Assembly: GCA_964617815.1 (NCBI GenBank) | Contig: CAZTXY010000001.1 | Span: forward strand, 67,120 to 131,119 | From: an uncultured Candidatus Saccharibacteria bacterium | Lineage (GTDB): Bacteria > Patescibacteriota > Doudnabacteria > UBA920 | Direction of reading: 5' to 3' | DNA: 64,000 nt | Shown: in pieces, positions 1 through 64,000 of the stretch | Numbering within the stretch: the stretch's first letter is position 1 | Layout: every line of letters begins with the position of its first letter | The notes under the pieces: generated by a model | Told to the model about the DNA's origin: nothing | The model's database searches: none | Seen by the model: the letters and a program-made list of their open reading frames with translations, nothing else | Position numbers and translations under genes: made by a program

Positions 1-363
1 CACCTCAAATTTTGCAACGTTAATATCAGCTTGGTGCAAAAGCCTTTTCGTAACATCCTTATCCATAGAAATAGCGGAGCCCAAAATATCTGGACCAACA
101 TACGGAAGATCAAGCATTTTAAGCATTCCCTGTATACTGCCATCTTCGCCATAGGTTCCATGCATTACAGGAAAAATAATATCAAACTTTTTTGAAAGAT
201 TAAATGGATTTGACTCCCAATTGCCTTGCTTATCTATACGAAGCATACTTACAGCAAATTTTGTTTTATCTATTGCCCTATAAACACTTTGCGCAGACTG
301 CACAGATACTTCGTGTTCTGCAGACTTACCACCAAAAACAATACCCACTCTTATTTTTTTCAT
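1..363 (-). CDS. ddl: D-alanine--D-alanine ligase, N-terminal part (gene continues beyond the window's left edge)
   Basis: Reverse-complement translation from the ATG at 361-363 gives MKKIRVGIVFGGKSAEHEVS...MHGTYGEDGSIQGMLKMLDLPYVG, a typical Ddl N-terminus. It lies next to murF. Confidence 0.8.
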   Translation of the reverse strand, partial: MKKIRVGIVFGGKSAEHEVSVQSAQSVYRAIDKTKFAVSMLRIDKQGNWESNPFNLSKKFDIIFPVMHGTYGEDGSIQGMLKMLDLPYVGPDILGSAISMDKDVTKRLLHQADINVAKFEV

Positions 364-1133
364 TTTTTATCCTTATGCAAACTCCAGAGTTGTTCGAACA
401 TAAAACGCTGTGACTGAGCAAATGGTTTTGAAGTAACAATAAAACCGAACATTATTCCATCAAAACTTAGCATGGCTACTTTATCCCCATAAATATATGT
501 CTCGCTTGTAAAGGGAGGGTCGCCTGCAATAATGCAAGTTTGTCTTAAGTTTTGCTTATCACTTTTTTGTAACCGATAGGCTTCGGGTGTATCGGTGGCC
601 AAAACACGTATCGAAATTCCTTTTGCAAACCGTCGTTGAATAAAGTCTTTATGATCATGGTCAGAAAAAACTTTATGCTCTTCTGCCTGATTAGACAGCA
701 AGAGAATTTCTTTTACATCACTTTGCAAAACATCATTGGAAATTTCATTCAAACCATCTTGGCCTGAAAAAAATTGCAAAACTGGTTTACTGTCTATCTG
801 CTTATACTCAGCTAACAATTTAGGTAAAGACTGTTCAATAGCCTCATGCTGGCCTCGAAATTGACGAATCTTCGTTCGCATTTTTGCCATTACCGTTTGA
901 GGAGGCTCTGCCCAAATAAGTTTACGACCAACTGTTAAATCTTGTTCTATTAGACCAAGATCGATTAATTGCTGGCAAGCTAAGTATGCAGAAGACCTGT
1001 CCATACGCACCGTGGTTGCAACCCGACCAATACTTGCTTTTCCTAACTTAAAACTAGTTAGATAAAAATCTATAGCATTTGACGTACAACCCAACAACTC
1101 TAAAGCTTCTTTAATTGTTTTGAGCTCATTCAT
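360..1133 (-). CDS. HTH transcriptional regulator, TrmB-like
   Basis: 257-aa ORF. The N-terminal winged-HTH resembles TrmB family regulators. Confidence 0.45.
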   Translation of the reverse strand: MNELKTIKEALELLGCTSNAIDFYLTSFKLGKASIGRVATTVRMDRSSAYLACQQLIDLGLIEQDLTVGRKLIWAEPPQTVMAKMRTKIRQFRGQHEAIEQSLPKLLAEYKQIDSKPVLQFFSGQDGLNEISNDVLQSDVKEILLLSNQAEEHKVFSDHDHKDFIQRRFAKGISIRVLATDTPEAYRLQKSDKQNLRQTCIIAGDPPFTSETYIYGDKVAMLSFDGIMFGFIVTSKPFAQSQRFMFEQLWSLHKDKK

Positions 1134-1300
1134 AGCATATCTATTAGAATAAATACTGTCTATAAATAGTATACATATTTTTATTTTCCTTGTAAAATGC
1201 TTTAAATATAGTCATATTAAACAAAAACTTTGTAGAAGAATTATCTACAAAGTTCTACTATATCCACAATCACTCTAATACACCAGTGTATTAGAGTGAT

Positions 1301-2575
1301 TTAAGTATTAAGCCAGGTTCCGTACTGACGACAAAGAAGTTCTTTTGCCCTCATTGGCTCAGCCATTATTTCTTTGGTGATTTTTTCCATGCGGACATAC
1401 TGAGATCCTTTAAGCCAAATCAAACCATCCGGTTGCAAAAGATCTTGGACATTTCGTTTTGCGCTGTCAGAATCTGGAAATGACAAAACTTTTTCTGCTG
1501 GGAATCCAGTCAAGACAGCACTTTCAGCAATCTGCTTTCCACCATCTCCAATAGTGATTAAATAATCCATTACAACAGTGCTAAGCATTTTTCCAACCAT
1601 ATCATGTGATTCATCTGATAAGTCACCAAGTTCGCGCATTGTCCCAAGCACTGCAATTTTATGAAGACCAGGAAGACGATCAAACACTGCTAAACCCTCA
1701 ATAACCCCCTGAGGATCTGCGGCATTATAGGTGTCATCAATAATAGTGCTGTGCTTAATGCCACCAATAATATTTAAACGGCCGGGTGCAGGTCTATATT
1801 CCTGCAACCCACTTATGACAAGGTCTGTTTCTATTTTTAAATACTCTGCTACTGCAATTGCAGCAGCTACTGCAGCTAGGTGCGGCCGGCCAATTGCATT
1901 TACCGTCGCTTCAAATTGTCTACTTATCGTCCTAGCTTCAAATATTGTTTGCGCTGATGCATCAACTAATTCAGTTTTTACTACAATACTGATATCTGCT
2001 TCACCGATAGTACCATATGACAAGCTGGAACCTTTAGACTTTTGCTTTTGCGCCAAAGCTTTGGAATTATCTGCATTAACAATAACCACGCCAGTTGATG
2101 CTACTGCTTCTGCAAGTTTACCTTTTTCAAACTCTATAGCCTCAGCATCATTAAAAAATTCGTAATGCGATACACCAATACTAGTAATAATTGCAATATC
2201 TGGTTTAGCAATAGAAACTAAATGATCCATATCACCTGGCTTGTCGATGCCATATTCCAAAATCAAAATTTCTGGAAACTTAGTTCGTAACAAAATAAGT
2301 CTGATAGCACGAAAAAAAACTCGAAGCCATAAAAGAGGATTCTTCTGAGGATTGTCATTGTAACCTATAATCGCCAAAGGTAATCCAAGCTCGTCGTTAA
2401 AATTCTTAGCGGCGCGGTAGCTTCTAAATTTTTGGCTGACCACGGCAAACACAGCCTCTTTTGCAGAGGTTTTCCCAACACTCCCCGTAATCCCAATTAT
2501 TTTGGGCTTGTATTTTTTTATAATCGCCCTGGCCAAAAAAGCGAAAATATTTTGTAAAATTTTTTTCATAATCAA
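1301..2575 (-). CDS. murF: UDP-N-acetylmuramoyl-tripeptide--D-alanyl-D-alanine ligase (Mur ligase family)
   Basis: Has the Mur ligase P-loop GITGSVGKTS. It is adjacent to ddl. Confidence 0.8.
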   Translation of the reverse strand: MIMKKILQNIFAFLARAIIKKYKPKIIGITGSVGKTSAKEAVFAVVSQKFRSYRAAKNFNDELGLPLAIIGYNDNPQKNPLLWLRVFFRAIRLILLRTKFPEILILEYGIDKPGDMDHLVSIAKPDIAIITSIGVSHYEFFNDAEAIEFEKGKLAEAVASTGVVIVNADNSKALAQKQKSKGSSLSYGTIGEADISIVVKTELVDASAQTIFEARTISRQFEATVNAIGRPHLAAVAAAIAVAEYLKIETDLVISGLQEYRPAPGRLNIIGGIKHSTIIDDTYNAADPQGVIEGLAVFDRLPGLHKIAVLGTMRELGDLSDESHDMVGKMLSTVVMDYLITIGDGGKQIAESAVLTGFPAEKVLSFPDSDSAKRNVQDLLQPDGLIWLKGSQYVRMEKITKEIMAEPMRAKELLCRQYGTWLNT

Positions 2576-2929
2576 CTAGTTCCTGTCGCCTACTTTGGCA
2601 TAAGACTCAAAATGAATATCGGAATCATTAAACACTTCTACAACCTTATAAAGACCCTTTGTAAAAACCTCGCCACTCTCTATAAAATGAGTTGCCTCAG
2701 TGATTATGATACTAGCTTTAGGCCTTGATAAAACTTCTCCCCCTTGTGTTTCCAAAAGAGGTATCTCGCCATGAAGCCAATAGTTCCTTTGTCCGCGTTT
2801 TAAAAAACCATAAGACTGGCCTTGTTCTAAGGGCACGGGTATACATTCCAGCTCTTTTTTGCTACCAGATCTAAATTCGGCAATATTTCGCAAAGCCAAA
2901 TCAGGATTAAACTCTACCTGTATACCCAT
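2576..2929 (-). CDS. hypothetical protein
   Basis: 117-aa ORF tightly packed between murF and serS. No recognised motif. Confidence 0.45.
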   Translation of the reverse strand: MGIQVEFNPDLALRNIAEFRSGSKKELECIPVPLEQGQSYGFLKRGQRNYWLHGEIPLLETQGGEVLSRPKASIIITEATHFIESGEVFTKGLYKVVEVFNDSDIHFESYAKVGDRN

Positions 2930-2932
2930 ATT

Positions 2933-4288
2933 TTATTTCTTAGGCTTAATTACATCAACGCCAACATATTTTCGCAAGACTTCTGGCACCACGATACTAC
3001 CGTCTGCCTGCTGATAATTTTCAAGCAGAGGGATGAGGATGCGAGGACTGGCGACCGCAGTATTATTTAATGTATAAGCAAATTTTGTTTTGCCTTCACT
3101 GTCGCGATAGCGAATATTAAGGCGTCTGGCTTGCCAGTCCGTAAAACTCGAGTCGCTGTGAGTCTCTCCGTAACCGCTCCGCGATGGCATCCAAGTTTCA
3201 ATGTCATACATTTTATATTTTGCAGCACCCATATCCCCTGTGCAAATATTGAGTACGCGATATGGCAATTTTAAATCCTGCAGTATTTCTTCGGCAATTT
3301 GACGCAGGGTCTCCAGCCATTTTTCACTTTCATCCAAATCAGCTTTGCAAATAACCATCTGCTCCACTTTAACAAATTCGTGGATTCGATAAATCCCACG
3401 AGTGTCTTTACCATAACTACCAATTTCACTGCGATAACAAGTACTCACCCCAGAGACGGTAATTGGTAACTGTTTTTCGTCCAAGATTTGATCAGCATAA
3501 TAAGCCAAGAGTGAGGGTTCAGAAGTTCCACCTAAATATAATGACTCTTTGCCACTATCGTCTTCGTTATCAGACTGCTGTGAATTGGCGATGCGATAAA
3601 TTTCATCTCGCCCAGCCGGAAAATGGCCGCTACCAACAAGCGCAAACTCTTTGACTAAGGTTGGAGTAGACATAACCGTAAAACCGCGTCCTCGTAATTT
3701 TTCCAAGGCATACATAAGCAGACCTTGCTGTAACATTACCGCTTCATTTTTAAGATAATACCCGCGAAAACCAGACGTCGCCACACCACGTTCAGTATCA
3801 ATCAAATCCAGTTCCTGGCCAAGTGTCATATGATCTTTAATGGCAAAGTCAAACTTGGTTGGCACCTCTGAGACCTTAGCTTCGTCTTTAGGGTCTACGT
3901 GGCCCACAGTTGGCCCCCAATATGCCCAGGGCACATTACCACTGCTGTCCGGACCAATTGGGGTCTCTGGAGCAGGGACATTTGGGACTAACAACAACAG
4001 ATTTTCGTAGTCATGCTCAACTGTTTTTAATAACCCTTTTAGCTCAGTTTGTCTGCTGTCGATTTCCTGCATTTCTAAAATCTTAACTTTCTTTTCTTCC
4101 TCTGAAAGTTTAGGAATTTCTTTAGACACAGAATTTTTTGTAGCTTGAAGAGTTTCTGTTTCCGCTAACAACGAGCGTCTGCGCTCATCAAGAGCAAGCA
4201 ATTCGTCTAAATTAAGATTAATGCGCTTATCAACGATGGCTTTTTTCACCACCTCGCTATTTTCCCGAATATATTTGATGTCGAGCAT
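2933..4288 (-). CDS. serS: seryl-tRNA synthetase
   Basis: N-terminal coiled-coil followed by class II aaRS motifs. The start was trimmed to MLDIKYIREN. Confidence 0.9.
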   Translation of the reverse strand: MLDIKYIRENSEVVKKAIVDKRINLNLDELLALDERRRSLLAETETLQATKNSVSKEIPKLSEEEKKVKILEMQEIDSRQTELKGLLKTVEHDYENLLLLVPNVPAPETPIGPDSSGNVPWAYWGPTVGHVDPKDEAKVSEVPTKFDFAIKDHMTLGQELDLIDTERGVATSGFRGYYLKNEAVMLQQGLLMYALEKLRGRGFTVMSTPTLVKEFALVGSGHFPAGRDEIYRIANSQQSDNEDDSGKESLYLGGTSEPSLLAYYADQILDEKQLPITVSGVSTCYRSEIGSYGKDTRGIYRIHEFVKVEQMVICKADLDESEKWLETLRQIAEEILQDLKLPYRVLNICTGDMGAAKYKMYDIETWMPSRSGYGETHSDSSFTDWQARRLNIRYRDSEGKTKFAYTLNNTAVASPRILIPLLENYQQADGSIVVPEVLRKYVGVDVIKPKK

Positions 4289-4343
4289 GTGAGTAGTTCC
4301 TAGTTCCGCCATCTGGCGGATAGTCTTTAGAAATTATCTAAAA

Positions 4344-4781
4344 TTAATTTTGTTCAAATGACATTTGTAGCATTTCTTTTTCTCGTAATCCAATAAATTC
4401 ATAATCATCAATTTCTGCTTTACTGATAAAACGTAACTCTGCTATTTTCTCGTCAAATTTTTCGGTATGCAATTTTCCACCAATAATTTTACATTCATAC
4501 GGTATTAAAAAAACTTGATGTTGGTCACCGGCTTTTTCCCAAATCCGACTAATAATTTTTGGCATTACTCTGAGTGTCTTTACTTCCAAGCCTGATTCTT
4601 CTTTTACTTCTCGAATTATTGCGTCTTCTGGATTTTCACCAAATTCTATTTTTCCTCCAACAAGTTCCCATTTATTATGGCCACCTTCTAAATCAGGATC
4701 ATTTCGCTTAGCAATTAATAATTTTCCTTGATCGTCTTTTATTAACGCAACGACAATGGGAATCTGTTTTTTCACAGGCAT
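4344..4781 (-). CDS. NUDIX hydrolase
   Basis: Contains the Nudix box GGKIEFGENPEDAIIREVKEESGL. Confidence 0.8.
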   Translation of the reverse strand: MPVKKQIPIVVALIKDDQGKLLIAKRNDPDLEGGHNKWELVGGKIEFGENPEDAIIREVKEESGLEVKTLRVMPKIISRIWEKAGDQHQVFLIPYECKIIGGKLHTEKFDEKIAELRFISKAEIDDYEFIGLREKEMLQMSFEQN

Positions 4782-5071
4782 TAGAGTACAGTTACAGCGA
4801 GCTTCTCAGCTTCTTTAGCAATCGTAAAATCAAAATCTGTAATCCCGTCTTCATCATGTGTAAAAAGAGCAATGGTGACTTTATTATACTTAACCCGCAT
4901 GTCGGGATGGTGATTTTCCTGTTCAGCCGTGACTGCTAACTTATTAATAAAGTCCAAAGCTTTCATAAAACCGTCAAAGCTGTAAGTTTTTTGAAGCTGT
5001 CCGTCTACAATGCCCCAGCCTCGCAAAGTCTGAAGATTTGCTTTGATTTTTTCTTCCGTTAAAATTGCCAT
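4781..5071 (-). CDS. pterin-4a-carbinolamine dehydratase (PCD/DCoH)
   Basis: Contains the EQENHHPD signature. 96 aa. Confidence 0.8.
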   Translation of the reverse strand: MAILTEEKIKANLQTLRGWGIVDGQLQKTYSFDGFMKALDFINKLAVTAEQENHHPDMRVKYNKVTIALFTHDEDGITDFDFTIAKEAEKLAVTVL

Positions 5072-5135
5072 AATAAAATGCCTAAAAACTTCAAAAACTC
5101 TTAGTTCTAAAATCTAAGATATGGCTGAATTATAA

Positions 5136-5175
5136 CAAAAAACCATTCCAGTGTACACTGGAATGGTTTTTATAA
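5136..5175 (-). terminator. Rho-independent terminator after greA
   Basis: 13-bp perfect palindrome aaccattccagtg/cactggaatggtt, with a T-run on the minus strand. Confidence 0.7.
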
Positions 5176-5178
5176 ACT

Positions 5179-5646
5179 TTAATTAATTGCGACAACTTTA
5201 TAGTCCATGTCGCCGGCTGGAGTACTGACCGTAACCACATCACCCACTTTTTTACCTAGTAAGGCTTTTCCAACCAAAGACTCATTTGAAATTTTTCCTT
5301 CCAAAGGATTGGCTTCATTACTACCAACTATAGCATAAGTTTTTTCGGTGTCTTTAACAGAAATTGTAACTGTTGAACCAATTGAAACTGTATTGTGCTG
5401 ACCAGATGCTGTGATAATTTCAGCATTCTTGATCATATCTTCGATTTCTTGAATTCGACCCTCAATAAATGACTGCTCTTCACGAGCTTGGGCATAGTCA
5501 GCATTCTCAGAAAGATCTCCGTGTGCTGCGGCTTCACGAATGCGCTCAATAACTTCCTTGCGCTTATCGGTGATTAAAAGTTTTAACTCATCATTTAGTT
5601 TCGCCAACCCTTCATGGGTCAGCAGATATTTTTTACTCATGTTCAA
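5179..5646 (-). CDS. greA: transcription elongation factor GreA
   Basis: 155 aa. Has the coiled-coil N-domain and the FKBP-like C-domain typical of GreA. Confidence 0.9.
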   Translation of the reverse strand: MNMSKKYLLTHEGLAKLNDELKLLITDKRKEVIERIREAAAHGDLSENADYAQAREEQSFIEGRIQEIEDMIKNAEIITASGQHNTVSIGSTVTISVKDTEKTYAIVGSNEANPLEGKISNESLVGKALLGKKVGDVVTVSTPAGDMDYKVVAIN

Positions 5647-5705
5647 AATTTAATATATAGTTGCCTTATTGTAATGAAAATTACCAACCATGTCAAGAAG
5701 CGAGC

Positions 5706-6530
5706 CTATTTAGATTCAGCTACCACAATAACATTCTCTAGAAGTTTTGCCACTGTCACAGGCCCAACCCCACCAGGCACAGGTGAAATCCAGGAAGCTT
5801 TTGGCGCAACTGAAGCAAAATCAACATCGCCCGAAATTCCAGCGTTACTTTCCGCAGTGCCAGCATCAATAACCACGGCTCCTTCTTTAACCATATCTCC
5901 TGTAATCAAAGAAACCTTACCAGTACCTGAAACAATCACATCCGCATCGGAGCACAAGCTCGATAAATCACTTGTTGATTGGTCTGCTGTCAATACAGAA
6001 AGGCCTTTTGATGCAAGCAACATCGCAACTGGTTTTCCCACAAGCTCACCCTGCCCCACCACGACAAATTTTTTATTAGTTTGATTCGGCACGGCCGTGT
6101 CCAAAATATGAACAACTGCGTTAGCTGTTGGCGGGACTAAAGAAAAATCGCCCTGATAAAACTTTTTAGTATTTTGCGAATGCAGCACATCCACATCAAG
6201 TTCTGGGGTAATTGCATTTAACGCAGTCTGCCGGTCAATATGATTAGGTAGTGGGAGCTGTAATATCAACCCGCACATATTTGGCAGAAGATTTAATTTT
6301 TGAATTTCCGAAACTAAGTCTTGAGTTGTAATGTCAACTGGAAATTGGCTACGACGAAACTCAATACCAATACTCTCAGCCTTTTTTGCTTTAATGGAAA
6401 CATAAGACAACGAGACTGGGTCATTACCAACAATGACATCGCAAAAAACTGGTTGAAAAGGTAAGCGCTTTACCCGTAACCGTAAGTCCTCTAAAATTTG
6501 ATCTGCAATTTTTTTTCCGTCTATAACCAT
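5706..6530 (-). CDS. folD: bifunctional methylenetetrahydrofolate dehydrogenase/cyclohydrolase
   Basis: Typical FolD sequence. The preferred start is ATG giving MVIDGKK. The ORF track begins at a GTG 12 nt upstream, at 6542. Confidence 0.85.
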   Translation of the reverse strand: MVIDGKKIADQILEDLRLRVKRLPFQPVFCDVIVGNDPVSLSYVSIKAKKAESIGIEFRRSQFPVDITTQDLVSEIQKLNLLPNMCGLILQLPLPNHIDRQTALNAITPELDVDVLHSQNTKKFYQGDFSLVPPTANAVVHILDTAVPNQTNKKFVVVGQGELVGKPVAMLLASKGLSVLTADQSTSDLSSLCSDADVIVSGTGKVSLITGDMVKEGAVVIDAGTAESNAGISGDVDFASVAPKASWISPVPGGVGPVTVAKLLENVIVVAESK

Positions 6531-6539
6531 GAAGTAAGT

Positions 6540-6574
6540 CACTAGGCACTAGCTACTAGGAACTAGCGACTATT
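6540..6574. repeat. tandem heptamer array NACTAGN x5
   Basis: Reads cactagg cactagc tactagg aactagc gactatt. It overlaps the stop codon of the PBP2 gene. Confidence 0.7.
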
Positions 6575-8519
6575 TATTATATCTGTTCTCTGCCCACCAT
6601 TGTAGCGTGCTATTTACAATTGGTACAGCGGCTACATCTCCACCTCCACCTGCCTCAACTAACACTGTCATAACTATTTCTGGATTTTCAAAAGGCGCAT
6701 ATGCTGTAAACCATGCATGAGTACGACTTGGATCACTGCCGTCAAACTGCGAAGTCCCAGTTTTTCCCGCACTACTAATAGGCAAGGTGTTAAGTCTTCT
6801 TCCAGAGCCAGCCAAAATTGTCTGCCTCATTCCTTCTTGAATAATCTTAATATTTTTATCACTGGCAAATTTTTCAATTCCAACTGCTGACTCAAATTTT
6901 TTAATAACTTGTTCGTTTGCATCAACCACTGAGAAGAGCAACTGTGGGCGCATCCCGACTCCATTATTTGCAAATAAAGCTGTCATTGTCGCAATTCGAA
7001 GTGGCGTTACAAGCATATCCCCCTGCCCAATTCCCACATGATAGGTGTCACCTAAATACCACTTTCCTGCAATTGGATCATTTTTATAGTACTCACCTTT
7101 CCACTGCGGATCAGGAACAAGTCCAAATTTTTCCCCTTCTAGATCTAAGCCTGTTGTTTTTTGTAATTCAAACTTACGATAATAATCTGATAACTGAACA
7201 ATCCCCATACCAGAAACCGGCGAACTTGGATGGCCCCCACTCACGGTATAAAAATATATATCGCTACTCTGGGCAATCGCACTCCTAACTGTCATTGGTC
7301 CAAGTCCATCGCGCTTCCACCCATAAAAATTATAACTTTGTGCAGGATTAAACTGATTAGGAATAACCAACACGCCTCGGTCAACTATTGTTGTATTTTC
7401 TGTGACAATGTTATTTTCTAGCGCAGCCAATCCCACCATTGGCTTGACCGTTGAACCAGGTGGGTAGGTTCCACTAATTGCTCTGTCAAAAAGTGGTAAA
7501 GTTTTGTCGGTAATTAAACTTTGATAGTCTGCCTGTGATATTCCATGAGCAAAAAGATTATTATTAAACCCGGGGAGGGAAAGCAGTGCTAACACAGCTC
7601 CAGTTCTTGGATCTAATGCAATAGCTGCTCCACGAATACGAGGAGAAAGCTTGATGAATTCTTGATAGATATGTTCCTGTAATTCTTTGTCTATTGTTAA
7701 ACTAATTGTATTGCCTGGTTTTGGGTCTAACGTTCCAAGAACATTTACCGGACGCCCAAGGGCGTTAACTTCAACACGCTCTTGACCATTGGTACCACGT
7801 AAATATTTTTCATAACTCAACTCAATCCCTGCCTTACCTATATAATCAGAAGCTTGATAGCCTTGGTCGCGAAGATCCTTAAGCTCGTTTTCATTTACGA
7901 TCCCCGCATAACCAAGAACATGTGAAAACATTTCAGGATTTTTATAGTCACGCACAGGAATGCTCTTAATAGAAAAGCCAGGAAATTCAAGAGCTCTTGT
8001 TTCAAATAATATTGCTTCTTGCACCGCGACATCTTGCTTTATAACTACTGGTTCAAGGGAACTATTTCCAGACCGGGCGACAAGAGTTTTTGCCTCTTGT
8101 TCATCAAAGTTAAAAACGCCAGACAAGAGAGTTACTAATTCCGGCACCCCTTCTTTGGGTAAATCGAAAGGGGTTGCGACTAAGTTAAAACTAGCTGTAT
8201 TTTCAGCTAAAGTTTTTCCAAAACGGTCGAGCAGCAGCCCCCGCGGAGCCAAGATTACTCCAGAGCGCAACCGGTTTTCTTCAGCCATAACTCGATAGGT
8301 AGAACCTTCAATAATTTGCAGACCAAAAAGTCTTATAACTAAGACCGAAACAGAAGCAAAAAAGATTCCAATTATCCAAAAGGTGCTTTGCTTCGTCCGT
8401 ATTCCTTCGTAGAAGCCTTCAACTTGAGATAGGCTGTCTACTGCGGCTTCATCAAAATCCAAACCAGAATGCTCTGGTGTTTGGCCAAGGGTTGATTGTG
8501 TCTTGAAAGGATCAGTCAT
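6570..8519 (-). CDS. mrdA: penicillin-binding protein 2 (peptidoglycan D,D-transpeptidase)
   Basis: TM anchor, dimerisation domain, and a transpeptidase domain with the STVK motif. It lies downstream of mreBCD. Confidence 0.85.
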   Translation of the reverse strand: MTDPFKTQSTLGQTPEHSGLDFDEAAVDSLSQVEGFYEGIRTKQSTFWIIGIFFASVSVLVIRLFGLQIIEGSTYRVMAEENRLRSGVILAPRGLLLDRFGKTLAENTASFNLVATPFDLPKEGVPELVTLLSGVFNFDEQEAKTLVARSGNSSLEPVVIKQDVAVQEAILFETRALEFPGFSIKSIPVRDYKNPEMFSHVLGYAGIVNENELKDLRDQGYQASDYIGKAGIELSYEKYLRGTNGQERVEVNALGRPVNVLGTLDPKPGNTISLTIDKELQEHIYQEFIKLSPRIRGAAIALDPRTGAVLALLSLPGFNNNLFAHGISQADYQSLITDKTLPLFDRAISGTYPPGSTVKPMVGLAALENNIVTENTTIVDRGVLVIPNQFNPAQSYNFYGWKRDGLGPMTVRSAIAQSSDIYFYTVSGGHPSSPVSGMGIVQLSDYYRKFELQKTTGLDLEGEKFGLVPDPQWKGEYYKNDPIAGKWYLGDTYHVGIGQGDMLVTPLRIATMTALFANNGVGMRPQLLFSVVDANEQVIKKFESAVGIEKFASDKNIKIIQEGMRQTILAGSGRRLNTLPISSAGKTGTSQFDGSDPSRTHAWFTAYAPFENPEIVMTVLVEAGGGGDVAAVPIVNSTLQWWAENRYNK

Positions 8520-8522
8520 ATT

Positions 8523-9050
8523 TTAGAGCCTAAACCGGTTAGTAAAACGAGTAGAAAATTGCGTAGCTTTCAAAACCAAAAAATATAAAGGATAAACTAA
8601 TAATAAATGATACAACGTTTGCCACAACAGCACTCTCACAATTAATCCAAAGGTTATAGTAATCACTGGGATATGCAGTACTGCTAATAAAAGTGAGATG
8701 AGCCAAAAACCTAAAATTCCTAATACACTGCTAACTGCGGTAACAACCAATAAATACTTCCCAGCATTGCTTGGCAACAAGACCTGGCTAAACAACCAAT
8801 GCACTCCTAGCGCAATGAGTGTAAAAATCACCGCAAATACTCCGGGTAAACCACCGCTAGCAAAGTCTAACCATATGCCAAGCAAAAAGGCAATGACTAA
8901 GCTTTCTCTTTGAGTTCCAACAATTGCTATTAAAATTGCTAAAACTAAAAATATATTTGGTGCTATCGAAAAAAGCGGCAAGTAAATAAAAACACTTGAC
9001 TGCAAAATTACACAAAAAAGAAAAATTAATGTATAAATTATATACTTCAT
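8523..9050 (-). CDS. mreD: rod shape-determining protein MreD
   Basis: Polytopic membrane protein positioned between mreC and mrdA. Confidence 0.65.
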   Translation of the reverse strand: MKYIIYTLIFLFCVILQSSVFIYLPLFSIAPNIFLVLAILIAIVGTQRESLVIAFLLGIWLDFASGGLPGVFAVIFTLIALGVHWLFSQVLLPSNAGKYLLVVTAVSSVLGILGFWLISLLLAVLHIPVITITFGLIVRVLLWQTLYHLLLVYPLYFLVLKATQFSTRFTNRFRL

Positions 9051-9056
9051 TAAAAA

Positions 9057-9851
9057 CTATTTAACTACAAATACAAAATCAAGATCGTTAAAACGAATTG
9101 GACTTTTCACTGTCATTTTTTTAAATAAATCGCTAGGCCGAGAAACTAACTCCCCCAACTCTCCCACAATAATATTTTTTGGAATCTGACTTATTCCTGC
9201 AGTCACCAATATTTCTCCTGACTTTAATTCTGAATTTTGTGGCACAAGATCAAAAACTAAACTGCTTCCAAGAGTTCCTCTGACAACTCCTGAAACTTCT
9301 CCCCCACTAACCACTGCATCAACAGATGATTGCGAGCTTGAAAGCAATACCACTGTGCTAGTTAGGTTGCCTACATAAATAATTTTGCCTACTAAATAAT
9401 TACTAGAAACAACAGGCATACCAACTTGGATATTTTTATTTTTTCCACAGTTAATAATCATCGCATCTGTAACTGACTGCGGGTCGATAGATAAAACACT
9501 ACAAGGCTCTAAACTAAAACGATTTTCTCTCACAAATCCTAACTCCACCCTTAGAGTATCGTTTTCTTGCTTGTATTGATTAAGTAAGACTACCGTATTT
9601 TGAAGTTCACTAACCTTAGCTCTAAGTTCTCCGTTTTCATTTGCAATACTTCGCAATCTATATATTGTTGAAAAGAAATTTTGTATTGGTCTTGCAACCT
9701 TGCTAGTCACCCTTGTGATAGGACGCGGAACTGCCAATATTGCGTATCTAACAGGATCCAGCCAGCCCACTCGATACAACAACCCTAAAATGACGAGGAG
9801 CACCAAGCACCCAAAGACGACAGCAAAAGTTTTTGAGTAAATAAAATTCAT
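9057..9851 (-). CDS. mreC: rod shape-determining protein MreC
   Basis: TM anchor, a coiled-coil, and a beta-rich C-terminal domain. It follows mreB. Confidence 0.8.
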   Translation of the reverse strand: MNFIYSKTFAVVFGCLVLLVILGLLYRVGWLDPVRYAILAVPRPITRVTSKVARPIQNFFSTIYRLRSIANENGELRAKVSELQNTVVLLNQYKQENDTLRVELGFVRENRFSLEPCSVLSIDPQSVTDAMIINCGKNKNIQVGMPVVSSNYLVGKIIYVGNLTSTVVLLSSSQSSVDAVVSGGEVSGVVRGTLGSSLVFDLVPQNSELKSGEILVTAGISQIPKNIIVGELGELVSRPSDLFKKMTVKSPIRFNDLDFVFVVK

Positions 9852-9856
9852 TAACG

Positions 9857-9923
9857 AGTCCTTAGTTCTTAGTGCTTATTACTTAGTCGCACTGTATCTC
9901 TGAGGACTGAGGACTAAGCACTT
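9857..9923. repeat. tandem heptamer array (CTTAG/CTGAGGA units)
   Basis: Reads agtccttag ttcttag tgcttat tacttag ... ctgagga ctgagga ctaagca. The two halves are partly inverted relative to each other. Confidence 0.6.
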
Positions 9924-9928
9924 TGTAT

Positions 9929-10984
9929 CTACCTTGGGATCTTACCAAAGTCTGTTGGAACCAAAACATCTTTAAGCATTTCCAGATCTTCCACCACTAC
10001 TCCAGTTCCGCGCACTACACATGTTAGGGGGTCGTCGGCCACAGTAACTAAAATTTTTGTCTCTTCATGAAGAAGTGTATCTAGTCCACGCAATAACGCC
10101 CCGCCACCAGCAAGGACAATCCCCTTATGCATAATATCAGAAATTATTTCTGGAGGAATTTCTTCAATAACTGATTTCACACTATTAACAATGGTTCGCA
10201 CCGATGTAGACAAAGCCTCCCTGACTTGCGAATCTGTAATTGTAACTTCTTTTGGTAGTCCTGTAACTAAATCTCTGCCCCGCATATGAGCAGATAAAGG
10301 CTCTGGCAATGGAAAAGCCGAACCAACTTGAATTTTAATGTCCTCGGCCGTGCGCTCACCTAATAATAAATTAAAATTATCACGCGCATACTGAATAATA
10401 TTTTGGTTCATCTCATCACCTGCAACCCGAACGCTCTTTGCCACCACCACGCCACCAAGGGACAGTACTGCAATTTCCGAAGTGCCACCGCCAATGTCGA
10501 TAATTAAACTTCCTTGCGCATCTTGCACTGGCAGACGCGCGCCAATGGCCGCAGCCATTGGTTCCTCAATTAGAAAAGCTTGGCGCGCTCCAGCATTTAT
10601 AGTTGCGTCTTGTACAGCACGTTTTTCTACCTCAGTCACGCCTGAAGGAATTCCTACCACCACTCGCGGACGTCTCAAAAAAGTATAAGTTTTATTGTGA
10701 ACTTTATCGATAAAATATCGAAGCATAGCTTCAGTAACTTCAAAGTCAGAAATTACTCCATCAACAAGCGGGCGAGTTGCCACAATATGGCTTGGCGTAC
10801 GGCCAACCATCCGGCGAGCTTCACTACCAATAGCCACAATCTGTTTAGTACGCTGGTTAACCGCCACCACAGATGGTTCATTGATAACAATACCCTTGCC
10901 TTTAACGTAGACGAGGGTATTGGCAGTTCCAAGATCTATACCAATGTCCTTGGAAAATCGGCTGAATAATGGGTCAAGAATCAT
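9929..10984 (-). CDS. mreB: rod shape-determining protein MreB
   Basis: Actin-like ATPase with the DLGTANT and LAGGGALL motifs. Confidence 0.95.
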   Translation of the reverse strand: MILDPLFSRFSKDIGIDLGTANTLVYVKGKGIVINEPSVVAVNQRTKQIVAIGSEARRMVGRTPSHIVATRPLVDGVISDFEVTEAMLRYFIDKVHNKTYTFLRRPRVVVGIPSGVTEVEKRAVQDATINAGARQAFLIEEPMAAAIGARLPVQDAQGSLIIDIGGGTSEIAVLSLGGVVVAKSVRVAGDEMNQNIIQYARDNFNLLLGERTAEDIKIQVGSAFPLPEPLSAHMRGRDLVTGLPKEVTITDSQVREALSTSVRTIVNSVKSVIEEIPPEIISDIMHKGIVLAGGGALLRGLDTLLHEETKILVTVADDPLTCVVRGTGVVVEDLEMLKDVLVPTDFGKIPR

Positions 10985-12240
10985 GTTTGAAGGTTTTTAA
11001 AATAATCTAATACAGTTGCTAATGGAATACGCGTTGAACTCTCTTGATTACGAAGTTTTATTTCAACTTCAGCATCTGCCAAAGTTTTACTCGAAACAAT
11101 GACGCGATATGGGATGCCGATTAAATCGCTGTCTGCAAATTTTTCCCCGGCCGATTTATCACGGTCATCGTACAACACTTCAATGCCGGCAGTTTGCAAA
11201 TCCCTATAAAGAGCGTCCGAAGCTGTTGTGACTTCTGCGCCATCCTTGCCAGCAATAGCTACAATATGCACTTTAAACGGAGCTAAGCTTTCTGGCCAAA
11301 TAATTCCATTGTCGTCATGAGAAACCTCCACGACCGTACCCATAACACGGCCAAGGCCAATTCCGTAAGAGCCCATCACTACAAAATTTTGCTTACCAGT
11401 TTGATCAGTGTATTTTAAATTAAAAGCTTCAGAGTATTTTGTTCCCAAAGGAAAAATATTTCCCACTTCAACCGATTTCTTCTTGGTTACTTTTGCACCA
11501 CATTTTGGGCATGGACTATCTTCAGATAATTTTGAGACCTCATGATTTTCAGCATAGTCGCAAGACTCGCAGGCAAAAATAGTATCCTCACCCACTTCTG
11601 TCTCAACTTGAAATTCATGGGTGAAATTTGCAGTAAACTCTCCGCCCGGAGCAAGGGTGTAGTATGCTTTCAAACCACAGCGTTTAAAAATATTACTGTA
11701 CGCCTTAGCAACTCTTTCATAATAGTTCATCAGATCGTCATCGCTATCATGAAAACTATATAAATCTTTCATCATAAACTCGCGCCCGCGAAGCAAACCA
11801 GATTTTGCACGGGCCTCATTCCTAAATTTAGTTTGAATTTGATAAGCTGAGAATGGCAAATCTTTATACGAATTTATAAAACCAGTGGCAATTTCTGCAA
11901 TAATTTCTTCATGAGTCCAGCTGATATTATAATTTGGTTCTTTATCTTTTCCTTCTACAACTTTAAACACAACATCCACATCCCAGCGACCAGTCGCCTG
12001 AAGATAATGTTTATCGTGCAGAGCAGGCATGAACATTTCCTGCCCGCCAATGGCATTCATTTCTTCGCGAATAATTGCAGCAATTTTTTGCATCACGCGC
12101 CAACCAATTGGTAAATAAGAATAAATCCCAGCGGAATTTTTATAAACAAAACCACCCTGCTCAAGCAGTCTGGCGTTTACAGAAACGTCATCTTTTGGTG
12201 ATGTTTTGCTAGTTTTTAAAAAATATGATGATTGTCGCAT
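10981..12240 (-). CDS. proS: prolyl-tRNA synthetase
   Basis: Class II aaRS catalytic core plus a C-terminal anticodon-binding domain. It overlaps mreB by 4 nt. Confidence 0.9.
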   Translation of the reverse strand: MRQSSYFLKTSKTSPKDDVSVNARLLEQGGFVYKNSAGIYSYLPIGWRVMQKIAAIIREEMNAIGGQEMFMPALHDKHYLQATGRWDVDVVFKVVEGKDKEPNYNISWTHEEIIAEIATGFINSYKDLPFSAYQIQTKFRNEARAKSGLLRGREFMMKDLYSFHDSDDDLMNYYERVAKAYSNIFKRCGLKAYYTLAPGGEFTANFTHEFQVETEVGEDTIFACESCDYAENHEVSKLSEDSPCPKCGAKVTKKKSVEVGNIFPLGTKYSEAFNLKYTDQTGKQNFVVMGSYGIGLGRVMGTVVEVSHDDNGIIWPESLAPFKVHIVAIAGKDGAEVTTASDALYRDLQTAGIEVLYDDRDKSAGEKFADSDLIGIPYRVIVSSKTLADAEVEIKLRNQESSTRIPLATVLDYFKNLQT

Positions 12241-12246
12241 GAATAA

Positions 12247-12280
12247 AGTACTCTGTACTAAGTACTAGGTACTCAGTACT
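12247..12280. repeat. tandem heptamer array AGTACTN x5
   Basis: Reads agtactc tgtacta agtacta ggtactc agtact. It lies between the proS start and the rseP stop. Confidence 0.7.
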
Positions 12281-12287
12281 ATAATAT

Positions 12288-13445
12288 TTAACTACCAAAT
12301 AATTTACTGATAATTCGGCCAACCCCACCAAGACTACTTACATCTTTGACTGTGATAACGGCCATGAGTAGTAATAGTAGCAAAAATCCGGCAGTGTTCG
12401 CTAGTTGCTCAAATTTTTGATTATTTCTCTTTCGCCTAATTTTCTCAATAATTAAGAACAAAACTCGACCACCGTCTAAGGCAGGAAAAGGTAAACTGTT
12501 AAGAATAGCTAAATTAAGCGATAAAAAAGCTGTAAACTGGACTAGATAAATAAAGCCCAGATCTGCCACCTGCCCTGTAAGCTGGGCAATTTTCACTGGC
12601 CCACCTAAACTATCTAAGCCCACGCCTTTGCTAAAGAGCTGATACATCCCTGTAAAAATGGCGCCGAGCTGAGAAATAGTTGTTCGGCCACCCTCCCAAA
12701 TAGCTTGCACTACAGGAAACTTTAACTTCCCAATCGTAGCAAGGGCAATTCCTGTTGGTCCCTGACCAGCTGGAGGTTCACTATTCGACTGCACTACTAA
12801 TTTTTGCTCTTGAGTAATACGCTTAATATTAAACTCAAAGGCCTGCCCTTTATTTGAAAAAATATATTCCTTTAACTCTGGTACCGTCGCAAATTTTTCG
12901 CCGTTAACTCCAGTGACAATATCACCAGCCAAGAGTCCGGCTCGACTTGCTGGTGAGTCTGGGCTAACTTCAATAATTGCCAGCTGAGCATCCCTAACTT
13001 GCGCATGTTTTCCTAAATCCTGCGTGTCATCGTAAGCTACTGGCAGTCCATACATGTAGCCTGCACTAAACAGCACCCAAGCGAGTACAACATTCATTAA
13101 TACTCCGCCAAGTAAAGTAAGCAACCTTGGGAAAAAAGGTTTGTTGATAAAACTTTTTGGATCGCTTTCTGATTCATTATTTTCACCAACAATTTTTACA
13201 AACCCGCCAAGTGGAATCCAGTTAATTGAATAAACTGTTTTTTCTTTGTCGATTGGATCTTTGTGACCCCACAGAAATTTAAATTTTCCACCCAACTTTT
13301 GAATACCAACTAAACGTGGCGGAAAACCAAATCCAAACTCATCAACTTTCATGCCACTTTTTTTGGCAATCAAAAAATGCCCTGCTTCGTGGACAAAGAC
13401 TAATACCCCCAAGATTATTATAAAAATCAAAATTGTTATTAACAT
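12288..13445 (-). CDS. rseP: site-2 protease (RseP-like M50 metalloprotease with PDZ domain)
   Basis: Has the HEAGHF zinc motif and a PDZ domain, and is polytopic. Confidence 0.85.
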   Translation of the reverse strand: MLITILIFIIILGVLVFVHEAGHFLIAKKSGMKVDEFGFGFPPRLVGIQKLGGKFKFLWGHKDPIDKEKTVYSINWIPLGGFVKIVGENNESESDPKSFINKPFFPRLLTLLGGVLMNVVLAWVLFSAGYMYGLPVAYDDTQDLGKHAQVRDAQLAIIEVSPDSPASRAGLLAGDIVTGVNGEKFATVPELKEYIFSNKGQAFEFNIKRITQEQKLVVQSNSEPPAGQGPTGIALATIGKLKFPVVQAIWEGGRTTISQLGAIFTGMYQLFSKGVGLDSLGGPVKIAQLTGQVADLGFIYLVQFTAFLSLNLAILNSLPFPALDGGRVLFLIIEKIRRKRNNQKFEQLANTAGFLLLLLLMAVITVKDVSSLGGVGRIISKLFGS

Positions 13446-13454
13446 AAAGGCTCC

Positions 13455-13473
13455 GAGTACTTAGTACTTAGTT
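13455..13473. repeat. tandem heptamer AGTACTT x2
   Basis: Reads gagtacttagtacttagtt. It lies between the rseP start and the frr stop. Confidence 0.55.
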
Positions 13474-14029
13474 AAACAGTCATTACTTCTTTTTCTTTAT
13501 CTTCGGCAACAGACTTAATCTCGCTATTATAGCTATCAATCATATCTTGAACTTTTTTTTGAGCATGGACAACATCGTCCTCGCCAATATGACCATCTGT
13601 TTCGGCTTTTTTAATAGCCTTCATTAAATCTTCACGGGTTTTGCGCACACCAATCTTAGCCTGTTCGGCAATTTGCCCTAACAGCTTAACCATCTCTTTT
13701 CGACGCTCTTCGGTCATTGCCGGTAAATTAATCCTAATTACAATTCCATCATTGCTTGGTGTAAAACCTAAATTAGCTACCATTATCCCTTTTTCAATGG
13801 CTTGCATCTGACTTTTATCCCAAGGACTAATGGTTAAAGTTTTTGCATCGCTTGCAGTGACGCTGGCAACTTGCTGAAGTGGAACTTTCGTCCCATAACT
13901 TTCCACCATAACTGTTGCAAGCAAAGCTGGATTAGCACGACCCGTGCGAATACTAGAGAGCTCATGATGGTAATGGTCTAGGTGCTTTTGGAATTCTTGT
14001 TTATGCTCGTTTATTATAGATTCAATCAT
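13472..14029 (-). CDS. frr: ribosome recycling factor
   Basis: 185 aa with typical RRF sequence. Confidence 0.9.
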   Translation of the reverse strand: MIESIINEHKQEFQKHLDHYHHELSSIRTGRANPALLATVMVESYGTKVPLQQVASVTASDAKTLTISPWDKSQMQAIEKGIMVANLGFTPSNDGIVIRINLPAMTEERRKEMVKLLGQIAEQAKIGVRKTREDLMKAIKKAETDGHIGEDDVVHAQKKVQDMIDSYNSEIKSVAEDKEKEVMTV

Positions 14030-14056
14030 ATTTTGTAATTAGTAGCTTAATTAGTA

Positions 14057-15115
14057 TTACTGTATATATATACCAGCAAACGCCTTTTGAGGCAACCTTG
14101 GATCAACTAAAATCACTTGAATATATCCAGTTGTTGGAATGCTCTGAGTTTGCCAAGACGAACCGTCGTCTATAGTTTTATAGATAGTCGCTCCTGCACC
14201 TACATACAAAACATTTGGACTAGACTGGCTTACCGCCAAACTTCGTATCACCACCCCTTTAGTATTTAAGGGTAAGTTTAAGGCTTCCCAACTGTTTCCA
14301 CCATCCACGCTTCGAAGTAGAGCAGTTTCAGCAGCAAGATAAATTCTTTGCCCACTACTATCTATTGCGGCTTGATAAAATGGACCAGCTTGCTTGTTTG
14401 CTAAAAATTGCGAAACCTGACTTCCTTGCGCAAATAGTGACGTTGTAAGATCAGAGACTGTAGCCCCTCCATCAACCGACTTCAGTAATCCTTTTCTCTG
14501 TAAGAGAATAAATAAACCACTGTCATTCCAATACAACCGCTGAATTTGAGTTTGAAGTTTTTGCAAAAGTTTCCAATGCTGGCCACCGTCCGTGCTAGAT
14601 ATAAGTTGTCCCGACTGCAGACCAATTACCACTTCACTAGAATTTCGCGGATTAATCACCACGGTTCGCACAGGATCACTTTTTGCCTCTTCATTATATA
14701 TTTCTTGCCAAGACTTTCCCCCGTCGCGCGTTACTAAGGCTTTACCATGTCCACCAAATGTCCCAGCCGCATAAATAACACTACTGTCGGTTGGATGAAA
14801 AGCAATGTCATAGACAATAATTTTTGACAAAATTTGTTGCCAAGTACCACCACCGTCGTCACTTTTATAAACTGCTCCGGCAAAACTACCAAGCACAAGC
14901 TTATTACTGTCGAAGGGATCGAACACTAAGGACGACACAGCAACTCCGCTTAAACTTGCATCACTATCTTTTAATTTATTTGAAAATTGCCAGTCTGCGC
15001 CACCATTGGTAGTTAAAACAAGCCCTGCTCCACTAACCGAACGAAAACTGTTGCACCCAGCAGACAACAACAGTAGTGGAACTATTAGTATAGCAAATTT
15101 TAGACCCTTAGACAT
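14057..15115 (-). CDS. BNR/Asp-box repeat beta-propeller lipoprotein (Ycf48/sortilin-like)
   Basis: Lipobox LLLSAGC. It has repeated S/T-x-D-G-G-x-x-W Asp-box motifs. Confidence 0.6.
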   Translation of the reverse strand: MSKGLKFAILIVPLLLLSAGCNSFRSVSGAGLVLTTNGGADWQFSNKLKDSDASLSGVAVSSLVFDPFDSNKLVLGSFAGAVYKSDDGGGTWQQILSKIIVYDIAFHPTDSSVIYAAGTFGGHGKALVTRDGGKSWQEIYNEEAKSDPVRTVVINPRNSSEVVIGLQSGQLISSTDGGQHWKLLQKLQTQIQRLYWNDSGLFILLQRKGLLKSVDGGATVSDLTTSLFAQGSQVSQFLANKQAGPFYQAAIDSSGQRIYLAAETALLRSVDGGNSWEALNLPLNTKGVVIRSLAVSQSSPNVLYVGAGATIYKTIDDGSSWQTQSIPTTGYIQVILVDPRLPQKAFAGIYIQ

Positions 15116-15125
15116 AAATTTTATT

Positions 15126-15974
15126 TTAGTGCATTAATAATTTTTGCAACACTAACTTCTTATTCAAATTTGCCTTAAGCCCATTTAGGGCTAAAAGGCA
15201 ACCGGACATTAAGCTAACTAATTGGGTGTTTGTCTTTAACATTGTCCGTGTCTTTGCCAACAACCTTGCTAAAATAGCAGCTAAATCTTCTTGCTCTAAG
15301 TCCGCCAATTGATTGATCGTTAAAATTTTTGTGGCCGCATCGCTCATGTAAGCATCAAATAATAAATTTGCTTTCTGTTCAATAATACTAGAAGCTTCTG
15401 GATTAGTAACTAACTCTCGCAAACAAGATGCTCTTCCCTGACTTTGGGCTAAGGCATCCTCGGAGGCCTGCCAACCCTTGAGCAAAGCAATAGCGCGTAA
15501 ATTACTACTAGAAAGTTCCGAAAAAATAACAACCTGACAACGTGACACGATGGTAGGTAAAAGATTTTTCTTATTTGAAATCAAAATTAGCACAGTACTT
15601 GGACTTGGTTCTTCAAGTGTCTTTAAAAGCGTATTGGCGGAAGTGAGATTTAAGTTCTCAGCACCATCAATAATAATAACTTTATACTGGCCCACAAATG
15701 GACGGCCACCTAATTCGGAAATAACTACTCTAATATGTTCGACGCTAGTGTCGTCTGTGACAGTGACTAACTTAAAATCTGGGTGAGCTAATAGATTATC
15801 TGCCGCAAGAAGCTGTGCGGCAAAGTCCTGCGCTAAACAAAGCTTTCCAACCCCTTCTGGCCCGGCAAATAAAAATGCATGCGAAATTTGCCCAGAGTTA
15901 AGCTGTAACTCCAAATTTTGCTTCACAAATTCATGCCCAATGACATTCCAAGACAAATTACCAGAAGATTTCAT
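15126..15974 (-). CDS. holB: DNA polymerase III subunit delta prime
   Basis: Clamp-loader AAA+ fold with GPEGVGK. Its size (282 aa) fits delta prime. Confidence 0.7.
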   Translation of the reverse strand: MKSSGNLSWNVIGHEFVKQNLELQLNSGQISHAFLFAGPEGVGKLCLAQDFAAQLLAADNLLAHPDFKLVTVTDDTSVEHIRVVISELGGRPFVGQYKVIIIDGAENLNLTSANTLLKTLEEPSPSTVLILISNKKNLLPTIVSRCQVVIFSELSSSNLRAIALLKGWQASEDALAQSQGRASCLRELVTNPEASSIIEQKANLLFDAYMSDAATKILTINQLADLEQEDLAAILARLLAKTRTMLKTNTQLVSLMSGCLLALNGLKANLNKKLVLQKLLMH

Positions 15975-16053
15975 ATCTTCATTATATCACCATTTATTGT
16001 TTAAAAAAACCTCTTTTTAAGAAAGTTTTCACTTATTGAGTAACATTTATAAT

Positions 16054-16590
16054 TTACTCACTAACAGTAATTGACCCTGTACTTGATGGGCTCAAGTGGT
16101 CGTGAAATTTCCAAGTCCCAAGCTTGGTAAATTTAAAATCAAAAGACTTTCCAGGAGCAATGGCGGCCTTGGCGTCAAACTCGGGATACTCGGTATGAGT
16201 TGGGTGGTCGCTGGATGCTGGCCAAAAATCCTGCTGGCTCTTATTGCGAAAAATTACAATGTCACCAAGTTTAATAGAAACTGTTGCAGGAGAAAAACTC
16301 TTTCCATTAAAATCTATTTCTGTGACTTGAATATCCAACCCTTCAATATCTGATTCATCACTAAAACGAGTTTCGTTTGGAAAAGACGGTGCATCTTTTG
16401 GAGCATCTGCTGTTAAAGGCATTTCTGGGGATTGTTTTTTTTCACTCGAACTATCGCTTTTAGCAGATGAGTTTTCTAAAGAGTCTTCAGTCGTCGGAGC
16501 CAATACTTTATTTTTTTGCTGGTCATAGAAATAATATCCTCCAAAAATTATAGCAAGAGCAAAAAAACCAACTATCAGTTTTGTTTTCAT
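16054..16590 (-). CDS. secreted cupredoxin-like domain protein
   Basis: N-terminal TM or signal peptide followed by a low-complexity linker. The C-terminal beta-sandwich carries His-rich HTEYPEF...HDH motifs. Confidence 0.4.
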   Translation of the reverse strand: MKTKLIVGFFALAIIFGGYYFYDQQKNKVLAPTTEDSLENSSAKSDSSSEKKQSPEMPLTADAPKDAPSFPNETRFSDESDIEGLDIQVTEIDFNGKSFSPATVSIKLGDIVIFRNKSQQDFWPASSDHPTHTEYPEFDAKAAIAPGKSFDFKFTKLGTWKFHDHLSPSSTGSITVSE

Positions 16591-16661
16591 ATAATTGTTA
16601 AGCTTTACTAATAAAAGGTATACTATAGTGTAACATAATTAAACTTTAAAGCTTAGAAATT

Positions 16662-17639
16662 ATGGGAGTTCGAACTAAAATTATTGCTATTATCGGACCA
16701 ACTGCCAGCGGAAAAAGTGAGTTGGCTGTAGAAATTGCCAAAAAACTCAACGGTGAAATTATTTCAGCAGATAGCCGTCAAGTCTATCGCGGCATGGATA
16801 TTGGAACTGGTAAAGTGACGGGAGCCTGGCATAGCATTCCATGCTCCTGTCATCCTGAGCTTGTCGAAGGATCTCTCCATAATTCTCAAAGCTCTAAAAA
16901 AATATACCTTTACAAATCTATTCCTCATTACGGTATTGATATCGCCAGTCCTAGCACCCAATGTTCAGTAGCGAAGTTTCAAAGTTACGCCAAAAAAACT
17001 ATCGCTGAAATTATTGCTCAAGGAAAAATTCCAATAATTTGCGGGGGCACTGGTCATTGGGTAGATGCAGTATTGTTCGATCAAAACTTGCCAGCTGTTA
17101 AACCCGACCTTAAACTTAGAAAAAAGCTTGAAAAACTTAATACTGCCCAGCTTTTTAATAAATTAACAAAACTAGATCCGCGCCGCGCAGAAAATATTGA
17201 CGCAAAAAATCCACGGCGTTTAATTCGCGCGCTTGAAATTATTGCGAGCACCGGAAAACCAGTTCCGGCATCAAATGCAGAAACAAAATACGATGTGCTC
17301 TGGCTTGGTATTGCTCACGACAAAATCATCTTAGATAAACGAATCGATAAACGATTGGATGGATGGCTAAAATCTGGCATGATCAAAGAAGTAACAAACT
17401 TACATGCAAATGGCTTGTCTTGGAAACGGCTTGAGGAATTTGGCTTAGAATACAAATTTGTTGCACAATTTCTTCAACACAAACTTTCCATAATTGAAAT
17501 GAGGACTTTAACCGCTACCGCAATCAAACAATACGCCAAACGACAGATGACTTGGTTTAAGCGCAATAAAAATATTCACTGGATAAAATCAAAACTAGAG
17601 GCCTTATCCCGAGCCAAAAACTTTTTACATCACAATTAA
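16662..17639 (+). CDS. miaA: tRNA dimethylallyltransferase
   Basis: P-loop GPTASGKS and IPHYGIDI. It contains an extra segment of about 25 aa encoded by a MITE-like repeat fragment. Confidence 0.9.
   Translation: MGVRTKIIAIIGPTASGKSELAVEIAKKLNGEIISADSRQVYRGMDIGTGKVTGAWHSIPCSCHPELVEGSLHNSQSSKKIYLYKSIPHYGIDIASPSTQCSVAKFQSYAKKTIAEIIAQGKIPIICGGTGHWVDAVLFDQNLPAVKPDLKLRKKLEKLNTAQLFNKLTKLDPRRAENIDAKNPRRLIRALEIIASTGKPVPASNAETKYDVLWLGIAHDKIILDKRIDKRLDGWLKSGMIKEVTNLHANGLSWKRLEEFGLEYKFVAQFLQHKLSIIEMRTLTATAIKQYAKRQMTWFKRNKNIHWIKSKLEALSRAKNFLHHN
16847..16875 (+). repeat. MITE-like element fragment (left half) inside the miaA coding sequence
   Basis: ctgtcatcctgagcttgtcgaaggatctc matches the element at 31287 at 27 of 29 nt. 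Confidence 0.7.
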
Positions 17640-17656
17640 AAAAGCAAATCAAAAAA

Positions 17657-17695
17657 CCATCTCTAATTCGCGCGGATTAGAGATGGTTTTTGTTT
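17657..17695 (+). terminator. Rho-independent terminator after miaA
   Basis: 11-bp stem ccatctctaat/attagagatgg followed by tttttgttt. Confidence 0.8.
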
Positions 17696-17696
17696 A

Positions 17697-17819
17697 CAGA
17701 ACTTATGGGCTTGGATTGAGTACGAGGCATTTTGCGAGGACTTTTGGAGGCGTAGTCAGACTACGGCGACAAAAACCTCAGCAAAATAACAAAGTAATCG
17801 GCCAAGCCCATAAGTTCTG
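17697..17819. repeat. 123-bp element with perfect 18-bp terminal inverted repeats
   Basis: cagaacttatgggcttgg at 17697-17714 is the exact reverse complement of ccaagcccataagttctg at 17802-17819. Confidence 0.85.
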
Positions 17820-17821
17820 TT

Positions 17822-19321
17822 TTATTCTGATAATTTTTTCTTAAGCAGTTCATTAACCACAGAAGGATTACCTTTTCCTTTTAACTCCTTCATTGCCATT
17901 CCAACCAGAAAACCAAAACTTTTCTCTTGCCCAGCTTTATAGTCAGTCACGGCTTTTTCGTTTTCTAAAATAACTTTTTCCACGGCTTGCAAAATTGCAC
18001 CTTCGTCGCTAACTTGCTCGAGCCCTAAATCCAAAACAATATTATCTGGCTCGCCGCCTTTTTCATACATTACTTTAAAAACTTGCTTGGCTGCACTACC
18101 AGAGATTTTTCCTTGTTCAATCAATTTCACCAATTCTGCCATATTTTCTGCACTAACAAGTGATTCATCTGGATTTTTATGTTCTGCGTTCAATAATGCG
18201 CTAAAATCCTGCAAACACCAGTTTGCCGCTGTTTTAATCAACTTAGATCTATCTAAACCATCACCATCTTGCTCTATCCACTCGTCAAGCTCACTAATCA
18301 CATCTTCAAAGTAATAGTTAAGGTCTTTCCACACAAGCAAGTTCTCAATATCTGCTTCCGGCAAACTATATTCATCTTTAAAACGAATTCGCTTGCTAGC
18401 CGGCAATTCCGGTAAGTTGCTACGCAAATCATCTAAATATTCTTTTGTGAAATGCAAAACTGGTAAATCTGGATCTGGGAAATAACGATAATCGTTGGCC
18501 TCTTCTTTACTTCGTTGTTCAACGGTGATGTTATCTTTTTCGTTCCAACCCATAGTAACCTGTTTTGGCATGCCGCCATTTTCCAAAATTTCTGTCTGGC
18601 GTTTAATTTCGTAATTAATTGCGCTTTCTGCAAATTTAAACGAGTTGATATTTTTGACTTCAACTTTGTACTTAGGAAGAGTTGTCTCCCCTGGCTTACG
18701 CACCGAAATGTTTGGCTCACAGCGCATTGTCCCTTTTTCCATATCTGCGACACCTGCTCCAACGTAACGAACAATACTGCGAAGTTCCTGCAAAAAAATT
18801 CGTGCTTCTTCAGCACTTTCAATATCCGGCTCGGTGACAATTTCCAAAAGTGGACAACCAGCGCGGTTATAGTTTACTAAAGAATACGGCAAGCCCTCAG
18901 GATGAATATTCTTTCCTGCATCTTCTTCTAGGTGAGCACGAGTAATCCGAATGCGCTTAGGTTTTCCTTGTACCATAATATCAACATAACCTGCTTGCGC
19001 AATTGGCTCATCGTACTGAGAAATTTGATACCCTTTTGGAAGGTCTGGATAAAAGTAATGCTTACGGTCGAACTTCGAATATTCGTCAATTCTACAATTA
19101 AGTGCCAAGCCAACCATAACACCCAAGCGCACAGCTTCTTGGTTCACAACTGGAAGTGTTCCAGGTTCGGCAGTCACCACCTCATCTATATTTACGTTTG
19201 GCTCAACAGTGTCAGGATTATTTGGCGCGCTCGAAAACATCTTGCTCTTGGTAGCAAGCTGAACGTGAATTTCCATGCCAATCACCGGCCTATATGTATT
19301 TAATTCTTTTTCTTCTGCCAT
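17822..19321 (-). CDS. gatB: Asp/Glu-tRNA amidotransferase subunit B
   Basis: 499 aa with typical GatB sequence and a C-terminal YqeY-like domain. Confidence 0.95.
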   Translation of the reverse strand: MAEEKELNTYRPVIGMEIHVQLATKSKMFSSAPNNPDTVEPNVNIDEVVTAEPGTLPVVNQEAVRLGVMVGLALNCRIDEYSKFDRKHYFYPDLPKGYQISQYDEPIAQAGYVDIMVQGKPKRIRITRAHLEEDAGKNIHPEGLPYSLVNYNRAGCPLLEIVTEPDIESAEEARIFLQELRSIVRYVGAGVADMEKGTMRCEPNISVRKPGETTLPKYKVEVKNINSFKFAESAINYEIKRQTEILENGGMPKQVTMGWNEKDNITVEQRSKEEANDYRYFPDPDLPVLHFTKEYLDDLRSNLPELPASKRIRFKDEYSLPEADIENLLVWKDLNYYFEDVISELDEWIEQDGDGLDRSKLIKTAANWCLQDFSALLNAEHKNPDESLVSAENMAELVKLIEQGKISGSAAKQVFKVMYEKGGEPDNIVLDLGLEQVSDEGAILQAVEKVILENEKAVTDYKAGQEKSFGFLVGMAMKELKGKGNPSVVNELLKKKLSE

Positions 19322-19386
19322 ATATTTATCTTAAATTTTAGGATAGTTCTTCTGACAACTTTTCCATAGCTCTTAATTACTTATTC

Positions 19387-19839
19387 TTAGACCAGGCATA
19401 ATGTTATAAATTGATACCAATCTTTACAATTTTGAGAAAAGAAAATATAAAATACGAGGCCCAAAATAACAGCTATGACCAGAATGCCCAAATATCCCAA
19501 TGCCTTTTTCCACATAACTGTATTATTTGTTAGCTTTAATAAGAAGATCATAACGGGATACAACACAAATAAATTAATCACTGCGCCTACGTATGGCAAT
19601 AATACTGATACCTCTCCAAGACTAAGTTTTTCAGTAATAACTATTACTAAAGTCCAAGGTAAACCCAATATAACAAGAACAAATAAAGCCGCAGCTCCAT
19701 CCAGCCCATCCTGACCTGTAGCTTTCATAAAATAAATAGTCAAAAATACAAGTGAGACAAAAAATGGTAACGGAATCCATTTCTTCAGCCCGAGACTACT
19801 CTTAACTGCTACTGGTTTTAAAATATTTTGTTCTTCCAT
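19387..19839 (-). CDS. hypothetical polytopic membrane protein
   Basis: Start trimmed to MEEQNIL. It has 4-5 TM helices and lies between gatA and gatB. Confidence 0.45.
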   Translation of the reverse strand: MEEQNILKPVAVKSSLGLKKWIPLPFFVSLVFLTIYFMKATGQDGLDGAAALFVLVILGLPWTLVIVITEKLSLGEVSVLLPYVGAVINLFVLYPVMIFLLKLTNNTVMWKKALGYLGILVIAVILGLVFYIFFSQNCKDWYQFITLCLV

Positions 19840-19849
19840 ATTTGACCAA

Positions 19850-21307
19850 TTATAATTTAGGATGTTTCTTGTGCCAATCAGTAGCTTGTTGATAGGCATA
19901 ACCCACATTAAAGATTTTCTGTTCGCCCCACTGCGGTCCAATAATCTGCAAACCAACTGGTAAGTCTTCGCTGAATCCACAAGGAACTGACAATGCTGGA
20001 AGGCCTGCGAGGGACCCCGGAATGTTCAGCTGATCTGCAATATAACCAAATAATGGATCCTGCGCCGCATGTCCAAGCTTTGCCGCAACGCTTGGTGTAG
20101 ACGGGCAAGCCAAGACATCAACCTGCTTAAAGACTTCCTCAAACTCATTGATAATCAAACGTCGAACTCTTTGAGCTTTTTTATAATACGCATCATAGTA
20201 ACCAGCACTCAAAACATAGGTGCCTGTCATAATTCTGCGCTTAGCTTCATCACCAAAACCTTCTGCACGAGACTTTTGGTAAACTTCCATCAAATCTTTG
20301 GCTTCGTCAGTAACATGACCGTAACGAATGCCATCGTAGCGCGCCAAGTTAGAGCTAACCTCACTTGGGCAAACAATCGCATAGACTAAGGATCCGTATT
20401 TGGTGTTGGGCAAATCAACTTCAACCAAAGTTGCTCCTTGTTTTTCCAGTTCTTTGATCGCATCCATAACAGCCTGCTTAACGCCTGCTTCCATGCCTTC
20501 TATAAAGTACTGTTTAGGGATACCAACTTTTACTCCTTTTAAGTCTGTGTTTAAATTTTTGAAATAATTTTCTACGTCCCGATGTCCAGTCGTGCCATCT
20601 TTAGGATCCTGTCCAGACATTATTTCTGCAATAATCGCCAAGTCACTAACAGAGTAAGCCACCGCACCAATGCTGTCTAAAGACGAACCCATGGCCGCAA
20701 CCCCGTAACGACTAACTCGGCCGTAGGTTGGTTTCCAGCCAGAAATTCCAGTTAAGCTGGCTGGCTGGCGAATACTGCCACCGGTTTCAGTGGCTAATGC
20801 CCACGGACTAAGTCCCGCACTAACGCTTGCTGCCGAACCACTAGAAGAACCACCAGGCATGCGAGTGGTGTCCCATGGATTTTTTGTCGCGCCATAAGCA
20901 GAAGTTTCTCCGCTCGAGCCATGCGCAAACTGATCAAGATTAGTTTTACCAAGCAAAACTGCTTTTTGTTCTTTAAGTTTGGCGATAACCGTAGCGTCGT
21001 ATGGAGGAATGTAACCTTCTAAAATCTTTGAAGCTGCGGCGGTTTGAATACCTCGAGTCATAAATAAATCTTTTGCAGCAAACGGGATTCCGGTTAGAGG
21101 GAAATTCTCGCCAGGACTTGCGATAAATTCATCTGCTTCTTTAGCCTGCTCCAAAGCTTCTTTTTCTGTCACTGTAATAAAACTGTTTAACTTTGGATCA
21201 AGTTCTTTTATGCGTGCCAAAAAATACTTCGTCAATTCTTGTGACGAAACTTTTTTCTCATCAAGAAGTTTGCGTAATTCAGTTAATTCAAGAAATTCGT
21301 AATTCAT
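19850..21307 (-). CDS. gatA: Glu-tRNA(Gln) amidotransferase subunit A
   Basis: Amidase signature GGSSSGSAA. Confidence 0.95.
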   Translation of the reverse strand: MNYEFLELTELRKLLDEKKVSSQELTKYFLARIKELDPKLNSFITVTEKEALEQAKEADEFIASPGENFPLTGIPFAAKDLFMTRGIQTAAASKILEGYIPPYDATVIAKLKEQKAVLLGKTNLDQFAHGSSGETSAYGATKNPWDTTRMPGGSSSGSAASVSAGLSPWALATETGGSIRQPASLTGISGWKPTYGRVSRYGVAAMGSSLDSIGAVAYSVSDLAIIAEIMSGQDPKDGTTGHRDVENYFKNLNTDLKGVKVGIPKQYFIEGMEAGVKQAVMDAIKELEKQGATLVEVDLPNTKYGSLVYAIVCPSEVSSNLARYDGIRYGHVTDEAKDLMEVYQKSRAEGFGDEAKRRIMTGTYVLSAGYYDAYYKKAQRVRRLIINEFEEVFKQVDVLACPSTPSVAAKLGHAAQDPLFGYIADQLNIPGSLAGLPALSVPCGFSEDLPVGLQIIGPQWGEQKIFNVGYAYQQATDWHKKHPKL

Positions 21308-21317
21308 GTCTGTGCAA

Positions 21318-21348
21318 CTAGTACTGAGTACTAAGTACTTAGTACTTG
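21318..21348. repeat. tandem heptamer array AGTACTN x4
   Basis: Reads ctagtactg agtacta agtactt agtactt gg. It lies between the gatA start and the gatC stop. Confidence 0.7.
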
Positions 21349-21352
21349 GGAT

Positions 21353-21634
21353 TTATAATATCGCTTTAACTTTATAATACCCATCTTTAATTTCCGGCGC
21401 ACTCTTTAAAATCTCATCGCGATTATTGGCAGAGCCCACCACATCTGGACGCTGAACATTTTCAAGCCCTGTGACTGAAGCGACAATTTCTAAGCCTTCA
21501 GTGTCAACTTTTTTTAACTCTTCGACATAGTCTAAAACAGCAGATAAGTCTTTTTGAAACTTTTCCACTTCTCCCTCGCGAAGTTCTATCCGCGCAAGCT
21601 TTGCAATTTTTTGGACTTCTTCTGTCGATAACAT
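21353..21634 (-). CDS. gatC: Asp/Glu-tRNA amidotransferase subunit C
   Basis: Start trimmed to MLSTEEVQKIAKLARIEL. Confidence 0.85.
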   Translation of the reverse strand: MLSTEEVQKIAKLARIELREGEVEKFQKDLSAVLDYVEELKKVDTEGLEIVASVTGLENVQRPDVVGSANNRDEILKSAPEIKDGYYKVKAIL

Positions 21635-21654
21635 GGACAAAGTATAACAAATTG

Positions 21655-21695
21655 CTGGAAAAATCAAAAGCCCCCCATTTGGAACTTGGAGGGCT
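21655..21695 (-). terminator. Rho-independent terminator after ORF 21715..22236
   Basis: Stem agccctcc/ggggggct followed by tttgattttt on the minus strand. Confidence 0.55.
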
Positions 21696-21714
21696 TTAAA
21701 TTAATCAGCTCAAT

Positions 21715-22236
21715 CTATTTTGTTTCAGCACTAGGTGCTTCTTGGGTTACAGAGACATTAATCTCAATTGTACTTACTGTTTCTGACTTGTTCATCACTA
21801 TTGTAATTTGAGAGTCGCCTTTGCTTGCAACCAAAATTTTGCGAGTAGCTTCATTTATATCATTTTCAATTGACCATGAAGCTTTCTTAAAGTAATCCTT
21901 ATATATTTTATAATTCTCGTCTAAAGTTTTTTTGGTTTCAAAAACTCGTGTTGACTGCATCACTCCACTAACAGTAGTGGCATTGTAATTTTGTGTAACT
22001 TTTGCTCCCGACTCAAGTGGTAAATCGGTTGGAAACTTTTCTGGGAGTTTGCTTGACTCGACAGCAGTTTGGCTTACCTGAATTTTTGGCGTTTGGTTAT
22101 TTACCGACTTCCCACCAACATCCACCTTGTCACTATTTTTATAAAACTTATTAAAAGCCAACGCCCCGCCTGCTAAAATAACCATAAAGATTATCAACCA
22201 AACGAATTTTTTTGTTTGGGGTGATTGTTCGAGCAT
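21715..22236 (-). CDS. hypothetical membrane-anchored secreted protein
   Basis: 173 aa with an N-terminal TM helix. Confidence 0.5.
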   Translation of the reverse strand: MLEQSPQTKKFVWLIIFMVILAGGALAFNKFYKNSDKVDVGGKSVNNQTPKIQVSQTAVESSKLPEKFPTDLPLESGAKVTQNYNATTVSGVMQSTRVFETKKTLDENYKIYKDYFKKASWSIENDINEATRKILVASKGDSQITIVMNKSETVSTIEINVSVTQEAPSAETK

Positions 22237-22304
22237 ATTAATCTCCTTATTAAATGAACTTTTGTTTCTTAATTTTGTAAAACTTTATAAATAATTATAA
22301 CACC

Positions 22305-22358
22305 TTTATCAAAAATATCCAAAAATCAAAGGAGGGAGTCGTTTCAAACGACTCCCTC
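22305..22358 (-). terminator. Rho-independent terminator ending the high-GC two-gene unit
   Basis: 10-bp perfect stem gagggagtcg/cgactccctc followed by a T-rich run on the minus strand. Confidence 0.7.
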
Positions 22359-22447
22359 ACAGGTTCTGTAGTCCCTACCTAAGACAGGCAGACACCGGTT
22401 GCTGCACAGATCCTTCCTGTCAGTAGAATGATCATGCAAATCCTCCT

Positions 22448-22633
22448 TCATGAATTTGTTACTCCACCCACGGCACCACTGACCTTGGGTGTGTGATGAT
22501 GATTTACTCCCCCTCTGGGAAGCCTTCTTGATGCAAGCTTCTGCATCTGTTCTTCGAGCCGTCTACGTGCTTCCTTGCTGCCGTTTTTCTTTGCAACAGC
22601 TCGAGCCACGTTCTTCCCCCTCTTAATGTTCAT
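22448..22633 (-). CDS. small basic protein (61 aa), high-GC
   Basis: GGGGGG 4 nt upstream of the ATG. Arg/Lys-rich. It directly follows the Cys-rich ORF. Confidence 0.4.
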   Translation of the reverse strand: MNIKRGKNVARAVAKKNGSKEARRRLEEQMQKLASRRLPRGGVNHHHTPKVSGAVGGVTNS

Positions 22634-22642
22634 ACGGCCCCC

Positions 22643-23113
22643 CTAGTTGCGGACAAAGTACGACCGAGCCGAGCACCTCGGACCCGTAGAATCGAATGTC
22701 TCCTTTGGCGATGTGCTCGAGGACTTCGGTGAGACCTCAACTCGCCTGGTGTATGTCCCATTCTTGAAATCATCAGGAGTGAGTGCGCCGCTGTCGCGTG
22801 CAGCTTTGAATTCCGTGCAGTCGAAGGCCAAAAGCGTCTCCCTAGCCCCTCGAATCCCGCAAGCCGGGCACTGGTGACGATGCCTTCGCGCTGAGATCGT
22901 CTCCTGGTGACTGCCTATTTCCTTGCTTCTCGTCTCGCACTCATTCTCGCAAAAATGAGTCGCCAGAAATCCGAATGATCCGAAGACTTTACAGTCTTCG
23001 CATCGAAAACCCCAAGCATTGACGTGACAGTTACCATGGCTGGCAACACGAAATGGTATTGAATTACGCATTGGGCGTGCGCCAGTCGACTCGCTCGCAG
23101 TTCCTGATGACAT
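22643..23113 (-). CDS. Cys-rich zinc-finger-like protein, high-GC
   Basis: CxxC pairs at CEDC, CENEC and CPAC. AGGAGG sits immediately upstream of the ATG. Confidence 0.5.
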   Translation of the reverse strand: MSSGTASESTGARPMRNSIPFRVASHGNCHVNAWGFRCEDCKVFGSFGFLATHFCENECETRSKEIGSHQETISARRHRHQCPACGIRGARETLLAFDCTEFKAARDSGALTPDDFKNGTYTRRVEVSPKSSSTSPKETFDSTGPRCSARSYFVRN

Positions 23114-23164
23114 TCCATCTCCTCCTGCTGAAAATAGAATCCACGCCGTCTTTGACCCACAAAA

Positions 23165-23207
23165 TGTCGGACAAAAGAAAACTCGCTACTTTTTGAAGTA
23201 GCGAGTT
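23165..23207 (-). promoter_or_regulatory. terminator-like hairpin in the 5' leader of the Cys-rich gene (possible attenuator)
   Basis: 11-bp stem aactcgctact/agtagcgagtt. On the minus strand it is followed by tttcttttg, 52 nt before the ATG. Confidence 0.4.
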
Positions 23208-23418
23208 AACCTTTGTACAAAATTCTGCGTTTATATCAGTACGAGGTTGCTACTTCATTTTCCCAAAACTTAATGACACCAACAATGGAGGCCATTGCTA
23301 GAGTAGTGTAAGTAATTTGGTTACGATGAGTAGCTATATTCATATTTGTAAATCAAAATAAGCTTAAACAAAGTCCAAACATCTGTCAAATAATTTATCC
23401 ACAGCCTTAAACTACTAA

Positions 23419-23548
23419 CTAGTTCCGCCAGCCGGCGAATAGTGACTAGTGACAAGGATTTTGCTATAATAAATCCATATTAATATGTTCTGCGTGCTTT
23501 GTATCTTTACTTGGCTACTTGGAACTGTCCGCCGGCTGGCGGAACTAG
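23419..23548. repeat. 130-bp element with perfect 19-bp terminal inverted repeats; contains the lemA promoter
   Basis: ctagttccgccagccggcg at 23419-23437 is the reverse complement of cgccggctggcggaactag at 23530-23548. The extended -10 tgctataat is inside the loop. Confidence 0.85.
23462..23470 (+). promoter_or_regulatory. extended -10 (TGnTATAAT) promoter for lemA-htpX
   Basis: tgctataat lies 89 nt upstream of the lemA ATG. Confidence 0.5.
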
Positions 23549-23558
23549 GAACTAAAAT

Positions 23559-24104
23559 ATGATTTTCATCTATATTATCGGAGCTTTGGCTATCATTGCC
23601 ATCGTGCTCTACAACTCACTTATCAAAAGCCGTAACCGCGTTGATGAAGCTTGGAGCGATATTGAAGTCCAGCTCAAACGTCGCTATGACCTCATCCCCA
23701 ACTTAGTTGAAACAGTTAAAGGTTACGCTAAGCAAGAAAGTTCTGTCCTTGAGAACGTCACACGTGCTCGTTCTGCTGCTATGGGTGCTGGTTCTATGGA
23801 AGAAAAACTTAAAGATGAAAACCAGCTTTCTGGGGCGTTAAAAAGCCTGTTTGCAGTTGCTGAAAGTTATCCTGACTTGAAATCAAACCAAAACTTTATG
23901 CAAATGCAAAGCGATCTCACCGACACTGAAGATAAAATTCAAGCTAGCCGTCGCTTCTACAACGGCACTGTTCGTGACTTTAATACTAAACTTCAAGTCT
24001 TCCCAACTAATATTTTTGGAAGCATGATGGGTTTTAAAGTTCGCGAATTCTTCGATATCGACGAGAAAGGCCCAGAAGGCCAAAACGTCAAAGTCCAGTT
24101 TTAG
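23559..24104 (+). CDS. lemA: LemA family protein
   Basis: N-terminal TM helix plus a conserved LemA domain. Confidence 0.85.
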   Translation: MIFIYIIGALAIIAIVLYNSLIKSRNRVDEAWSDIEVQLKRRYDLIPNLVETVKGYAKQESSVLENVTRARSAAMGAGSMEEKLKDENQLSGALKSLFAVAESYPDLKSNQNFMQMQSDLTDTEDKIQASRRFYNGTVRDFNTKLQVFPTNIFGSMMGFKVREFFDIDEKGPEGQNVKVQF

Positions 24105-24193
24105 AAAAACTGAATTAAGAAGTAAGAATAAAGGATTATGAATTTATTACAATATCATAATTCATACTTCATCATTCCTAATCTTTCTCACTT

Positions 24194-25096
24194 ATGATCA
24201 CCTACAGCGAAATTGCCAAAAATAAACGCGAGTCAATTTACTTAATTTTTGGCTTTCTGATTGTAATTTCTGCACTCGGCTGGGTTTTCGCGCAAGTTTA
24301 CGATAATCCATTCATCCTTATCGGCGCTGTGGCCTTTAGCTTTGTAAGCGCCTTCATTTCCTACTTCTTTTCAGACTCAATCACCCTAACCCTTTCCAAA
24401 GCCAAGGAAGTTTCTAGGCAAAGCGCCCCAGAACTGTTTCGACTTGTTGAAAACTTAACCATTAGCGCAGGTCTGCCACTTCCGCGAATTTATATTATAG
24501 AAGACAGTGCCCCCAATGCATTTGCCACTGGCCGTGACCCAAAGCACGCCGTGGTTTGTGTAACCACAGGAATTTTACAAAAACTTGAAAAAACTGAACT
24601 TGAAGGGGTGCTAGCCCATGAACTTTCACATATTGGAAACTACGACATTCGGGTAATGACACTTGTAGTTGTACTAGTTGGAACTCTGACACTAATGTCT
24701 GACTGGTTTTTGCGCGCCTCTTTTTTTGGTGGCAAACGAAGTCGCGACGACAAAGGTTTAGGACAATACTTAGGATTAATTGGTTTAATCCTCGCACTAC
24801 TCTCTCCTATAATAGCAACCTTAATTAAACTGGCTGTTAGTCGAAAAAGAGAATATTTAGCCGACGCCAGTGGTGCTCTACTTACTCGCTACCCCGAAGG
24901 CTTAGCACGCGCTTTAGAAAAAATTGGAAATGACCAAGAACCACTGGAAGTTGCCAACAAAGCCACTGCACATTTATATATTATCAATCCGCTCAAAGCC
25001 CACAGTGCTGACAGCACTGGCTGGTTTGCGGGATTGTTTAACACTCACCCACCTCTTGCCGACCGCATAAAAAAACTTCGCGAAATGAATTTATAA
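24194..25096 (+). CDS. htpX: zinc metalloprotease HtpX (M48)
   Basis: HELSH zinc motif and 4 TM helices. Confidence 0.9.
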   Translation: MITYSEIAKNKRESIYLIFGFLIVISALGWVFAQVYDNPFILIGAVAFSFVSAFISYFFSDSITLTLSKAKEVSRQSAPELFRLVENLTISAGLPLPRIYIIEDSAPNAFATGRDPKHAVVCVTTGILQKLEKTELEGVLAHELSHIGNYDIRVMTLVVVLVGTLTLMSDWFLRASFFGGKRSRDDKGLGQYLGLIGLILALLSPIIATLIKLAVSRKREYLADASGALLTRYPEGLARALEKIGNDQEPLEVANKATAHLYIINPLKAHSADSTGWFAGLFNTHPPLADRIKKLREMNL

Positions 25097-25103
25097 AAAT
25101 GTA

Positions 25104-25135
25104 GAGGCCGTCCCGAAGTGAATCGGGACGGCCTC
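25104..25135. terminator. bidirectional terminator hairpin between htpX (+) and the paralog-1 gene (-)
   Basis: 13-bp perfect stem gaggccgtcccga/tcgggacggcctc. Confidence 0.65.
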
Positions 25136-25149
25136 ATTGCTGGAAAGCG

Positions 25150-25710
25150 CTATTCTGCACTCTCCGGTTTCGCCAGTTGCCGCGCGTTGTACTCGTCCAC
25201 ACAGCGATCGAAGAACTCATCTGCCCTCTCTGGGCCCGAATGAAAATCTGAAAAGCTGAACTGCCCAGCGCAAATGATCTCTAGGTGCTCATGAGATTTT
25301 ACGGTAAGACGCGAAGGACTGAGAGTCCCCGAAGCCATCTCGTCGTAAATCTTCTTGCCTTTGGCAAACAGCTCCTCACGCTGGAGTACACGAACGTGCC
25401 TTTGCATATGCCAAAGGTACGACCGATACCTTTCACGGATAACTCGCTCAACGCGGACTTCCCCCTCGCTCCAGTGAGTGGGAATTTTCGGCATTGAGTC
25501 AAGAGCGATCTCAAAGCCCTTTGCGATCTCGGCCCAGAAAGCCACACTCTCTGATTCCGGATGGAACCCTTTGCTCACAAGCGCCGCAACCATATAAACG
25601 TAAGGGTCAGTCCGACGCTCAAAGTTTATGGTCATAAGTTTGAAAGTCACAAACCAAGTCGCGAAGGCTGTGACTCCGATAATCAAAAAAACGCTGCCAA
25701 TCTCAAACAT
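25150..25710 (-). CDS. membrane-anchored protein of unknown function, paralog 1
   Basis: Start trimmed to MFEIGSV, with GGAGG 8 nt upstream. It has an N-terminal TM helix. It is about 40% identical to the protein at 27373..27951, sharing GFHPE and YxEMASGTLxPSxL. Confidence 0.7.
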   Translation of the reverse strand: MFEIGSVFLIIGVTAFATWFVTFKLMTINFERRTDPYVYMVAALVSKGFHPESESVAFWAEIAKGFEIALDSMPKIPTHWSEGEVRVERVIRERYRSYLWHMQRHVRVLQREELFAKGKKIYDEMASGTLSPSRLTVKSHEHLEIICAGQFSFSDFHSGPERADEFFDRCVDEYNARQLAKPESAE

Positions 25711-25716
25711 GGCGAA

Positions 25717-25738
25717 TTCCTCCGGCTGAAATGTCGAC
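25717..25738 (-). promoter_or_regulatory. conserved 22-nt 5' leader including the SD (copy 1)
   Basis: ttcctccggctgaaatgtcgac is identical to 27959-27980. Confidence 0.7.
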
Positions 25739-25743
25739 GCCCT

Positions 25744-25772
25744 AGTATAGTTATTCTTGCAATCCGAGTCAA
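25744..25772 (-). promoter_or_regulatory. sigma70-type promoter TTGACT-17-TATACT for paralog 1
   Basis: On the minus strand, ttgact then 17 nt then tatact. Confidence 0.7.
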
Positions 25773-25788
25773 TGCCTAACTTTGTAAT

Positions 25789-25837
25789 ATAAAAAAATCG
25801 AGGGGCAGACAAAACGCGAAAGCGTTCGCCTGCCCCT
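25789..25837 (-). terminator. Rho-independent terminator after purC
   Basis: GC-rich stem ggggcag...ctgcccc followed by ttttttt on the minus strand. Confidence 0.7.
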
Positions 25838-25842
25838 TTGCC

Positions 25843-26691
25843 TTACCGAATTGGATGTTTGAAAGCAAACCGACTGGTTTGCTCAGCGACCCAAGCATAG
25901 TTCTCCGCCAGCTTTTCCAAGTCACCGTCAGTGACCTTGGCCAAATCGCGGTAGACTTGCTTGTCTTTGAATTCTTGCTCATCGCGGAAGCGAATCCGCC
26001 AGGAGTCGTTGGTGATGTCGTCGGCAACCAGGATCTTCCCTGTAGCCGAATCGTACCCACACTCGATCTTCATGTCCCACAGGACAATTTCGAGTTCGTA
26101 CAACGCCACCTCCAGAATGCAAAACACGGCGATGGCAAGGTTGCCCAACTTCTGGACGTCATCGGCCGAAACAGTTCGGCCGCCGCGAGTCACAATTGCC
26201 GGAAGTTCACAGAGGAATCCTTGTTCCAAAGGCTTCGAAGCCACGTACATGTCCCAAGTTTGAGACACGTAGTCGTAGACGACCATCGGATCGTGATTAG
26301 CGTCATCCTTGAGGTAAAACTCAGGAGTCAATACTTCAAAGCGAGTGCCTTGAGCAACGTCGGGGTGGCGTTTGCAGTGCGACCCCGTAGCCAACCGCCG
26401 AATCACAATCTCAGCGGGGATCATGTCAACGCGATGCGCAATCATCCCCGTCAATCCAAACTCCCGAATGAAGTGAGTCGGCACACCGTGGTCGTTGAGA
26501 TGCCCCAAACAGTTCATGCTCGTTTGGTTGCACCACACGCCCTTCCCAGGCAAGGTATCGTGCCGAGCGCCGTCACCAGCGGTGATGTCATCTTTCTGGA
26601 AGATGACGACTCTGTTCGGATTTTCTGAAGTTCGGACCACTTTGGTCTTTCCTTCAATGAGAATCCTGCTCTTGTTCATCAAGTCATCCAT
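25843..26691 (-). CDS. purC: phosphoribosylaminoimidazole-succinocarboxamide (SAICAR) synthase
   Basis: LIEGKTKVV, GVPTHFI and KDDANHDPMV align with E. coli PurC. The start is MDDLMNK, with GGAGGG upstream. High-GC. Confidence 0.9.
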   Translation of the reverse strand: MDDLMNKSRILIEGKTKVVRTSENPNRVVIFQKDDITAGDGARHDTLPGKGVWCNQTSMNCLGHLNDHGVPTHFIREFGLTGMIAHRVDMIPAEIVIRRLATGSHCKRHPDVAQGTRFEVLTPEFYLKDDANHDPMVVYDYVSQTWDMYVASKPLEQGFLCELPAIVTRGGRTVSADDVQKLGNLAIAVFCILEVALYELEIVLWDMKIECGYDSATGKILVADDITNDSWRIRFRDEQEFKDKQVYRDLAKVTDGDLEKLAENYAWVAEQTSRFAFKHPIR

Positions 26692-27214
26692 CTTGCTTCC
26701 CTCCGTTTGAACTTTGAACCCCCACTTGCACTGACTTCCGATGAGTTTCGGAATATGTGAGAAGGTTACTGCTAACTGCTGGGTCCACCAGACCAACAGC
26801 AGTGCAAGCTGCTAAGCCGGCGTTGTGCAGTCCAGCTGAGTCAAGACCCAGCACGCAAACTGGCACACCTGGCGGCATTCGGACCATCGAAAGAAGTGAA
26901 TCCATGCCAGAAAGAATGTCAGCGCTTAGCGCCACACCAAAAACCTGCGCTCGGTTTGAAACATGCGAAGCAATTGCTCCGGGTAAGGCCGCCGCCATTC
27001 CAGCAACAGCAATAAACACGACCGTACCAGTCTGGAGCTTGTGCTCGCAGTACTGGCGCAAATCTTCGGGATTGCGGTGAGCGGAAATGATCGAAAGTTC
27101 CCAAGTGACTCCAACCCCGTTGAGGATTGGAAACAACTGAGACAATTTTACCATCTCCAAATCACTTGCACTCCCCAAAACAACAACCACGCTATGGCAA
27201 GCATCCAGAGACAC
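26684..27214 (-). CDS. purE: PurE-family mutase/carboxylase (N5-CAIR mutase or AIR carboxylase)
   Basis: VVVLGSASD, SAHRNP and AGMAAALPG align with PurE. The GTG start has AAGGAGG 5 nt upstream. Its TGA overlaps the purC ATG in ATGGATGA. Confidence 0.85.
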   Translation of the reverse strand: MSLDACHSVVVVLGSASDLEMVKLSQLFPILNGVGVTWELSIISAHRNPEDLRQYCEHKLQTGTVVFIAVAGMAAALPGAIASHVSNRAQVFGVALSADILSGMDSLLSMVRMPPGVPVCVLGLDSAGLHNAGLAACTAVGLVDPAVSSNLLTYSETHRKSVQVGVQSSNGGKQDG

Positions 27215-27266
27215 AACGCCCTCCTTGCTTCGCAGAGTTGCTCCTTGGAGCAGTAGAACCTGCCCT

Positions 27267-27295
27267 ATAGTAGAACACTGGCTTAAAAAAGGCAA
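27267..27295 (-). promoter_or_regulatory. candidate promoter TTGCCT-17-TACTAT for purE-purC
   Basis: It sits between the upstream terminator and the purE SD. Confidence 0.5.
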
Positions 27296-27309
27296 GATTC
27301 TCCTTCTTT

Positions 27310-27357
27310 TTTATTAAAAATGAAATGCGGCCGTCTCGATTTCTCGAAACGGCCGCC
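27310..27357 (-). terminator. Rho-independent terminator after paralog 2
   Basis: Stem gcggccgt...acggccgc followed by a T-run on the minus strand. Confidence 0.65.
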
Positions 27358-27372
27358 TAAAACCAAAGCCGA

Positions 27373-27951
27373 CTAGATGTCAGATTCACCCTCGCCCTCA
27401 TCCTCCGCACCGGTGGCTTGACTTGCCAAGTACTTCTCGACGCACTCATCGAAGAACTCAGAAAGCCCTCCCAAGCCAGAATGAACAGCGGAAAAACCGA
27501 AGTTCCCCGCATCCATGGCCCCTGTCAGTTCATTGGACTTTGTTCGCAGTTGGGACGGCTTCAACGTTCCCGAAGCCATCTCGTTGTAAAGACCCGTGGC
27601 CTTTACAAACATTTCCTCGTACCTGAGTAAGCTAATCCGACCCTTCAGTCCATTGAAGTAGAGGCCGTAAACATCACGTGCGTTCTGCTCGGCCAGCCGT
27701 TTCTCCTTAGACCAAGTGTCAGGAATTGGGCGCAAAGAATTGAAAGCCTTGCCAAACCCCTCTGCTTGCTTGGTCCAGAACTCAATGCTCCTCTGCTCGG
27801 GATGAAAGCCACTTGCCACAAGGGCCGAAAGCATGTCCATGCACGGCTTGTGCTTCCCTTGAAAGTGCCACTTGGCAAGTTGCCACGTTGCCATACACAC
27901 CACCATTACAAGAATAGTAGTGACTACTGCGACCTGGTCAGTCTGTAACAT
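27373..27951 (-). CDS. membrane-anchored protein of unknown function, paralog 2
   Basis: 192 aa with an N-terminal TM helix. GGAGG lies 7 nt upstream. It is the paralog of 25150..25710. Confidence 0.7.
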   Translation of the reverse strand: MLQTDQVAVVTTILVMVVCMATWQLAKWHFQGKHKPCMDMLSALVASGFHPEQRSIEFWTKQAEGFGKAFNSLRPIPDTWSKEKRLAEQNARDVYGLYFNGLKGRISLLRYEEMFVKATGLYNEMASGTLKPSQLRTKSNELTGAMDAGNFGFSAVHSGLGGLSEFFDECVEKYLASQATGAEDEGEGESDI

Positions 27952-27958
27952 CGCTTAT

Positions 27959-27980
27959 TTCCTCCGGCTGAAATGTCGAC
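27959..27980 (-). promoter_or_regulatory. conserved 22-nt 5' leader including the SD (copy 2)
   Basis: Identical to 25717-25738. Confidence 0.7.
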
Positions 27981-27985
27981 CACCA

Positions 27986-28014
27986 AGTATAGTTTAAAAA
28001 AACGCCAAAGTCAA
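27986..28014 (-). promoter_or_regulatory. sigma70-type promoter TTGACT-17-TATACT for paralog 2
   Basis: On the minus strand, ttgact then 17 nt then tatact. It matches the paralog-1 promoter hexamers exactly. Confidence 0.7.
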
Positions 28015-28032
28015 TAACCTTGGCGCGAAAAA

Positions 28033-28494
28033 CTACATAAATTTTTTAATGGTATCCAAGCGAAATCCTCGCGCTTGCAGACGTTGCCCCAGTTTTTGTT
28101 TCTCTAACCCTTTCCCAATTTTCTCAACCAACCGCTTGGCTACGACCAACTCATCTTCTAAACTAAAAAAATCTGACAAAGCCCGTTCAATCAAAACACT
28201 CGCCAGCCTACGCTCTAGTAATTTTTTTTTCAACATATAAAACCCATAGCTTTTATATTTTTTACAATTATCGACAAAAATTTCCGCATACCGAATGTCA
28301 TCAATCAAGCGTTCCTCAGTTAACTGAGAAATGACCTCATCAATAACTTTTTGGTTATAACCCCGTTCTTGCATTTTATGACGAATCTCCCCTTCAGTTC
28401 GTAATTTTATATTTAACAAAAACAAAGCATAGTTATGCCCATGCGAAGTTGAGTCAGGCTCTCTGAGTGGCGATGATTTTTTCTTAAAATACAT
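28033..28494 (-). CDS. recX: RecX-like regulatory protein
   Basis: 153 aa with repeated helical motifs. The RYAEIF and GFYMLKKKL segments resemble RecX. Confidence 0.55.
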   Translation of the reverse strand: MYFKKKSSPLREPDSTSHGHNYALFLLNIKLRTEGEIRHKMQERGYNQKVIDEVISQLTEERLIDDIRYAEIFVDNCKKYKSYGFYMLKKKLLERRLASVLIERALSDFFSLEDELVVAKRLVEKIGKGLEKQKLGQRLQARGFRLDTIKKFM

Positions 28495-28584
28495 ATTATT
28501 TATAGTATAAATGTGTTAGTATATAGTTAGCAAACAAAAGGTTTTTTGAAAATTATTTGAGCTTTGTTTTCAAAATTATACGGG

Positions 28585-28613
28585 TTGACAATTAGCACTC
28601 TAACCATTAGACT
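28585..28613 (+). promoter_or_regulatory. clpC promoter TTGACA-17-TAGACT
   Basis: -35 at 28585-28590 and -10 at 28608-28613. Confidence 0.55.
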
Positions 28614-28618
28614 GCTAA
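28592..28618 (+). promoter_or_regulatory. CIRCE-like inverted repeat (candidate HrcA operator)
   Basis: TTAGCACTC-N9-GACTGCTAA, against the CIRCE consensus TTAGCACTC-N9-GAGTGCTAA. One mismatch. Confidence 0.55.
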
Positions 28619-28650
28619 TATAGTTCCTGCATTAATTCCCTTTAATTCAC

Positions 28651-31185
28651 ATGGCCAATTTTGCTTTTATTTTAGAACGACTTTCTAGTCGCGCAAAGAA
28701 CGCGCTTATTGCAGCGCAACTTCTGAGCGAAGAACTCGGTCACGACCATATCGGCACCGAGCATCTTTTGTATGGCATTGTCGCTGAGCGAAGTTCGTTT
28801 GCTGCTGAAATTTTAACTAAAGCTCAACTCTCTGCCGATATTCTCAAAGAAGAATGTAACCAAGTTAATAAAAATAATATAATTCCAAGCTGGAAACCAA
28901 TTCTCTCTGAGAATTTAAAAGCTGCGATTGAACGCTCGGCTATTATCGCCAGCCAATACAACTATCAATTCATTGGCACTGAGCATTTTTTGTACGGCTT
29001 AGTTAATGTGCCAACTAACAAAGCTAAAGTAATTCTCTCTAAACTTGGTATCGACATTACTGAACTTGAAAATAATCTGATTAGTGTTTTTGAAAATATT
29101 TCTAAATTCCCAGAGGTCCCGAGCCACGAAGGAGCTAATGGCGAGCGTCCAATGAGCATGCCTTTTGAAGGCAAAAAAAATAGCACGCTCGAATATTTTA
29201 CCACCGACCTCACAAAAAAAGCGCTAGATGGTTTAGTAGACCCTGTCATTGGTCGCAAGCCAGAAATTGAACGACTAGTTAGCATCCTTGGCCGTCGTAC
29301 CAAAAATAATCCTGTCCTTATTGGTGAAGCTGGAGTTGGTAAAACCGCTATCGTCGAAGGCTTAGCTTTAGCCATCTCTAAACGCGAAGTTCCAGATACA
29401 CTGCTCGACAAGCGCATTTTAAGTTTAGACCTTGCTCTAATTGTGGCAGGTTCAATGTTCCGCGGAGAATTTGAAAATCGCCTCAAGCAAATTATCGACG
29501 AAGTTAGACAGTCCCCCAACACCATCCTCTTCATCGACGAGCTCCACACAATGGTTGGCGCAGGTGCCACTACTGGAAGCTTGGATGCTGCCAATATCTT
29601 GAAGCCGGCACTCGCGCGCGGTGAACTCCATGCAATTGGCGCAACCACTTTGGCAGAATATAAAAAACATATTGAGCACGACGCTGCACTCGAGCGCCGC
29701 TTTCAACCAATCCTAGTTGAAGAGCCATCTCCTGCCGAAGCTGTTGCCATTCTCAAAGGGCTCAGGCCAAATTACGAAAAGCATCATTCTATTAAAATTA
29801 CAGATGAAGCGATTTTTGCAGCAGTTGAACTCTCCGACCGCTACATTCAAGACCACTTCTTGCCAGACAAGGCTGTCGACTTAATTGACGAAACAGCCGC
29901 ATTCTTGCGCTCTATTTCGAGTAATTCCAAAGTTTTAAAACTTAAGAAAAAATTGGAAAATGATCTGTTAGCTTTGGAAGAAGAAAAAACCAAAGCCGTG
30001 CTTGACCAAGACTTCACCACCGCCCTTCATTTACGAACGCAAGAAGAAAAACTCATCAAGCAAAAACAAGAAGTCGAAAGCTCAATGAGACAAGAAACTG
30101 GTGGCCCTGTAAAGTCCATTTCGGCAGAAGACATTGCCCACACTGTCTCTATCATGACAAAAATTCCACTGACCAAACTTGCCGGCAATGAAATTGGCAA
30201 ACTGGTTAATTTGGAAAAAACTTTAAAAGTGCGGATTGTCGGACAAGACGAGGCTGTCACAGAAATTGCTAAAACCATTCGTCGCTCACGCGCTGGTATT
30301 ACCGATCCTGCCCGCCCAATTGGCTCATTTATTTTTCTTGGACCAACTGGGGTTGGAAAAACTGAAACAGCAAAAGTTATTGCCAAAGAAGTTTTTTCGG
30401 ACTCTGAAGCGCTTATTCGAGTCGACATGTCTGAGTTTATGGAACGACATAACGTCGCTCGTCTTGTGGGCGCACCAGCTGGCTACATTGGTTACGAAGA
30501 AGGCGGAAGATTGACCGAAGCTGTACGCAGAAAACCTTATGCCGTGGTGCTGTTCGATGAAATTGAAAAAGCACACCCAGACGTATTTAATATTCTCTTA
30601 CAAATTTTAGAAGATGGCCAACTCACCGACGCTTCTGGAAAAAAAGTAAATTTTAGAAACACCGTCATTATTATGACTTCGAACTTAGGAATGCAGGAAC
30701 TCACTCAGCAAGCTGCCAAAATTGGTTTTGCCGACAAAGATGACAAAGCAACTAAAAAACATCAACTTGAATTAGAATACGAAAAAATTAAAGGCTCTGT
30801 TATTGAAACCTTAAAACAAACCTTCCGACCAGAACTTTTAAACCGCATTGATAAAACGATTGTCTACAAGCCTCTCGGTTTTGAACAACTCAAAAAAATT
30901 ACCGCTCTCCAGATTAGTGACTTACAAACCAGACTCGCCAAACAACACGTGGCTTTAAAGACCAGTCCAGCGGTAGTGAAGTTTATTTCGGAAAAAAGTT
31001 TTGATCCAGCGCAGGGTGCTCGTTTTATTCGCAAAAATATTCAGGACTTGCTAGAAGACCCGTTAGCTGAAAAAATCATCTCTGACCATAAACTCGCAGG
31101 TAGCTTAATTACTGCCGACATCAAAAAAGACGCGATTACTTTTCAAGTCCAGCGCAAAAAAGAAAGAGCCTTAGCCGCGGCCTAA
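28651..31185 (+). CDS. clpC: ATP-dependent Clp protease ATP-binding subunit ClpC-like (two AAA+ modules, Clp_N repeats)
   Basis: Clp N-repeats, GEAGVGKTAI, a short middle domain, GPTGVGKTE, and a C-terminal ClpB_D2-small domain. Confidence 0.9.
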   Translation: MANFAFILERLSSRAKNALIAAQLLSEELGHDHIGTEHLLYGIVAERSSFAAEILTKAQLSADILKEECNQVNKNNIIPSWKPILSENLKAAIERSAIIASQYNYQFIGTEHFLYGLVNVPTNKAKVILSKLGIDITELENNLISVFENISKFPEVPSHEGANGERPMSMPFEGKKNSTLEYFTTDLTKKALDGLVDPVIGRKPEIERLVSILGRRTKNNPVLIGEAGVGKTAIVEGLALAISKREVPDTLLDKRILSLDLALIVAGSMFRGEFENRLKQIIDEVRQSPNTILFIDELHTMVGAGATTGSLDAANILKPALARGELHAIGATTLAEYKKHIEHDAALERRFQPILVEEPSPAEAVAILKGLRPNYEKHHSIKITDEAIFAAVELSDRYIQDHFLPDKAVDLIDETAAFLRSISSNSKVLKLKKKLENDLLALEEEKTKAVLDQDFTTALHLRTQEEKLIKQKQEVESSMRQETGGPVKSISAEDIAHTVSIMTKIPLTKLAGNEIGKLVNLEKTLKVRIVGQDEAVTEIAKTIRRSRAGITDPARPIGSFIFLGPTGVGKTETAKVIAKEVFSDSEALIRVDMSEFMERHNVARLVGAPAGYIGYEEGGRLTEAVRRKPYAVVLFDEIEKAHPDVFNILLQILEDGQLTDASGKKVNFRNTVIIMTSNLGMQELTQQAAKIGFADKDDKATKKHQLELEYEKIKGSVIETLKQTFRPELLNRIDKTIVYKPLGFEQLKKITALQISDLQTRLAKQHVALKTSPAVVKFISEKSFDPAQGARFIRKNIQDLLEDPLAEKIISDHKLAGSLITADIKKDAITFQVQRKKERALAAA

Positions 31186-31201
31186 TCTTAATTCCTCATA
31201 A

Positions 31202-31243
31202 ACACACTCCAATACTACCTTTGTATTGGAGTGTGTTTTATAT
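31202..31243 (+). terminator. Rho-independent terminator after clpC
   Basis: 13-bp stem acacactccaata/tattggagtgtgt followed by tttatat. Confidence 0.75.
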
Positions 31244-31286
31244 GATACCACCCTGAGCCGGCCTACTTTCAGGCAAGCCATCCTAA

Positions 31287-31360
31287 CTGTCATCCCGAGC
31301 TTGTCGAGGGATCTCTGAGCCATGATTAAGATCCTTCACTTCGGTCAGGATCACAGTGAC
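31287..31360. repeat. MITE-like palindromic element (copy 2)
   Basis: Reads ctgtcatcccgagcttgtcgagggatctc ... gatccttcacttcggtcaggatcacag. Confidence 0.65.
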
Positions 31361-31444
31361 GTAAGATACACTTGCTATAAATAGGTTCTTTCGACAACTT
31401 TTTTCTTTAGGAATATTTTATCTGCAACCTGCTAGAATGCGTTT

Positions 31445-32140
31445 ATGCTTTCTACTATTTGGAAATTCATTCTAGAGACTATTGCACCAGTTACCTGTGT
31501 AAGCTGTGGAAAACACGGCCAACACCTCTGCTTTATTTGCCAGTCAAATTTACCAATAGCCAAACAGTTTTGCATTGTCTGTGGCAAAATTAGCTTGCTT
31601 GGCATTACCCATAATAAATGCAAGATCAAAAAAGATCCATACGGAGTTCTAGCTATTTTTGAATACAAAAATCCTAGCATTACTAAGCTAATTATTCGTG
31701 GAAAATATTACTTCATTCCCGACTGCTACTTCACTTTAGGAAGTGCGCTGTGTGAATACTTAAAACAACAGCATCTAGAAATATACTTTAAAAATTATAT
31801 TTTATGTCCCATCCCGTTAAGTAACGCAAGAGAACGTTGGCGCGGATTTAACCAATCCCAAATTATTGCTCAAGTTATAGCTAATAAATTAAATTTACAG
31901 ATGGAGCCAGCCTTAGTACGAACACGTTGGACTAAAACGCAAAAAAATCTAAAACAAGCGGCTCGGCAGAAAAATGTTACAGGGTGTTTTGGCCTAAATA
32001 ATCATATCTCTGTTTCTGGAAAATCAATTCTATTAATTGATGACGTGGTTACAACTGGTGCCACACTTCGCGAAGCTACTCTCACTCTCAAACTAGCGGG
32101 CGCCAAAAACGTATGGTGCCTTGCAGTCGCCCGCGACTAA
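31445..32140 (+). CDS. comF: ComF family phosphoribosyltransferase (competence protein F-like)
   Basis: N-terminal Cys4 zinc ribbon and a C-terminal PRTase motif LLIDDVVTTGATL. Confidence 0.8.
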   Translation: MLSTIWKFILETIAPVTCVSCGKHGQHLCFICQSNLPIAKQFCIVCGKISLLGITHNKCKIKKDPYGVLAIFEYKNPSITKLIIRGKYYFIPDCYFTLGSALCEYLKQQHLEIYFKNYILCPIPLSNARERWRGFNQSQIIAQVIANKLNLQMEPALVRTRWTKTQKNLKQAARQKNVTGCFGLNNHISVSGKSILLIDDVVTTGATLREATLTLKLAGAKNVWCLAVARD

Positions 32141-32191
32141 CATTGACCAAATACATTTATTTCACTATAATTACTGAGCAATTTCAAGTTT

Positions 32192-32253
32192 GGAGAGGTC
32201 GCATAGTGGGCAGTAGCAGCGGTTTGCTAAACCGCTGTACGATTGTAAAGCTG
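32192..32253 (+). pseudogene. truncated copy of the tRNA-Ser(GCU) 5' half
   Basis: ggagaggtcgcatagtgggcagtagcagcggtttgctaaaccgctgtacgattgtaaagctg matches the first ~60 nt of the intact gene 13 nt downstream at about 85% identity. Confidence 0.7.
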
Positions 32254-32266
32254 AATATGTTAATTT

Positions 32267-32360
<94 letters not shown>

Positions 32361-32370
32361 GAGAATTTAT

Positions 32371-32392
32371 CCGCCTAAAGGCGGTTTTTTTA
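32371..32392 (+). terminator. Rho-independent terminator after tRNA-Ser(GCU)
   Basis: ccgcctaaaggcgg followed by ttttttt. Confidence 0.8.
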
Positions 32393-32582
32393 ATGTTATG
32401 CAAAATTTTCTAGCCCCATTTACTTGTTACTTTAAAAACATGGTAAATCAATGCTTCTTAGTATACCTAGGCCTCTATTTTTGATACAATTACAGAGTAG
32501 TATTCTTTTGTGGCCACTTTCAGTGGTCATAATTTTGGATTTTACTTTTTTTGTGTTCTAATATAAATAATTTTTGTAACAA

Positions 32583-33176
32583 ATGGCCTTGTCCCCCGTC
32601 TTTACTAGTAGCGAATCTAACTTTGAAACTTTGCCAGAAAAGATTGTGGCGCTGTTAGATAAGGCTTGCCGTGGTGACGAAGGCGCATTTAGCCAACTCT
32701 ATCAAGCCTATTTTGAAAAAATTTATAAATTTCTCTACTACAGAGTCAACCATAAAGAGACAGCGGAAGACCTGACTGAAGATGTTTTTATAAAGGCATA
32801 TCAAAATATAACAAATTTACAGAATGTAAATTTGTTTGAAGGCTGGCTATTCCAAATTGCTCGTAACCGGCTCATTGACCATTACCGAAGCAAAAAACAA
32901 ACTGTTGACCTAGATGAAGTTATTGAAATTCTGGAATACGAAGATGCCACGGTTGATGTCCTAGACCTAGAAAGTAAACAAAAAATTCTACTTGAACTTC
33001 TCAAAGAATTAACCACAGAGCAAAGACAAGTAATCCGCCTTAAATTTTTTGAAGACTTGTCCAATTCAGAAATCGCCAGTTTAATTAACAAAACAGAAGT
33101 TGCGGTGAGAGTTATCCAACACCGTGCAATGACTAGACTTAAAGAATTAATTTCAAATTTAACAAACAAGCAATGA
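32583..33176 (+). CDS. ECF-type sigma-70 family RNA polymerase sigma factor
   Basis: Sigma70 region 2 (EDLTEDVFIKAY) and a region 4 HTH (LSNSEIASLINKTEVAVRV). Confidence 0.85.
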   Translation: MALSPVFTSSESNFETLPEKIVALLDKACRGDEGAFSQLYQAYFEKIYKFLYYRVNHKETAEDLTEDVFIKAYQNITNLQNVNLFEGWLFQIARNRLIDHYRSKKQTVDLDEVIEILEYEDATVDVLDLESKQKILLELLKELTTEQRQVIRLKFFEDLSNSEIASLINKTEVAVRVIQHRAMTRLKELISNLTNKQ

Positions 33177-34261
33177 AAGAGTTCTCGGGCGAAAATATTT
33201 TTAACGAAGCGTTACTTGCACTCAAAAAGGGTGAAAGTATTGCTGATATTACCTCAAAATACCCAGAAGAATATGCTGAGGATCTTTTGGTATTCATGTC
33301 TATCAGTGCTGACTTATTCGCCATTCCCAAAATTTCTATCCCCTCTCCTACCAAGCGCTTCTCTTACCTAAAGCTGAGTAATAACTCAAAGCCTGCTTGG
33401 TATAAACTTACTTGGGTCAAAGTTGCGCTAATGCCACTGTCTGCACTCTTAGTTCTTGGAAGTACAATATATGCCGGGACCTTAAGCAGCCCAGGAGACA
33501 ACTTATTTGTAGTTAAGAAAACTACCGAATCTATTCAACTGGCTTTAATTAAAAACCCAGAAAAAGAATTGCGAACTAAGTTAGCCATTACCCAAGACAG
33601 ACTGCAAGAAGCAGAAACTGCAGTTTTAACTCGCGACCCCAACACTGCTGCAGTTCTTAACGAATTGTCCATTCAAACTCAAAGTACTATAGAGGCCGTT
33701 AAAAAAGTTGCGCAAGCTGACAGCAGTCTCAAAAGCGACCCTTCAGTTATCACATCTTTAAAAGATATAGCTAAAAAACAAAAAGAACTGCTCAGCAGTA
33801 TTTCAAATAGTAATAATGATGAGGCTACTTCTGCAATTACAGAAGCAAGAAAAATGCTTGTTGCAGTAAACGACCAAACCTTAACCACCCTAGATGAAGA
33901 AAGTGACGTGGTTACCATAACTGGTTTTGTGACAACATTAGAAAAAACTTTTCTGTTAGTCGACAAGCAAACTCTTAGCATCGACAGTCGAACTAAAGTA
34001 ATTAAAGATAACGATGTAGTTTCTCTATCATCTTTATCCGTAAAATCTAAAGTCACAGTCGAAGGGCTAAAGGCTCAAGATGGATCCATAACTGCGAAGC
34101 TTGTCACCATTGTAGAAACAAAAGTTAAAGAAACAGTAAAAGGCGTCTCTACAAAGAAACCGGCAACAGAAGCCCCAGAGATTGTGACACCAGAAATAGA
34201 CCCAAACACAGCTACTGGCTCTTACATTATAGAAACACCAGAACCATTATATACACCGTAA
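33173..34261 (+). CDS. membrane protein co-transcribed with the ECF sigma factor (candidate anti-sigma factor)
   Basis: It overlaps the sigma gene by 4 nt. It has an N-terminal cytoplasmic segment, one TM helix, and a long extracytoplasmic S/T-rich domain. Confidence 0.45.
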   Translation: MKEFSGENIFNEALLALKKGESIADITSKYPEEYAEDLLVFMSISADLFAIPKISIPSPTKRFSYLKLSNNSKPAWYKLTWVKVALMPLSALLVLGSTIYAGTLSSPGDNLFVVKKTTESIQLALIKNPEKELRTKLAITQDRLQEAETAVLTRDPNTAAVLNELSIQTQSTIEAVKKVAQADSSLKSDPSVITSLKDIAKKQKELLSSISNSNNDEATSAITEARKMLVAVNDQTLTTLDEESDVVTITGFVTTLEKTFLLVDKQTLSIDSRTKVIKDNDVVSLSSLSVKSKVTVEGLKAQDGSITAKLVTIVETKVKETVKGVSTKKPATEAPEIVTPEIDPNTATGSYIIETPEPLYTP

Positions 34262-34349
34262 TCGGCGCATGTCAGACCGGGATTAGTGCAGGAAGGATCC
34301 TGCCTTGAACTCGGTTTGACAAAGTGTCTAGCCGATTTTTAACAAAAAA

Positions 34350-34383
34350 ACGACCCAAGTCTAGAGCGCGGGTCGTTTTTGTA
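34350..34383 (+). terminator. Rho-independent terminator after the sigma/anti-sigma operon
   Basis: Stem acgaccc/gggtcgt followed by ttttt. Confidence 0.65.
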
Positions 34384-34531
34384 TTGCCTCTAAAAATGCT
34401 ATACTAAGATAGTATTTGTGCGCCAAATAATAGTATTTATTCTATATTCTTTAGGAAGTGAGCGACAACTCTGTTGACGCGAACGAGGAGTGGGCAGTCC
34501 GCCGTTGGCGGATGATCCACGACCAAATAAT

Positions 34532-34620
<89 letters not shown>

Positions 34621-34819
34621 GTGGCATGAAAGACATCTGTAAGATGGCTGCCAGGCCACTGGTTTTGATAGGTGGGATGAGAAGAATCCTGACATCAATA
34701 ATAAAAGCTTCCGAAGGAAGCGAATAGATAGGAAATACATAGCGAAGCGGATGTCCGCCATGGAAATGTTGAGATACAAAGCATGTCGACAATTCCATGC
34801 CATTAAAAAAAAATAAATT

Positions 34820-35215
34820 ATGTCTACTTACTCATGGTATGAACAACTTATTAAACCCTCATGGGCGCCACCTTCTTGGCTGTTTGGCCCAGTTTGGTCA
34901 GTTCTCTATTTAATCATCGCCATTACCTTTACTTATGCAGGAACTCTTTATTGGAACAAGAAAATTCCATTTATTGTCTTACTCCCCTTTCTGCTAAATT
35001 TAGTATTTAATTTCATTTTTACTCCAATCCAATTTGGTTTAAAAAATAACTTTTTGGCTTCAATAGATATTCTCTTGGTTTTAACTACCATTATTTGGTT
35101 TATGTGGGCAATTTGGCCTTATGCAAGGACTATTGCATATGCGAACATCCCTTACTTACTATGGGTTTTATTTGCAAGCGTGTTACAATTAACTATAACA
35201 ATCAAAAACTGGTAA
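34820..35215 (+). CDS. tspO: TspO/MBR family tryptophan-rich sensory protein
   Basis: LIKPSWAPPSWLFGPVWSVLY with a Trp-rich polytopic fold. Confidence 0.75.
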   Translation: MSTYSWYEQLIKPSWAPPSWLFGPVWSVLYLIIAITFTYAGTLYWNKKIPFIVLLPFLLNLVFNFIFTPIQFGLKNNFLASIDILLVLTTIIWFMWAIWPYARTIAYANIPYLLWVLFASVLQLTITIKNW

Positions 35216-35216
35216 T

Positions 35217-35684
35217 ATGCCAAACGAAAATAATATTTCTTGGGAAGCACCTGAGTTTAAAGACTATCAAAAAAATCCAGCCTGGTACGCCACACTAATA
35301 ATTATCGCAGGCCTTATTGTGGCCTACGAAATTTTTCAACAAGATTGGTTTGGTGCAGTTAGTATCGCCATAATTGCAGGCTTTATTTTTGGGTTTGCTA
35401 GACAAAAACCAAACATTATACCAATTGTAATAGACAGCAAAGGAATCTCAGTTAATAACGTGGAGGTCCCTTACACCACCATGAAGCATTTTTGGATTGT
35501 CGAAGACGCCAATCATCGCACCCTTAATATTGAAACCAACGCTTACATTAACCGAACAGTGATTGTTGAGCTAGAAAACCAAGATCGCGAATTAATTAGA
35601 GAAATATTAAAAACTAAAGTCTCGGAGCATGAAAGTGCCGAGCCAACCTTTGCCCAAAAAATTATGCATCGAATTGGATTTTAA
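35217..35684 (+). CDS. hypothetical membrane protein
   Basis: 155 aa with two TM helices. Unknown function. Confidence 0.45.
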   Translation: MPNENNISWEAPEFKDYQKNPAWYATLIIIAGLIVAYEIFQQDWFGAVSIAIIAGFIFGFARQKPNIIPIVIDSKGISVNNVEVPYTTMKHFWIVEDANHRTLNIETNAYINRTVIVELENQDRELIREILKTKVSEHESAEPTFAQKIMHRIGF

Positions 35685-35705
35685 TTCCTCCCTACCGATA
35701 ATTTT

Positions 35706-37790
35706 ATGCCTGACCTAAAAGATCAAGTCAGCTCCATCCCGCGCATTCGCAAGTCCACGGTTGCTTCCTTAACCAAATTAGGAATTACCACAATAGAGGA
35801 CCTGCTTTTTTATTATCCTTACAAATATATAGACTTTAGTAAACTTAGTTTGATTAAAGATATCCGCGATGGTCAAACTGTGACCATTAAAGCAACTCTT
35901 AAAAGCATAAACAACCGTTTTTCATTTCGTAGTCGCCTCTCAGTCTGCGAGGCTCTAGTCACAGACGCCACAGGTTCAATTAAAGTCATTTGGTTTAACC
36001 AACCGTACATAAAAAATTACTTGCTTGAGGGAACTGAAGTTCTGCTATCTGGCAAAGCGAGTTTTTACAAAACTTTGCAACTCCAAAATCCAGTTTATGA
36101 GAAAGCCGAAGGCGAGACCATTCACACTGGTCGTATTGTCCCGGTTTACCACCAAACACAAAACCTTCCCAACCGTACTATCCGGCGGTTTATTTGGCAC
36201 GCAATTCCAAGCCTCAGCGAAGTAATAGACCCACTCCCATTGCCAATTCAAAAAACCCATAAATTACTAACCCTATCAGAAGCTCTAAGACAAGTTCATT
36301 TTCCAGATACACCACAAAAACTAGAGCAAGCTAAAGCTCGCATTACTTTTGATGAAGCCTTTGTTCAACAATTAGCTGTGGCAAAACACAAACAAACTCT
36401 GAGACAGCTTCCAGCGCCTGCCATTCCCGTAAACGTCCCCCTAATTAAAAAAGCGCTCCAAACTCTACCTTTTCAATTGACCAACGGACAAAAAAAAGCC
36501 CTGTGGCAAATTGTCCAAGACATGGAGTTCAAGCACCCTATGCATAGGCTTCTTGAAGGTGACGTGGGTAGCGGCAAAACTTTAGTCGCCCTCATTGCAG
36601 GTCTTGTGTGTATGAATGAAAATTTTCAAGCTATCCTTTTGGCCCCAACAGAAATTCTAGCCAAACAACACTACGACAGTCTTCGAGAATTCTTAACACA
36701 GTTACCAAAACCATACAACAACATTCAAACTGGACTGCTAACCAATCAATATCGCTTAGTTGATAATATCAGCACAACCAAACCTTTACTTAATAAAAAA
36801 ATACAAACTGGCAAGATAGAGTTTTTAGTCGCTACCCATGCTATTTTTTACTCAACACTTAAATTTTACAACTTAGGGCTTGTTATTATTGACGAGCAAC
36901 ATCGTTTTGGCGTACAACAACGCGCTGAACTGGCAAAACCTTTTCAAAGTCATAAACAAAAAAAACTTCAAGCCCCCCATTTACTGTCTATGACAGCAAC
37001 TCCTATTCCAAGAACCTTAGCACTCACTGCCTTTGGTGATCTTGATATTTCTATCCTTGACGAATTACCCCGTGGTAGAAAACCAATTACCACCACAATA
37101 GTTAAAAATGACCAGCGCACTCAAACTTACGAGTTAATTAAGGCGCAACTAAAACTTGGCCGCCAAGCCTTTATTATTGCTCCCAGAGTTGAAGAAGATT
37201 CACAAAGCATCAAAGCTTCGGTCAAGCAAATGTTTGATGAGATGAGCAAAATTTTTACAGGCCATAAACTTGGCCTGCTATATGGCAACATGAAAGGCGC
37301 TGACAAAGAAGCAGTTATGACTAGCTTTAACGCAGGAGAAATTAACATATTAGTGGCAACTTCGGTTATTGAAATTGGCATAGACGTTCCCAATGCCACA
37401 GTTATGGTTATTGAAGGAGCAGAAAATTTTGGTCTTGCCCAACTACATCAACTTCGCGGCCGTGTTGGCCGAAGCCAGCACCAATCTTACTGCTTTCTAT
37501 TTAGCTCAAATAACGAACCAGAAAATAACCAGCGCCTACAATTTTTTGCCACTACCACTGACGGTTTTGCATTGGCCGAATTTGACCTCAAAAATAGAGG
37601 GATGGGGAGCCTTTTTGGCGAACAACAAACTGGCTTTGCTTTTAAATTCTCCCAGTACTTAACCGTAGAAACTCTAAAAATGGCCAAGCTATCGGCCACA
37701 GAAGTGTTGAAGGATGATCCAGAACTAGCTAACTATCCAGCCCTTCAAACCCTAATAGAACCTTATTTAAATAAAATCCATCTGGAATAA
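35706..37790 (+). CDS. recG: ATP-dependent DNA helicase RecG
   Basis: Wedge domain, DExH helicase motifs GDVGSGKT and DEQHRFG, and QLRGRVGR. Confidence 0.95.
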   Translation: MPDLKDQVSSIPRIRKSTVASLTKLGITTIEDLLFYYPYKYIDFSKLSLIKDIRDGQTVTIKATLKSINNRFSFRSRLSVCEALVTDATGSIKVIWFNQPYIKNYLLEGTEVLLSGKASFYKTLQLQNPVYEKAEGETIHTGRIVPVYHQTQNLPNRTIRRFIWHAIPSLSEVIDPLPLPIQKTHKLLTLSEALRQVHFPDTPQKLEQAKARITFDEAFVQQLAVAKHKQTLRQLPAPAIPVNVPLIKKALQTLPFQLTNGQKKALWQIVQDMEFKHPMHRLLEGDVGSGKTLVALIAGLVCMNENFQAILLAPTEILAKQHYDSLREFLTQLPKPYNNIQTGLLTNQYRLVDNISTTKPLLNKKIQTGKIEFLVATHAIFYSTLKFYNLGLVIIDEQHRFGVQQRAELAKPFQSHKQKKLQAPHLLSMTATPIPRTLALTAFGDLDISILDELPRGRKPITTTIVKNDQRTQTYELIKAQLKLGRQAFIIAPRVEEDSQSIKASVKQMFDEMSKIFTGHKLGLLYGNMKGADKEAVMTSFNAGEINILVATSVIEIGIDVPNATVMVIEGAENFGLAQLHQLRGRVGRSQHQSYCFLFSSNNEPENNQRLQFFATTTDGFALAEFDLKNRGMGSLFGEQQTGFAFKFSQYLTVETLKMAKLSATEVLKDDPELANYPALQTLIEPYLNKIHLE

Positions 37791-37888
37791 AAAACCCTTG
37801 ACGGTACGGCCTAACTGTGCAAAAATGGGAGTTAGTTACGGACGAAAAGTGATGCCTCCAAAAATCGCCACAACAGGAGAATATTCCG

Positions 37889-38182
37889 ATGGCAACTCAA
37901 GCATCATCTGTCGCCGTGGAACAGCGCCCCACAACAACCCGCAGCAAACAGGAGGACGGAAGTATCGGTTATGGGACCCTCAAAGAAGGGCCCCGAGAAA
38001 TCGGAATCCGCGTCTTTGGGTTCGTTGGAGTAAACAACGTGGTTGTTTGCATCAATGAAACCACGACGCTCAGGACAGTGAGCATCAACAAGACCTGCCT
38101 TCGGGACAGTGACCCGAAAAGGTACGGCGATGTTCTGAAGCCACTGCCGACAAATCAGTACACGTTCCCCGAACAGGACTGA
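37889..38182 (+). CDS. small hypothetical protein (97 aa) in a GC-rich insert
   Basis: AGGAG 9 nt upstream of the ATG. A strong terminator follows. The local GC is clearly above the surroundings. Confidence 0.35.
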   Translation: MATQASSVAVEQRPTTTRSKQEDGSIGYGTLKEGPREIGIRVFGFVGVNNVVVCINETTTLRTVSINKTCLRDSDPKRYGDVLKPLPTNQYTFPEQD

Positions 38183-38190
38183 TTCCATTG

Positions 38191-38252
38191 CCGGTGCACA
38201 CAGATTTTGGAGACCCGCTCCAGAAGAAGTGTGCACCGGCTCTCTTCTTTTT
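38191..38252 (+). terminator. Rho-independent terminator (long GC-rich hairpin)
   Basis: 11-bp stem ccggtgcacac/gtgtgcaccgg with an inner stem, followed by ctctcttcttttt. Confidence 0.65.
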
Positions 38253-39588
38253 AAAATAATTTTTGAACGTCAATAATCTGTTTTACAGAAAGTTGAGAGA
38301 TATCCGTCTTTAAACCTTTGGTCACAGTATTTGAGACAATTTCAGAAAACCCAAGCTTTACTGCTTCCTTGGCTCGCTTTTCACTTTGAGTCACCCCACG
38401 AACCTCACCAAGCAAACCAATTTCTCCAAAGGCCAAGAGACCTTCACTGAGGGCTTTATTTTTAAATGAAGATAAAATAGCCAACGCCACTGGTAAGTCT
38501 GCTGCTCGTTCACTAATATTAAAACCTCCAGCAACGTTTACATAAACATCGTGACTACTTAAATTTATTTGTAGAGACTTTTGCAGGATCGCTAAAATTA
38601 ACTGAAGGCGATTGAGGTCGAAGCCAGAAGTTGTTCTTCGTGGATACCCAAACTGCGATGGGTTTGTCAGTGCCTGAATTTCTAAGATAAGCACTTTGTT
38701 GCCTTCTAAAATTGCAGCAGCACAACTTCCCGGAAGTCCAGTCAAGCGATTTTCCAAAAACATAGCCGAGGGATTTTTGACTTCAATCATACCTTGTTCG
38801 GTCATCGCAAATACCCCAACTTCCCCACTGCTACCAAATCTGTTTTTACTTGAACGAAGCAATCGCAAACTTAAAAAACGTTCCCCTTCTAAATATAAAA
38901 CTACATCTACCATATGTTCCAAAGTTTTTGGCCCTGCTAACATTCCATCTTTTGTCACGTGGCCAATAATTAAAATGCTGGTGTGCTGTTGTTTGGCCAC
39001 GCGCATAAGTGTATTTGTGGCAAACGCAACTTGGCTAACACCTCCCACAACACCACTAACTTCACCAGAACTAATAGTTTGAATAGAATCAATGACGGCA
39101 AGAGTTGGCTGTTGGGCAATTAAAGTCGCAACTATCGTTTCTAAATTGGTTTCAGGAAAAACCAGCATGTCACCACTATTTTCTAACCGCGCGCTTCGAA
39201 GCTTTATCTGTTGAGCAGACTCTTCGCCAGAAATATACAACACCTTTTTGTTCGTGCCAGCAATATTCACCGCCGCCTGCAGTGCCAAAGTAGACTTACC
39301 AATTCCAGGGTCGCCGCCTAAAAGCACAAGAGCCCCAGGCACTAAACCGCCTCCTAGCACACTATCTAACTCAGAAATGCCAGTGCTAAACCTCGCGGTT
39401 TTTTGGTCCTCTAATTCTGACAACAATAAAACTTTTCCGGCCGTTGCGCCCAAAGCCGACTTAGTCAAACCAGAAAAAGCCTGTTCGGCCAAAGTATTCC
39501 ATTGGCTACAAGTGGGGCATTTCCCCTGCCAGCGCGAAGAGGTAGCCCCGCAATTACTGCAAATAAATTGAGTGGTTGGTTTAGCCAT
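38251..39588 (-). CDS. radA: DNA repair protein RadA/Sms
   Basis: N-terminal C4 zinc finger, RecA-like GDPGIGKST, and a Lon-like C-terminal domain. Confidence 0.95.
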   Translation of the reverse strand: MAKPTTQFICSNCGATSSRWQGKCPTCSQWNTLAEQAFSGLTKSALGATAGKVLLLSELEDQKTARFSTGISELDSVLGGGLVPGALVLLGGDPGIGKSTLALQAAVNIAGTNKKVLYISGEESAQQIKLRSARLENSGDMLVFPETNLETIVATLIAQQPTLAVIDSIQTISSGEVSGVVGGVSQVAFATNTLMRVAKQQHTSILIIGHVTKDGMLAGPKTLEHMVDVVLYLEGERFLSLRLLRSSKNRFGSSGEVGVFAMTEQGMIEVKNPSAMFLENRLTGLPGSCAAAILEGNKVLILEIQALTNPSQFGYPRRTTSGFDLNRLQLILAILQKSLQINLSSHDVYVNVAGGFNISERAADLPVALAILSSFKNKALSEGLLAFGEIGLLGEVRGVTQSEKRAKEAVKLGFSEIVSNTVTKGLKTDISQLSVKQIIDVQKLF

Positions 39589-39709
39589 ATAAAGACAGTA
39601 TATCTATGATTAAAGATAAATCAACTCTTGTACAAAAGGGATTCTTTACCCTTTCGTAGGTTCAGAATGACGCCCAGAGAATTTAAAAGCCCTATTAAGG
39701 GCTTTTAAA

Positions 39710-39751
39710 TACTAGGCACTAGGAACTAGTTACTAAATGCTACTGACTCAC
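39710..39751. repeat. tandem heptamer array NACTAGN x4-6
   Basis: Reads tactagg cactagg aactagt tactaaa tgctact gactcac. It overlaps the stop codon of the ORF ending at 39740. It is preceded by the palindromic hairpin aaaagccc/gggctttt. Confidence 0.65.
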
Positions 39752-40900
39752 ATCTATATAATATAACCCCTCATCCTGCATATTCTTAAAAAACAACTTA
39801 TCGTTAGTCAAATTCAAAAACATTTCACGTGCATCTACAGCCAATCCTGGGTCAATCTGTTTTTGCGTGGCAGTTTGTGAATCAATTTCGTAAATAATAT
39901 CTTCAGTTAAACCTTTATCTGGCAGGCCTCGCGTTGGTACTGCAGCATAAAGTTTTTGGCTATTGTTAGCCCAAACTACTTTATCAACCGTTGTAAAAAC
40001 CCCCAAATTTTTTGTCTCACCAGAAACTACGTCGCCAACCCAAAGCTGATACCTCTGGCCATCACTATCCCTGCGACCAAAAACAAACTTCTGACTGTCG
40101 GGTGCCCAAAGCACTCCAAAGTTATAACCTTCTTTAACTACAGACTTAAAAATTTGTCCATCCGAAGTTGTTAAGTTAATCGCGTTACGCGAATCTGTAC
40201 TTGCAAGCCGATAAAATAAAATTGTTCGGCCATCAGGAGAAATATTTAATTCATCATCATTCTCCCATATATCTGCTATCGTCGTATAATTAGTACTGTC
40301 GGGGTCAGCAATACTCAACGTAGACTTCCCCTCTTCATCTAACCAAATATAAATTATTCGATCCCCAGTCGGCATCCAATTCACCGAGGTAATTTGACTT
40401 GGCAAATCTGTAAAACCACCCTTTAGACTGTCGTACACGCTCCAGGTTCTACTTGTTCCACTTCCAGACTGAACCATAAAGTTATTACCAGAAAGTGGCC
40501 AAATAACTTTTGAGCCTCCAGACTTTTGAGGAATTACCAACTCTTTTTTATTTGCCAACAACACTACCCCATTGCCAATCTGCAAATCACTTTGAAATAA
40601 TTGCCCTTGCTTATTAAAATAAGTAATTCCGTTACCTTGATAAAACAATACCGGACTGACAACCTGGTCTTCAGTTAAGCGAATTGCCTTAACCCCAGTG
40701 TTAAAACCAGAACCAGAGTTATTAGGGATTTCATCTTGCGGAGGCTGATTTTGAGTGTCGTCTGTATTTGCCTGAGTATCACTAGGTGTATTTGCATTTT
40801 CTTCATCACCAGATTTACTGCGTTGAAAAATCAACACTGCTAGTGTAATAACTATAAGTAAAAATATGCCGCCTAAAATCGCAATCGCTTTTTTATTCAT
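39740..40900 (-). CDS. secreted beta-propeller protein (TolB/PD40-like repeats)
   Basis: N-terminal TM helix or signal peptide, a low-complexity linker, and repeated beta-strand-rich units with recurring W/Y-x-P-D-G motifs. Confidence 0.5.
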   Translation of the reverse strand: MNKKAIAILGGIFLLIVITLAVLIFQRSKSGDEENANTPSDTQANTDDTQNQPPQDEIPNNSGSGFNTGVKAIRLTEDQVVSPVLFYQGNGITYFNKQGQLFQSDLQIGNGVVLLANKKELVIPQKSGGSKVIWPLSGNNFMVQSGSGTSRTWSVYDSLKGGFTDLPSQITSVNWMPTGDRIIYIWLDEEGKSTLSIADPDSTNYTTIADIWENDDELNISPDGRTILFYRLASTDSRNAINLTTSDGQIFKSVVKEGYNFGVLWAPDSQKFVFGRRDSDGQRYQLWVGDVVSGETKNLGVFTTVDKVVWANNSQKLYAAVPTRGLPDKGLTEDIIYEIDSQTATQKQIDPGLAVDAREMFLNLTNDKLFFKNMQDEGLYYIDVSQ

Positions 40901-41007
40901 TATATCCTGTTGATTTTTGTATCAAGATACCCATAAATCTTTAACCATATTATATCACACAAGCTCAAATTTCACCAAATATTATGATCTTCAACCAATC
41001 TATCCCA

Positions 41008-41087
41008 CTGTCATCCTGAATAAAATGAAGGATCTCAATAATAGGCTCAGAGATTCCTCTCCGCCAGTCGGCGGATCGGAATGACAG
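41008..41087. repeat. MITE-like palindromic element (copy 3)
   Basis: ctgtcatcctga ... gaaggatctca ... gagattcctc ... tcggaatgacag. The terminal inverted repeat is CTGTCATCC/GGAATGACAG. Confidence 0.75.
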
Positions 41088-41116
41088 TAGAATAGTTATA
41101 TAATTCTAAAAATCTA

Positions 41117-41932
41117 CTACTTTAAAGCCTCTTCAATCGCTTGTTTAAAAGTCGCGTAACTTTGGGCTCCCTCAAAACGTTTACCATTTACAAATACAGT
41201 TGGAGTTGCCTGCACACCATACTGAGTACCACCTTGTGTTTCAGTCTCCACATCTACTTTATGAATTCGGCTGTCAACACAAGTATTAAAGTCAGTAGCG
41301 TTTAAGCCGATGGCTTTGCCAAACTTTTTTAAATTAACTTGAGAAAAAGCTCCTTCATTTTCTCCACCTTGGTTGTCGTACAAATAATTATGAAATTCCC
41401 AAAACTTCCCTTGATCTTGCGCACACTTCGCCGCTTCTGCAGAAAAATGTGATTCTTCTCCCAAGAAAGCATAATCCTGATATGAAAATTTAACTTTACC
41501 AGTATCTACATAGTCAATTTTCAACTGTTTATAAACAGTATCGTATAATTTTTTGCAAAATGGACACTGGAAGTCTGCGTACTCCACAACTGTAACTTTT
41601 GCGTCCTTATTTCCCAAAATAGGCGCAGTGTCAGGAAGTTTCAAGTCAACTTGTTGTGGAACCACTGGTGCCTGCTGACCTGCCGGAACAACGCCAAGTT
41701 TAGTTTGACTTGTAAGAACAGTGTCTAATTTTGTAGAAATTGTTTTAGTGCTATACCAGACCACTCCACCAATAACCCCAGCTCCAATAATAATTGCCAA
41801 GAAGGCAAACAGGCCAATTATCAAAGCCACGCCAAATAACCTACGGTCCTGTGGTGTTAAATTTATTTTTTTTGCCGTAGCAATCTCTTCGGCAACTGGT
41901 TCACTAACTACATCATCATTTTCGTTTTGCAT
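41117..41932 (-). CDS. DsbA-like thiol:disulfide oxidoreductase (membrane-anchored)
   Basis: N-terminal TM helix and a thioredoxin fold with the CPFC active site. Confidence 0.8.
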   Translation of the reverse strand: MQNENDDVVSEPVAEEIATAKKINLTPQDRRLFGVALIIGLFAFLAIIIGAGVIGGVVWYSTKTISTKLDTVLTSQTKLGVVPAGQQAPVVPQQVDLKLPDTAPILGNKDAKVTVVEYADFQCPFCKKLYDTVYKQLKIDYVDTGKVKFSYQDYAFLGEESHFSAEAAKCAQDQGKFWEFHNYLYDNQGGENEGAFSQVNLKKFGKAIGLNATDFNTCVDSRIHKVDVETETQGGTQYGVQATPTVFVNGKRFEGAQSYATFKQAIEEALK

Positions 41933-41941
41933 AAATCTCCT

Positions 41942-42436
41942 TTATCGAATATTAATTGATTGTTCATTTTCAACTGCTTCTTCTGGAATTATATCATATG
42001 GAGGACAAAAACTAAGTCCATAATTTTTTTGATTATCTTGTTTAGAACTACCTGGTAAAGACAAGCCTAATGATACTGACAACTTACAAGCATCGGCTTT
42101 TTCAATATCAAGTCTTTTTAAAAAATCCACTTCAGCAAGTTTTCTATTTTCTAAAATAGGTTTAGCCATAATTAAAATGTAGAAAGTTTGGTTATCATCA
42201 TCAAAAAATGTAATATATTTATCATTTTCTTCTATAAATACATCGCCAGTCTCTTTTGAAAGAACCGAGGGCAATTGATGAAAATCATTTACAGCAACGA
42301 TTGCACCAGAAGATGTTTCTAATTTTAGTTTCGCAGTTTTTTCTGAATCCTTGCTAAGATAGTAAAAGACACTCGCTAAAACTAAGAGCAACAAAATTAT
42401 TATCCCTATTATTATAATTATGTTTTTTTTAGTCAT
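41942..42436 (-). CDS. small membrane-anchored protein in the T4SS-like cluster
   Basis: Start trimmed to MTKKNIIIIIG. One TM helix. Confidence 0.45.
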   Translation of the reverse strand: MTKKNIIIIIGIIILLLLVLASVFYYLSKDSEKTAKLKLETSSGAIVAVNDFHQLPSVLSKETGDVFIEENDKYITFFDDDNQTFYILIMAKPILENRKLAEVDFLKRLDIEKADACKLSVSLGLSLPGSSKQDNQKNYGLSFCPPYDIIPEEAVENEQSINIR

Positions 42437-42438
42437 AT

Positions 42439-44673
42439 TTATTGTCCGCACTTTCCAGAGGAATACTCTAAATAATAACGTGAACCAGTAACAACATAAT
42501 TGCGGGTTTGGCAATAAGTCGCGCTTGCCGCACAATCATTGGTCACATTACTTCCAGGTATACAGGCTGTTTGAGCACCGCTCGTAAAAGGACATTCCCA
42601 AAAGAATTTTCCTGGACAAGAATTACTTGATCTCCAAGGGCCTCCAGGACCTTCACCAGCATTGTAGGCAGCCAAAATATTCCCAATATTATTCCCAATA
42701 TGTGGTTGGTTTGGAATTTGTGATAAATATTTAGTACCACAAAAAATATTTGCTCGCGGGTCACAAGCATCACTAAACGAACCGCATCCTAATCCAGCCC
42801 ATGTTCCTGGTATAATTTGCATTAAACCTTTAGCCCCAGCGGAGCCGTATCCAGTCTGACAATTTCTCCAACCACTTTCTTTTTGAATTACTGCCCTAAT
42901 TAAACTAATATCAACACTATATGCGCGGGAAGCCTCAGCAACAATTCTATCTAAATCGCCATGATTACAAGTAGCAGTTCCCCCTAAATCACATCCGCCA
43001 CTACAAACACCACCGCCAGAACCCTGAACAATTACACACTGTCCTGATCCAGGACCAGGCTCAACACCGCCACCCCCACCTGTCCCGCCACCGCCGAAGA
43101 GTCCTCCGCCGCCAGCACTAAGCGATAACTTTCCACAAATTTCGCTGAGAGCTTGAAATTTTTCTAAACCGGGAACAAAATAAGTAGCGCCGGGAACGTA
43201 AGAAGTTATATTGCCTGCTGTAGAAATCCACTGCGCTCCAGGCAAATTACAAATGACAACAAAAAATAATGCAATCCAAAGAGCTATCCCTATTAAGTAT
43301 ATCGCATTTAGCACTCCTGTGATAAGCATTTTTATCCACCCCATTGGCTGACGAATCCCAATAATAGAACCAACTAAAAATGCATCTAAAACAATTAGCG
43401 GGAGAAAGCCGATGGGGATAAGCACAATAGAAAGTAAACACAAAATGCATATAGCAATCAACCACACCGCCATATCGTCAAGGCCAGACTTAATGACAGC
43501 CTTAGCACTTTCGATAGCAATATTAATAGCAACACCAACACCGGGTGCAACATTGGCGGCAGTAGCCGCTGTTTCAGCAACTGCAGCTGCGGCATCAATA
43601 GCAATATCGGCACCTAACTTAGCAGTCTCTGTAACTTTACCAAGACCACTTGCTTCTTCTATCTTATGTTTGCGATTTGCAATGTCAGCACCTGCATCAA
43701 TTACAGCGCCACCAATGGACAATGCCCCAGAAATATTCGCAGCTTTACTCCCAGCTTCTGCCCCCGCTACACCAGCTTTTATAGCATTACCAGTAATTCC
43801 AACTCCGGCTTTAGCAGCTGTTCCAGCCACTTCTGCAGCCTCAGCTCCACCACGAATAGCTCCTGCAGCCGCACGTTCGGCCCCGGCTCCCCGGCCCACA
43901 GTCCGAGCAGCTCCGCCTAAGCGAGCTGCATCTTCAACACCTTCTTCAGCTAACTCTTCGCCTGCTTTAACAGATGCTTTTCCCGGAGCACCGGGCTGCC
44001 CTTCAACAGTTTCTGATTTTGGAACGTCATCTGGAGACTCAGCCTTTGCTTTTGCTTGATCACGCTCTTTTACGCGCTTATCGTAATCTTTCTTGTGACG
44101 CTCTGCAAATTCAACCGGGCCTTCCTTTTCCTCTTTTTGTTGCCCTTGTTGTGCGTCGTTTCCTGTTTCTGCTTTTTTTTCTGAACCATCTCCTTCTTCA
44201 TCCGGACTTTTTAGCCGATCTTCAGTTAAACTTTGATCATTTTTTTGTGCTTGGTCGTCTAGAGCATTTTCTTTAGAAAAAGATTCATTGTTCGAAGAAG
44301 TTTGTTGTTGATTAATATTTTGATTATCATTGAAAGCTGATGCATTATCTCCGCCTGTATTGCTAGGTGTGGTCTTGCCACGAAAAGGACTAACTGTGCC
44401 AGGTTGTGAAGAGGACCCCCCATTTCCTTTTTGCTTAAAATCAACTTGAGTAACCTTAGTTTTTACTTTTGGATCATTAGAAACAACCGTGACAGGTTTA
44501 TCACTTTCTGCATCTCCACTTTTTTTTGGCACAACGCGCATAGCAGCGCGGGGCTGGCCATCACCCTGACTGCCTCCTTGAATAACAGAAAAGCCTGGCT
44601 GCTCTCCAGCCGATTGTTCTTCGTTATCTACATCGGAGTCGGTTGGCAGTCTTGCCAGGTTATCATTCGCCAT
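42439..44673 (-). CDS. VirB1-like lytic transglycosylase fusion protein
   Basis: Disordered N-terminal region, Ala-rich region, TM helices and a Gly-rich linker. The Cys-rich C-terminal domain carries SLT motifs QKESGW, GLMQI and AYNAG. Confidence 0.7.
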   Translation of the reverse strand: MANDNLARLPTDSDVDNEEQSAGEQPGFSVIQGGSQGDGQPRAAMRVVPKKSGDAESDKPVTVVSNDPKVKTKVTQVDFKQKGNGGSSSQPGTVSPFRGKTTPSNTGGDNASAFNDNQNINQQQTSSNNESFSKENALDDQAQKNDQSLTEDRLKSPDEEGDGSEKKAETGNDAQQGQQKEEKEGPVEFAERHKKDYDKRVKERDQAKAKAESPDDVPKSETVEGQPGAPGKASVKAGEELAEEGVEDAARLGGAARTVGRGAGAERAAAGAIRGGAEAAEVAGTAAKAGVGITGNAIKAGVAGAEAGSKAANISGALSIGGAVIDAGADIANRKHKIEEASGLGKVTETAKLGADIAIDAAAAVAETAATAANVAPGVGVAINIAIESAKAVIKSGLDDMAVWLIAICILCLLSIVLIPIGFLPLIVLDAFLVGSIIGIRQPMGWIKMLITGVLNAIYLIGIALWIALFFVVICNLPGAQWISTAGNITSYVPGATYFVPGLEKFQALSEICGKLSLSAGGGGLFGGGGTGGGGGVEPGPGSGQCVIVQGSGGGVCSGGCDLGGTATCNHGDLDRIVAEASRAYSVDISLIRAVIQKESGWRNCQTGYGSAGAKGLMQIIPGTWAGLGCGSFSDACDPRANIFCGTKYLSQIPNQPHIGNNIGNILAAYNAGEGPGGPWRSSNSCPGKFFWECPFTSGAQTACIPGSNVTNDCAASATYCQTRNYVVTGSRYYLEYSSGKCGQ

Positions 44674-44691
44674 AAATTTGTACTAACCTAA

Positions 44692-46536
44692 TTATCCTGC
44701 AAACTGGTCTTTGCTTTCTTGAATTTCCAGTAACTGTTTCGGGTCTGTTGTAATTATTTGGTCTTCCATGTAGGAAGCGTAAATTTTGATAGCCGCATGC
44801 TTAAGTCCAGCAAAAAATATTCCTTCACCAACATCACTTTCAAGTAATAAATATTTCTCACCTTCAGTTAAAAAGAAAGTTTCAGCCACAATATCCACAG
44901 ACGCAGGACTTTGCTTAAGAAGTAACTGAATTGAAGAGTTTGTGACAATTGGTTTGCCGTACGGACTACTCATAAAATCTGCGACATCCTGAGTGATTGT
45001 TGTAAGACCAAGATAATATTTACGAGCGCGCTTGGCAATTCCATACACAAACCGAGCGGAGTCTTCGTGTTGCATAAGTATCCAAGCTTCATCAAGTACT
45101 AAGATACGGCGCTTCAGCTCGCTTCTAACCACATTCCAAATATGTCCTAAAATTAAATACATTGCCACTGGCCTTAGCTCGTCTTCTAAATCGCGAATTG
45201 AAAAAACTAAAAGCTGATTATTTAAAACAACGTTGCTTGGCTGGTTAAGAAGCCCAGCAAAAGTTCCTTCGGTAAACTTCGAGAGACGCTGAGCTAAACT
45301 TTCCGCACCCACCATATCACCTAAGACAGAAACTAAATCACTCATCACCGGATAGTCAGTGGTCTTAAGTTCCATGCCAGGAGTAATATCTTTGTTCGCA
45401 TACGCCTGCCAAATAGCTTTATCAAGTAGCGCTTCTTCAGTTGGATCTAGTTTACCTAAAACTAAATTCATCAGCCCCAAAAGTCCAATCACCGCACTGC
45501 GCATGGTGTCACTACTGTCTTCACCTTCAAGACCAATAGGTAAGTCAAAAGGATTAATGCGGTAGTCTGAGTTAAGCGAGATGCTTAAATATGTTCCACC
45601 AACCGCGTCGGCTAAATGTTTATATTCATTTTCAGGATCCACAATTAAAACTTCAATGCCAACCATCAAAGAACGCAGGACTTCTAATTTCACCGCATAC
45701 GATTTTCCGGCACCAGACTTAGCAAAAATTACAAAATTAGCATTTTCCATCTTAAACCGGTCAAATAAAATTAAACCGTTGTTGTGCCGGTTAATCCCGT
45801 AAAGTACTCCATCATTTCCAGTTAAATCCGAAGACACAAAAGGAAAAGTTGTCGAAAGGGGGCTGGTATTTAGATTATTTGCTACACCTAAATCGTCTAA
45901 TTGCATTGGCAATGTCGAGTTAAACCCAGGTTGCATTTGCATTAAGGCTCTCTTTGTAACCACGAGCTTCGCACCAAGTGCACTTTCAAGAATAGTTGAC
46001 TCTTTGTCGAGTTCGCGAAGATCTTTAGCATACAAAGTAAAATACAAAGCAAAACGAAAATACTTTTCAGTACCTTGCAATAAATTATCGCGCAATTCCT
46101 CGACGTCGTGATATCCTGTTTCCAGTAATGGATCACGTACCAAACCTTTTTCTCGGTTAATCATCATTTGTGAACCAATCTCTCCAACCTTCCCTTTCAA
46201 CTTTCTCAAGATTGTTCCAGAGTCAATTGGGTAAATAAACATTGAGACATCTAATGCCCCTTGAGAGTTGATAACAAACGACAACCAGTTCGAAGATAAA
46301 TAACGTGGGTAGGTTAAGACAAAAAAACTACGCGCAAATTTTCCATTCAACTCAAAATGGTCAGCCTCAAACTTCAAGCTTGCAGGCGCTATAAGGTCTT
46401 TAAGCGAAGTTAAACCTTGCTTATAGCTATCTTCAAGAGTACTAAGCTCTTTTCGAGTCGCCTCTTTACTCTTGCGCTCCTCAAGCTCATGCTTTTTCGC
46501 TTCTAATTGTTCTTCTGAAAGGTTAAACCAAGACAT
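44692..46536 (-). CDS. VirB4/TraC-like conjugal transfer ATPase, C-terminal ATPase part
   Basis: Walker A FAKSGAGKS and the Walker B region VLDEAW. Family-level resemblance to VirB4/TrsE. Confidence 0.8.
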   Translation of the reverse strand: MSWFNLSEEQLEAKKHELEERKSKEATRKELSTLEDSYKQGLTSLKDLIAPASLKFEADHFELNGKFARSFFVLTYPRYLSSNWLSFVINSQGALDVSMFIYPIDSGTILRKLKGKVGEIGSQMMINREKGLVRDPLLETGYHDVEELRDNLLQGTEKYFRFALYFTLYAKDLRELDKESTILESALGAKLVVTKRALMQMQPGFNSTLPMQLDDLGVANNLNTSPLSTTFPFVSSDLTGNDGVLYGINRHNNGLILFDRFKMENANFVIFAKSGAGKSYAVKLEVLRSLMVGIEVLIVDPENEYKHLADAVGGTYLSISLNSDYRINPFDLPIGLEGEDSSDTMRSAVIGLLGLMNLVLGKLDPTEEALLDKAIWQAYANKDITPGMELKTTDYPVMSDLVSVLGDMVGAESLAQRLSKFTEGTFAGLLNQPSNVVLNNQLLVFSIRDLEDELRPVAMYLILGHIWNVVRSELKRRILVLDEAWILMQHEDSARFVYGIAKRARKYYLGLTTITQDVADFMSSPYGKPIVTNSSIQLLLKQSPASVDIVAETFFLTEGEKYLLLESDVGEGIFFAGLKHAAIKIYASYMEDQIITTDPKQLLEIQESKDQFAG

Positions 46537-46540
46537 ATAG

Positions 46541-47245
46541 TTAACTCACTTCATTATTATTTCCAACAATCGCTATTTCTCCTAATTTTCCAGCATCGAT
46601 TAGCGGTCCCGACTCAAAATTATACGAATTATAAAATAGCTCAATCAGCTGTTCGGTATTTAGTCGCACTGCACGCAAACTCATCCCACCTAAGTTATTG
46701 GCAACACTACCAGCCCGTTCATCAAGTAAAGTTCTAACTTTTTCAAAATTTTCCAGCCTTTGGGCAATTTCCCGTGTTTTAGTACTTTTAAATAATCTTG
46801 CAAAAAATCCCGCTTTAGGAGGAAAAATATTTTGGGGCAATGAAATAATAATGTAAAAATTTTTATTCATTATATTTGCGCTCTCAACTAAATGGCTAAT
46901 AAACTCAATGTACTCACCAGTTTGAATGCGTAGCAATTCATTAGGCTGTTTTTCCATTAAGTGTTTTAAACTTTCGGTGTAGTCACCAATATCCATTCTT
47001 CGACTCTGCATTAAAACTTGGATTGGAAAATCCAACGAATTAATAAACCGCTGATATGCAACAATTAAAGCATCTTGTTCATCCTGACTCTTAAGATCAA
47101 AGTTTGTGCTTGAAACAGCCACCACGGCACGCAGGGTTCCGTCTTCCATAACAACACAGTCGTTGCGAATTTCATAAAATCGCAAAAATGATTGCGTTGG
47201 TTTTAAAATTGGTTTATTTGATTTTTTGTTTGAAAAAAGTCCCAT
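46541..47245 (-). CDS. VirB4-like N-terminal domain encoded as a separate ORF
   Basis: TAA-CTAT-ATG junction with the downstream ATPase ORF. The sequence pattern resembles the VirB4 N-domain of Gram-positive T4SS. Confidence 0.5.
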   Translation of the reverse strand: MGLFSNKKSNKPILKPTQSFLRFYEIRNDCVVMEDGTLRAVVAVSSTNFDLKSQDEQDALIVAYQRFINSLDFPIQVLMQSRRMDIGDYTESLKHLMEKQPNELLRIQTGEYIEFISHLVESANIMNKNFYIIISLPQNIFPPKAGFFARLFKSTKTREIAQRLENFEKVRTLLDERAGSVANNLGGMSLRAVRLNTEQLIELFYNSYNFESGPLIDAGKLGEIAIVGNNNEVS

Positions 47246-47253
47246 AAAATAAA

Positions 47254-47700
47254 TTAAAGTGGTTTATCTGCCAAAGCTGTCTCTGCAGCACCTTGCTGTG
47301 AAAGAGTGTAATTAAGTTTATGAAGCCTGACCGTTGCACTTTCCTGCTCTATTTTTGGAAGAGTAGTATCTGCTTGTTTTGTTTCTTGATCCATTAAAAT
47401 TTGGTGAGAAGAATCTAGCCCTTGTTTTGAAAAAATTAGAACTCTTGGGCTGACCATATACTGCAAATACGGGTAGAAGGTTGAATATAAAGGCCGACCG
47501 TTAATTTTTGCGAAAGTCAAAATTAACGCTGGCATTCCAAAAATTAAAAAGGCAAAGATGCCAACAATAATACTTTTTGTTCCTGTATAAAGCAAAAATG
47601 TCAGTGCGGCACCTGCACCTAAAATACCAAACTGCTTTAAAGTCAGTCCAGCTATGATTTTGTCTTCTACATCTGTAAATTGTGGGACGCTATATTGCAT
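47254..47700 (-). CDS. VirB3/PrgI-like small membrane protein
   Basis: 148 aa with two adjacent TM helices, sitting directly upstream of virB4. Confidence 0.4.
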   Translation of the reverse strand: MQYSVPQFTDVEDKIIAGLTLKQFGILGAGAALTFLLYTGTKSIIVGIFAFLIFGMPALILTFAKINGRPLYSTFYPYLQYMVSPRVLIFSKQGLDSSHQILMDQETKQADTTLPKIEQESATVRLHKLNYTLSQQGAAETALADKPL

Positions 47701-47744
47701 TCGTCTCTTTTTAGTATATCACACTATTTGCTTAATTGATCGCT

Positions 47745-48707
47745 CTAATTTACTTGAGTAGCACGCAAGACATCAATAACTGCTTCAAAATCTGTTTTAG
47801 ACATCCCGCCTAAATTTGCTGTAGTATTTGGGTCTGAATGCATCAATGCTTGCTGGCCTGCTTTCATATACTCTTCATACAAAGGACTTTTTTCTAACAA
47901 AAATAAAACTGAAAAATATCCAAACTTTTTAACTAAGGACCTCATGGCTTCAAGTAAATCATCTTTCCCAAGTGACATCACTGTCGACCGATTTAAGTGC
48001 TCTACATCTTCTAAGGATTTAAGCTCGAGCGGAACTTCACTTGAAAAATTAGTTTTCGCCACTTCCATTTTCTGGGGCAACTCACTTAAAGAGCTATGCT
48101 TAAGCAAAGCGCTATAGTCAGTCTGCTTAGTGACAACTTTTTGCAAATGAACAGGGGTTATTGGCTTCAACCCTGCTTTCACCAAAGGTAGGCCTGCGGT
48201 AGGGTTAGGACGAGCATTTATTGATGCCAAAGGCGCTGTCGCAATACTAGGTCTTGCAGGAGAGTTAAGTTGATGATCAAAATCTTCTTGACCACTTTCC
48301 AATTCTTTTTCTGTCATGACCTGTGCCAAACTTTTTGCAAAAGCCCCTGTAGTTTGACCCTTGTCTTCGTGCCTAAATGTTTTCACCTGAGAACTTAAAG
48401 TTTGCTGAGGAGCACCCAAATTATTTGGTAAATTAGTTATATGATGAAGGCGGTTTGCAGTTAGAGGAGCAGAAGCCACTGGCTTAAGAGATGCTGAAAT
48501 TGGCCCAGGTTTTGGGCGCTGTTGTGTTTCTGGTAATTTTGCAATGACCACGCTAGAAGACGGCGCAGATAAAATAGTGACTAAGTCACTTAGCTGTTTG
48601 TCATTCATCACCGGCAAACTCTCAAGCCATGTTGTTTTTTCATCGGGCTGGAGTAATTTTGAAAAGGCAATAAGATTTTTAATTTTTTCTAGCGGTATAG
48701 AAGTCAT
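47745..48707 (-). CDS. hypothetical protein in the T4SS-like cluster (P/S/T-rich)
   Basis: 320 aa with no recognised domain. Confidence 0.4.
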   Translation of the reverse strand: MTSIPLEKIKNLIAFSKLLQPDEKTTWLESLPVMNDKQLSDLVTILSAPSSSVVIAKLPETQQRPKPGPISASLKPVASAPLTANRLHHITNLPNNLGAPQQTLSSQVKTFRHEDKGQTTGAFAKSLAQVMTEKELESGQEDFDHQLNSPARPSIATAPLASINARPNPTAGLPLVKAGLKPITPVHLQKVVTKQTDYSALLKHSSLSELPQKMEVAKTNFSSEVPLELKSLEDVEHLNRSTVMSLGKDDLLEAMRSLVKKFGYFSVLFLLEKSPLYEEYMKAGQQALMHSDPNTTANLGGMSKTDFEAVIDVLRATQVN

Positions 48708-48715
48708 TGTTTGCC

Positions 48716-50095
48716 TTATAAATCTTGAGACTCTTTACGTTTTTTTAAATCCTGTAACCGTTGCTCAATTTGCGAAGCTTCTAGCGCTCGCTTTTCTTGG
48801 CTTTGTTTTTTCATCTTTTCTATATCTACACTCCCTGCTCCACCACCAAGACCAACACCAGAAGATGGCACAACATTTCCAGCTAAGTCAATTGATTGCC
48901 TAGTAGTTCGATTATTAAGCAGGTCTTGCAAATTTACAGTTGGACCAAAAGGATTAGCCCGAGAAACTCCACTCATTGGCTCTGACTCTGTCTCTGGACT
49001 TATTTCTGCAACTGAAGCTTCAGCTTTTTGTTCATCTTGTTTTACTTCCGAAGCTGTATCTAAGTTTATAGAAGACAGTGGCTGAATATTTTGTAATAAC
49101 TCTGGGGGAAGACGAACTGGTTTTGGCGGTGTGGGAACTTGTTCCAAAATTGAGGCAGCTTTAGCATTTATTTTGGCTTTTGGTGGTTCTGGCGGAGTTG
49201 GTAATTCCACTGGACTAAACTCGGAGTCTGTCAAAGAAAAATCTTTGGCTTTTGAAGCGAGAAGCACATCTCTTGTGTCTTCGTACTTTTCAATTTCATC
49301 AGGATCAACTTCCGGCTTAAGTAGCCACTTATAAAATTTTATCAACTCAGTTAATAACTTTTTATCCTGTGGTGATAAACTCGCAACATTACTAGACTTT
49401 GTCATGTAGGCCGCTTCATCAAATACAGATGTAGCAGAGAGTGGTTTAGCAATAAAATCACCGTAATCTAAAATCCAATTTTTAATTACTGGTTGATACT
49501 GCTTACCGGAAATAACTAACGCTTGCGTTCCTAATTGTTCTTCATTTTGTTTAAGACTAGAGACAAGCGGTAGACCCCAATTTTCTTTATTCTCACCATA
49601 CTGATAATAATAAACCCGCTTAAATTCCATGCGCACATCGCCTGCATGCATTAAGTAGAGTAGGTTGTACCGAATTAAACCAGAGAGCTCCTCCAGTGGA
49701 AATTCTTTAAACAGCTTGACTTCAAACTCAAGCATGGCCTGCAGTAAAGAAAGATCTGCGCGAATTTTGCCCTTGTTTACAAGCGTCTTTACATCAACAA
49801 CCATTGGTACCAAATACTTCCCAAAGTCATAATTTGGATCATCAAGTCCTGACACTAACAACTCCGTTAAAAATTCTGGTTCATTGCCAATTGCCAATTC
49901 CGGTAACTCTACGGAGTCTTTCATAACTTGGAAGATATAGCGGTGCATTCGAGGAAGATCTACCTTATGAAGCCACATATACAAAAACTTTTTTGTATAT
50001 GTTCCCATAGAAAGAACATGCGAAACTAACCACTGTTTTTCAGTGTCACTAAAGCCTGATGCTGCTATAGCAGTTGTTAGTTCTTTATCATCCAT
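48716..50095 (-). CDS. hypothetical protein in the T4SS-like cluster
   Basis: 459 aa with a structured N-terminal half and a disordered Pro-rich C-terminus. Confidence 0.4.
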   Translation of the reverse strand: MDDKELTTAIAASGFSDTEKQWLVSHVLSMGTYTKKFLYMWLHKVDLPRMHRYIFQVMKDSVELPELAIGNEPEFLTELLVSGLDDPNYDFGKYLVPMVVDVKTLVNKGKIRADLSLLQAMLEFEVKLFKEFPLEELSGLIRYNLLYLMHAGDVRMEFKRVYYYQYGENKENWGLPLVSSLKQNEEQLGTQALVISGKQYQPVIKNWILDYGDFIAKPLSATSVFDEAAYMTKSSNVASLSPQDKKLLTELIKFYKWLLKPEVDPDEIEKYEDTRDVLLASKAKDFSLTDSEFSPVELPTPPEPPKAKINAKAASILEQVPTPPKPVRLPPELLQNIQPLSSINLDTASEVKQDEQKAEASVAEISPETESEPMSGVSRANPFGPTVNLQDLLNNRTTRQSIDLAGNVVPSSGVGLGGGAGSVDIEKMKKQSQEKRALEASQIEQRLQDLKKRKESQDL

Positions 50096-50098
50096 AGA

Positions 50099-53000
50099 CT
50101 ATAATCCTGCGATTACTTGATTAACCATATTATCTATCGTAGTTGTATTTATTGGGGCGCCAGAAATTGTGCGAGTCGCAAATTTCCCACCAAGCAAAGT
50201 TTCCAAATCACTTTTTAAGAGAGCTCTCTTTGCTGGATCCTTCAAATCCTCACCGGCGTGAGTCGAACGAACTGTATTAACACTTTTAATAATATCTTCT
50301 GTTAAATCTTCCTCTTCGGCTTTACTAATTGTTGGAATGCCTGCATCCCTAGTGTTTAACCGATCTGCAAAACTATTATGCACAAATGTCTTTGCAGAAT
50401 CGAGCATTGCATCTCGAGCTTTAGTATCTGCAACCCCACTAAATGCATCCGCTAACTCTGTATCATTAAAATGACTAATTTTACTCAAAACTCTATTAGC
50501 TTTATTCTGAACTTTGCCACGAACCTTACCCTCTAACCCATCATAGGCTATTCCAAATTGTTCATATTTATCATCCTTAGCTAACACACTTGCCACTGGA
50601 TCTTTAAGTTTTTCTGGAATTTTTGAATAACTATTACCACTGAAGTTTACCTTTGCATAACTCCCTGCAAAAGCTCTAAAATTCCTTTCAGCCTCATCCT
50701 TAACATCAGCTTCGGTAAAGTTTTTCCCTTTCTTTCTATACTCCTTAACCAATTTCTTTTGCATGCGATTGATAAATTCATTTCTCTTAGTTTCATCGCG
50801 TAATGCATCTCCAATTGCTTCCTGCTGATCTGCTCTAATATGAGTATTTTCCATTTCAGCTTTTCGTGCATCAGCAGTCAAGGCTAATTCAACAAGTCTG
50901 TCATTTGCCTCTACATCACCACTAGCCGTAGTAGCAACAAATGTAGATGCTGGGGTGTCTTCAGCAAGGGCCTTTGGAGACATTTTAGCTACAGCTTTAG
51001 CCTGATTTTTACTCATAAGAAATGCCGCTTCACCATTACGCCACTGTTCACGTTCTTCGGGAGTTTTAAGTTTTTTATACTCTTCAGCAAACTTTTCTTT
51101 GCGAATAGACTCAAGTTTTGCCTCAGAAACATTTGGGTCTCTTAGTCTCTCTGCATCTGCCTCTGCGTCAGCCGCTGTTTTTGCAGAATCAAACAAAGAT
51201 GCTCCACCAGCCGGTCCAACATTATCGCCAATATGTGCCAACCTTTTACTCTCATCATAACGAAATGCTCCTCTGATCCATTGCTCACCACTCTTACCAC
51301 CAATTTCATCAAGTTTTTTACCCAACACACCTGTTGAATAAGAATCCAACTGACCGTTATTAACCATGCCTTGCATAAACCCTCTCATGCCCTCGTCCGT
51401 AGCTGCAAATTTGAGTGCTTGAGCTAATTCTTTCATTCCACCTTGCTCAGCAATTACTTTAATAGTAGCCTGAAGTTTTGTGCGATCTTCCTGGTTTAAA
51501 TTCTTTTTCTCAGAAAGTTCTTTAACCCTTGCAATGTTTCGAGCAACATCCTCCTTTGTCGCCTCTTCTTGTTGTTTATCTACAGACTGTTGCATAAGCT
51601 CAGCGAGTTTGTATGTTTCATCACCTCGAGTAAATGGAAGTCGTGAAGCAACGTCTGTAGCCGCAGCACGAATTTTTTCTTGATCTTGTTTTTTTGCATT
51701 TGTCCAATTATCAAGAACTGCTTTTCCCGATGAAATTGGGTTAAACAAAGCTGAAATAGTGCGTCGTTTTCGTGAATCTGGGTCTACTGCTAAATACTCA
51801 GCGGTCTTTTTGCCTTTGTAGGTATTTGCTATTTCTCCACCCTTCTTAGCTACCCAAAGTGGACTTTTAAATCCTTTTTCTGCAAAGTCACCAATGGCTT
51901 TAGACCCAATCAAAGACAACGAGGAAGTGGCCTTCATTCCAATAATCAAAAATATCATCACAAGCAAGTTTGAGCCAATGGTAAATACAAAATCTGAAAT
52001 ATTTTGATACTGCGTCGCAAACCCAGGATTGCTTCCACCACTAACTAAATCTGCCATGATTGATTTGCTTAAACTAATATCAACTTCTGTACTCCCATTC
52101 GATGAAATAAACGCGGCGATGTTTAAAAAGAAAGCTAAAATAACCGCATAAAAAGCATACTTAAGAAACTTATCCCACCACATTTTTTGAAAACTTTTTG
52201 TGTTTGGCAAAACTCCTGCCACATAAGCCAAAGGTGACAGCATGAGTAAAATCCACAGCGCAATAATCCTAATAAACAACATTGCTGCTACGGCAACAAA
52301 CAACACGCCTGTTCCCAAAGCCATCGCCAAACTAACAAATGGTAAAAATAAATTTCCAACACCTTGTCCTGCTGTACCTGGTGTTATAATATTTTTATAA
52401 GACTTACTTAAATTATTTAATGACGGACCAGCAATAAGCACATAGGCCAGTCGGCGCACTGGCGTATATTCAAATGTCCCATCAGTTTTTGGGGGTGGGA
52501 GGAGCTGAGTCTGAACTGTATCGGCAAGACCCAAAATAGACTGCCCAATAACCAAACTAAAGTTAACTAGGACAGCTGCAATTATTAAGTTAACCAATAA
52601 CTGCTTATACTGGTATCCTTGCACACGAAAAATTGTGGCTAGTCCAATAACTAACAAAACAAGGATGAAGAAAATGTTACTAAGATTTCGCAGGACAATC
52701 CAGCCGGGCAAAATCACCGCAACAAAAGAGTCTTTGTAAGTTTGAATTCCAATTAATGCTTCTATCAGTGGAACGACTAAACTTAGTACCACAAAGGCTA
52801 CAAGACTAGATACAACCGCAATAACTGTACTAAAAATAGCTGTTAAAGTATCCAGTAAAGTATTAGCAATCACGCTCCCAAGACTTGGTCCTCCACTGGC
52901 AGGCGGAACAACTGGTGGAGTACCAACATCTTCTAAGGGTGTCGTTACAGGGTGATCATTACTTGTCTGGTCAATCTTTATTGTTACATTTTCACCAATT

Positions 53001-54118
53001 TTATGAGCCGTGCCTCCTTGCGGTGTAACAGTAGCGGAAAGAACCATTTCAGCTGGCGGAGAAGTGCTTCCAAGGGCTTGTTGAGTTGTAACTGTATTCC
53101 CAGCACGATATGCATAGGCCGGCTTACCGTCAACTTGAATGAGAACTGCTTTATTGACTGAGTAAGAGATTGTAATGCCAGGAGTAAAGGTAAGCGCAAA
53201 AACAACATTATCTAAATTTTGACATTCAGTTGATGCATCACCTGGTAGTATCACTTCTGCCCTAATTATAAATTGTTCAGTAAGCCCTACCACAGCTTTA
53301 TTTGTTTGAACCTGAGAACTTGCAATATTTGCAAAACAGTCTGTGCCCGTAGCACCACCCTTAGGCAAAATAAAAACATTATACGCTTTTGTGACTGTTT
53401 GATTTGTAGAATCTTTTAACGTTACTGTGAAATCTACTTTCTTATTTACATCACCTTCTGGTGGAATTCCACCAACTTTACCAGTGCTATCAATTCCAAG
53501 CCAAAAAGGTAAGGCGGGTTCTAAAGTCCAAGTATAAGGTGTCGTTCCTCCAGCTCCTGATAGCTGAGTACTATATTCCTTACCTACCTCGGCCTCAGGC
53601 AAGCGCTCTGCATCAGGTTGAATTGCTAAACCTTCTGCTACTGAAACAATAACTGTTTCTGGCAAGACTCTCGTAAAACCAAACTCTTTTACTGTCACTT
53701 TTAAGGTATAAGCGCCTATGGCATTAATTGACATATTTGCCTCACCACTAAATCCTTGCGGACTTGTATTCCTGTATACAGAGCCAGAAGTCGCCTCTGC
53801 AATGTTTGTAGGCTGATTAGTACCTTGTTCTAAAAATTTATAACTAAAACTAATATTAGATGCGGCATTTGCTGTACAGCCTGGTGGTGATACGTTTGGT
53901 TCCACAAATACGTCGGCCTTAAAAGATTGGCCTTTACTTACTTTTACTGGCCCCTTAGAACCATTAATAAAAATATTGCTTGTTTTAAATGGAGGCGTTG
54001 TAACTGAACACAATGCTAAAGCCAATTTGGGTGGAACAAGAAAAGTGCCTAATCCAATAAGCAAAAAGGCTAGAAAGGAAAGGGCTGATTTTGTTTTAAA
54101 TTTTTGTTTCAAAAGCAC
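50099..54118 (-). CDS. giant VirB6-like polytopic membrane protein (1339 aa)
   Basis: Signal peptide, N-terminal Ig-like beta-rich domains, a central block of 6 or more TM helices, and a long charged coiled-coil C-terminus. Confidence 0.55.
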   Translation of the reverse strand: MLLKQKFKTKSALSFLAFLLIGLGTFLVPPKLALALCSVTTPPFKTSNIFINGSKGPVKVSKGQSFKADVFVEPNVSPPGCTANAASNISFSYKFLEQGTNQPTNIAEATSGSVYRNTSPQGFSGEANMSINAIGAYTLKVTVKEFGFTRVLPETVIVSVAEGLAIQPDAERLPEAEVGKEYSTQLSGAGGTTPYTWTLEPALPFWLGIDSTGKVGGIPPEGDVNKKVDFTVTLKDSTNQTVTKAYNVFILPKGGATGTDCFANIASSQVQTNKAVVGLTEQFIIRAEVILPGDASTECQNLDNVVFALTFTPGITISYSVNKAVLIQVDGKPAYAYRAGNTVTTQQALGSTSPPAEMVLSATVTPQGGTAHKIGENVTIKIDQTSNDHPVTTPLEDVGTPPVVPPASGGPSLGSVIANTLLDTLTAIFSTVIAVVSSLVAFVVLSLVVPLIEALIGIQTYKDSFVAVILPGWIVLRNLSNIFFILVLLVIGLATIFRVQGYQYKQLLVNLIIAAVLVNFSLVIGQSILGLADTVQTQLLPPPKTDGTFEYTPVRRLAYVLIAGPSLNNLSKSYKNIITPGTAGQGVGNLFLPFVSLAMALGTGVLFVAVAAMLFIRIIALWILLMLSPLAYVAGVLPNTKSFQKMWWDKFLKYAFYAVILAFFLNIAAFISSNGSTEVDISLSKSIMADLVSGGSNPGFATQYQNISDFVFTIGSNLLVMIFLIIGMKATSSLSLIGSKAIGDFAEKGFKSPLWVAKKGGEIANTYKGKKTAEYLAVDPDSRKRRTISALFNPISSGKAVLDNWTNAKKQDQEKIRAAATDVASRLPFTRGDETYKLAELMQQSVDKQQEEATKEDVARNIARVKELSEKKNLNQEDRTKLQATIKVIAEQGGMKELAQALKFAATDEGMRGFMQGMVNNGQLDSYSTGVLGKKLDEIGGKSGEQWIRGAFRYDESKRLAHIGDNVGPAGGASLFDSAKTAADAEADAERLRDPNVSEAKLESIRKEKFAEEYKKLKTPEEREQWRNGEAAFLMSKNQAKAVAKMSPKALAEDTPASTFVATTASGDVEANDRLVELALTADARKAEMENTHIRADQQEAIGDALRDETKRNEFINRMQKKLVKEYRKKGKNFTEADVKDEAERNFRAFAGSYAKVNFSGNSYSKIPEKLKDPVASVLAKDDKYEQFGIAYDGLEGKVRGKVQNKANRVLSKISHFNDTELADAFSGVADTKARDAMLDSAKTFVHNSFADRLNTRDAGIPTISKAEEEDLTEDIIKSVNTVRSTHAGEDLKDPAKRALLKSDLETLLGGKFATRTISGAPINTTTIDNMVNQVIAGL

Positions 54119-54259
54119 AGAATTTATAGCTAAAAAGTCTTAAAATTAGACCAAAAGTTAGCTTTATTATATCACAACAACTCCATTTTTTCCAAATTTT
54201 AACAAAAAAGCACCGAGAAGTCTCTCGCGTGCCAAAAAACTCAAATATTGCAAAGCACT

Positions 54260-54550
54260 TTAGCCTCGTGGGCGAATAAATTGCGTTTTAATTTTTGGAA
54301 CAATCTCAGTTTGTTGAGACTCCGGAATTTTGTTTTCAATAACTGGTTTGGAAATAGGTTTAGTAACTGCAGGTTGAATTGTCGTAGTATTTGACGAAGC
54401 CGACGCCCCCACACCCTGCAATTTTGCTTTACCACCTGGTAAGCTAAAACCATTTTGCACCATTACAAACAAAACCAAAATAGCCGCACTCCCCCCAATT
54501 GCTAAAAGATGGGTAAGCCCAAAACCAAATTTTGTGTTACTACTCATCAT
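54260..54550 (-). CDS. small membrane protein (candidate pilin-like subunit)
   Basis: 96 aa with one hydrophobic helix (KFGFGLTHLLAIGGSAAILVLFVMV). It is the first gene of the cluster on the minus strand. Confidence 0.35.
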   Translation of the reverse strand: MMSSNTKFGFGLTHLLAIGGSAAILVLFVMVQNGFSLPGGKAKLQGVGASASSNTTTIQPAVTKPISKPVIENKIPESQQTEIVPKIKTQFIRPRG

Positions 54551-54587
54551 ATTTTATTGTTTTTTTGTTTCGGAAAACTTTACTTTC

Positions 54588-55454
54588 CTATAGTATAGCA
54601 TATTTATCGTCTTTCTGCAAGCTTTTACTCGCAACAAGGTTTTTATATAACGCTATCCACTGCTCCAGCGACAATTCTTGCGGACGCGCCTGGGGCTTAA
54701 CTTCAATTGTGTCTAGTAATTTTAAAACAACATCTTTTTCAAGTCCATAATTATTCGTTAAAGTATTATGAATTTGTTTTCTTTTTCCAGCAAAACAACT
54801 GCGCACAAGTCTAAAAAACTTTTTACTGTCCAAATCTTTAATTTTACTCTCCCCTTGCAAATGAATTTGCAAAATACTACTGGTAACTTTCGGTACCGGA
54901 AAAAAATCTCGCGCAGGAACAGTTTGCAAGATTTTAGCACTGCCATACAACTGAATAGACAAACTTAATAAATTGTTTCTCCCCGCTAATGCTACAGCAT
55001 TTTGAGCAACTTCTTTTTGAATCAGTATTGTTATCGTAATAGGCTTATGCTTTGCTAAAAGCAAAAGTTGGATAATTTTTCCTGTAATATAGTAAGGAAT
55101 ATTAGCCACCACATGATAGCGCGGGTAATCGGCCAAGGCATCCTCAAAATTAAAACGGAGTGCATCTGCAATTTCATATTGAAAATTTTTGTGCGCTTTT
55201 TTTAGGCCTTTTAAAATTGACAAAAAACGTTTATCTTTTTCAATAGCCAAAACAAATGCCGACGTATCCAGTAACCTACTCGTCAAATTTCCAATCCCGG
55301 GACCAATCTCCAAAACTGCATCCCCTGACTGCCTTGGCACGCTGTCAACCATATCTTGTAGTACAAAATCGTTAAGCAAAAAATTCTGCCCAAAAGTTTC
55401 ATTTGGTTTAAGCTGATAGCGTTTTAATAGGTCTTTTAATTGCTCAATGGTCAT
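54588..55454 (-). CDS. rsmA: 16S rRNA (adenine1518-N6/adenine1519-N6)-dimethyltransferase
   Basis: SAM-binding motif LEIGPGIGNLT. KsgA family. Confidence 0.9.
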   Translation of the reverse strand: MTIEQLKDLLKRYQLKPNETFGQNFLLNDFVLQDMVDSVPRQSGDAVLEIGPGIGNLTSRLLDTSAFVLAIEKDKRFLSILKGLKKAHKNFQYEIADALRFNFEDALADYPRYHVVANIPYYITGKIIQLLLLAKHKPITITILIQKEVAQNAVALAGRNNLLSLSIQLYGSAKILQTVPARDFFPVPKVTSSILQIHLQGESKIKDLDSKKFFRLVRSCFAGKRKQIHNTLTNNYGLEKDVVLKLLDTIEVKPQARPQELSLEQWIALYKNLVASKSLQKDDKYAIL

Positions 55455-55490
55455 AGGTATTTGTTATGCATTACTATAACTGTCTACTTA

Positions 55491-55579
55491 CTGTCATCCT
55501 GAATGAAATGAAGGATCTCAAAATGTAGATTGAGATTCCTCGACAAGCCTGCCTGCCGGTAGGCAGGCTCGGAATGACA
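55491..55579. repeat. MITE-like palindromic element (copy 4)
   Basis: ctgtcatcctgaatgaaatgaaggatctca ... gagattcctcgacaagcctgcctgccggtaggcaggctcggaatgaca. Confidence 0.75.
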
Positions 55580-55606
55580 ATGCGGATGGAAGACATCACA
55601 AAATAA

Positions 55607-57778
55607 TTAAAACGGCATAGCTTCATAGCTAAGTTGCCCGTCACCGCCACGCAAATGATTCGTATTATTACTTTGAACATGCTCTAGCGGGAGAACTGCT
55701 AAAATACGCGACGGACTATTTGTTTGAACTGTCCCGTAGAGCTGTCTTGTCTGCGCATAAACTAAGTATAACTGTTTTCTTGCTCTAGTCACACCAACAT
55801 ATGCCAACCTCACTTCTTCTGCCAATTGAGTTGGGTCAAGGAGGCTTCGACTATGTGGCAAGACTCCTTCCTCAAGCCCTACAAAAAATACCGTATCAAA
55901 CTCCAAACCTTTTGCGCTGTGAAGAGTCATTAGCGTTACCGCATCTTTTGAATGCTCTAAGCTGTCTATATCCGTAACCAAAGCAACTTCTTCCAAAAAC
56001 GAAGGTAAACTCTCTTTCCAACTTTGCCCAGAAAATTTTGTTGCGACTGTAAACAATTCTCTAACATTATCAACTCGAGTTGCTCCTGACTCAGTCCCGT
56101 CATCTAGCCAAACTTCCATGCCAGTTTTTTTGAAAATTAACTCCATTAAATCCAATAATTCAAACTCCAAAGCCAATTGACCAAAACTTTCAATGAGTTG
56201 AAAAAACTGCTTTGTTCCTTGATGTTGCTTTGCCGGCAAACTAATTTTTTCTAAAGCGACTCTGAATAAAGGCAAGGTAATAGTTTCCTCGGCTTTTTCT
56301 TGGATGGGGCTGGAAGCAAAATCTAAAATGAATTTTTTAATAACTTGGTAAGACTTGTCACCAATGCCACGAGCTGGCTCGTTTATGACGCGCTTTAAAC
56401 TTACTAAATCACGAAAGTTCATAACAAGACGTAAATACGCCAACATGTCTTTAATTTCTTTGCGTTCATAAAACTTTAGCCCACCGATAATCTGGTATGG
56501 AATTCCCGAGGAAACCAAAGCTTCTTCAATGCTACGAGATTGCGCATGGGTACGATAGAGCACCGCAAACTGATCAAGTGGCTTGTGGTCCAGCGGTAAT
56601 TGAAGACTAGATATTGCCCCAAGGTCACTGCTAGCTCCAAGCTTGCGTTGCTTTTGCAAAAATCGGTCTAAAATAGAAACGGGTTGGTCTCCACTTTCAT
56701 CTTCCATGGGTTCGTACTCAATTTCTGGAGCATCTGTAACACTTCTAATAATAGTTCTGGCTACAAAAAAACTTTCAGCACGTTCATCTTGCACTTGTCG
56801 CAAACTAACTTTTGGGCCATCGTCATTTTCTGTCCACAGTTTTTTTGGTTTTTGCTCACTGTTAAGTGCTATGACTCGATCAGCCACTGCTAATATATTT
56901 TTAGACGACCGGTAATTCTGCTCTAACTTAATCACCAAACTTTTGGGATAGTCTTTTTCAAAATTTAAAATATTAGCAATCGTGCTACCACGAAAACCAT
57001 AAATACTCTGGGCGTCATCTCCCACCACAAAAATATTATCGCTACTAATTAAAAGCTGAAGCAAAGCGTACTGCGCTGGATTAGTATCTTGATACTCATC
57101 AACTAAAATATATTGAAACAGTTGTTGGTATTTCTGTTTCATATCTGGTCTTGCCGATAAAAGTTTAATTACCAACATTAAAAGATCATCAAAGTCTACG
57201 GCATTTTGGGAATATAAATAGTTTTGATATCTACTATAAACGCTTTGCACTAATTCGTGCAAAGAATTGTCCAAACCAATATTAAACTCTGTGGGGGTTT
57301 GTACATTATTCTTAGCCATACCAATATATGCGCGAAATAAACTAGGAGGGAAACGTTTGCCAATTTCTAACTCATCACATATTTCACGCAAAATCTTAAG
57401 TTGATCATCACTATCAAAAATTACAAAATCTGAGGAGTAACCCAATGCGCCAATTTCTTTACGCAAAATTTTGGCGCAAACAGAATGAAACGTTCCCAAA
57501 GTCGGCAGGACAACAGTTACTTTATCCTTCCTACTTTCTGCATTTAACTCCGGATTCACCAACTGATAAACACGATTTTTCATTTCCTTTGCCGCTTTAT
57601 TCGTAAATGTTAACGCTAAAATATGTTCAGCAGAAATTAAACCTTGCTCTATCAGATAGGCAATTCGGTAGGTCAATACTCGTGTTTTACCAGAGCCAGC
57701 ACCAGCTAAAACAAGCACCGGACCCAAAGGCGCGGTGACGGCTTGCTTTTGCATATCATTGAGAACTTTTAGATCCAT
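55607..57778 (-). CDS. pcrA: ATP-dependent DNA helicase UvrD/PcrA family
   Basis: GAGSGKTR, the DEYQDTN Walker B motif, and UvrD C-terminal motifs. Confidence 0.9.
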   Translation of the reverse strand: MDLKVLNDMQKQAVTAPLGPVLVLAGAGSGKTRVLTYRIAYLIEQGLISAEHILALTFTNKAAKEMKNRVYQLVNPELNAESRKDKVTVVLPTLGTFHSVCAKILRKEIGALGYSSDFVIFDSDDQLKILREICDELEIGKRFPPSLFRAYIGMAKNNVQTPTEFNIGLDNSLHELVQSVYSRYQNYLYSQNAVDFDDLLMLVIKLLSARPDMKQKYQQLFQYILVDEYQDTNPAQYALLQLLISSDNIFVVGDDAQSIYGFRGSTIANILNFEKDYPKSLVIKLEQNYRSSKNILAVADRVIALNSEQKPKKLWTENDDGPKVSLRQVQDERAESFFVARTIIRSVTDAPEIEYEPMEDESGDQPVSILDRFLQKQRKLGASSDLGAISSLQLPLDHKPLDQFAVLYRTHAQSRSIEEALVSSGIPYQIIGGLKFYERKEIKDMLAYLRLVMNFRDLVSLKRVINEPARGIGDKSYQVIKKFILDFASSPIQEKAEETITLPLFRVALEKISLPAKQHQGTKQFFQLIESFGQLALEFELLDLMELIFKKTGMEVWLDDGTESGATRVDNVRELFTVATKFSGQSWKESLPSFLEEVALVTDIDSLEHSKDAVTLMTLHSAKGLEFDTVFFVGLEEGVLPHSRSLLDPTQLAEEVRLAYVGVTRARKQLYLVYAQTRQLYGTVQTNSPSRILAVLPLEHVQSNNTNHLRGGDGQLSYEAMPF

Positions 57779-58119
57779 AGTTATTGTAGTATAGCAAACT
57801 TATACCAAGACCTTTACTTTAGGTAGGAAATCTTAATTATGCTGATTTTGCTTAAATATAAGCCAAAAGTTATTTTAAATGCCTAAAATATGGGGGCAAT
57901 GGGCAGGTGTAACCCAAAACTCTTGATAGACAAAATAGGCTTTGCTAAACTACTTAAGTAGTAACCACAACCAGTCGCAAAACTCAAGCTTTTTTTGTTA
58001 ATTGGAGGTAAAAGCTAACAGAAATGCGACTTGGTATCTAACACTTTATAGCGCCATTTAGGCGTCAGTAAAAATGCAAATTTTTACTAAAAGATAATAT
58101 AGACTAGAAGTCTATAAAA

Positions 58120-59376
58120 ATGTTAGGTAAAGGAGACTGTATCTTACAAGTTAGTCACTGGGTATCTGTATTCTCGCGCAAGGCCAAGACCGCTTGGTTT
58201 GTCACCCAATATTTTGCCAAAAAATTTCTGGTGGTTTTAAACTCAAGACTTCCAGGTATCACTAAACATTACGCTAACAACTTTCCAGCAGTCCATCTTC
58301 GAATGGATCGTTGGTTTTATTTTTCTAACTTTTCCAGTGAACTCGTTTTTATAGCGCTTGTAGTTTTTGTTTCTATATTTAGCATTTGGAATTTTCAAAT
58401 AAGCTCCGCTTCAACTGATCAAAGCTTAGCAATGAAACTACTGTCTTATCACAGCGATCTAAACCCAAAACTCTACGCTCAAAGTAACACTATTAAAACA
58501 GTTGTTGTGGGCAATAATAGGTTTGTTTCTGAAGCCTATGCGGAAGAAAGCCTCACTCCACAAATCTCTGAAGAAACAACTGTCAACTTAGTCGAAGAAG
58601 AAGAGGACGTAATTGTAGACAATGCCATCACCAATCCAAATGGTTCTGATGCCCAAAAACTTCTCCACAAACAAATTCAAATTTATACTACGCAGCCTGG
58701 AGACACATTAGCTAAAATTTCCAAACAATTTGGCATAAGCATGAACACTATTATGTGGGCCAATGGTTTATCTGGTAGCACTATTAAACCTGGTTGGTAT
58801 TTGAAAATTTTGCCTTCAAATGGAATTTTAATACAAGCAGGACCAAACACAAGTTTAGCCGAAGTTGCTAAAAAGTATAACGGCGACCTTGCCACTCTTA
58901 TTGCTTACAATGGTCTTGAAGATGAAGAAGACTTACGCCAAGGAGATTTAATTATGTGTGTAAGTTGTAGCATACCCGCCCCACCAACCGCAGCCAAGCC
59001 TGCAGCCAAAAAAACTATCACCCCATCAATTCCTACCAACCTTGCCAAAGCTTCTGGTAATAACTTTGCTAAAGGACAATGCACAGACTATGTTGCTCGA
59101 GTTTTCTCTACTATGGGCAAAGAAATCCCTTGGCGCGGCAACGCCGGCAAGTGGGATAAAACCGCTCCCAAATTTGGCGCTTTGGTTAATCATCTCGCAA
59201 GTGTAGGGGCAATTATCCAGACAACTGACTCACCATATGGCCATGTAGGAGTAGTCGAATCAGTGAGCGGTAGCACCGTGACCTTCAGCGAATGGAATTA
59301 CGCCGGTAAATACAAAAAAACAGTCAGGACACTCTCTCTGAGCGATAAGAGCATTCGAAACTATATACATTACTAG
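58120..59376 (+). CDS. LysM-domain CHAP-family peptidoglycan hydrolase (start codon uncertain)
   Basis: LysM repeats (YTTQPGDTLAKISKQFG) and a CHAP domain (GQCTDYV ... PYGHVGVV). The N-terminal TM helix is around MDRWFYF. Confidence 0.7.
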   Translation: MLGKGDCILQVSHWVSVFSRKAKTAWFVTQYFAKKFLVVLNSRLPGITKHYANNFPAVHLRMDRWFYFSNFSSELVFIALVVFVSIFSIWNFQISSASTDQSLAMKLLSYHSDLNPKLYAQSNTIKTVVVGNNRFVSEAYAEESLTPQISEETTVNLVEEEEDVIVDNAITNPNGSDAQKLLHKQIQIYTTQPGDTLAKISKQFGISMNTIMWANGLSGSTIKPGWYLKILPSNGILIQAGPNTSLAEVAKKYNGDLATLIAYNGLEDEEDLRQGDLIMCVSCSIPAPPTAAKPAAKKTITPSIPTNLAKASGNNFAKGQCTDYVARVFSTMGKEIPWRGNAGKWDKTAPKFGALVNHLASVGAIIQTTDSPYGHVGVVESVSGSTVTFSEWNYAGKYKKTVRTLSLSDKSIRNYIHY

Positions 59377-59383
59377 ATATAAC

Positions 59384-59418
59384 AGTACTTGGTACCTAGT
59401 ACTGAGTACTTAGCACTA
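59384..59418. repeat. tandem heptamer array AGTACTN x5 (left arm)
   Basis: Reads agtactt ggtacct agtactg agtactt agcacta. Confidence 0.7.
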
Positions 59419-59447
59419 ACTTATATAATACTAAACTTTAACAAAAA

Positions 59448-59484
59448 TCCCTGCGCCAAAGGCGCAGGGATTTTTGTTATTTTT
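59448..59484 (+). terminator. Rho-independent terminator after the CHAP hydrolase gene
   Basis: Stem tccctgcgcc/ggcgcaggga followed by tttttgttattttt. Confidence 0.8.
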
Positions 59485-59487
59485 AAA

Positions 59488-59523
59488 CTAAGTACCAAGT
59501 ACTATTTACTAAGTACTTGAGCT
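59488..59523. repeat. tandem heptamer array (right arm, inverted relative to 59384-59418)
   Basis: ctaagtaccaagtactatttactaagtact is approximately the reverse complement of the left-arm array. Confidence 0.7.
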
Positions 59524-59525
59524 CA

Positions 59526-61331
59526 CTATTTTACCACTCGACCCTTCGCTCCTGCATTTGGAATATCGCCAGTAGAAATATCTTCGGCTTTTAAACTAAT
59601 CTTCTGGCCGGTAAAACTGTCGGTGCCAGAAAAAACAATTGTTTTTAACAACAAGACTTCTTGGTTAACCTGATCACTAGACGGATTAATTTGAACATTA
59701 AACGACAGTTTTCGAATAGGCTTAAACCCACCACTATGAGCGTCTAGTTTACCCACTTTCCAAGTTAACTTGCCTGTGGCTGAATCATAACTAACGCTTC
59801 TGGCTTCAGAAGCTAGAACACTGCTTGCATCAAATGCATTTGCAGAGAGTGGCAAAAACGCACTTAAAATAGAGTCACTATAATCGTTGGTCGCATTTTT
59901 CAAAGATAAAGTAATCCGGTAAGTTGTGACTTTACCAACTGCAGGTGGCAGACTTCCTGAGACATAATCCACACTGCCGGCAAGTGAGCTTGGACTGGAA
60001 ATTTTTACAGATAAATCATTCCCTGGCAAAAAAGTTTGATATTCATTTGATTTAATCTTAACTCTTGTAGTGACTAAAATATTAGTACTACTGTCTTTTA
60101 CTGCTGGATTTCGAACGCCAACTGAAAAAGTAACCGTTCCACTTTCACTTGGATTTAGAGTTTCCAAGTTTGGCATTGCTGATGCATTCCAAGAAATTGT
60201 ATCATTATTAACTTCCGCACCTTGAGCTTTAATCGTCGATAAATCTAAAGCCTTTGAGTCTAAACTAATAACAATATTGACTCCTTGCGCCACCACAGTC
60301 CCATTATTTTGATATTTAATGGTATATTGCAGGGTGTCCCCTGGTTTTGCAATTCCATCCTTAAACTGACTAGAAAGTTCTTGGGTGACCACAAGAGGCA
60401 AGCTACTTATTGTTGTTGTAAACTCACCAGTGCCTTGTGTATAGTAACTTCCATTTTCATCTAAGACTAACAGGGATGCTACAAATGGTTTTTGTTCGCC
60501 TGGTTGCGAGTCCTTAAAATTCCCTTGAAAAGTAATTGTGCCGCCAGCATCCTTTGCTAAACGACCAATATTCCATATGTCTTTACCTAAATCTGGTTTT
60601 GGCACGCTGTCTGCATAAACAAACCCGCTTGGATATTTAATTTGAATACGCGCATTCTCAATATCAGCGTCTGAGTTATTTTTATATTCCAGTGAATACT
60701 CTACCAATTGTGCATTATTTGTTGTACTTGGTCCTGTTAGCTCTAAAGTCACGTCTGACGCCACAAGTCTGGTTGTGCTTTCCGTCTCTGCTGTAAAGTC
60801 AGAATTAAAACTACGATATCGGTAATGCAACCTCGCGAGAAACTTTTTTTCATCATTAATATTACCTTGCAAACGAACTTTTATAATTACAACGGCATTT
60901 TGCCCAGAAATTAAGTCTGGAATAGTAAACACTGTACCTGATAAAGTATCAGCTGAAGGCTGACTTGAAAGATAACTTGCCCCTTGTGGATATATAGCCT
61001 CCACTTGCATATTAGTCAAAGTGCTACTGTCTTTATTTTCTATCTTAATTTTATAGACCGCTTCCCCACCACTTGCTGCGGTCTCAGGACCATCTATGCT
61101 AAAATCAACTTTTGCAGCTGTCGGATTAACTGCCCGTGGCCTAAAAGCAAAAAAAGCTAGAGCGCCAATAACTGCTAGTCCAATAATAATGGCCCAAACA
61201 TAATATTTATTACTCGTGTAAAATTGCCCTAAAGCAACTAAAAAACCTTTAAAGCCCGAAGGTTGAAGCCTCAGTTTTGTTGTTTGATCAAGTAAAGATT
61301 GCGGTACAGGTTTTTGTTTAAAATCATCCAT
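59526..61331 (-). CDS. large surface-anchored repeat protein (DUF11/CARDB-like Ig-fold repeats)
   Basis: N-terminal TM anchor followed by multiple beta-rich repeats about 100 aa long. Confidence 0.5.
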   Translation of the reverse strand: MDDFKQKPVPQSLLDQTTKLRLQPSGFKGFLVALGQFYTSNKYYVWAIIIGLAVIGALAFFAFRPRAVNPTAAKVDFSIDGPETAASGGEAVYKIKIENKDSSTLTNMQVEAIYPQGASYLSSQPSADTLSGTVFTIPDLISGQNAVVIIKVRLQGNINDEKKFLARLHYRYRSFNSDFTAETESTTRLVASDVTLELTGPSTTNNAQLVEYSLEYKNNSDADIENARIQIKYPSGFVYADSVPKPDLGKDIWNIGRLAKDAGGTITFQGNFKDSQPGEQKPFVASLLVLDENGSYYTQGTGEFTTTISSLPLVVTQELSSQFKDGIAKPGDTLQYTIKYQNNGTVVAQGVNIVISLDSKALDLSTIKAQGAEVNNDTISWNASAMPNLETLNPSESGTVTFSVGVRNPAVKDSSTNILVTTRVKIKSNEYQTFLPGNDLSVKISSPSSLAGSVDYVSGSLPPAVGKVTTYRITLSLKNATNDYSDSILSAFLPLSANAFDASSVLASEARSVSYDSATGKLTWKVGKLDAHSGGFKPIRKLSFNVQINPSSDQVNQEVLLLKTIVFSGTDSFTGQKISLKAEDISTGDIPNAGAKGRVVK

Positions 61332-61340
61332 AAACTATGG

Positions 61341-61368
61341 TTACTAGTTTCTAGTAGCTAGCCACTAG
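61341..61368. repeat. tandem heptamer array NNNCTAG x4
   Basis: Reads ttactag tttctag tagctag ccactag. Confidence 0.65.
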
Positions 61369-61381
61369 CCGCTTTCTGCAA

Positions 61382-62107
61382 TTATAACACTTTGTTTTGA
61401 TTCTGGAAAAATTTCTCAACCTTCATCTCTCGTTCCAATTGATGCTCAACAAATTCTGAAAGTAAAACTTTGAGACCACTGGCCTCTAAGCTGTCTATCA
61501 TATTAAGCTCTGCAAAAGAATGCTCTCCTAAATTTTTGGCTAAAGATACCAAACCTAAGCTCACAGGGATACCTGCGGGACTTTCTACAGAAGCGCAAAA
61601 ACCTCTGTCTGGATTAAACACTAACCCCTCAGAAGGTTTGGGAATTTGCATTCCAAACCCTAAGCTTTGACATGCCAGCATTCTAAACTTAAGATCTACT
61701 AAAATAATAACATTTTCGGGTAGGTTATCTTGATTTAAAAAATTTAAACACTCTGTAACTGCTTGAAATAAGGCAAGGTTTTTTTGACCGTCAGGAGTTG
61801 CTTTTAACAAAAGTTCAGCTATGCCAAACCAGACTTCAACAATTCTGTTATTGCTTCGGACTAAAGCAAAGTGGTTAATAACTTCAGCGTGAATTATTTT
61901 TGGCAACTGGCTTTGGCCAGCTACAGTAACTGCACACAAAAACATAGGCTGTAGAGCATGTTGGAGCTTACTTTTGGAAATTTTACTGCTTTTGGCCATC
62001 ACCCGAATTTTTCCTAACTCTTCTGTAAATAGAGTGATAATTTCATCAGCTTCACCAAAGGACTGTTTTTTTATAATAAATGCTGTGTATTTTTTTTCCC
62101 GTGACAT
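61382..62107 (-). CDS. recO: DNA repair protein RecO
   Basis: N-terminal OB fold (FIIKKQSFGEADEIITLFTEELGKIRV). Start trimmed to MSREKKYT. Confidence 0.65.
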   Translation of the reverse strand: MSREKKYTAFIIKKQSFGEADEIITLFTEELGKIRVMAKSSKISKSKLQHALQPMFLCAVTVAGQSQLPKIIHAEVINHFALVRSNNRIVEVWFGIAELLLKATPDGQKNLALFQAVTECLNFLNQDNLPENVIILVDLKFRMLACQSLGFGMQIPKPSEGLVFNPDRGFCASVESPAGIPVSLGLVSLAKNLGEHSFAELNMIDSLEASGLKVLLSEFVEHQLEREMKVEKFFQNQNKVL

Positions 62108-62196
62108 AGCTGTAGTGTACCATAACAATACACACTCTAATACGGTGCTGTATTAGAGTGTGTATTTATTTTTAATTACGGCTAGGCTCGCCTGTT

Positions 62197-62565
62197 TTAC
62201 TCTATACTATTTGTCCAAAGGAATTGCGGATACAACACATAAATATCGTCGCCTTTGTAAAAAGTATTAGTTATAAAGTCAAAATGACCAGTAGCATTAT
62301 TTTCCGTCACTCCGGGCAACAACCTTGTTCCGTTACTTAAAATAACTGGGTTTTTAGAATCCAAAATTACCGATTTAAAACTCCCTAAATTATTCCCAGA
62401 ACGTCCATAAATAGCAACCGAGACGGCTTTATTACTGGCATCACCACGAAGTGGGTGCAGACCTGCGCCCTGTAGCAATAAAGAGATCATTGCAAGTAAT
62501 AGGGCAGTAATTGCTACTGACCCAAAGATAATGTCTTTTTGGCTTAACATAAATTTTTGTTTCAA
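62197..62565 (-). CDS. hypothetical membrane-anchored protein
   Basis: 122 aa with an N-terminal TM helix. Confidence 0.4.
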   Translation of the reverse strand: MKQKFMLSQKDIIFGSVAITALLLAMISLLLQGAGLHPLRGDASNKAVSVAIYGRSGNNLGSFKSVILDSKNPVILSNGTRLLPGVTENNATGHFDFITNTFYKGDDIYVLYPQFLWTNSIE

Positions 62566-62575
62566 AAATTTTTCC

Positions 62576-64000
62576 TTAGACTTTTACTAATCCTAACCAA
62601 ATTGGTTGCCCACCGACTTCTGCTTGAATTTCAAAGTCGACTTCAACTTCAAGGCTTTTACTAACCTGATTAACAAATGTTTTTTTACGGTCTAGCAATG
62701 TAGTCGTGACAACTTCCAACTGACTGTCAGTGGTATTATAGTACAAATCAACTAGCTCGCCAATCTGCAAACCGCTTTTTTTGCGCAAATCTTGGACCTG
62801 ACGCTCTAATTCGCGAGCCAACCCTTCAAGTGCTAATTCTGGTGTAATTTCCAAATCTAAATAAAACTTAGCAATATTTTGATTTCCAGAAAATACTTTA
62901 ATAGTTTCAGGGCGAAGACCAGCCTTGTCAGACAATGCCGAGTCTACAACTTTTACGTTCAATTCTTCTAAAGCGATGGCCAATAGGTCTTCCGATAATT
63001 CATGCTTATTGTCTTTGAGCATAACAGCAATAGCTCGCAGGGGCTGGCGCACTGGCAAAACCAAATCTTTACGGGCATTGTGTCCAATACTAACTATTTC
63101 GCGAACAATATCCATTTCAGCCAACAATGGGTCAACTTCAACATTTTCAGAAACTTTTGGCCACGATACTAGGTTCACAGATTCTTTACCTGTAACATCG
63201 CGATAAATTCGCTCTGCTAAAAATGGCATAAATGGCGCAAATAACTTAGCGCTCTCTGCTAAGACATAGCCAAAAGTCTCTTTAGCCTCCAGTGCTTCTT
63301 GGCCGTCGGCTTTAATTCGGCCGCGACTGCGACGAACATACCAAGTAGAAAGGTCGTTGATAAAATCGACAAGAAGTTTAGCTGCTTTAACAGTATTATA
63401 GTTATCAAGCTGAAAAGTCACACCGCTCGTAACACGCTGAAGTTCTAGCATAATCCACCGGTCCAAAACATGGCTACTTTCTGGCTTAACTTCCGAGATA
63501 GGATTTTTCGCATAGAGTTTATACAAAGACAACATGTTCCAAAACAATCCCGAAACTTTGCGACTTAACTCCATAACCTGCTTTTCAGAAAAATTGATAT
63601 CATCACCATTCATAACTGGACAAGACAACAAATAGAATCTGACCACATCTATACCATATTTTTCAATCAAGACCCACGGATCAGGATAATTCTTTTTTGA
63701 CTTGGACATTTTATTACCATCTTCAGCTAAAATGTTGCCCGTTGTCACTACATGGCGAAATGGCTCGCGGTCAAAAATTGTACCACTGACTACATGCATT
63801 ACATAAAACCATGCTCTTGTTTGAGCAATATACTCAGCCACAAAATCTGCTGGGAAACGGTTCGAAAATAAATCTTTATTTTCAAACGGGTAATGAAGCT
63901 CAGCAAAAGGCATAGAAGCAGACTCAACCCAACAATCAACAACTTCAGGAACTCGGGTCATGGTTGCTTTACATTTTTCACAACTCAATTTTATTTCATC
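62576..64000 (-). CDS. ileS: isoleucyl-tRNA synthetase, C-terminal part (gene continues beyond the window's right edge)
   Basis: KMSKS motif and FPADFVAEYIAQTRAWFY. A C-terminal zinc-binding CxxC lies near the end. Confidence 0.85.
   Translation of the reverse strand, partial: DEIKLSCEKCKATMTRVPEVVDCWVESASMPFAELHYPFENKDLFSNRFPADFVAEYIAQTRAWFYVMHVVSGTIFDREPFRHVVTTGNILAEDGNKMSKSKKNYPDPWVLIEKYGIDVVRFYLLSCPVMNGDDINFSEKQVMELSRKVSGLFWNMLSLYKLYAKNPISEVKPESSHVLDRWIMLELQRVTSGVTFQLDNYNTVKAAKLLVDFINDLSTWYVRRSRGRIKADGQEALEAKETFGYVLAESAKLFAPFMPFLAERIYRDVTGKESVNLVSWPKVSENVEVDPLLAEMDIVREIVSIGHNARKDLVLPVRQPLRAIAVMLKDNKHELSEDLLAIALEELNVKVVDSALSDKAGLRPETIKVFSGNQNIAKFYLDLEITPELALEGLARELERQVQDLRKKSGLQIGELVDLYYNTTDSQLEVVTTTLLDRKKTFVNQVSKSLEVEVDFEIQAEVGGQPIWLGLVKV

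What the first reader, a model, noticed from the sequence alone, without database searches (positions are those of the whole stretch)
22300..23210. Second high-GC module: Cys-rich zinc-finger-like protein plus small basic protein, with a terminator-like hairpin in the leader
The segment 22.36-23.16 kb is GC-rich like the purEC island. It encodes a 156-aa protein with CEDC, CENEC and CPAC Cys clusters. A 61-aa Arg/Lys-rich ORF starts 10 nt after its stop. The unit ends in a perfect 10-bp GC-rich terminator. Just upstream of the first gene's SD, an 11-bp hairpin followed by a T-run is oriented as a terminator on the coding strand, giving an attenuator-like arrangement. An ~85-nt structured 3' UTR containing gacagg ... 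cctgtc lies between the small ORF and the terminator. The two-gene make-up is reminiscent of a toxin-antitoxin or phage-derived regulatory pair, but I cannot assign a family.
Basis: partly seen in the sequence, partly recalled or inferred. Interest (0 to 1): 0.55.

Follow-up and report, generated by a model that had tools for sequence, protein, structure and literature searches.

The report
Orphan small-protein operon with attenuator leader
A GC-rich 0.9-kb stretch in an AT-rich Patescibacteria genome is a real operon under selection for three tiny proteins (a zinc-binding one, a very basic one and an 18-residue peptide); it is found in one narrow lineage only, sits behind a highly conserved switch-like RNA leader, and has no known function, so it is a modest curiosity.

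Summary

- **Composition.** Window 22360-23160 has GC 0.51-0.57 against 0.33-0.40 in the flanks.
- **ORF1 and ORF2.** Both the 156-aa Cys/His-rich ORF1 and the 61-aa basic ORF2 (pI 12) are under purifying selection (dN/dS about 0.24 and 0.23).
- **ORF3.** It is an 18-codon ORF with a strong Shine-Dalgarno (SD) site, and its differences among alleles are mostly synonymous (P=0.0004). The gacagg/cctgtc hairpin is not conserved.
- **Leader.** The upstream hairpin is an intrinsic terminator ending a roughly 190-nt leader. That leader is more conserved than the housekeeping genes, occurs only where ORF1 occurs, and can form a competing antiterminator. The "attenuator-like" idea is moderately supported.
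- **Family.** None can be assigned. Pfam, NCBIfam, PHROGs, PADLOC, Rfam, PDB sequence searches and fold searches all fail. Searches of about 15 billion proteins find only four allele groups, all beside LemA in close relatives (Patescibacteria, near Doudnabacteria). Eighty related genomes lack the module.
- **Alleles.** They are mosaics of deep, recombining haplotypes.
- **TA or phage origin.** There is no positive support for either.

Verdict: a lineage-restricted orphan operon with a likely attenuator. Function is unknown and interest is moderate to low.

The parts
23361..23389 (-). Promoter-like site of the leader: TTGACA (23384-23389), 17-nt spacer, TAAGCT (23361-23366)
   Evidence: Read from the sequence. 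The TTGACA-17-TAnnnT layout is conserved in all allele groups, and the distant L013 has TAGAAT. The consensus scan did not list it because the -10 hexamer matches only 3 of 6 positions. Inferred, not shown.
23169..23354 (-). Structured leader transcript of about 190 nt, ending in the upstream terminator
   Evidence: MFE -59.2 kcal/mol, z=-6.24 against 200 shuffles. It is 95-98% identical among three lineages whose housekeeping genes are 86-93% identical. A nucleotide profile finds it in every ORF1-bearing locus and in none of 80 LemA-anchored relatives. No Rfam family matches.
23236..23343 (-). 35-codon leader ORF (MNIATHRNQITYTTLAMASIVGVIKFWENEVATSY); no SD site
   Evidence: An ORF of 34-35 codons sits in the same position in all groups, including L013, where it is 30% identical with a shared KFW motif. 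Window vs L002: 0 of 23 synonymous sites changed against genome dS of about 0.6, so the constraint is on nucleotides. Never called as a gene in public data. Translation is inferred.
23326..23335 (-). Leader segment 1 (AGCUACUCAU), pairs with segment 2
   Evidence: The 1:2 duplex is -10.5 kcal/mol, which is not significant alone (11% of shuffles). In L013 it is -14.6 kcal/mol against the full upstream leader (5% of shuffles), or -13.9 for the defined segments.
23247..23258 (-). Leader segment 2 (AUGAAGUAGCAA), pairs with segment 1 or, as an antiterminator, with the 5' half of the terminator
   Evidence: GAAGUAGC is the exact complement of GCUACUUC in the terminator stem. The duplex is -13.7 kcal/mol and 0.4% of 2000 dinucleotide shuffles do as well. 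With segment 4 left out, the MFE pairs 2:3 in all five alleles.
23170..23207 (-). Upstream intrinsic terminator (stem 23180-23207, then UUUUCUUUUG): segments 3 and 4
   Evidence: 12 pairs, 5 of them G-C, loop of 4, T-run. The hairpin energy is -16.2 kcal/mol. The stem core and T-tract are retained even in L013.
23119..23126 (-). Shine-Dalgarno site AGGAGGAG of ORF1
   Evidence: Read from the sequence; conserved in the alleles.
22643..23113 (-). ORF1, 156 aa, Cys/His-rich basic protein with an invariant core: GSH..T...R.HR..C..CGI.G...T.....C and a C-terminal R...R..FVR
   Evidence: dN/dS 0.24. GC3 0.56 against host 0.32-0.42. Homologues occur in four allele groups only. No family or fold can be assigned.
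22448..22633 (-). ORF2, 61 aa, very basic (pI 12), predicted helical
   Evidence: The frame is kept through a 3-nt indel, with a TTG start in L002. dN/dS 0.23. It matches only designed helical repeats in PDB. Absent from L013.
22441..22449 (-). Shine-Dalgarno site GAAGGAGGA of ORF3, overlapping the ORF2 stop codon
   Evidence: Read from the sequence.
22379..22435 (-).
   Evidence: Of 10 variable codons among 6 sequences, 8 are purely synonymous. There are at least 10 synonymous against 3 non-synonymous events, binomial P=0.0004. dN/dS is 0.00-0.04. GRAVY 1.78.
22322..22358 (-). Downstream intrinsic terminator of the operon (stem 22332-22358 plus T-run)
   Evidence: 12 pairs, 7 of them G-C. The stem GAGGGAGUCG/CGACUCCCUC is conserved with different loops among alleles.
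22294..22321 (-). Promoter-like site of the next gene (173-aa membrane-anchored protein, then gatC and gatA); marks the end of the module
   Evidence: TGGATA-16-TATAAT with TG, 10 of 12 matches.

Best explanation
This is a chromosomal operon restricted to one narrow Patescibacteria lineage near Ca. Doudnabacteria. It encodes three small proteins and is gated by a transcription attenuator.

Proposed mechanism:
1. A promoter-like site (TTGACA-17-TAAGCT) drives a leader of about 190 nt that carries a 35-codon ORF and ends in an intrinsic terminator.
2. Leader segment 2 can pair with segment 1, which lets the terminator (3:4) form, so the operon is OFF.
3. Alternatively, segment 2 pairs with the terminator's 5' half (2:3, an antiterminator). 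Transcription then runs into ORF1-ORF2-ORF3, so the operon is ON.
4. The choice is most likely set by where a ribosome sits on the leader ORF (ribosome-mediated attenuation), or otherwise by a trans-acting factor.

The products are: ORF1, a basic Cys/His protein with a CxxCG zinc knuckle that probably binds zinc and a nucleic acid or a protein; ORF2, a very basic helical protein; and ORF3, an 18-residue hydrophobic peptide.

Shown:
- The three ORFs are coding and under purifying selection.
- The two terminators are present.
- The leader is conserved, structured and linked to ORF1.
- The alternative pairing exists.

Inferred:
- The promoter.
- Translation of the leader ORF.
- Read-through as the route of expression.
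- Zinc binding.
- Any cellular role.
For: Coding status:
- ORF1 codon-position differences are 28/16/8 for positions 3/1/2.
- dN/dS is 0.24 (ORF1), 0.23 (ORF2) and 0.04 (ORF3), against 0.03-0.06 for the neighbouring housekeeping genes.
- ORF3 has at least 10 synonymous against 3 non-synonymous events, P=0.0004.
- ORF1 and ORF3 have strong SD sites, and ORF2 is preceded by a G-run.
- ORF1 is conserved at protein level in a distant locus (L013, E=2e-11) whose DNA has diverged.

Operon limits:
- Terminators lie at 23180-23207 and 22332-22358, and the next gene has its own promoter-like site.

Attenuator:
- No sigma-70-like site lies between the upstream terminator and ORF1.
- No minus-strand gene lies upstream other than the leader, because LemA is transcribed divergently.
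- The leader folds with z=-6.2.
- It is 95-98% identical among lineages whose gatA, gatC and p173 genes are 86-93% identical.
- It is present in all four ORF1-bearing groups and in none of 80 relatives.
- The 2:3 duplex of -13.7 kcal/mol is matched by 0.4% of shuffles.
- Transcripts truncated before segment 4 fold into 2:3 in all five alleles.
- GCUAC and GUAGC each occur twice at homologous positions, against about 0.12 expected. The adjacent base changes together from U/A to C/G in L013.

Zinc knuckle:
- H69, H78, C82, C85, G86 and C99 are invariant.
- The region weakly resembles the C(P)XCG zinc-finger protein HVO_2753 (6ydh), E=0.032 and 0.29.

Published precedents for ribosome-mediated attenuators without amino-acid codon runs are bmrB-bmrCD (PMC4191407) and mef/mel (PMC4335068).
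Against: - The leader ORF has no SD site and a very short 5' UTR.
- Among the close lineages its few differences are mostly non-synonymous, so it may not be translated.
- No run of codons for one amino acid is conserved between the window-type and L013 leader peptides.
- In L013 the simple 2:3 duplex is no better than shuffles.
- At equilibrium the terminator forms under every ribosome position modelled, so any switching would have to be kinetic.
- The -10 hexamer is poor in the window type.
- A weak promoter before ORF1 (TCTATTTTC) cannot be excluded.
- Only five distinct leader sequences exist, four of them nearly identical, so covariation rests on very few events.
- The ORF1 structure model is of low confidence (pLDDT 57) and no fold match was found.
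- Zinc binding and the binding partner are guesses.
- One allele lacks the first two Cys clusters.
Confidence: 0.55

Rival explanations
1. The upstream hairpin simply ends an independent small gene: either an sRNA of about 190 nt or a 35-aa membrane-type peptide. ORF1-3 would be transcribed from their own unrecognised promoter, and the resemblance to an attenuator would be incidental.
For: - The leader unit has its own promoter-like site and a strong terminator.
- Its composition is host-like (GC 0.38) whereas the island's is 0.54.
- The 34-35-codon ORF with a KFW motif and a hydrophobic stretch is kept in L013.
- The 2:3 pairing is not significant in L013.
- A -10-like TCTATTTTC / TCTAATTTTC precedes the ORF1 SD site in both lineages.
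Against: - The leader co-occurs strictly with ORF1 in 4 of 4 groups and in 0 of 80 relatives.
- The exact 8-nt complementarity between segment 2 and the terminator is matched by only 0.4% of shuffles.
- The bases next to the four GCUAC/GUAGC copies change in concert.
- The scan finds no promoter after the terminator.
Confidence: 0.25
2. The three ORFs form a conflict or compatibility module: toxin-antidote-like, or peptide toxin plus immunity. ORF3 or ORF2 would be the harmful product and ORF1 the neutraliser or regulator, with allele classes kept by balancing selection.
For: - The module is an orphan with an extremely narrow distribution.
- It sits in a variable gap between GatC and LemA, which are adjacent in many relatives.
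- Its atypical GC3 persists even in the distant L013.
- Each segment has two deep allele classes that are reassorted. ORF1 mid is 0.92 against 0.64, the ORF2 5' half is 0.54 against 0.94, and the 3' end groups differently again. Divergence between classes far exceeds the host's.
- Gene content varies: ORF2/3 are absent in L013 and ORF1 carries a 52-codon deletion in group C.
- The products are small: one hydrophobic, one very basic and one Cys-rich.
Against: - No PADLOC, Pfam, NCBIfam or PHROGs match exists for any product.
- It is single-copy at a fixed syntenic position and is not mobile or patchy across taxa.
- All three genes are under purifying selection rather than positive selection.
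- ORF3 has an Arg in mid-sequence and is too short to span a membrane.
- ORF1 persists alone in L013.
Confidence: 0.2
3. The module is a remnant of a recently acquired mobile element, phage or plasmid, and is GC-rich because it is foreign.
For: - GC is 0.54 and GC3 0.56 against host values of about 0.38 and 0.32-0.42.
- A second GC-rich block (purE/purC) lies 2 kb away and is also confined to this lineage.
Against: - No match was found in IMG/VR, phage or plasmid collections, or among viral predicted structures.
- No integrase, repeats or tRNA lie at the borders.
- The same locus is occupied in lineages separated by dS 0.6 to saturation, with GC3 unchanged, so the module is old and has not drifted toward host composition.
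- The AT-rich leader travels with it.
Confidence: 0.1
4. The GC-rich block is a structured non-coding RNA and the ORFs are accidental.
For: - GC-rich islands in AT-rich genomes are often RNA genes.
- The island folds somewhat better than shuffles (z=-2.8 on the sense strand, -4.6 on the antisense strand, 20 shuffles, terminator included).
Against: - No Rfam hit was found.
- Differences are biased to third codon positions, and dN/dS is well below 1 in three consecutive ORFs, each preceded by an SD-like sequence.
- Indels are in frame: 3 nt in ORF2 and 156 nt in ORF1.
- ORF1 shows protein-level homology at 33-35% identity with diverged DNA.
- The one proposed hairpin is not conserved.
Confidence: 0.03

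Closest known systems
Ribosome-mediated transcription attenuators (trpL/thrL type; bmrB-bmrCD of Bacillus subtilis, PMC4191407; mef/mel leader, PMC4335068)
   Same: A promoter, a short leader ORF and an intrinsic terminator lie directly upstream of the regulated genes. Four successive segments allow mutually exclusive 1:2 / 3:4 and 2:3 pairings. The leader ORF spans segments 1 and 2 and stops just after segment 2.
   Different: There is no SD site on the leader ORF and no conserved run of codons for one amino acid. The leader matches no described family, the regulated genes are of unknown function, and read-through has not been shown.
C(P)XCG zinc-finger micro-proteins of Haloferax volcanii (HVO_2753, DUF1610, PDB 6ydh; PMC11241148, PMC10716476)
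   Same: The knuckle motif RRHRHxC(P)xCG aligns with residues 7-34 of 6ydh. L013 has two CxxCG motifs. The protein is small, basic and of no known enzymatic type.
   Different: Scores are far below the family threshold (13.3 bits against a cut-off of 80). ORF1 is 104-156 aa rather than under 70. It is bacterial. One allele keeps only one CxxC. Zinc binding is untested.
Type II toxin-antitoxin operons
   Same: Adjacent, co-directional small genes a few nucleotides apart, one of them very basic, in a variable genome region.
   Different: There is no homology to any known toxin or antitoxin. The module has three genes rather than two, sits at a fixed single locus in one lineage, and has a terminator-based leader rather than an autoregulated promoter. 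The partner genes are missing in one lineage.
Zinc-binding anti-sigma factors (ZAS, H-x3-C-x2-C motif)
   Same: H78-x3-C82-x2-C85 is invariant in all alleles.
   Different: No zf-HC2 Pfam match appears even at E<=10. The motif carries Pro/Gly typical of a knuckle rather than a helix. The immediate neighbours, LemA and the 173-aa protein, are not sigma factors.

Membership tests
Leader-peptide transcription attenuator | Intrinsic terminator between a promoter-proximal leader and the structural genes, on the coding strand | tested here: met
   The hairpin at 23180-23207 plus T-run lies 56 nt before the ORF1 start codon. It is conserved in all allele groups.
Leader-peptide transcription attenuator | Alternative antiterminator pairing that excludes the terminator | tested here: met
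   In the window type, the 8-nt exact complement gives -13.7 kcal/mol and 0.4% of shuffles do as well. 2:3 is the MFE of the truncated transcript in 5 of 5 alleles. In L013 the simple duplex is not significant on its own.
Leader-peptide transcription attenuator | Translated leader ORF overlapping segments 1-2 | tested here: inconclusive
   An ORF of 34-35 codons is kept in the same place in all groups. However, it has no SD site, dS=0 with the only change non-synonymous, and it has never been called as a gene.
Leader-peptide transcription attenuator | Run of regulatory codons for the sensed amino acid | tested here: not met
   The window-type peptide is Thr-rich (TYTT). L013 has no such run, and only KFW and a hydrophobic stretch are shared. 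This feature is not required for the bmrB or mef type.
Leader-peptide transcription attenuator | Condition-dependent read-through transcripts | not testable with these tools
   Needs Term-seq or RNA-seq of the organism or community.
HVO_2753 / DUF1610 zinc-finger proteins | Significant match to the family model | tested here: not met
   NF041909 scores 13.3 bits against a cut-off of 80. PDB 6ydh gives E=0.032 for the single sequence and 0.29 for the profile. There is no DUF1610 Pfam hit.
HVO_2753 / DUF1610 zinc-finger proteins | Two C(P)XCG motifs in a protein of under 70 aa | tested here: not met
   The window has CPACG plus CEDCK, L013 has CINCG plus CDECG, and group C has only CLTCG. Lengths are 104-156 aa.
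Type II toxin-antitoxin module | Homology of either product to a known toxin or antitoxin family | tested here: not met
   Pfam, NCBIfam, PADLOC and PHROGs give nothing significant.
Type II toxin-antitoxin module | Partners co-conserved as a pair, with a mobile or patchy distribution | tested here: not met
   L013 has ORF1 without ORF2/ORF3. All occurrences are syntenic beside LemA. There are no phage or plasmid copies.
Type II toxin-antitoxin module | Toxicity of one product, neutralised by the other | not testable with these tools
   Needs expression experiments.
Any Rfam RNA family (riboswitch, T-box, known leader, sRNA) | Match to a covariance model | tested here: not met
   Only two tRNAs reach gathering score in the window. 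A permissive scan of 22200-23400 gives only chance-level hits, with a best E of 0.096 to a microRNA model.
Zinc-binding anti-sigma factor (ZAS) | zf-HC2 domain match and an adjacent sigma factor gene | tested here: not met
   The H-x3-C-x2-C motif is present, but no Pfam zf-HC2 hit appears at E<=10. The immediate neighbours are LemA and a 173-aa DUF6845-like protein.

The most novel reading that the evidence does not exclude
The leader would be a new class of attenuator that senses ribosome stalling or a ligand. The three-gene module would be a new strain-compatibility or toxin-antidote-like system of episymbiotic Patescibacteria. Its components would be maintained as ancient allele classes, reshuffled by recombination at a fixed chromosomal site. 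That would explain the persistent foreign-looking GC content, the deep mosaic haplotypes and the absence of homologues anywhere else.
Probability: 0.15. Interest if true: 0.6.

Novelty: new variant of a known kind. Interest (0 to 1): 0.35.

Why it matters
Patescibacteria genomes are small and full of unassigned genes, and very little is known about how they regulate anything.

This locus offers a compact, testable case:
- A candidate terminator/antiterminator leader, more conserved than the housekeeping genes around it.
- Three very small proteins under purifying selection, one of them an 18-residue peptide that gene callers miss.

If the attenuator is real, it would be, as far as the papers searched here show, an early example of leader-based regulation in this group. 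If the deep, recombining allele classes reflect balancing selection, the module may bear on strain-level interactions.

If neither holds, this is one more lineage-specific hypothetical operon. It is also a practical reminder that a GC-rich "3' UTR" can hide a micro-ORF.

Tried and rejected
- **Structured RNA gene in the GC-rich block.** Rfam at gathering and permissive thresholds found nothing. The fold z-scores are modest. Coding signals are clear, so this was rejected.
- **Hypervariable island.** The first alignment suggested near-identical flanks around a divergent island. Calibration with housekeeping genes (dS 0.35-0.71) showed the island is not unusually divergent overall. The leader and intergenic region are unusually conserved instead. 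The hypermutation and DGR idea was dropped: the substitution spectrum has no adenine bias, and no reverse transcriptase gene was noted among the neighbouring genes examined.
- **Family assignment for ORF1, ORF2, the leader peptide and p173.** Pfam, PHROGs, PADLOC, NCBIfam and PDB sequence searches gave nothing significant.
- **More homologues.** Three word-indexed searches and the exhaustive profile search found four allele groups in all; the metagenome scan added nothing new and the viral scan found none.
- **Empty-site comparison.** The 80 LemA-anchored genomes are too distant for nucleotide-level border mapping.
- **Column-based covariation on the leader.** Abandoned because MAFFT misaligns segment 1 of L013 and four of the five sequences are nearly identical. 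Shuffle tests and direct segment comparison replaced it.
- **ZAS anti-sigma and ribosomal-protein paralogue ideas.** Considered from motifs and charge; no model support.
Full report
**1. What is in the sequence**

All features of the finding lie on the minus strand. In 300-nt windows, GC rises to 0.51-0.57 between about 22350 and 23100, against 0.33-0.38 on both sides.

The ORF list gives a 156-aa ORF1 at 22643-23113 with CEDC, CENEC and CPAC clusters. A 61-aa ORF2 follows at 22448-22633, starting 9 nt after the ORF1 stop.

A consensus scan finds two intrinsic-terminator-like sites on the minus strand:
- 23180-23207: 12 pairs, followed by UUUUCUUUUG.
- 22332-22358: 12 pairs, 7 of them G-C, followed by a T-run.

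The scan also finds a good promoter-like site for the next gene at 22294-22321. It finds none between the upstream terminator and ORF1.

**2. Are the ORFs real?**

The large protein searches found almost nothing, but what they found is useful.
- ORF1 has one 88%-identical relative among 5.8 billion clustered proteins.
- An exhaustive profile search of 1.84 billion representatives adds one distant relative (P0005, E=2e-11).
- ORF2 has one 82%-identical relative.

Fetching the contigs gave four allele groups:
- A: the window and L007-9.
- B: L001-6.
- C: L010-12.
- D: L013.

All four are in the same place: divergent from LemA and upstream of a 173-aa protein, gatC and gatA.

Between A and B, ORF1 differences fall 28/16/8 on codon positions 3/1/2. 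With neighbouring genes as a baseline (dS 0.35-0.71, dN/dS 0.03-0.06), the ORFs compare as follows:

| ORF | dS | dN/dS |
|---|---|---|
| ORF1 | 0.29 | 0.24 |
| ORF2 | 1.39 | 0.23 |

ORF2 keeps its frame and stop through a 3-nt indel and a change of start codon. Group C carries a 156-nt in-frame deletion in ORF1, giving 104 aa. Group D's ORF1 is 33-35% identical at protein level, with DNA diverged to about 43% identity. Both ORFs are therefore protein-coding and under selection.

**3. The '3' UTR' is a third gene**

Directly after the ORF2 stop comes GAAGGAGGA, a 6-nt spacer, and an ATG that opens an 18-codon ORF at 22379-22435: MIILLTGRICAATGVCLS.
- Among six sequences, ten codons vary. Eight vary only synonymously.
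- There are at least 10 synonymous against 3 non-synonymous events, where 28% synonymous is expected. This gives P=0.0004.
- dN/dS is 0.00-0.04.

The others read cctgac, and their predicted folds differ. Group D has no ORF2 or ORF3: its ORF1 is followed directly by its own terminator.

**4. The upstream hairpin and the leader**

The baseline reversed my first impression. The island is not hypervariable. Instead, the AT-rich segment upstream of it is unusually conserved.
- From the leader ATG to the T-tract, it is 95-98% identical among lineages A, B and C. Their gatA, gatC and p173 genes are 86-93% identical.
- In the 35-codon frame it contains, 0 of 23 synonymous sites differ between A and B.

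The segment (23169-23389) starts with TTGACA-17-TAAGCT (TAGAAT in group D). It contains a 34-35-codon ORF without an SD site and ends in the 23180-23207 terminator. It folds with z=-6.2.

A nucleotide profile finds it in every ORF1-bearing locus. It finds it in none of 80 LemA-anchored loci from related genomes, and nowhere else in the window. Because LemA is divergent, no other minus-strand gene could own this terminator.

Evidence for a four-segment attenuator layout:
- The motif GCUAC occurs at segment 1 and in the terminator's 5' half. GUAGC occurs at segment 2 and in the 3' half. Each is expected about 0.12 times in this sequence. The adjacent base is U/A in the window type and C/G in group D.
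- Segment 2 (GAAGUAGC) is the exact complement of the terminator's GCUACUUC. The duplex is -13.7 kcal/mol, and 0.4% of 2000 dinucleotide shuffles of the leader do as well.
- If segment 4 is withheld, the MFE pairs 2:3 in all five alleles.

This is the layout of a classical attenuator, and I take it as the most likely regulatory mechanism.

The caveats are real:
- In group D the simple 2:3 duplex is not better than chance.
- The full-length transcript always prefers the terminator in equilibrium models.
- The leader ORF lacks an SD site and has no conserved codon run.
- Very few independent sequences exist.

Published ribosome-mediated attenuators without amino-acid codon runs (bmrB-bmrCD, PMC4191407; mef/mel, PMC4335068) show that such a run is not required.

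**5. What are the proteins?**

No family could be assigned. The following gave nothing significant:
- Pfam.
- PHROGs.
- PADLOC.
- NCBIfam.
- PDB sequence searches.

The only recurring hint is a weak resemblance of RRHRHxCxxCG to the C(P)XCG zinc-finger micro-protein HVO_2753/DUF1610. The values are E=0.032 and 0.29 against PDB, and 13.3 bits against a cut-off of 80 in NCBIfam.

Columns invariant in all four groups are G67, S68, H69, T72, R76, H78, R79, C82, C85, G86, I87, G89, T93 and C99. A C-terminal R..R..FVR is also invariant. The first two Cys clusters are dispensable because they are deleted in group C.

Physicochemical properties:
- ORF1 is basic (pI 8.8-10).
- ORF2 is very basic (pI 11.4-12) and matches only designed helical repeats.
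- ORF3 is hydrophobic (GRAVY 1.78).

A zinc knuckle that binds nucleic acid or protein is my inference, not a result.

**6. Distribution and origin**

The nearest genomes by LemA (73-88% identity) are Patescibacteria MAGs labelled Doudnabacteria or 'Saccharibacteria'.
- None of the 80 loci has ORF1 or the leader.
- In many of them gatC abuts LemA directly. In others the gap holds unrelated genes. The module therefore occupies a variable spot.
- There is no match in IMG/VR, or in phage or plasmid records at protein or DNA level. The metagenome scan returned only a contig already in hand.
- GC3 of ORF1 is 0.54-0.58 in all groups, including D, against 0.32-0.42 in host genes. The composition is old and has been maintained, so it is not a sign of recent arrival.

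**7. Mosaic alleles**

Per-segment identities show two deep classes in each segment, combined differently in different lineages:

| Segment | Pair | Identity | Pair | Identity |
|---|---|---|---|---|
| ORF1 mid | A-B | 0.92 | A-C | 0.64 |
| ORF2 5' half | A-B | 0.54 | A-C | 0.94 |

The 3' end plus the p173 promoter groups B with L011 (0.91-0.98) and A with L010 (0.86-0.91). Yet L010 and L011 are 0.98-1.00 identical in ORF1 and ORF2.

Divergence between classes far exceeds that of the hosts (about 0.87-0.93). This requires recombination among long-separated haplotypes. It is the one feature that hints at a conflict or compatibility role, but dN/dS stays well below 1.

**8. Verdict**

The attenuator idea is plausible, while a TA or phage origin has no positive evidence.

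The best description is a lineage-restricted orphan operon of three small proteins behind a candidate attenuator. The mechanisms involved are of known kinds, while the families are undescribed. Interest is moderate to low unless the attenuator or the allele-class pattern is confirmed experimentally.

Noticed in passing
window 23419-23548: A 32-nt inverted repeat (arms 23419-23450 and 23517-23548, 84% complementary) brackets the LemA promoter-like site (23442-23470). At the same position, related loci carry quite different palindromes (L010 GGGTCATCCTTG...CAAGGATGACCC; L011 CTAGCTACTAGT...ACTAGTAGCTAG). This looks like a swappable palindromic element or operator.
   Followed up: partly
window 25150-27951: The other GC-rich block holds purC (25843-26796, SAICAR_synt) and purE (26684-27295, AIRC). 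It is flanked by two paralogous ORFs with no Pfam match (220 aa and 192 aa, 37-40% identical to each other's orthologues). Lineage B (L001) has an extra purH there. None of the 80 LemA-anchored relatives has purE or purC within 4 kb.
   Followed up: partly
L013 1342-1806 (protein P0005): The database protein P0005 (197 aa) reads through a TGA stop and starts too early. With code 11 and the SD-proximal ATG, the ORF1 homologue is 154 aa and ends ...WFVRSGV, aligning with the window's ...YFVRN end.
   Followed up: yes
L010-L012 (e.g. L012 132-446): The group C ORF1 carries an in-frame 156-nt deletion removing residues ~9-60 (the CEDC and CENEC clusters), yet it keeps its SD site, start codon, C-terminal motif and reading frame. 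L010's gene was not called at all by the public annotation.
   Followed up: yes
L014-L033, upstream of LemA (locus coordinates below 4000): The gap between gatC and LemA is a hotspot of lineage-specific content in this group: it is empty in several genomes, and holds SecA plus a TrpR/YerC-like gene or other ORFs in others. L014 has a GC-rich (0.55) 53-aa ORF with a CxxC motif at 3040-3201 that is not homologous to ORF1.
   Followed up: partly
window 23114-23140: A predicted 11-bp hairpin (AUUCUAUUUUC / GGAGAUGGAAU) encloses part of the ORF1 Shine-Dalgarno site and ends at the start codon. The two substitutions in lineage B keep the pairing via G-U. This could add translational control, or it could be a weak -10-like element (TCTATTTTC; L013 has TCTAATTTTC).
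   Followed up: no
window 22643-22690: The last 14 codons of ORF1 (GPRCSARSYFVRN) are invariant in groups A-C and differ only by three synonymous changes, although the rest of ORF1 is only 64% identical between A and C. This is either a functionally critical C-terminal tail or a recombination junction.
   Followed up: partly
window 21715-22236: The 173-aa gene downstream of the module has an N-terminal hydrophobic anchor and only weak domain hints (DUF6845 E=0.004; AF_1845 'weak' in precomputed hits). Homologues occur in L016, which lacks ORF1, so it is not part of the module.
   Followed up: partly

Follow-up and report, generated by a model that had tools for sequence, protein, structure and literature searches.

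Organization of the lemA Locus

The lemA gene and the htpX-like M48 peptidase gene behind it are preceded by a 130-nt stretch that begins and ends with the arms of an inverted repeat (Table 1). The LemA ORF matches the Pfam family PF04011 with E = 9e-61. Within the window, which is the whole 64-kb stretch of DNA analyzed here, the arm pair is the top inverted repeat returned by the repeat finder, and it extends to 32 nt at 84% complementarity (23419–23450 with 23517–23548). The original prediction described a perfect 19-bp terminal inverted repeat, an AT-rich loop of 92 nt between GC-rich arms, an extended −10 element inside the loop, and a right arm ending 10 nt before the lemA ATG. All of this is borne out: the arms are reverse complements at 19/19 positions; the interior (23438–23529) is 34% GC and the arms are 74% GC; the TATAAT site has an upstream TG and scores 10/12; and the right arm ends at 23548, with the LemA ORF starting at 23559.

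Table 1. Coordinates of the features at the lemA locus and of the related copy near serS.
Feature	Position	Strand	Remarks
Left arm, perfect 19-nt inverted repeat	23419..23437		Sequence CTAGTTCCGCCAGCCGGCG; direct reading and repeat finder
Right arm, perfect 19-nt inverted repeat	23530..23548		Exact reverse complement of left arm
Left mini-palindrome, ACTA-TTCGCCGGCTGGCGGA-ACTA	23420..23443	-	Abuts −35 hexamer
Right mini-palindrome, ACTG-TCCGCCGGCTGGCGGA-ACTA	23524..23547	+	Predicted lemA 5′ UTR, about +51 to +66
Third unit copy, ACTA-TCCGCCAGATGGCGGA-ACTA	4301..4324	-	NUDIX-serS spacer
lemA promoter: GTGACT −35-like, 17-nt spacer, extended −10 TGCTATAAT (23462-23470)	23442..23470	+	Consensus scan 10/12, TG present
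Heptad remnant GAACTAAAAT with SD-like AGGA(AC)	23549..23558	+	Between right arm and ATG
lemA and htpX-like M48 peptidase	23559-24104 and 24194-25096 (span 23559..25096)	+	Pfam PF04011 and PF01435

The window has a GC content of 40% and contains housekeeping genes, among them gatCAB, serS, mreBCD, clpB, and recG. The nearest LemA matches, at 83–88% amino-acid identity, come from MAGs labelled Patescibacteria, Doudnabacteria, and Saccharibacteria. The 90% cluster of LemA has one member only, and an exact-protein look-up with the 459-aa SerS returns matches from the same strain only. The lineage of the window, lineage A, is compared below with a sister lineage, lineage B, which is represented by ENA and Logan assemblies and has ~87% DNA identity and 93% SerS identity to the window. 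Scanned at the Rfam gathering thresholds, the whole window yields two tRNA-Ser genes and nothing else; permissive scans of 22200–23620, 17620–17860, 40950–41130, and 55440–55620 yield sub-threshold noise only. The arms and the neighboring repeats therefore belong to no described RNA family.

Left of the element lie a minus-strand terminator (23207–23180) and then a GC-rich island with a 156-aa ORFan that contains no Pfam domain. The island is one of two blocks of 50–58% GC within the 40% GC genome (22360–23180 and 25100–27300), both of which are probably acquired DNA. The ORFan is Cys-rich and represented by two proteins only among 5.8 billion, and its codon differences between the lineages are 26 synonymous versus 19 non-synonymous. 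The same block carries a basic ORF of 61 aa without conservation in lineage B; the second block holds purC and neighboring genes. The arms were also considered as att-like remnants of the adjacent island, a candidate that was rejected upon finding no matching sequence at the island's other end.

Two further features of the window are recorded here. A CIRCE-like element with 1 mismatch (TTAGCACTC-N9-GACTGCTAA), of which chance would give 0, lies at 28592–28618. It overlaps the promoter region of a clpB-like gene (28651–31185) and implies putative heat-shock control of the HrcA type. A cluster at 42439–50095 encodes a TraG/VirB4-like ATPase, a PrgI-like protein, and an SLT transglycosylase, and looks like a type IV secretion or conjugation-like apparatus.

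A Mini-Palindrome in Each Arm

Each arm is itself a self-complementary hairpin of 16 nt, TCCGCC-N4-GGCGGA, with a 6-bp GC stem and a 4-nt loop. The hairpin is bordered on both sides by ACTA (by ACTG and ACTA in the right lemA copy), which brings the unit to ~24 nt. Beyond these borders the flanks of the left and right lemA copies differ. The stem of the left unit has one mismatch (GGCGAA) in the window genome and is intact in lineage B. The right unit sits just upstream of an AGGA Shine–Dalgarno-like motif.

A third copy lies elsewhere in the window. Searching with the 19-mer and allowing up to 3 mismatches gives 3 matches, versus 0.00 expected from 100 dinucleotide-preserving shuffles. The match outside the lemA locus (4300–4318) falls in the spacer between the NUDIX gene and serS, where the unit is followed by GGAACTACTCAC and then by the serS ATG at 4288. 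The looser pattern CCGCC-N3–5-GGCGG occurs 5 times in the 64-kb window, versus 0.01 expected; these are the three ACTA-flanked copies and two further TCCGCC...GGCGGA hairpins. A hairpin with a 3-nt center, TCCGCC-GTT-GGCGGA, is found at 34498–34512, 20 nt upstream of tRNA-Ser(TGA), and another copy at 41060 (41049–41070) is placed inside a different repeat. The center of the element at 41003–41096 shares 13 identical nt (CCTCTCCGCCAGT) with the 3′ end and trailer of tRNA-Ser(TGA) (34600–34622), a match that might be fortuitous or might point to where the hairpin came from.

Given that the unit is itself a palindrome, any two copies of it are both direct and inverted repeats of each other. The 19-bp terminal inverted repeat is therefore most likely a by-product of having the palindromic unit in two copies. 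The 130-bp “element” is, with a fair degree of probability, a composite in which two REP-like mini-palindrome insertions flank an ordinary lemA promoter.

The 16-mer extends beyond this genome. A metagenome scan with CTAGTTCCGCC-N4-GGCGGA gives 78 hits, most of which fall on high-GC contigs and resemble chance matches or repeats of another kind. Relatedness is apparent only at about seven distinct low-GC loci, which have the loops AGCT, AGAT, ATCT, or AGCC and in some cases second copies nearby. These related copies lie mostly in short spacers between co-directional genes, 15–40 nt upstream of start codons. In an unbiased 480-kb sample around LemA genes, one locus (L027) reads CTAA-TCCGCCAGCTGGCGGA-CTAA within a tandem array and 22 nt ahead of a start codon. 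In the literature, no paper was found with the 14-mer CCGCCAGCTGGCGG and none describing REPs in bacteria of the candidate phyla radiation (CPR), to which this organism belongs, and Rfam contains no family matching the 16-mer.

Insertion into Heptad Arrays

The copies sit within 7-nt-periodic arrays (ACTAGGN / AGTACTT), and deletion of 20 nt, the hairpin and one ACTA, restores the 7-nt register at 3/3 sites. At the left lemA site, what is left after this deletion is the array ACTAGTC ACTAGTT AGTAGTT. The “excised” serS site, ACTAGGA ACTACTC ACATG, mirrors a real empty site in lineage B, ACTAAGG ACTAAAC ACTATG. The NUDIX-serS spacer of lineage B is 19 nt long (TTACTAAGGACTAAACACT and then ATG) and holds the array without the hairpin, compared with 55 nt in the window. 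In two outgroups with 76–78% identical SerS, the spacers are 9 and 15 nt and have neither hairpin nor heptad array. Since the serS copy is absent from lineage B and both outgroups, it is a lineage-specific gain in lineage A. A role of the serS hairpin as a tRNA-Ser mimic or T-box was considered and rejected, the spacer being only 55 nt and the copy being absent in lineage B.

Such arrays (ACTAAGT / ACTAGGA / AGTACTT) are a wider feature of the window, with 10 found versus 0.8 expected. They occupy short intercistronic spacers directly upstream of start codons, including 6540–6572, 9857–9922, 12246–12281, 13456–13472, 21319–21347, 39710–39735, and 59384–59517. The arrays are conserved in lineage B and absent in the two outgroups. 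Every heptad contains TAA or TAG, which places stop codons in all three frames. Two arrays, (AGTACTT)n and (ACTAAGT)n, also pair up as a third long inverted repeat at 59381–59506 (20 nt, 90%), one to each side of a bidirectional terminator between convergent genes; because AGTACT is self-complementary, any two arrays of the AGTACTT type pair.

The copying would be transposition-like, with either a target duplication of 3–4 nt or insertion 3′ of ACTA. Recombinase and transposase domains, including Y1_Tnp, are absent from the 50 ORFs scanned, which include all those near the lemA element.

An alternative is that the whole 130 bp is one mobile unit of the REPIN or MITE type that supplied the lemA promoter, the serS copy being a decayed singlet. 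The architecture fits the definition of a REPIN, an inverted REP doublet with a spacer; the left arm is closely preceded by a weak alternative promoter-like site, TAAACA-18-AATAAT; and the genome does host a 125-bp MITE-type element with 19-bp terminal repeats. However, neither the window, nor ~27 kb of lineage B, nor any of the loci fetched contains a second copy of the 92-nt interior, which forms no foldback, unlike REPIN spacers and the 125-bp element. The serS singlet is a recent gain rather than an old remnant, removal of each arm alone restores the heptad register, and no clear target duplication borders the 130 bp. A single mobile unit of this kind is accordingly considered unlikely. 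The MITE with an outward promoter suggested by the original prediction survives in one respect, that of mobile DNA: the arms are copies of a small repeat that did insert elsewhere, at serS. It fails in that the unit of insertion is ~20 nt and not 130 bp, the interior has no second copy in the sequences compared, and the promoter is generic.

The lemA Promoter and mRNA Leader

The sequence TGNTATAAT occurs 12 times in the window versus 2.9 expected, mostly upstream of genes, and as judged by this distribution it is the generic promoter type of the genome. From the position of the promoter, lemA transcription would start near 23477. The promoter between the arms is presumably the native one. As extended −10 promoters are generic here, those of relatives may not be orthologous to it.

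LemA relatives were compared at 80 loci from species-representative genomes. Relatives carry the same promoter type, with the TGCTATAAT motif 40–75 nt upstream of the ATG, and no GC-rich arms. In the window the −10 motif is ~90 nt from the lemA ATG, a distance consistent with an added unit in the leader. An inverted repeat of at least 11 nt around the promoter is found in 0/80 of these loci, and an upstream neighborhood shared with the window likewise in 0/80. With no relative sharing the upstream neighborhood, an empty site for the lemA arms is not definable. The original prediction had named two findings that would speak against it, namely no other copies and relatives without the arms; relatives do lack them, and another arm copy does exist. 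A different GC hairpin, CCTGCC...GGCAGG, is present in two LemA relatives, upstream of the promoter in one (L010) and beside the SD in the other (L021), positions that suggest spots where insertions of this kind are tolerated.

Because the promoter is inside the loop, only the right arm enters the lemA mRNA, provided that this promoter is used. This tells against the leader hairpin formed by both arms that was among the original suggestions. In the predicted fold of the lemA UTR, the local right hairpin forms and the SD region (AGGA) is unpaired. The right copy would thus be the only one transcribed with lemA, as a short, stable 5′-UTR hairpin that leaves the SD free, and by analogy to REP hairpins it may be neutral or mildly stabilizing. 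The left copy would be functionally silent or perturb only the UP-element region.

The long 19-bp stem could instead act at the RNA level, as a processing or stability signal in a lemA transcript that starts upstream of 23419 or in an antisense transcript that runs from within lemA to the terminator at 23180–23207. The 130-nt stretch folds at −60 kcal/mol on the plus strand (z = −8.7) and at −52.7 kcal/mol on the minus strand (z = −8.2), with the arms paired and the 92-nt spacer mostly unpaired. A weak promoter-like site scoring 9/12 faces leftward at 23602–23574, toward the minus-strand terminator, and the long stem still folds in lineage B. Yet the sole strong promoter lies inside the loop and points toward lemA, which leaves the left arm outside that mRNA; there is no upstream plus-strand gene to read through; and two core pairs are broken in lineage B without compensation. 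A role of the long stem in RNA processing or stability is very unlikely.

Comparison with Lineage B

Both lemA arms are present in lineage B. Of the assemblies that span the repeat, 6/6 have the interior in one orientation: the three Logan assemblies identical to the window (L160–162, from three separate runs of one strain) and, for lineage B, L001, L164, and L166. Independent assemblies contain no inverted variant of the interior. These observations bear on whether the promoter is invertible, a phase-variation switch in which a recombinase would turn the 92-bp segment toward either lemA-htpX or the divergent small transcript. Inverted repeats do bracket a promoter here, and a divergent terminated unit lies to the left. 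Besides the single orientation, the lack of a recombinase or transposase domain in the 50 scanned ORFs speaks against a switch, as does the arm core, which is not kept as an inverted repeat in lineage B. To our knowledge, all invertible switches have more than 92 bp between their repeats. Inversion of the promoter is therefore regarded as extremely improbable.

The right-arm loop reads AGCC in lineage B and GGCT in the window, each the reverse complement of the other. This flip leaves the local stem intact and makes direct repeats of the two cores. It costs the long repeat two pairs, for which there is no compensating change. Two other differences of lineage B, 23438 A→G and 23527 G→A, create pairs further in, and its sequence still folds into a long stem. 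Given these differences and the left-stem mismatch in the window, neither the long stem nor each local stem is strictly maintained.

The left arm and promoter are part of a segment, 23180–23480, that is only ~2% diverged between the lineages. Their LemA-coding sequences differ at 25% of third codon positions and at no amino acid. The near-invariance of the segment could reflect function rather than neutrality, and a structured minus-strand RNA with divergent promoters may be responsible; it may also be a recent recombination tract, as recX and other tracts suggest mosaic recombination. Mainly because of this near-invariance, the composite, neutral reading is held at no more than a fair probability.

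Divergence along 22279–34265 of the window is a mosaic when compared with the lineage B contig L146. The recX gene and its spacer are 97–98% identical between lineages (recX 98.5%) and tRNA-Ser is 100% identical; comF is 73% identical and the lemA-htpX spacer 38%. The pattern suggests recombination tracts along with rapid turnover of spacers. A candidate small transcript runs divergently from lemA on the minus strand, from 23356 to 23172, behind a promoter-like site TTGACA-17-TAAGCT. It would be 185 nt long, strongly structured (z = −6.5), and ended by the intrinsic terminator at 23207–23180, and it includes a 35-codon ORF without an SD. The region 23172–23356 is ~98% identical to lineage B, compared with 88–91% for neighboring coding DNA. 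The 35-aa ORF was rejected as protein-coding, since its sole substitution between lineages is non-synonymous and it has no coding signature.

The two palindromes might also serve as operators, bound by a dimeric protein that would loop the promoter or block lemA-htpX transcription, with serS in the same regulon. Each arm is a 2 × 6–7-bp palindrome with a 4-bp center; the centers, 23431.5 and 23535.5, are separated by 104 bp (by 105 bp in lineage B), or ~10 helical turns; one site touches the −35 and the other is at about +59; and the left arm and promoter are nearly invariant between lineages. The serS site, however, is absent in the outgroups and in lineage B despite its 93% identical SerS, and the arms are absent from all LemA relatives. 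The left stem of the window genome has a mismatch, the center shrinks to 3 nt in the copy at 34498, and the copy at 41060 is part of a different repeat. The 16-mer also occurs between co-directional genes in unrelated CPR contigs, and no regulator gene is evident beside the locus, where the neighbor is the ORFan without a Pfam domain. The paired operators of the original prediction are weakened by the missing serS copy and the variable loop length, and regulation of this kind is distinctly unlikely.

Other Small Elements That Differ between Lineages

The original prediction likened the lemA feature to an element at 17697–17819. This element, here placed at 17696–17820, is a foldback 125 bp long whose 19-nt terminal repeats are perfect, with the miaA terminator on one side and the gatB stop codon on the other. 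It is paired over nearly its whole length (z = −11.9) and has no promoter inside. The likeness therefore holds for arm length and spacing and breaks down at the full-length pairing and the missing promoter. The miaA-gatB spacer is 182 nt in the window versus 57 nt in lineage B (L174), and the 125-bp element is the exact difference. The element recurs in a third lineage (L177, JGI 3300045379) with a nested 43-nt insertion. On this comparison of sequences, it is a genuine MITE-like insertion, unlike the lemA feature.

The lemA-htpX spacer of lineage B contains a 61-nt hairpin element (L001:1847–1907) that is absent from the window. The 125-bp and 61-nt elements are thus present or absent between lineages, and small elements therefore move on this timescale. 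The 61-nt element is a shorter version of a family of 80–100-nt elements found at 31296–31376, 41003–41096, and 55482–55582. Members have the ends ACTGTCATCCTGAATGAAATGAAGGATCTC ... CGGAATGACAGT and a Y-shaped fold, whose second arm is a variable GC hairpin (TCCGCCAGTCGGCGGA in one copy, GCCTGCCTGCCGGTAGGCAGGC in another). The family has no Rfam match.

Proposed Origin of the lemA Feature

The composite reading may be put as follows. Two REP-like mini-palindromes of ~20 nt would have landed in 7-nt-periodic spacer arrays to the left and right of the lemA-htpX promoter, the left copy directly upstream of the −35 and the right copy in the 5′ UTR just before the ribosome-binding site. The 19-bp terminal repeat would then stem from two copies 104 bp apart, and gene conversion between them possibly sharpened the match. 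The left and right copies would be separate insertions; both of the lineages that share the locus carry both, and neither offers an empty site. In favor of the composite are the hairpin structure of the unit, its third copy and the presence or absence of that copy between lineages, the register regained on deletion, the differing flanks of the two lemA copies, the loop flip that spares the local stem, the one orientation of the interior, and the lack of arms in relatives. The small number of ACTA-flanked copies, three in the 64 kb, the helical spacing of the palindromes, and the near-invariance of 23180–23480 weigh against it.

A bolder claim goes beyond this and is put forward as an outside chance only. 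The 20-nt unit (16-nt hairpin and ACTA border) would be the smallest mobile DNA described, autonomous-looking, enzyme-mobilized, and spreading across Patescibacteria lineages by inserting specifically at (A)CTA(A) in tandem spacer arrays just upstream of start codons. The lemA pair would represent two hits that form a protein- or structure-mediated bracket around the promoter, and the near-invariant 23180–23480 would be a functional unit that includes the divergent small RNA.

Comparison with Known Systems

Neisseria Correia elements and enterobacterial ERIC sequences are foldback repeats of ~100–150 bp that are repeated in full many times with target duplications, and Correia elements can contribute promoters. 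The lemA feature resembles these elements and MITEs in size (~130 bp), in terminal inverted repeats (19/19 nt), and in intergenic position. It differs in that only the ~20-nt ends are repeated, with no other full-length copy found. The lemA 130 bp is also present in both locus-sharing lineages with no bordering duplication, whereas 17696–17820 does behave like a MITE.

Invertons such as fimS have inverted repeats flanking a promoter next to the regulated gene. The lemA feature shares the inverted repeats around a promoter beside a gene, but no second orientation and no recombinase were found, and its segment is only 92 bp. In chloroplast non-coding DNA, small hairpin loops undergo inversions. 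The flip of GGCT to AGCC between lineages, with the stem unchanged, is similar; this parallel bears on the evolution of the unit only and not on its identity.

REPINs are REP doublets that form hairpins (Bertels & Rainey 2011, PMC3116915). The lemA pair is similar in having two inverted REP-like units ~100 bp apart that are predicted to form a long hairpin when single-stranded. It differs from REPINs in that its spacer is an unpaired AT-rich promoter region, no second doublet was found, and the serS singlet is newly inserted and not the remnant of a doublet. The core changes of lineage B also break pairs without compensation, while the two changes further in create pairs.

REPs themselves are imperfect palindromes of 20–40 bp in GTAG- and CGTC-tagged superfamilies (Di Nocera et al. 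2013, PMC3733652). They have a high copy number and are extragenic, lying mainly downstream of coding regions and between unidirectional or convergent genes. Like them, the lemA/serS unit is an imperfect palindrome that is short and GC-rich and lies in extragenic spacers, most of them transcribed. Its copies are often close together in opposite orientation and able to fold into larger structures, and a stabilizing or neutral effect of the RNA hairpin is plausible. Co-directional genes border the serS copy and most of those in other contigs, and a divergent promoter region holds the lemA pair. The unit departs from REPs in its core of 16 nt (~24 nt with borders), at or below the lower limit of the 20–40-nt range; in its flanks, ACTA / ACTA(G) or CTAGT on the other strand, with a GTAG or CGTC tag in no copy; in the position of the window copies upstream of genes rather than downstream; and in a copy number that is low across the 64 kb analyzed, with three ACTA-flanked copies and two further hairpins. 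The two-sided ACTA borders are a further difference and resemble a target duplication. Mobilization of the IS200/IS605 type (RAYT) is not known to leave a target duplication.

The lemA feature serves as a caution that an inverted repeat around a promoter may be neither switch nor transposon. A palindromic repeat present twice is enough, and “terminal inverted repeats” therefore arise automatically. Repeats are usually described as scarce in CPR genomes, which are very small. The copies in the window document short palindromic insertions in a CPR genome, at promoter and 5′-UTR positions, that differ between close lineages, and nearly the same 16-mer recurs in other CPR contigs. Should the units influence mRNA stability or the strength of promoters, they would offer cheap regulatory variation where transcription factors are few. 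Judged by sequence and arrangement, the lemA feature is best described as a pair of inserted REP-like mini-palindromes around an ordinary promoter.

What the first reader, a model, noticed from the sequence alone, without database searches (positions are those of the whole stretch)
25100..28020. High-GC purE-purC cassette in a low-GC genome that shows no other purine biosynthesis genes here
The roughly 2.9-kb segment between htpX and recX has visibly higher GC than its surroundings. I estimate about 50-55% against 35-40% by eye. It carries a translationally coupled purE-purC pair: the purE TGA overlaps the purC ATG in ATGGATGA. purE starts at a GTG with a perfect AAGGAGG 5 nt upstream. The cassette has its own candidate promoter and a GC-rich terminator. 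A two-step N5-CAIR/AIR to CAIR to SAICAR module without the rest of the pathway in view is odd. The purE active-site region reads AGMAAALPG, which is neither the textbook class I AGGAAHLPG nor the class II signature. This looks like a horizontally acquired metabolic module, for example from a host or a phage.
Basis: partly seen in the sequence, partly recalled or inferred. Interest (0 to 1): 0.8.

Follow-up and report, generated by a model that had tools for sequence, protein, structure and literature searches.

The report
Foreign purE-purC islet, purH deleted
A 2.9-kb GC-rich block between two housekeeping genes of a small low-GC bacterium carries two late purine-synthesis genes flanked by two lineage-restricted membrane-protein genes; it is a genuine but old horizontal acquisition shared with sister strains, which also keep a third purine gene (purH) that this genome has deleted, so it is an instructive but fairly ordinary case.

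Summary
Window 25100-28020 has 51.4% GC against 39.8% elsewhere, and its codon usage lies outside all 43 host genes. purE (GTG start, AAGGAGG 5 nt upstream) overlaps purC in ATGGATGA.

- The island holds four genes. purE-purC is bracketed by two paralogous orphan genes (orfA1, orfA2) with near-identical promoters and leaders.
- Four related assemblies carry the same island at the same htpX/recX site, plus purH. This genome has a clean ~1.8-kb purH deletion.
- More distant relatives have this site empty or filled with other cargo. One holds an orfA homologue and no pur genes.

PurC belongs to the PurC type closest to the SAICAR-synthetase half of animal PAICS; this type is common in Patescibacteria and Chloroflexota. 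PurE is class-I-like, and its AGMAAALPG loop is shared with its nearest relatives (49-52% identity, Patescibacteria). Another contig has purB-purE-purC-purH as one operon at 55% GC.

Sampled phage homologues are distant (33% identity or less for PurC, 41% or less for PurE) and sit on low-GC contigs.

Verdict: an old horizontally acquired late-purine (AIR to IMP) module, now partly eroded. It is not phage-derived, and no host origin can be shown. Moderate interest.

The parts
25104..25135 (-). Terminator of orfA2 (13-bp stem, 10 GC pairs, T-run). It marks the left edge of the island, 8 nt from the htpX stop at 25096.
   Evidence: sequence
25150..25710 (-). orfA2: 186 aa from the ATG, with an N-terminal transmembrane helix and an all-helical domain. 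It is a 37%-identical paralogue of orfA1, with no known family.
25717..25772 (-). orfA2 promoter (TTGACT-17-TATACT, 25772-25744) and its invariant leader GTCGACATTTCA..GGAGGAA. It is a direct repeat of the orfA1 copy (36 nt, 92% identity).
25791..25836 (-). purE-purC terminator: a GGGGCAG...CTGCCCC hairpin followed by TCGATTTTTTT.
   Evidence: sequence; the inner part was picked up
25843..26691 (-). purC, SAICAR synthetase (282 aa) of the type closest to the SAICAR-synthetase half of PAICS. Its ATG overlaps the purE stop (ATGGATGA).
26684..27214 (-). purE (176 aa, GTG start). It is class-I-like, with SAHRNP and AGMAAALPG loops.
27220..27226 (-). Shine-Dalgarno AAGGAGG, 5 nt upstream of the purE GTG.
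   Evidence: sequence
27267..27295 (-). Candidate purE promoter TTGCCT-17-TACTAT, conserved in relatives. It is weaker than the orfA promoters and below the scan threshold.
   Evidence: sequence, read by eye
27300..27309 (.). Scar of the ~1.8-kb deletion that removed purH with its promoter and most of its terminator. Relatives L004, L009, L013 and L096 have purH here.
27327..27356 (-). Terminator of orfA1 (13-bp stem).
27373..27951 (-). orfA1: 192 aa, with an N-terminal transmembrane helix, five predicted helices and an acidic tail. It is an orphan family.
27959..28014 (-). orfA1 promoter (TTGACT-17-TATACT, 28014-27986) and conserved leader. Its -35 hexamer sits inside the recX terminator hairpin (28026-28002), which marks the right edge of the island.

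Best explanation
The segment is an old, horizontally acquired islet in the hypervariable htpX|recX intergenic site of a low-GC, Patescibacteria-like genome. The host assignment is an inference from gene content.

Ancestral form. It was orfA1 - purH (opposite strand) - purE-purC - orfA2, made of four separately promoted and terminated units, all at about 50-55% GC. The pur genes are the late, AIR-to-IMP part of purine synthesis:
- PurE makes CAIR from AIR plus CO2, or from N5-CAIR.
- PurC ligates aspartate to CAIR to give SAICAR.
- PurB, which is not in the island, gives AICAR.
- PurH gives IMP.

Origin. The same gene set occurs as one purB-purE-purC-purH operon in a 55%-GC genome, so the cargo most likely came from a higher-GC lineage with Patescibacteria-type enzymes. 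The orfA family itself lives at this same site in a relative that has no pur genes, and no integrase or att repeats are present. I therefore infer that the whole block entered by homologous recombination through the conserved flanks from a related, GC-richer lineage.

This genome. A ~1.8-kb deletion removed purH. purE and purC are intact, translationally coupled and still under purifying selection.

Shown: the island, its anatomy, the shared site, the empty or alternative sites, the purH deletion, and the enzyme family assignments.
Inferred: the enzymatic activities, the source of AIR, the donor, and the entry mechanism.
For: Composition and codon usage are outliers.

The same island lies between recX and htpX in L004, L009, L013 and L096, all of which carry purH. 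These come from different projects (Logan, ENA, JGI) and are 83-90% identical in nucleotides.

The deletion junction keeps a truncated half of the purH terminator stem. By PurC and PurE identities the tree is (L013,(window,(L004,L009,L096))), so one loss explains the pattern better than two gains.

Relatives with HtpX at 66-75% and ClpC at 73-83% identity keep lemA-htpX-recX-clpC. At the site they have nothing (L103), other orphans (L100-L102), or an orfA homologue with no pur genes (L205; hhalign 99.1%, E 6e-19).

dN/dS between the window and its relatives is 0.08-0.24 for purE and purC and 0.25-0.49 for the orfA genes. dS of the island genes (0.17-0.69) overlaps that of the flanking genes (0.07-0.75).

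Enzyme assignments rest on Pfam and the PDB. The window PurC carries every column that is invariant across its 24-sequence family alignment.

The nearest homologues are named Patescibacteria or Parcubacteria. In L204, purB-purE-purC-purH are contiguous at 55.5% GC, with PurH 54% identical to the sister-island PurH. purE-purC coupling is conserved in other Patescibacteria (L006, L199, L200).
Against: No donor closer than about 50% identity was found, so the source lineage is unnamed.

No mobility gene, tRNA or flanking direct repeat marks the island, so the entry mechanism is only inferred.

The island has kept its GC through dS of about 0.2-0.7 without visible amelioration. This is unexpected for neutral drift and may mean the transfer was later or repeated; the mosaic dS values (recX 0.066 against htpX 0.58 to L009) show recombination among these lineages.

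Both enzymes score below NCBIfam's equivalog cut-offs (124 against 149.6; 123 against 189.9).

No purK, purB or early pur gene is in view, so whether any flux passes through the pair in this genome is unknown.
Confidence: 0.62

Rival explanations
1. The two orfA genes are the native, older residents of the htpX|recX site. Only the pur genes (purH, purE-purC) were inserted between them. The whole five-gene block was not imported.
For: L205 has an orfA homologue, plus a second TM-anchored helical ORF, at the same site with no pur genes and at near-host GC (0.40 against 0.36). In 1.84 billion representative proteins the orfA family is seen only at this site.
Against: In the window and all sister loci, orfA1 and orfA2 have the same foreign composition as the pur genes: GC 0.48-0.52, GC3 0.56-0.61, and codon-usage distance 0.21-0.24 against a host maximum of 0.18. 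Resident genes would not show this.
Confidence: 0.2
2. The purE-purC pair in this genome is a functionless remnant. After purH was deleted the module no longer yields IMP and is on its way to being lost.
For: purH is deleted cleanly here but kept in all four relatives. orfA1 is frameshifted in L013-L015 and orfA2 appears truncated in L009, so the island is eroding in places. No purB or purH lies in the 64 kb.
Against: Both ORFs are intact, with the SD, overlap, promoter and terminator preserved. The window lineage has only 2 (PurE) and 7 (PurC) private amino-acid changes, against 0-4 in L004, L009 and L096. All family-invariant PurC residues are retained. Pairwise dN/dS is 0.08-0.24. purH or purB may lie elsewhere in the genome; the contig is 147.7 kb and only 64 kb was seen.
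Confidence: 0.2
3. The genes are native, vertically inherited Patescibacteria genes. Their high GC reflects amino-acid composition or selection, not transfer.
For: purE-purC pairs are widespread in Patescibacteria. purC is on average 2.7 GC points above its flanks there, and 5-7 points in several genomes.
Against: The excess here is 12.5 points and is carried mainly by third codon positions. The unrelated orfA genes share it. Relatives with conserved synteny lack the genes at this site. The best non-sister homologues are only about 50% identical.
Confidence: 0.06
4. The cassette is a phage-derived auxiliary metabolic module or a prophage remnant, or it was taken from the host organism of this putative episymbiont.
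For: Phage purC genes exist (phrog_1112, 1e-38). Four IMG/VR contigs carry both PurC and a PurE with the SAHRNP/AGMSAALPG loops.
Against: Viral PurC is at most 33% and viral PurE at most 41% identical, further away than cellular Patescibacteria homologues. Those contigs have 29-38% GC, the wrong direction for a 51-55% GC island. No orfA relative is found in IMG/VR, PHROGs or PADLOC. There is no integrase and no structural or att feature. A host donor cannot be tested without knowing the host. No non-Patescibacteria homologue is closer than 47% identity.
Confidence: 0.05
5. The segment is an assembly chimera or a contaminating fragment.
For: There are sharp compositional steps at both edges.
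Against: The same junctions (recX|orfA1 and orfA2|htpX) are assembled independently in at least four other samples and projects, and short Logan contigs from three runs match the window PurC and orfA2 exactly.
Confidence: 0.02

Closest known systems
PAICS (animal bifunctional AIR carboxylase / SAICAR synthetase) and its prokaryotic relatives
   Same: The window PurC is closest, among solved structures, to the SAICAR-synthetase half of insect and human PAICS (E 1.7e-43 and 4.3e-43, against 1e-29 for the best stand-alone bacterial or archaeal PurC structures). It is 41-43% identical to eukaryotic PAICS. PurE and PurC are physically coupled. Relatives even fuse them (L018 as PurE-PurC; L021 as PurC-PurE).
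   Different: Here there are two genes in the order purE then purC, the reverse of PAICS. PurE is class-I-like (SAHR, AGMAAALPG), not class II (SAHK, AGRSNxLxG). The class II partner sits next to this PurC type in Chloroflexota and DPANN archaea, not here.
Class I PurE (N5-CAIR mutase; E. coli, A. aceti, B. anthracis, T. maritima)
   Same: It has the same fold family (PF00731). The best PDB matches are class I enzymes at E 1e-26 to 1e-18. The P-loop GSxSD and the catalytic-His loop SAHR are conserved. Arg after the His is the class I state and Lys the class II state (PMC10484210).
   Different: The 70s loop reads AGMAAALPG instead of AGGAAHLPG, so the class-I-specific His is Ala. The protein scores below the TIGR01162 equivalog cut-off. 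No purK is seen next to it in the window or in four annotated relatives' loci. Class-I-like PurE without PurK is already discussed for archaea from high-CO2 settings (PMC3261824).
Late-purine operon purB-purE-purC-purH of other uncultured bacteria (L204, GCA_936416985.1)
   Same: It has the same enzyme subfamilies (PurC 47%, PurH 54% to the sister-island PurH, PurE with AGMAAALPG), the same purE-purC coupling and similar GC (55.5%).
   Different: There it is a single co-directional operon that includes purB, set among housekeeping genes. Here it is split into separate units, purB is absent, purH is divergent in the sisters and deleted in this genome, and orfA genes bracket it.
Classical integrase-borne genomic island or phage auxiliary metabolic gene
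   Same: It shows compositional deviation, presence/absence polymorphism at a fixed chromosomal site, and metabolic cargo.
   Different: There is no integrase, tRNA target, flanking direct repeats or phage genes. It is only 2.9 kb (4.7 kb in the sister genomes).

Membership tests
Class I PurE (N5-CAIR mutase) | AIRC/PurE fold and overall sequence similarity to characterised class I enzymes | tested here: met
   PF00731 at 1.6e-37. PDB class I hits at 4e-26 to 2e-18, against class II at 1e-6 to 5e-4.
Class I PurE (N5-CAIR mutase) | Catalytic His in the 40s loop followed by Arg (SAHR) | tested here: met
   SAHRNP aligns to SAHRTP of 3trh, 1o4v and 1xmp. The Arg/Lys distinction is from PMC10484210.
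Class I PurE (N5-CAIR mutase) | 70s loop AGGAAHLPG with the class-I-specific His | tested here: not met
   The loop reads AGMAAALPG. The same variant is in its nearest homologues, although the word-indexed search favours hits that share this motif.
Class I PurE (N5-CAIR mutase) | NCBIfam TIGR01162 equivalog score cut-off | tested here: not met
   124.2 bits against a cut-off of 149.6.
Class I PurE (N5-CAIR mutase) | Works with PurK (N5-CAIR synthetase) encoded in the genome | tested here: inconclusive
   No PurK or ATP-grasp protein in the 64-kb window or within 10 kb in L006, L199, L200 or L204. The rest of the genome was not available.
Class II PurE (AIR carboxylase) | SAHK and AGRSN(G/A)LxG loops, with closest similarity to T. 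denticola or PAICS PurE | tested here: not met
   Neither loop is present. E is only 1.2e-6 (3rg8) and 1.4e-4 (2h31). True class II loops are seen next to this PurC type in Chloroflexota and DPANN loci.
SAICAR synthetase (PurC), PAICS-like subfamily | PF01259 domain over its full length and retention of family-invariant residues | tested here: met
   1.3e-47 over residues 11-254. 40 invariant columns are shared with 23 homologues.
SAICAR synthetase (PurC), PAICS-like subfamily | Closer to the PAICS N-terminal domain than to stand-alone bacterial PurC structures | tested here: met
   4ja0 and 2h31 at about 1e-43, against 1kut and 2yzl at about 1e-29.
SAICAR synthetase (PurC), PAICS-like subfamily | NCBIfam TIGR00081 equivalog cut-off | tested here: not met
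   123.1 bits against a cut-off of 189.9.
PAICS (fused bifunctional enzyme) | Single polypeptide, PurC domain first, class II PurE domain second | tested here: not met
   Two ORFs overlap by 8 nt, with purE first. Fusions exist only in other loci (L018, L021).
Horizontally acquired genomic islet | Composition and codon usage outside the host range | tested here: met
Horizontally acquired genomic islet | Absent from the same syntenic site in related genomes | tested here: met
   L103 is empty. L100-L102 and L205 hold other cargo.
Horizontally acquired genomic islet | Mobility signature (integrase, tRNA target, flanking direct repeats) | tested here: not met
   There is no tRNA nearer than 32267. 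The only internal repeat is the duplicated orfA promoter and leader. No recombinase was found among the ORFs.
Phage auxiliary metabolic gene / prophage | Nearest relatives on viral contigs, or phage genes alongside | tested here: not met

The most novel reading that the evidence does not exclude
The SAHRNP / AGM(A/S)AALPG PurE proteins may form a third functional kind of PurE. They are seen here, in many Patescibacteria, in a lone Rhodospirillales gene and on some IMG/VR contigs, and in the loci examined they never sit next to purK. Such an enzyme would be a PurK-independent AIR carboxylase working in CO2-rich habitats. Together with the PAICS-type PurC, PurB and PurH it would form a self-contained, horizontally traded AIR-to-IMP half-pathway. 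That half-pathway would let ultra-small symbionts turn a scavenged imidazole intermediate (AIR or its riboside) into purine nucleotides. In this reading the membrane-anchored orfA proteins, with their invariant promoter and leader, belong functionally to the module, for example by tethering or regulating it.
Probability: 0.15. Interest if true: 0.6.

Novelty: new member of a known kind. Interest (0 to 1): 0.33.

Why it matters
Candidate-phyla-radiation bacteria are usually described as unable to make nucleotides. This locus shows, at a single well-resolved site, that a late-purine module can be gained, shared by descent and then partly lost. The window deleted purH, and orfA is frameshifted in a sister lineage. 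That gives a small natural experiment on how biosynthetic capacity turns over in reduced genomes.

It also shows two further points:
- The PurC type nearest to the animal PAICS domain is common in Patescibacteria and Chloroflexota, and it pairs with three different PurE types.
- The AGMAAALPG PurE variant is a subfamily trait whose chemistry (mutase or direct carboxylase) has not been tested.

None of this is a new kind of system.

Tried and rejected
- Riboswitch or leader RNA in the island: Rfam at gathering and at E up to 5 gave only chance hits and no ZTP, purine or PRPP riboswitch.
- att sites or mobility: the repeat search found only the duplicated orfA promoter/leader and short chance repeats. 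There is no nearby tRNA.
- Function of orfA: there was no Pfam, NCBIfam, PHROG or PADLOC hit. A word-indexed search found only 3 clusters, and an exhaustive profile search of 1.84 billion representatives found only orfA1, orfA2 and one distant relative. The AlphaFold model (pLDDT 75, one TM helix plus five helices) had no Foldseek PDB match better than E 0.7. The afdb50 library was unavailable.
- Whole-genome search for other pur genes: the source NCBI contig (147,678 bp) could not be retrieved beyond the window. The species is not among the GTDB representatives (best PurC 44%). Presence of purB, purH, purK or purF-M elsewhere therefore stays open.
- Donor identification: no homologue is above 52% identity outside the sister strains.
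- Literature: four full-text searches found no description of this module in Patescibacteria. This is not evidence that none exists.
- Test of whether AGMAAALPG-type PurE co-occurs with purK in Rhodospirillales: the gene is solitary there, so the test was uninformative.

Full report
**1.

Window 25100-28020 has 51.4% GC against 39.8% for the rest. Same-length windows elsewhere average 39.8 +/- 1.5% and never exceed 44.1%. The 200-nt profile puts the steps at about 25100 and 27990. Tetranucleotide deviation peaks here (0.038 against a median of 0.014). Third-position GC of the island genes is 0.56-0.65, against 0.20-0.42 for the window's other protein-coding genes. A codon-usage distance places each of the four island genes (0.19-0.24) beyond all 43 host genes (mean 0.11, maximum 0.18).

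On the minus strand:
- purE runs 27214..26684 from a GTG, with AAGGAGG exactly 5 nt upstream.
- purC runs 26691..25843.
- The purE TGA and the purC ATG share ATGGATGA.

Pfam confirms AIRC (1.6e-37) and SAICAR_synt (1.3e-47). Pfam scans of about 50 other ORFs show an ordinary small-genome set: Mur ligase, SerRS, GreA, FolD, PBP2, MreBC, ProRS, RseP, RRF, GatCAB, ClpC, ComF, ECF sigma, RecG, RadA, T4SS-like genes, KsgA, UvrD, RecO and IleRS. No other purine gene is present.

I call the host Patescibacteria-like from this gene content and from the provenance of its relatives' contigs. No taxonomic label was available, so this is an inference.

**2.

The island has four genes in three transcription units. 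purE-purC is bracketed by orfA1 (27951..27373, 192 aa) and orfA2 (25710..25150, 186 aa). These are 37%-identical paralogues.

Each orfA gene has a near-consensus promoter, TTGACT-17-TATACT. Each also has a leader, GTCGACATTTCA...GGAGGAA, that is invariant between the paralogues and across relatives, even though the proteins have diverged to 37% identity. Each unit ends in a strong hairpin terminator.

The orfA proteins have one N-terminal transmembrane helix followed by basic residues and an all-helical domain (AlphaFold pLDDT 75). I infer a cytoplasm-facing, membrane-anchored protein.

Nothing is known about the family:
- It has no Pfam, NCBIfam, PHROG or PADLOC hit.
- It has no structural match.
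- In an exhaustive profile search of 1.84 billion representative proteins it has only three members.

**3. The same island in sister genomes, with purH**

Four independent assemblies carry recX - orfA1 - purH (539 aa, opposite strand) - purE - purC - orfA2 - htpX at 83-90% nucleotide identity: L004 (Logan), L009 (ENA), L013 (JGI) and L096. Their island genes are likewise at 48-56% GC beside 35-46% flanks.

In the window, about 1.8 kb (L004 1996-3793) is replaced by 8 nt at 27301-27308. The junction keeps the first half of the purH terminator stem (...AAGGAG|) joined directly to the purE -35 region (|AATCTTGCC). PurE and PurC identities give the tree (L013,(window,(L004,L009,L096))). One deletion in the window lineage is therefore the parsimonious reading.

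This removes most of the oddity of a two-step module. The ancestral cargo was three of the five AIR-to-IMP enzymes.

**4. The site is a variable cargo site, and the island is not recent**

Relatives with HtpX at 66-75%, LemA at 85-88% and ClpC at 73-83% identity keep lemA-htpX-recX-clpC. At the htpX|recX junction they have:
- only a 109-nt terminator spacer (L103);
- unrelated small orphans (L100-L102);
- in L205, a genuine orfA homologue (hhalign 99.1%, E 6e-19) plus a second TM-anchored ORF, with no pur genes and near-host GC.

Synonymous divergence between the window and the sister strains is 0.17-0.69 for island genes and 0.07-0.75 for flanks. dN/dS is 0.08-0.24 for purE and purC and 0.25-0.49 for the orfA genes. 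The island therefore predates the split of these lineages and has since been inherited with, and recombined along with, its surroundings.

No integrase, tRNA or att-like repeat is present. The orfA family is tied to this very site, yet here it has foreign composition. I therefore favour import of the whole block by homologous recombination from a GC-richer relative over insertion of the pur genes between resident orfA genes. This choice is an inference.

**5. Where the enzymes belong**

*PurC.* Its best solved relatives are the SAICAR-synthetase halves of insect and human PAICS (about 1e-43, against 1e-29 for the best stand-alone bacterial or archaeal PurC structures). That PurC type is widespread in Patescibacteria, Chloroflexota, Armatimonadota, some Actinomycetota and DPANN archaea. 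The best non-sister hits are 46-49% identical.

*PurE.* It is class-I-like. PDB class I enzymes score 1e-26, against 1e-6 for T. denticola class II and 1e-4 for PAICS. It has SAHR rather than SAHK (the Arg/Lys distinction is from PMC10484210). Its nearest homologues are 49-52% identical and are named Patescibacteria or Parcubacteria.

*The AGMAAALPG loop.* All the nearest homologues carry AGM(A/S)AALPG. The word-indexed search enriches for that motif, so the count of 100 in 120 is not a frequency.

*Pairings of this PurC type.* It pairs with three kinds of PurE:
- classical class I (AGGAAHLPG; L017, L026, L046);
- class II (SAHK/AGRSNALxG), placed immediately downstream in Chloroflexota and DPANN and fused in L021;
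- the SAHRNP/AGM(A/S)AALPG type (window, L006, L199, L200, L204).

*Caveats.* Both window enzymes fall below NCBIfam's equivalog cut-offs. Class-I-like PurE without PurK is already known from archaea in CO2-rich habitats, where N5-CAIR forms non-enzymatically or PurE overexpression compensates (PMC3261824). From my own recollection, not checked here, the class-I-specific His is not strictly essential in A. aceti PurE.

**6. The likely source and the rivals**

L204 (GCA_936416985.1) has purB-purE-purC-purH contiguous at 55.5% GC. Its PurH is 54% and its PurC 47% identical to the island proteins, and its PurE has AGMAAALPG. It is the best model of the donor arrangement.

Other low-GC contigs also hold GC-rich copies. 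L203 has purC at 56% GC in a 41% contig, and several Patescibacteria show +5 to +7 points, whereas Chloroflexota show none. This suggests repeated transfer of these genes into low-GC lineages.

The rivals fare as follows:
- Phage origin is disfavoured. Viral PurC is at most 33% and viral PurE at most 41% identical, those contigs are 29-38% GC, and orfA has no viral relative.
- Chimeric assembly is excluded by the independent assemblies.
- Native genes with biased composition cannot explain the GC3 shift, the orfA genes or the empty sites.

**7. How it most likely works**

Shown by homology: PurE converts AIR/N5-CAIR to CAIR, and PurC uses ATP and aspartate to make SAICAR.

Inferred: with PurB and PurH this gives IMP. 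FolD in the window (5706-6542) could supply the 10-formyl-THF that PurH needs.

In this genome purH is gone from the island, and purB is not in view. The pair may feed enzymes encoded elsewhere, or it may be a remnant. Intact signals, few private substitutions (2 in PurE and 7 in PurC) and low dN/dS argue that it is still used, but this is unproven.

The source of AIR is unknown. It could be a full upstream pathway or uptake of an intermediate.

**8. Verdict**

Its core is known enzymes in a horizontally acquired islet of a reduced genome, which is a familiar theme. The distinctive details are:
- the bracketing orphan paralogues with an invariant promoter and leader;
- the datable purH deletion;
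- the untested AGMAAALPG PurE subfamily.

I rate it as moderate interest and as a new member of a known kind.

Noticed in passing
window 37796-38250: About 450 nt between the ends of recG and radA has 48-60% GC in a 40% genome. Its 110-aa ORF has no Pfam hit and the region has no Rfam hit even at E up to 1. It folds far better than shuffles on both strands (z -5.3 and -4.7). It is probably an unclassified structured RNA.
   Followed up: partly
window ~22300-23200: About 900 nt upstream of lemA has 45-61% GC. The ORF 22643-23113 has an R/S/C-rich, non-protein-like translation and no Pfam hit. The region is 86% conserved in L009 and has no Rfam match. It may be a large non-coding RNA or a degraded element.
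   Followed up: partly
L100 8910-9600; L101 6540-7170; L102 3170-4320; L103 1800-1910; L205 2660-4160: The htpX|recX intergenic site is a hypervariable cargo site in this clade. It is empty in L103 and holds different small orphan genes in L100-L102. In L205 it holds an orfA homologue plus another TM-anchored ORF, with no pur genes.
   Followed up: yes
L203 4910-5728: A solitary PAICS-type purC (48% identical to the window's) has 56% GC and GC3 0.70, inside a 41%-GC contig whose neighbours have GC3 0.28-0.44. It looks like an independent second case of a GC-rich purC in a low-GC genome.
   Followed up: partly
L018 9491-10843; L021 9947-11299: There are natural PurE-PurC fusions in both orders in Patescibacteria. 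L018 has PurE first, with an AGLANALAG loop. L021 has PurC first with a class II PurE (SAHK/AGRSNALG), which is the PAICS architecture, next to purB.
   Followed up: partly
L181, L184, L188, L194 (IMG/VR contigs): These low-GC viral contigs carry both a PurC and a PurE with the SAHRNP/AGMSAALPG loops. This PurE subfamily therefore also circulates in phages, or in sequences classed as viral.
   Followed up: partly
L196-L198 5001-5492: Rhodospirillales contigs carry a solitary 163-aa PurE with the exact AGMAAALPG loop. It is not next to purK or any pur gene, so it may be a paralogue with another role.
   Followed up: no
L013-L015 (orfA1, about 2315-2831 in L013); L009 10547-11104: orfA1 is split by a frameshift in the L013, L014 and L015 lineage, and orfA2 appears truncated in L009. 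The orphan genes are therefore eroding in some sister strains.
   Followed up: partly
window 28033-28494 compared with L009 5970-6431: recX differs from L009 at dS 0.066, while neighbouring clpC, htpX and lemA are at dS 0.41-0.59. This mosaic pattern indicates recent homologous recombination between these lineages.
   Followed up: no
window 42439-54118: This is a cluster of conjugation or type-IV-secretion-like genes: an SLT transglycosylase with a Gly-rich region, a TraG/VirB4-like ATPase, a PrgI-family protein, and a 1339-aa membrane protein with no family.
   Followed up: no
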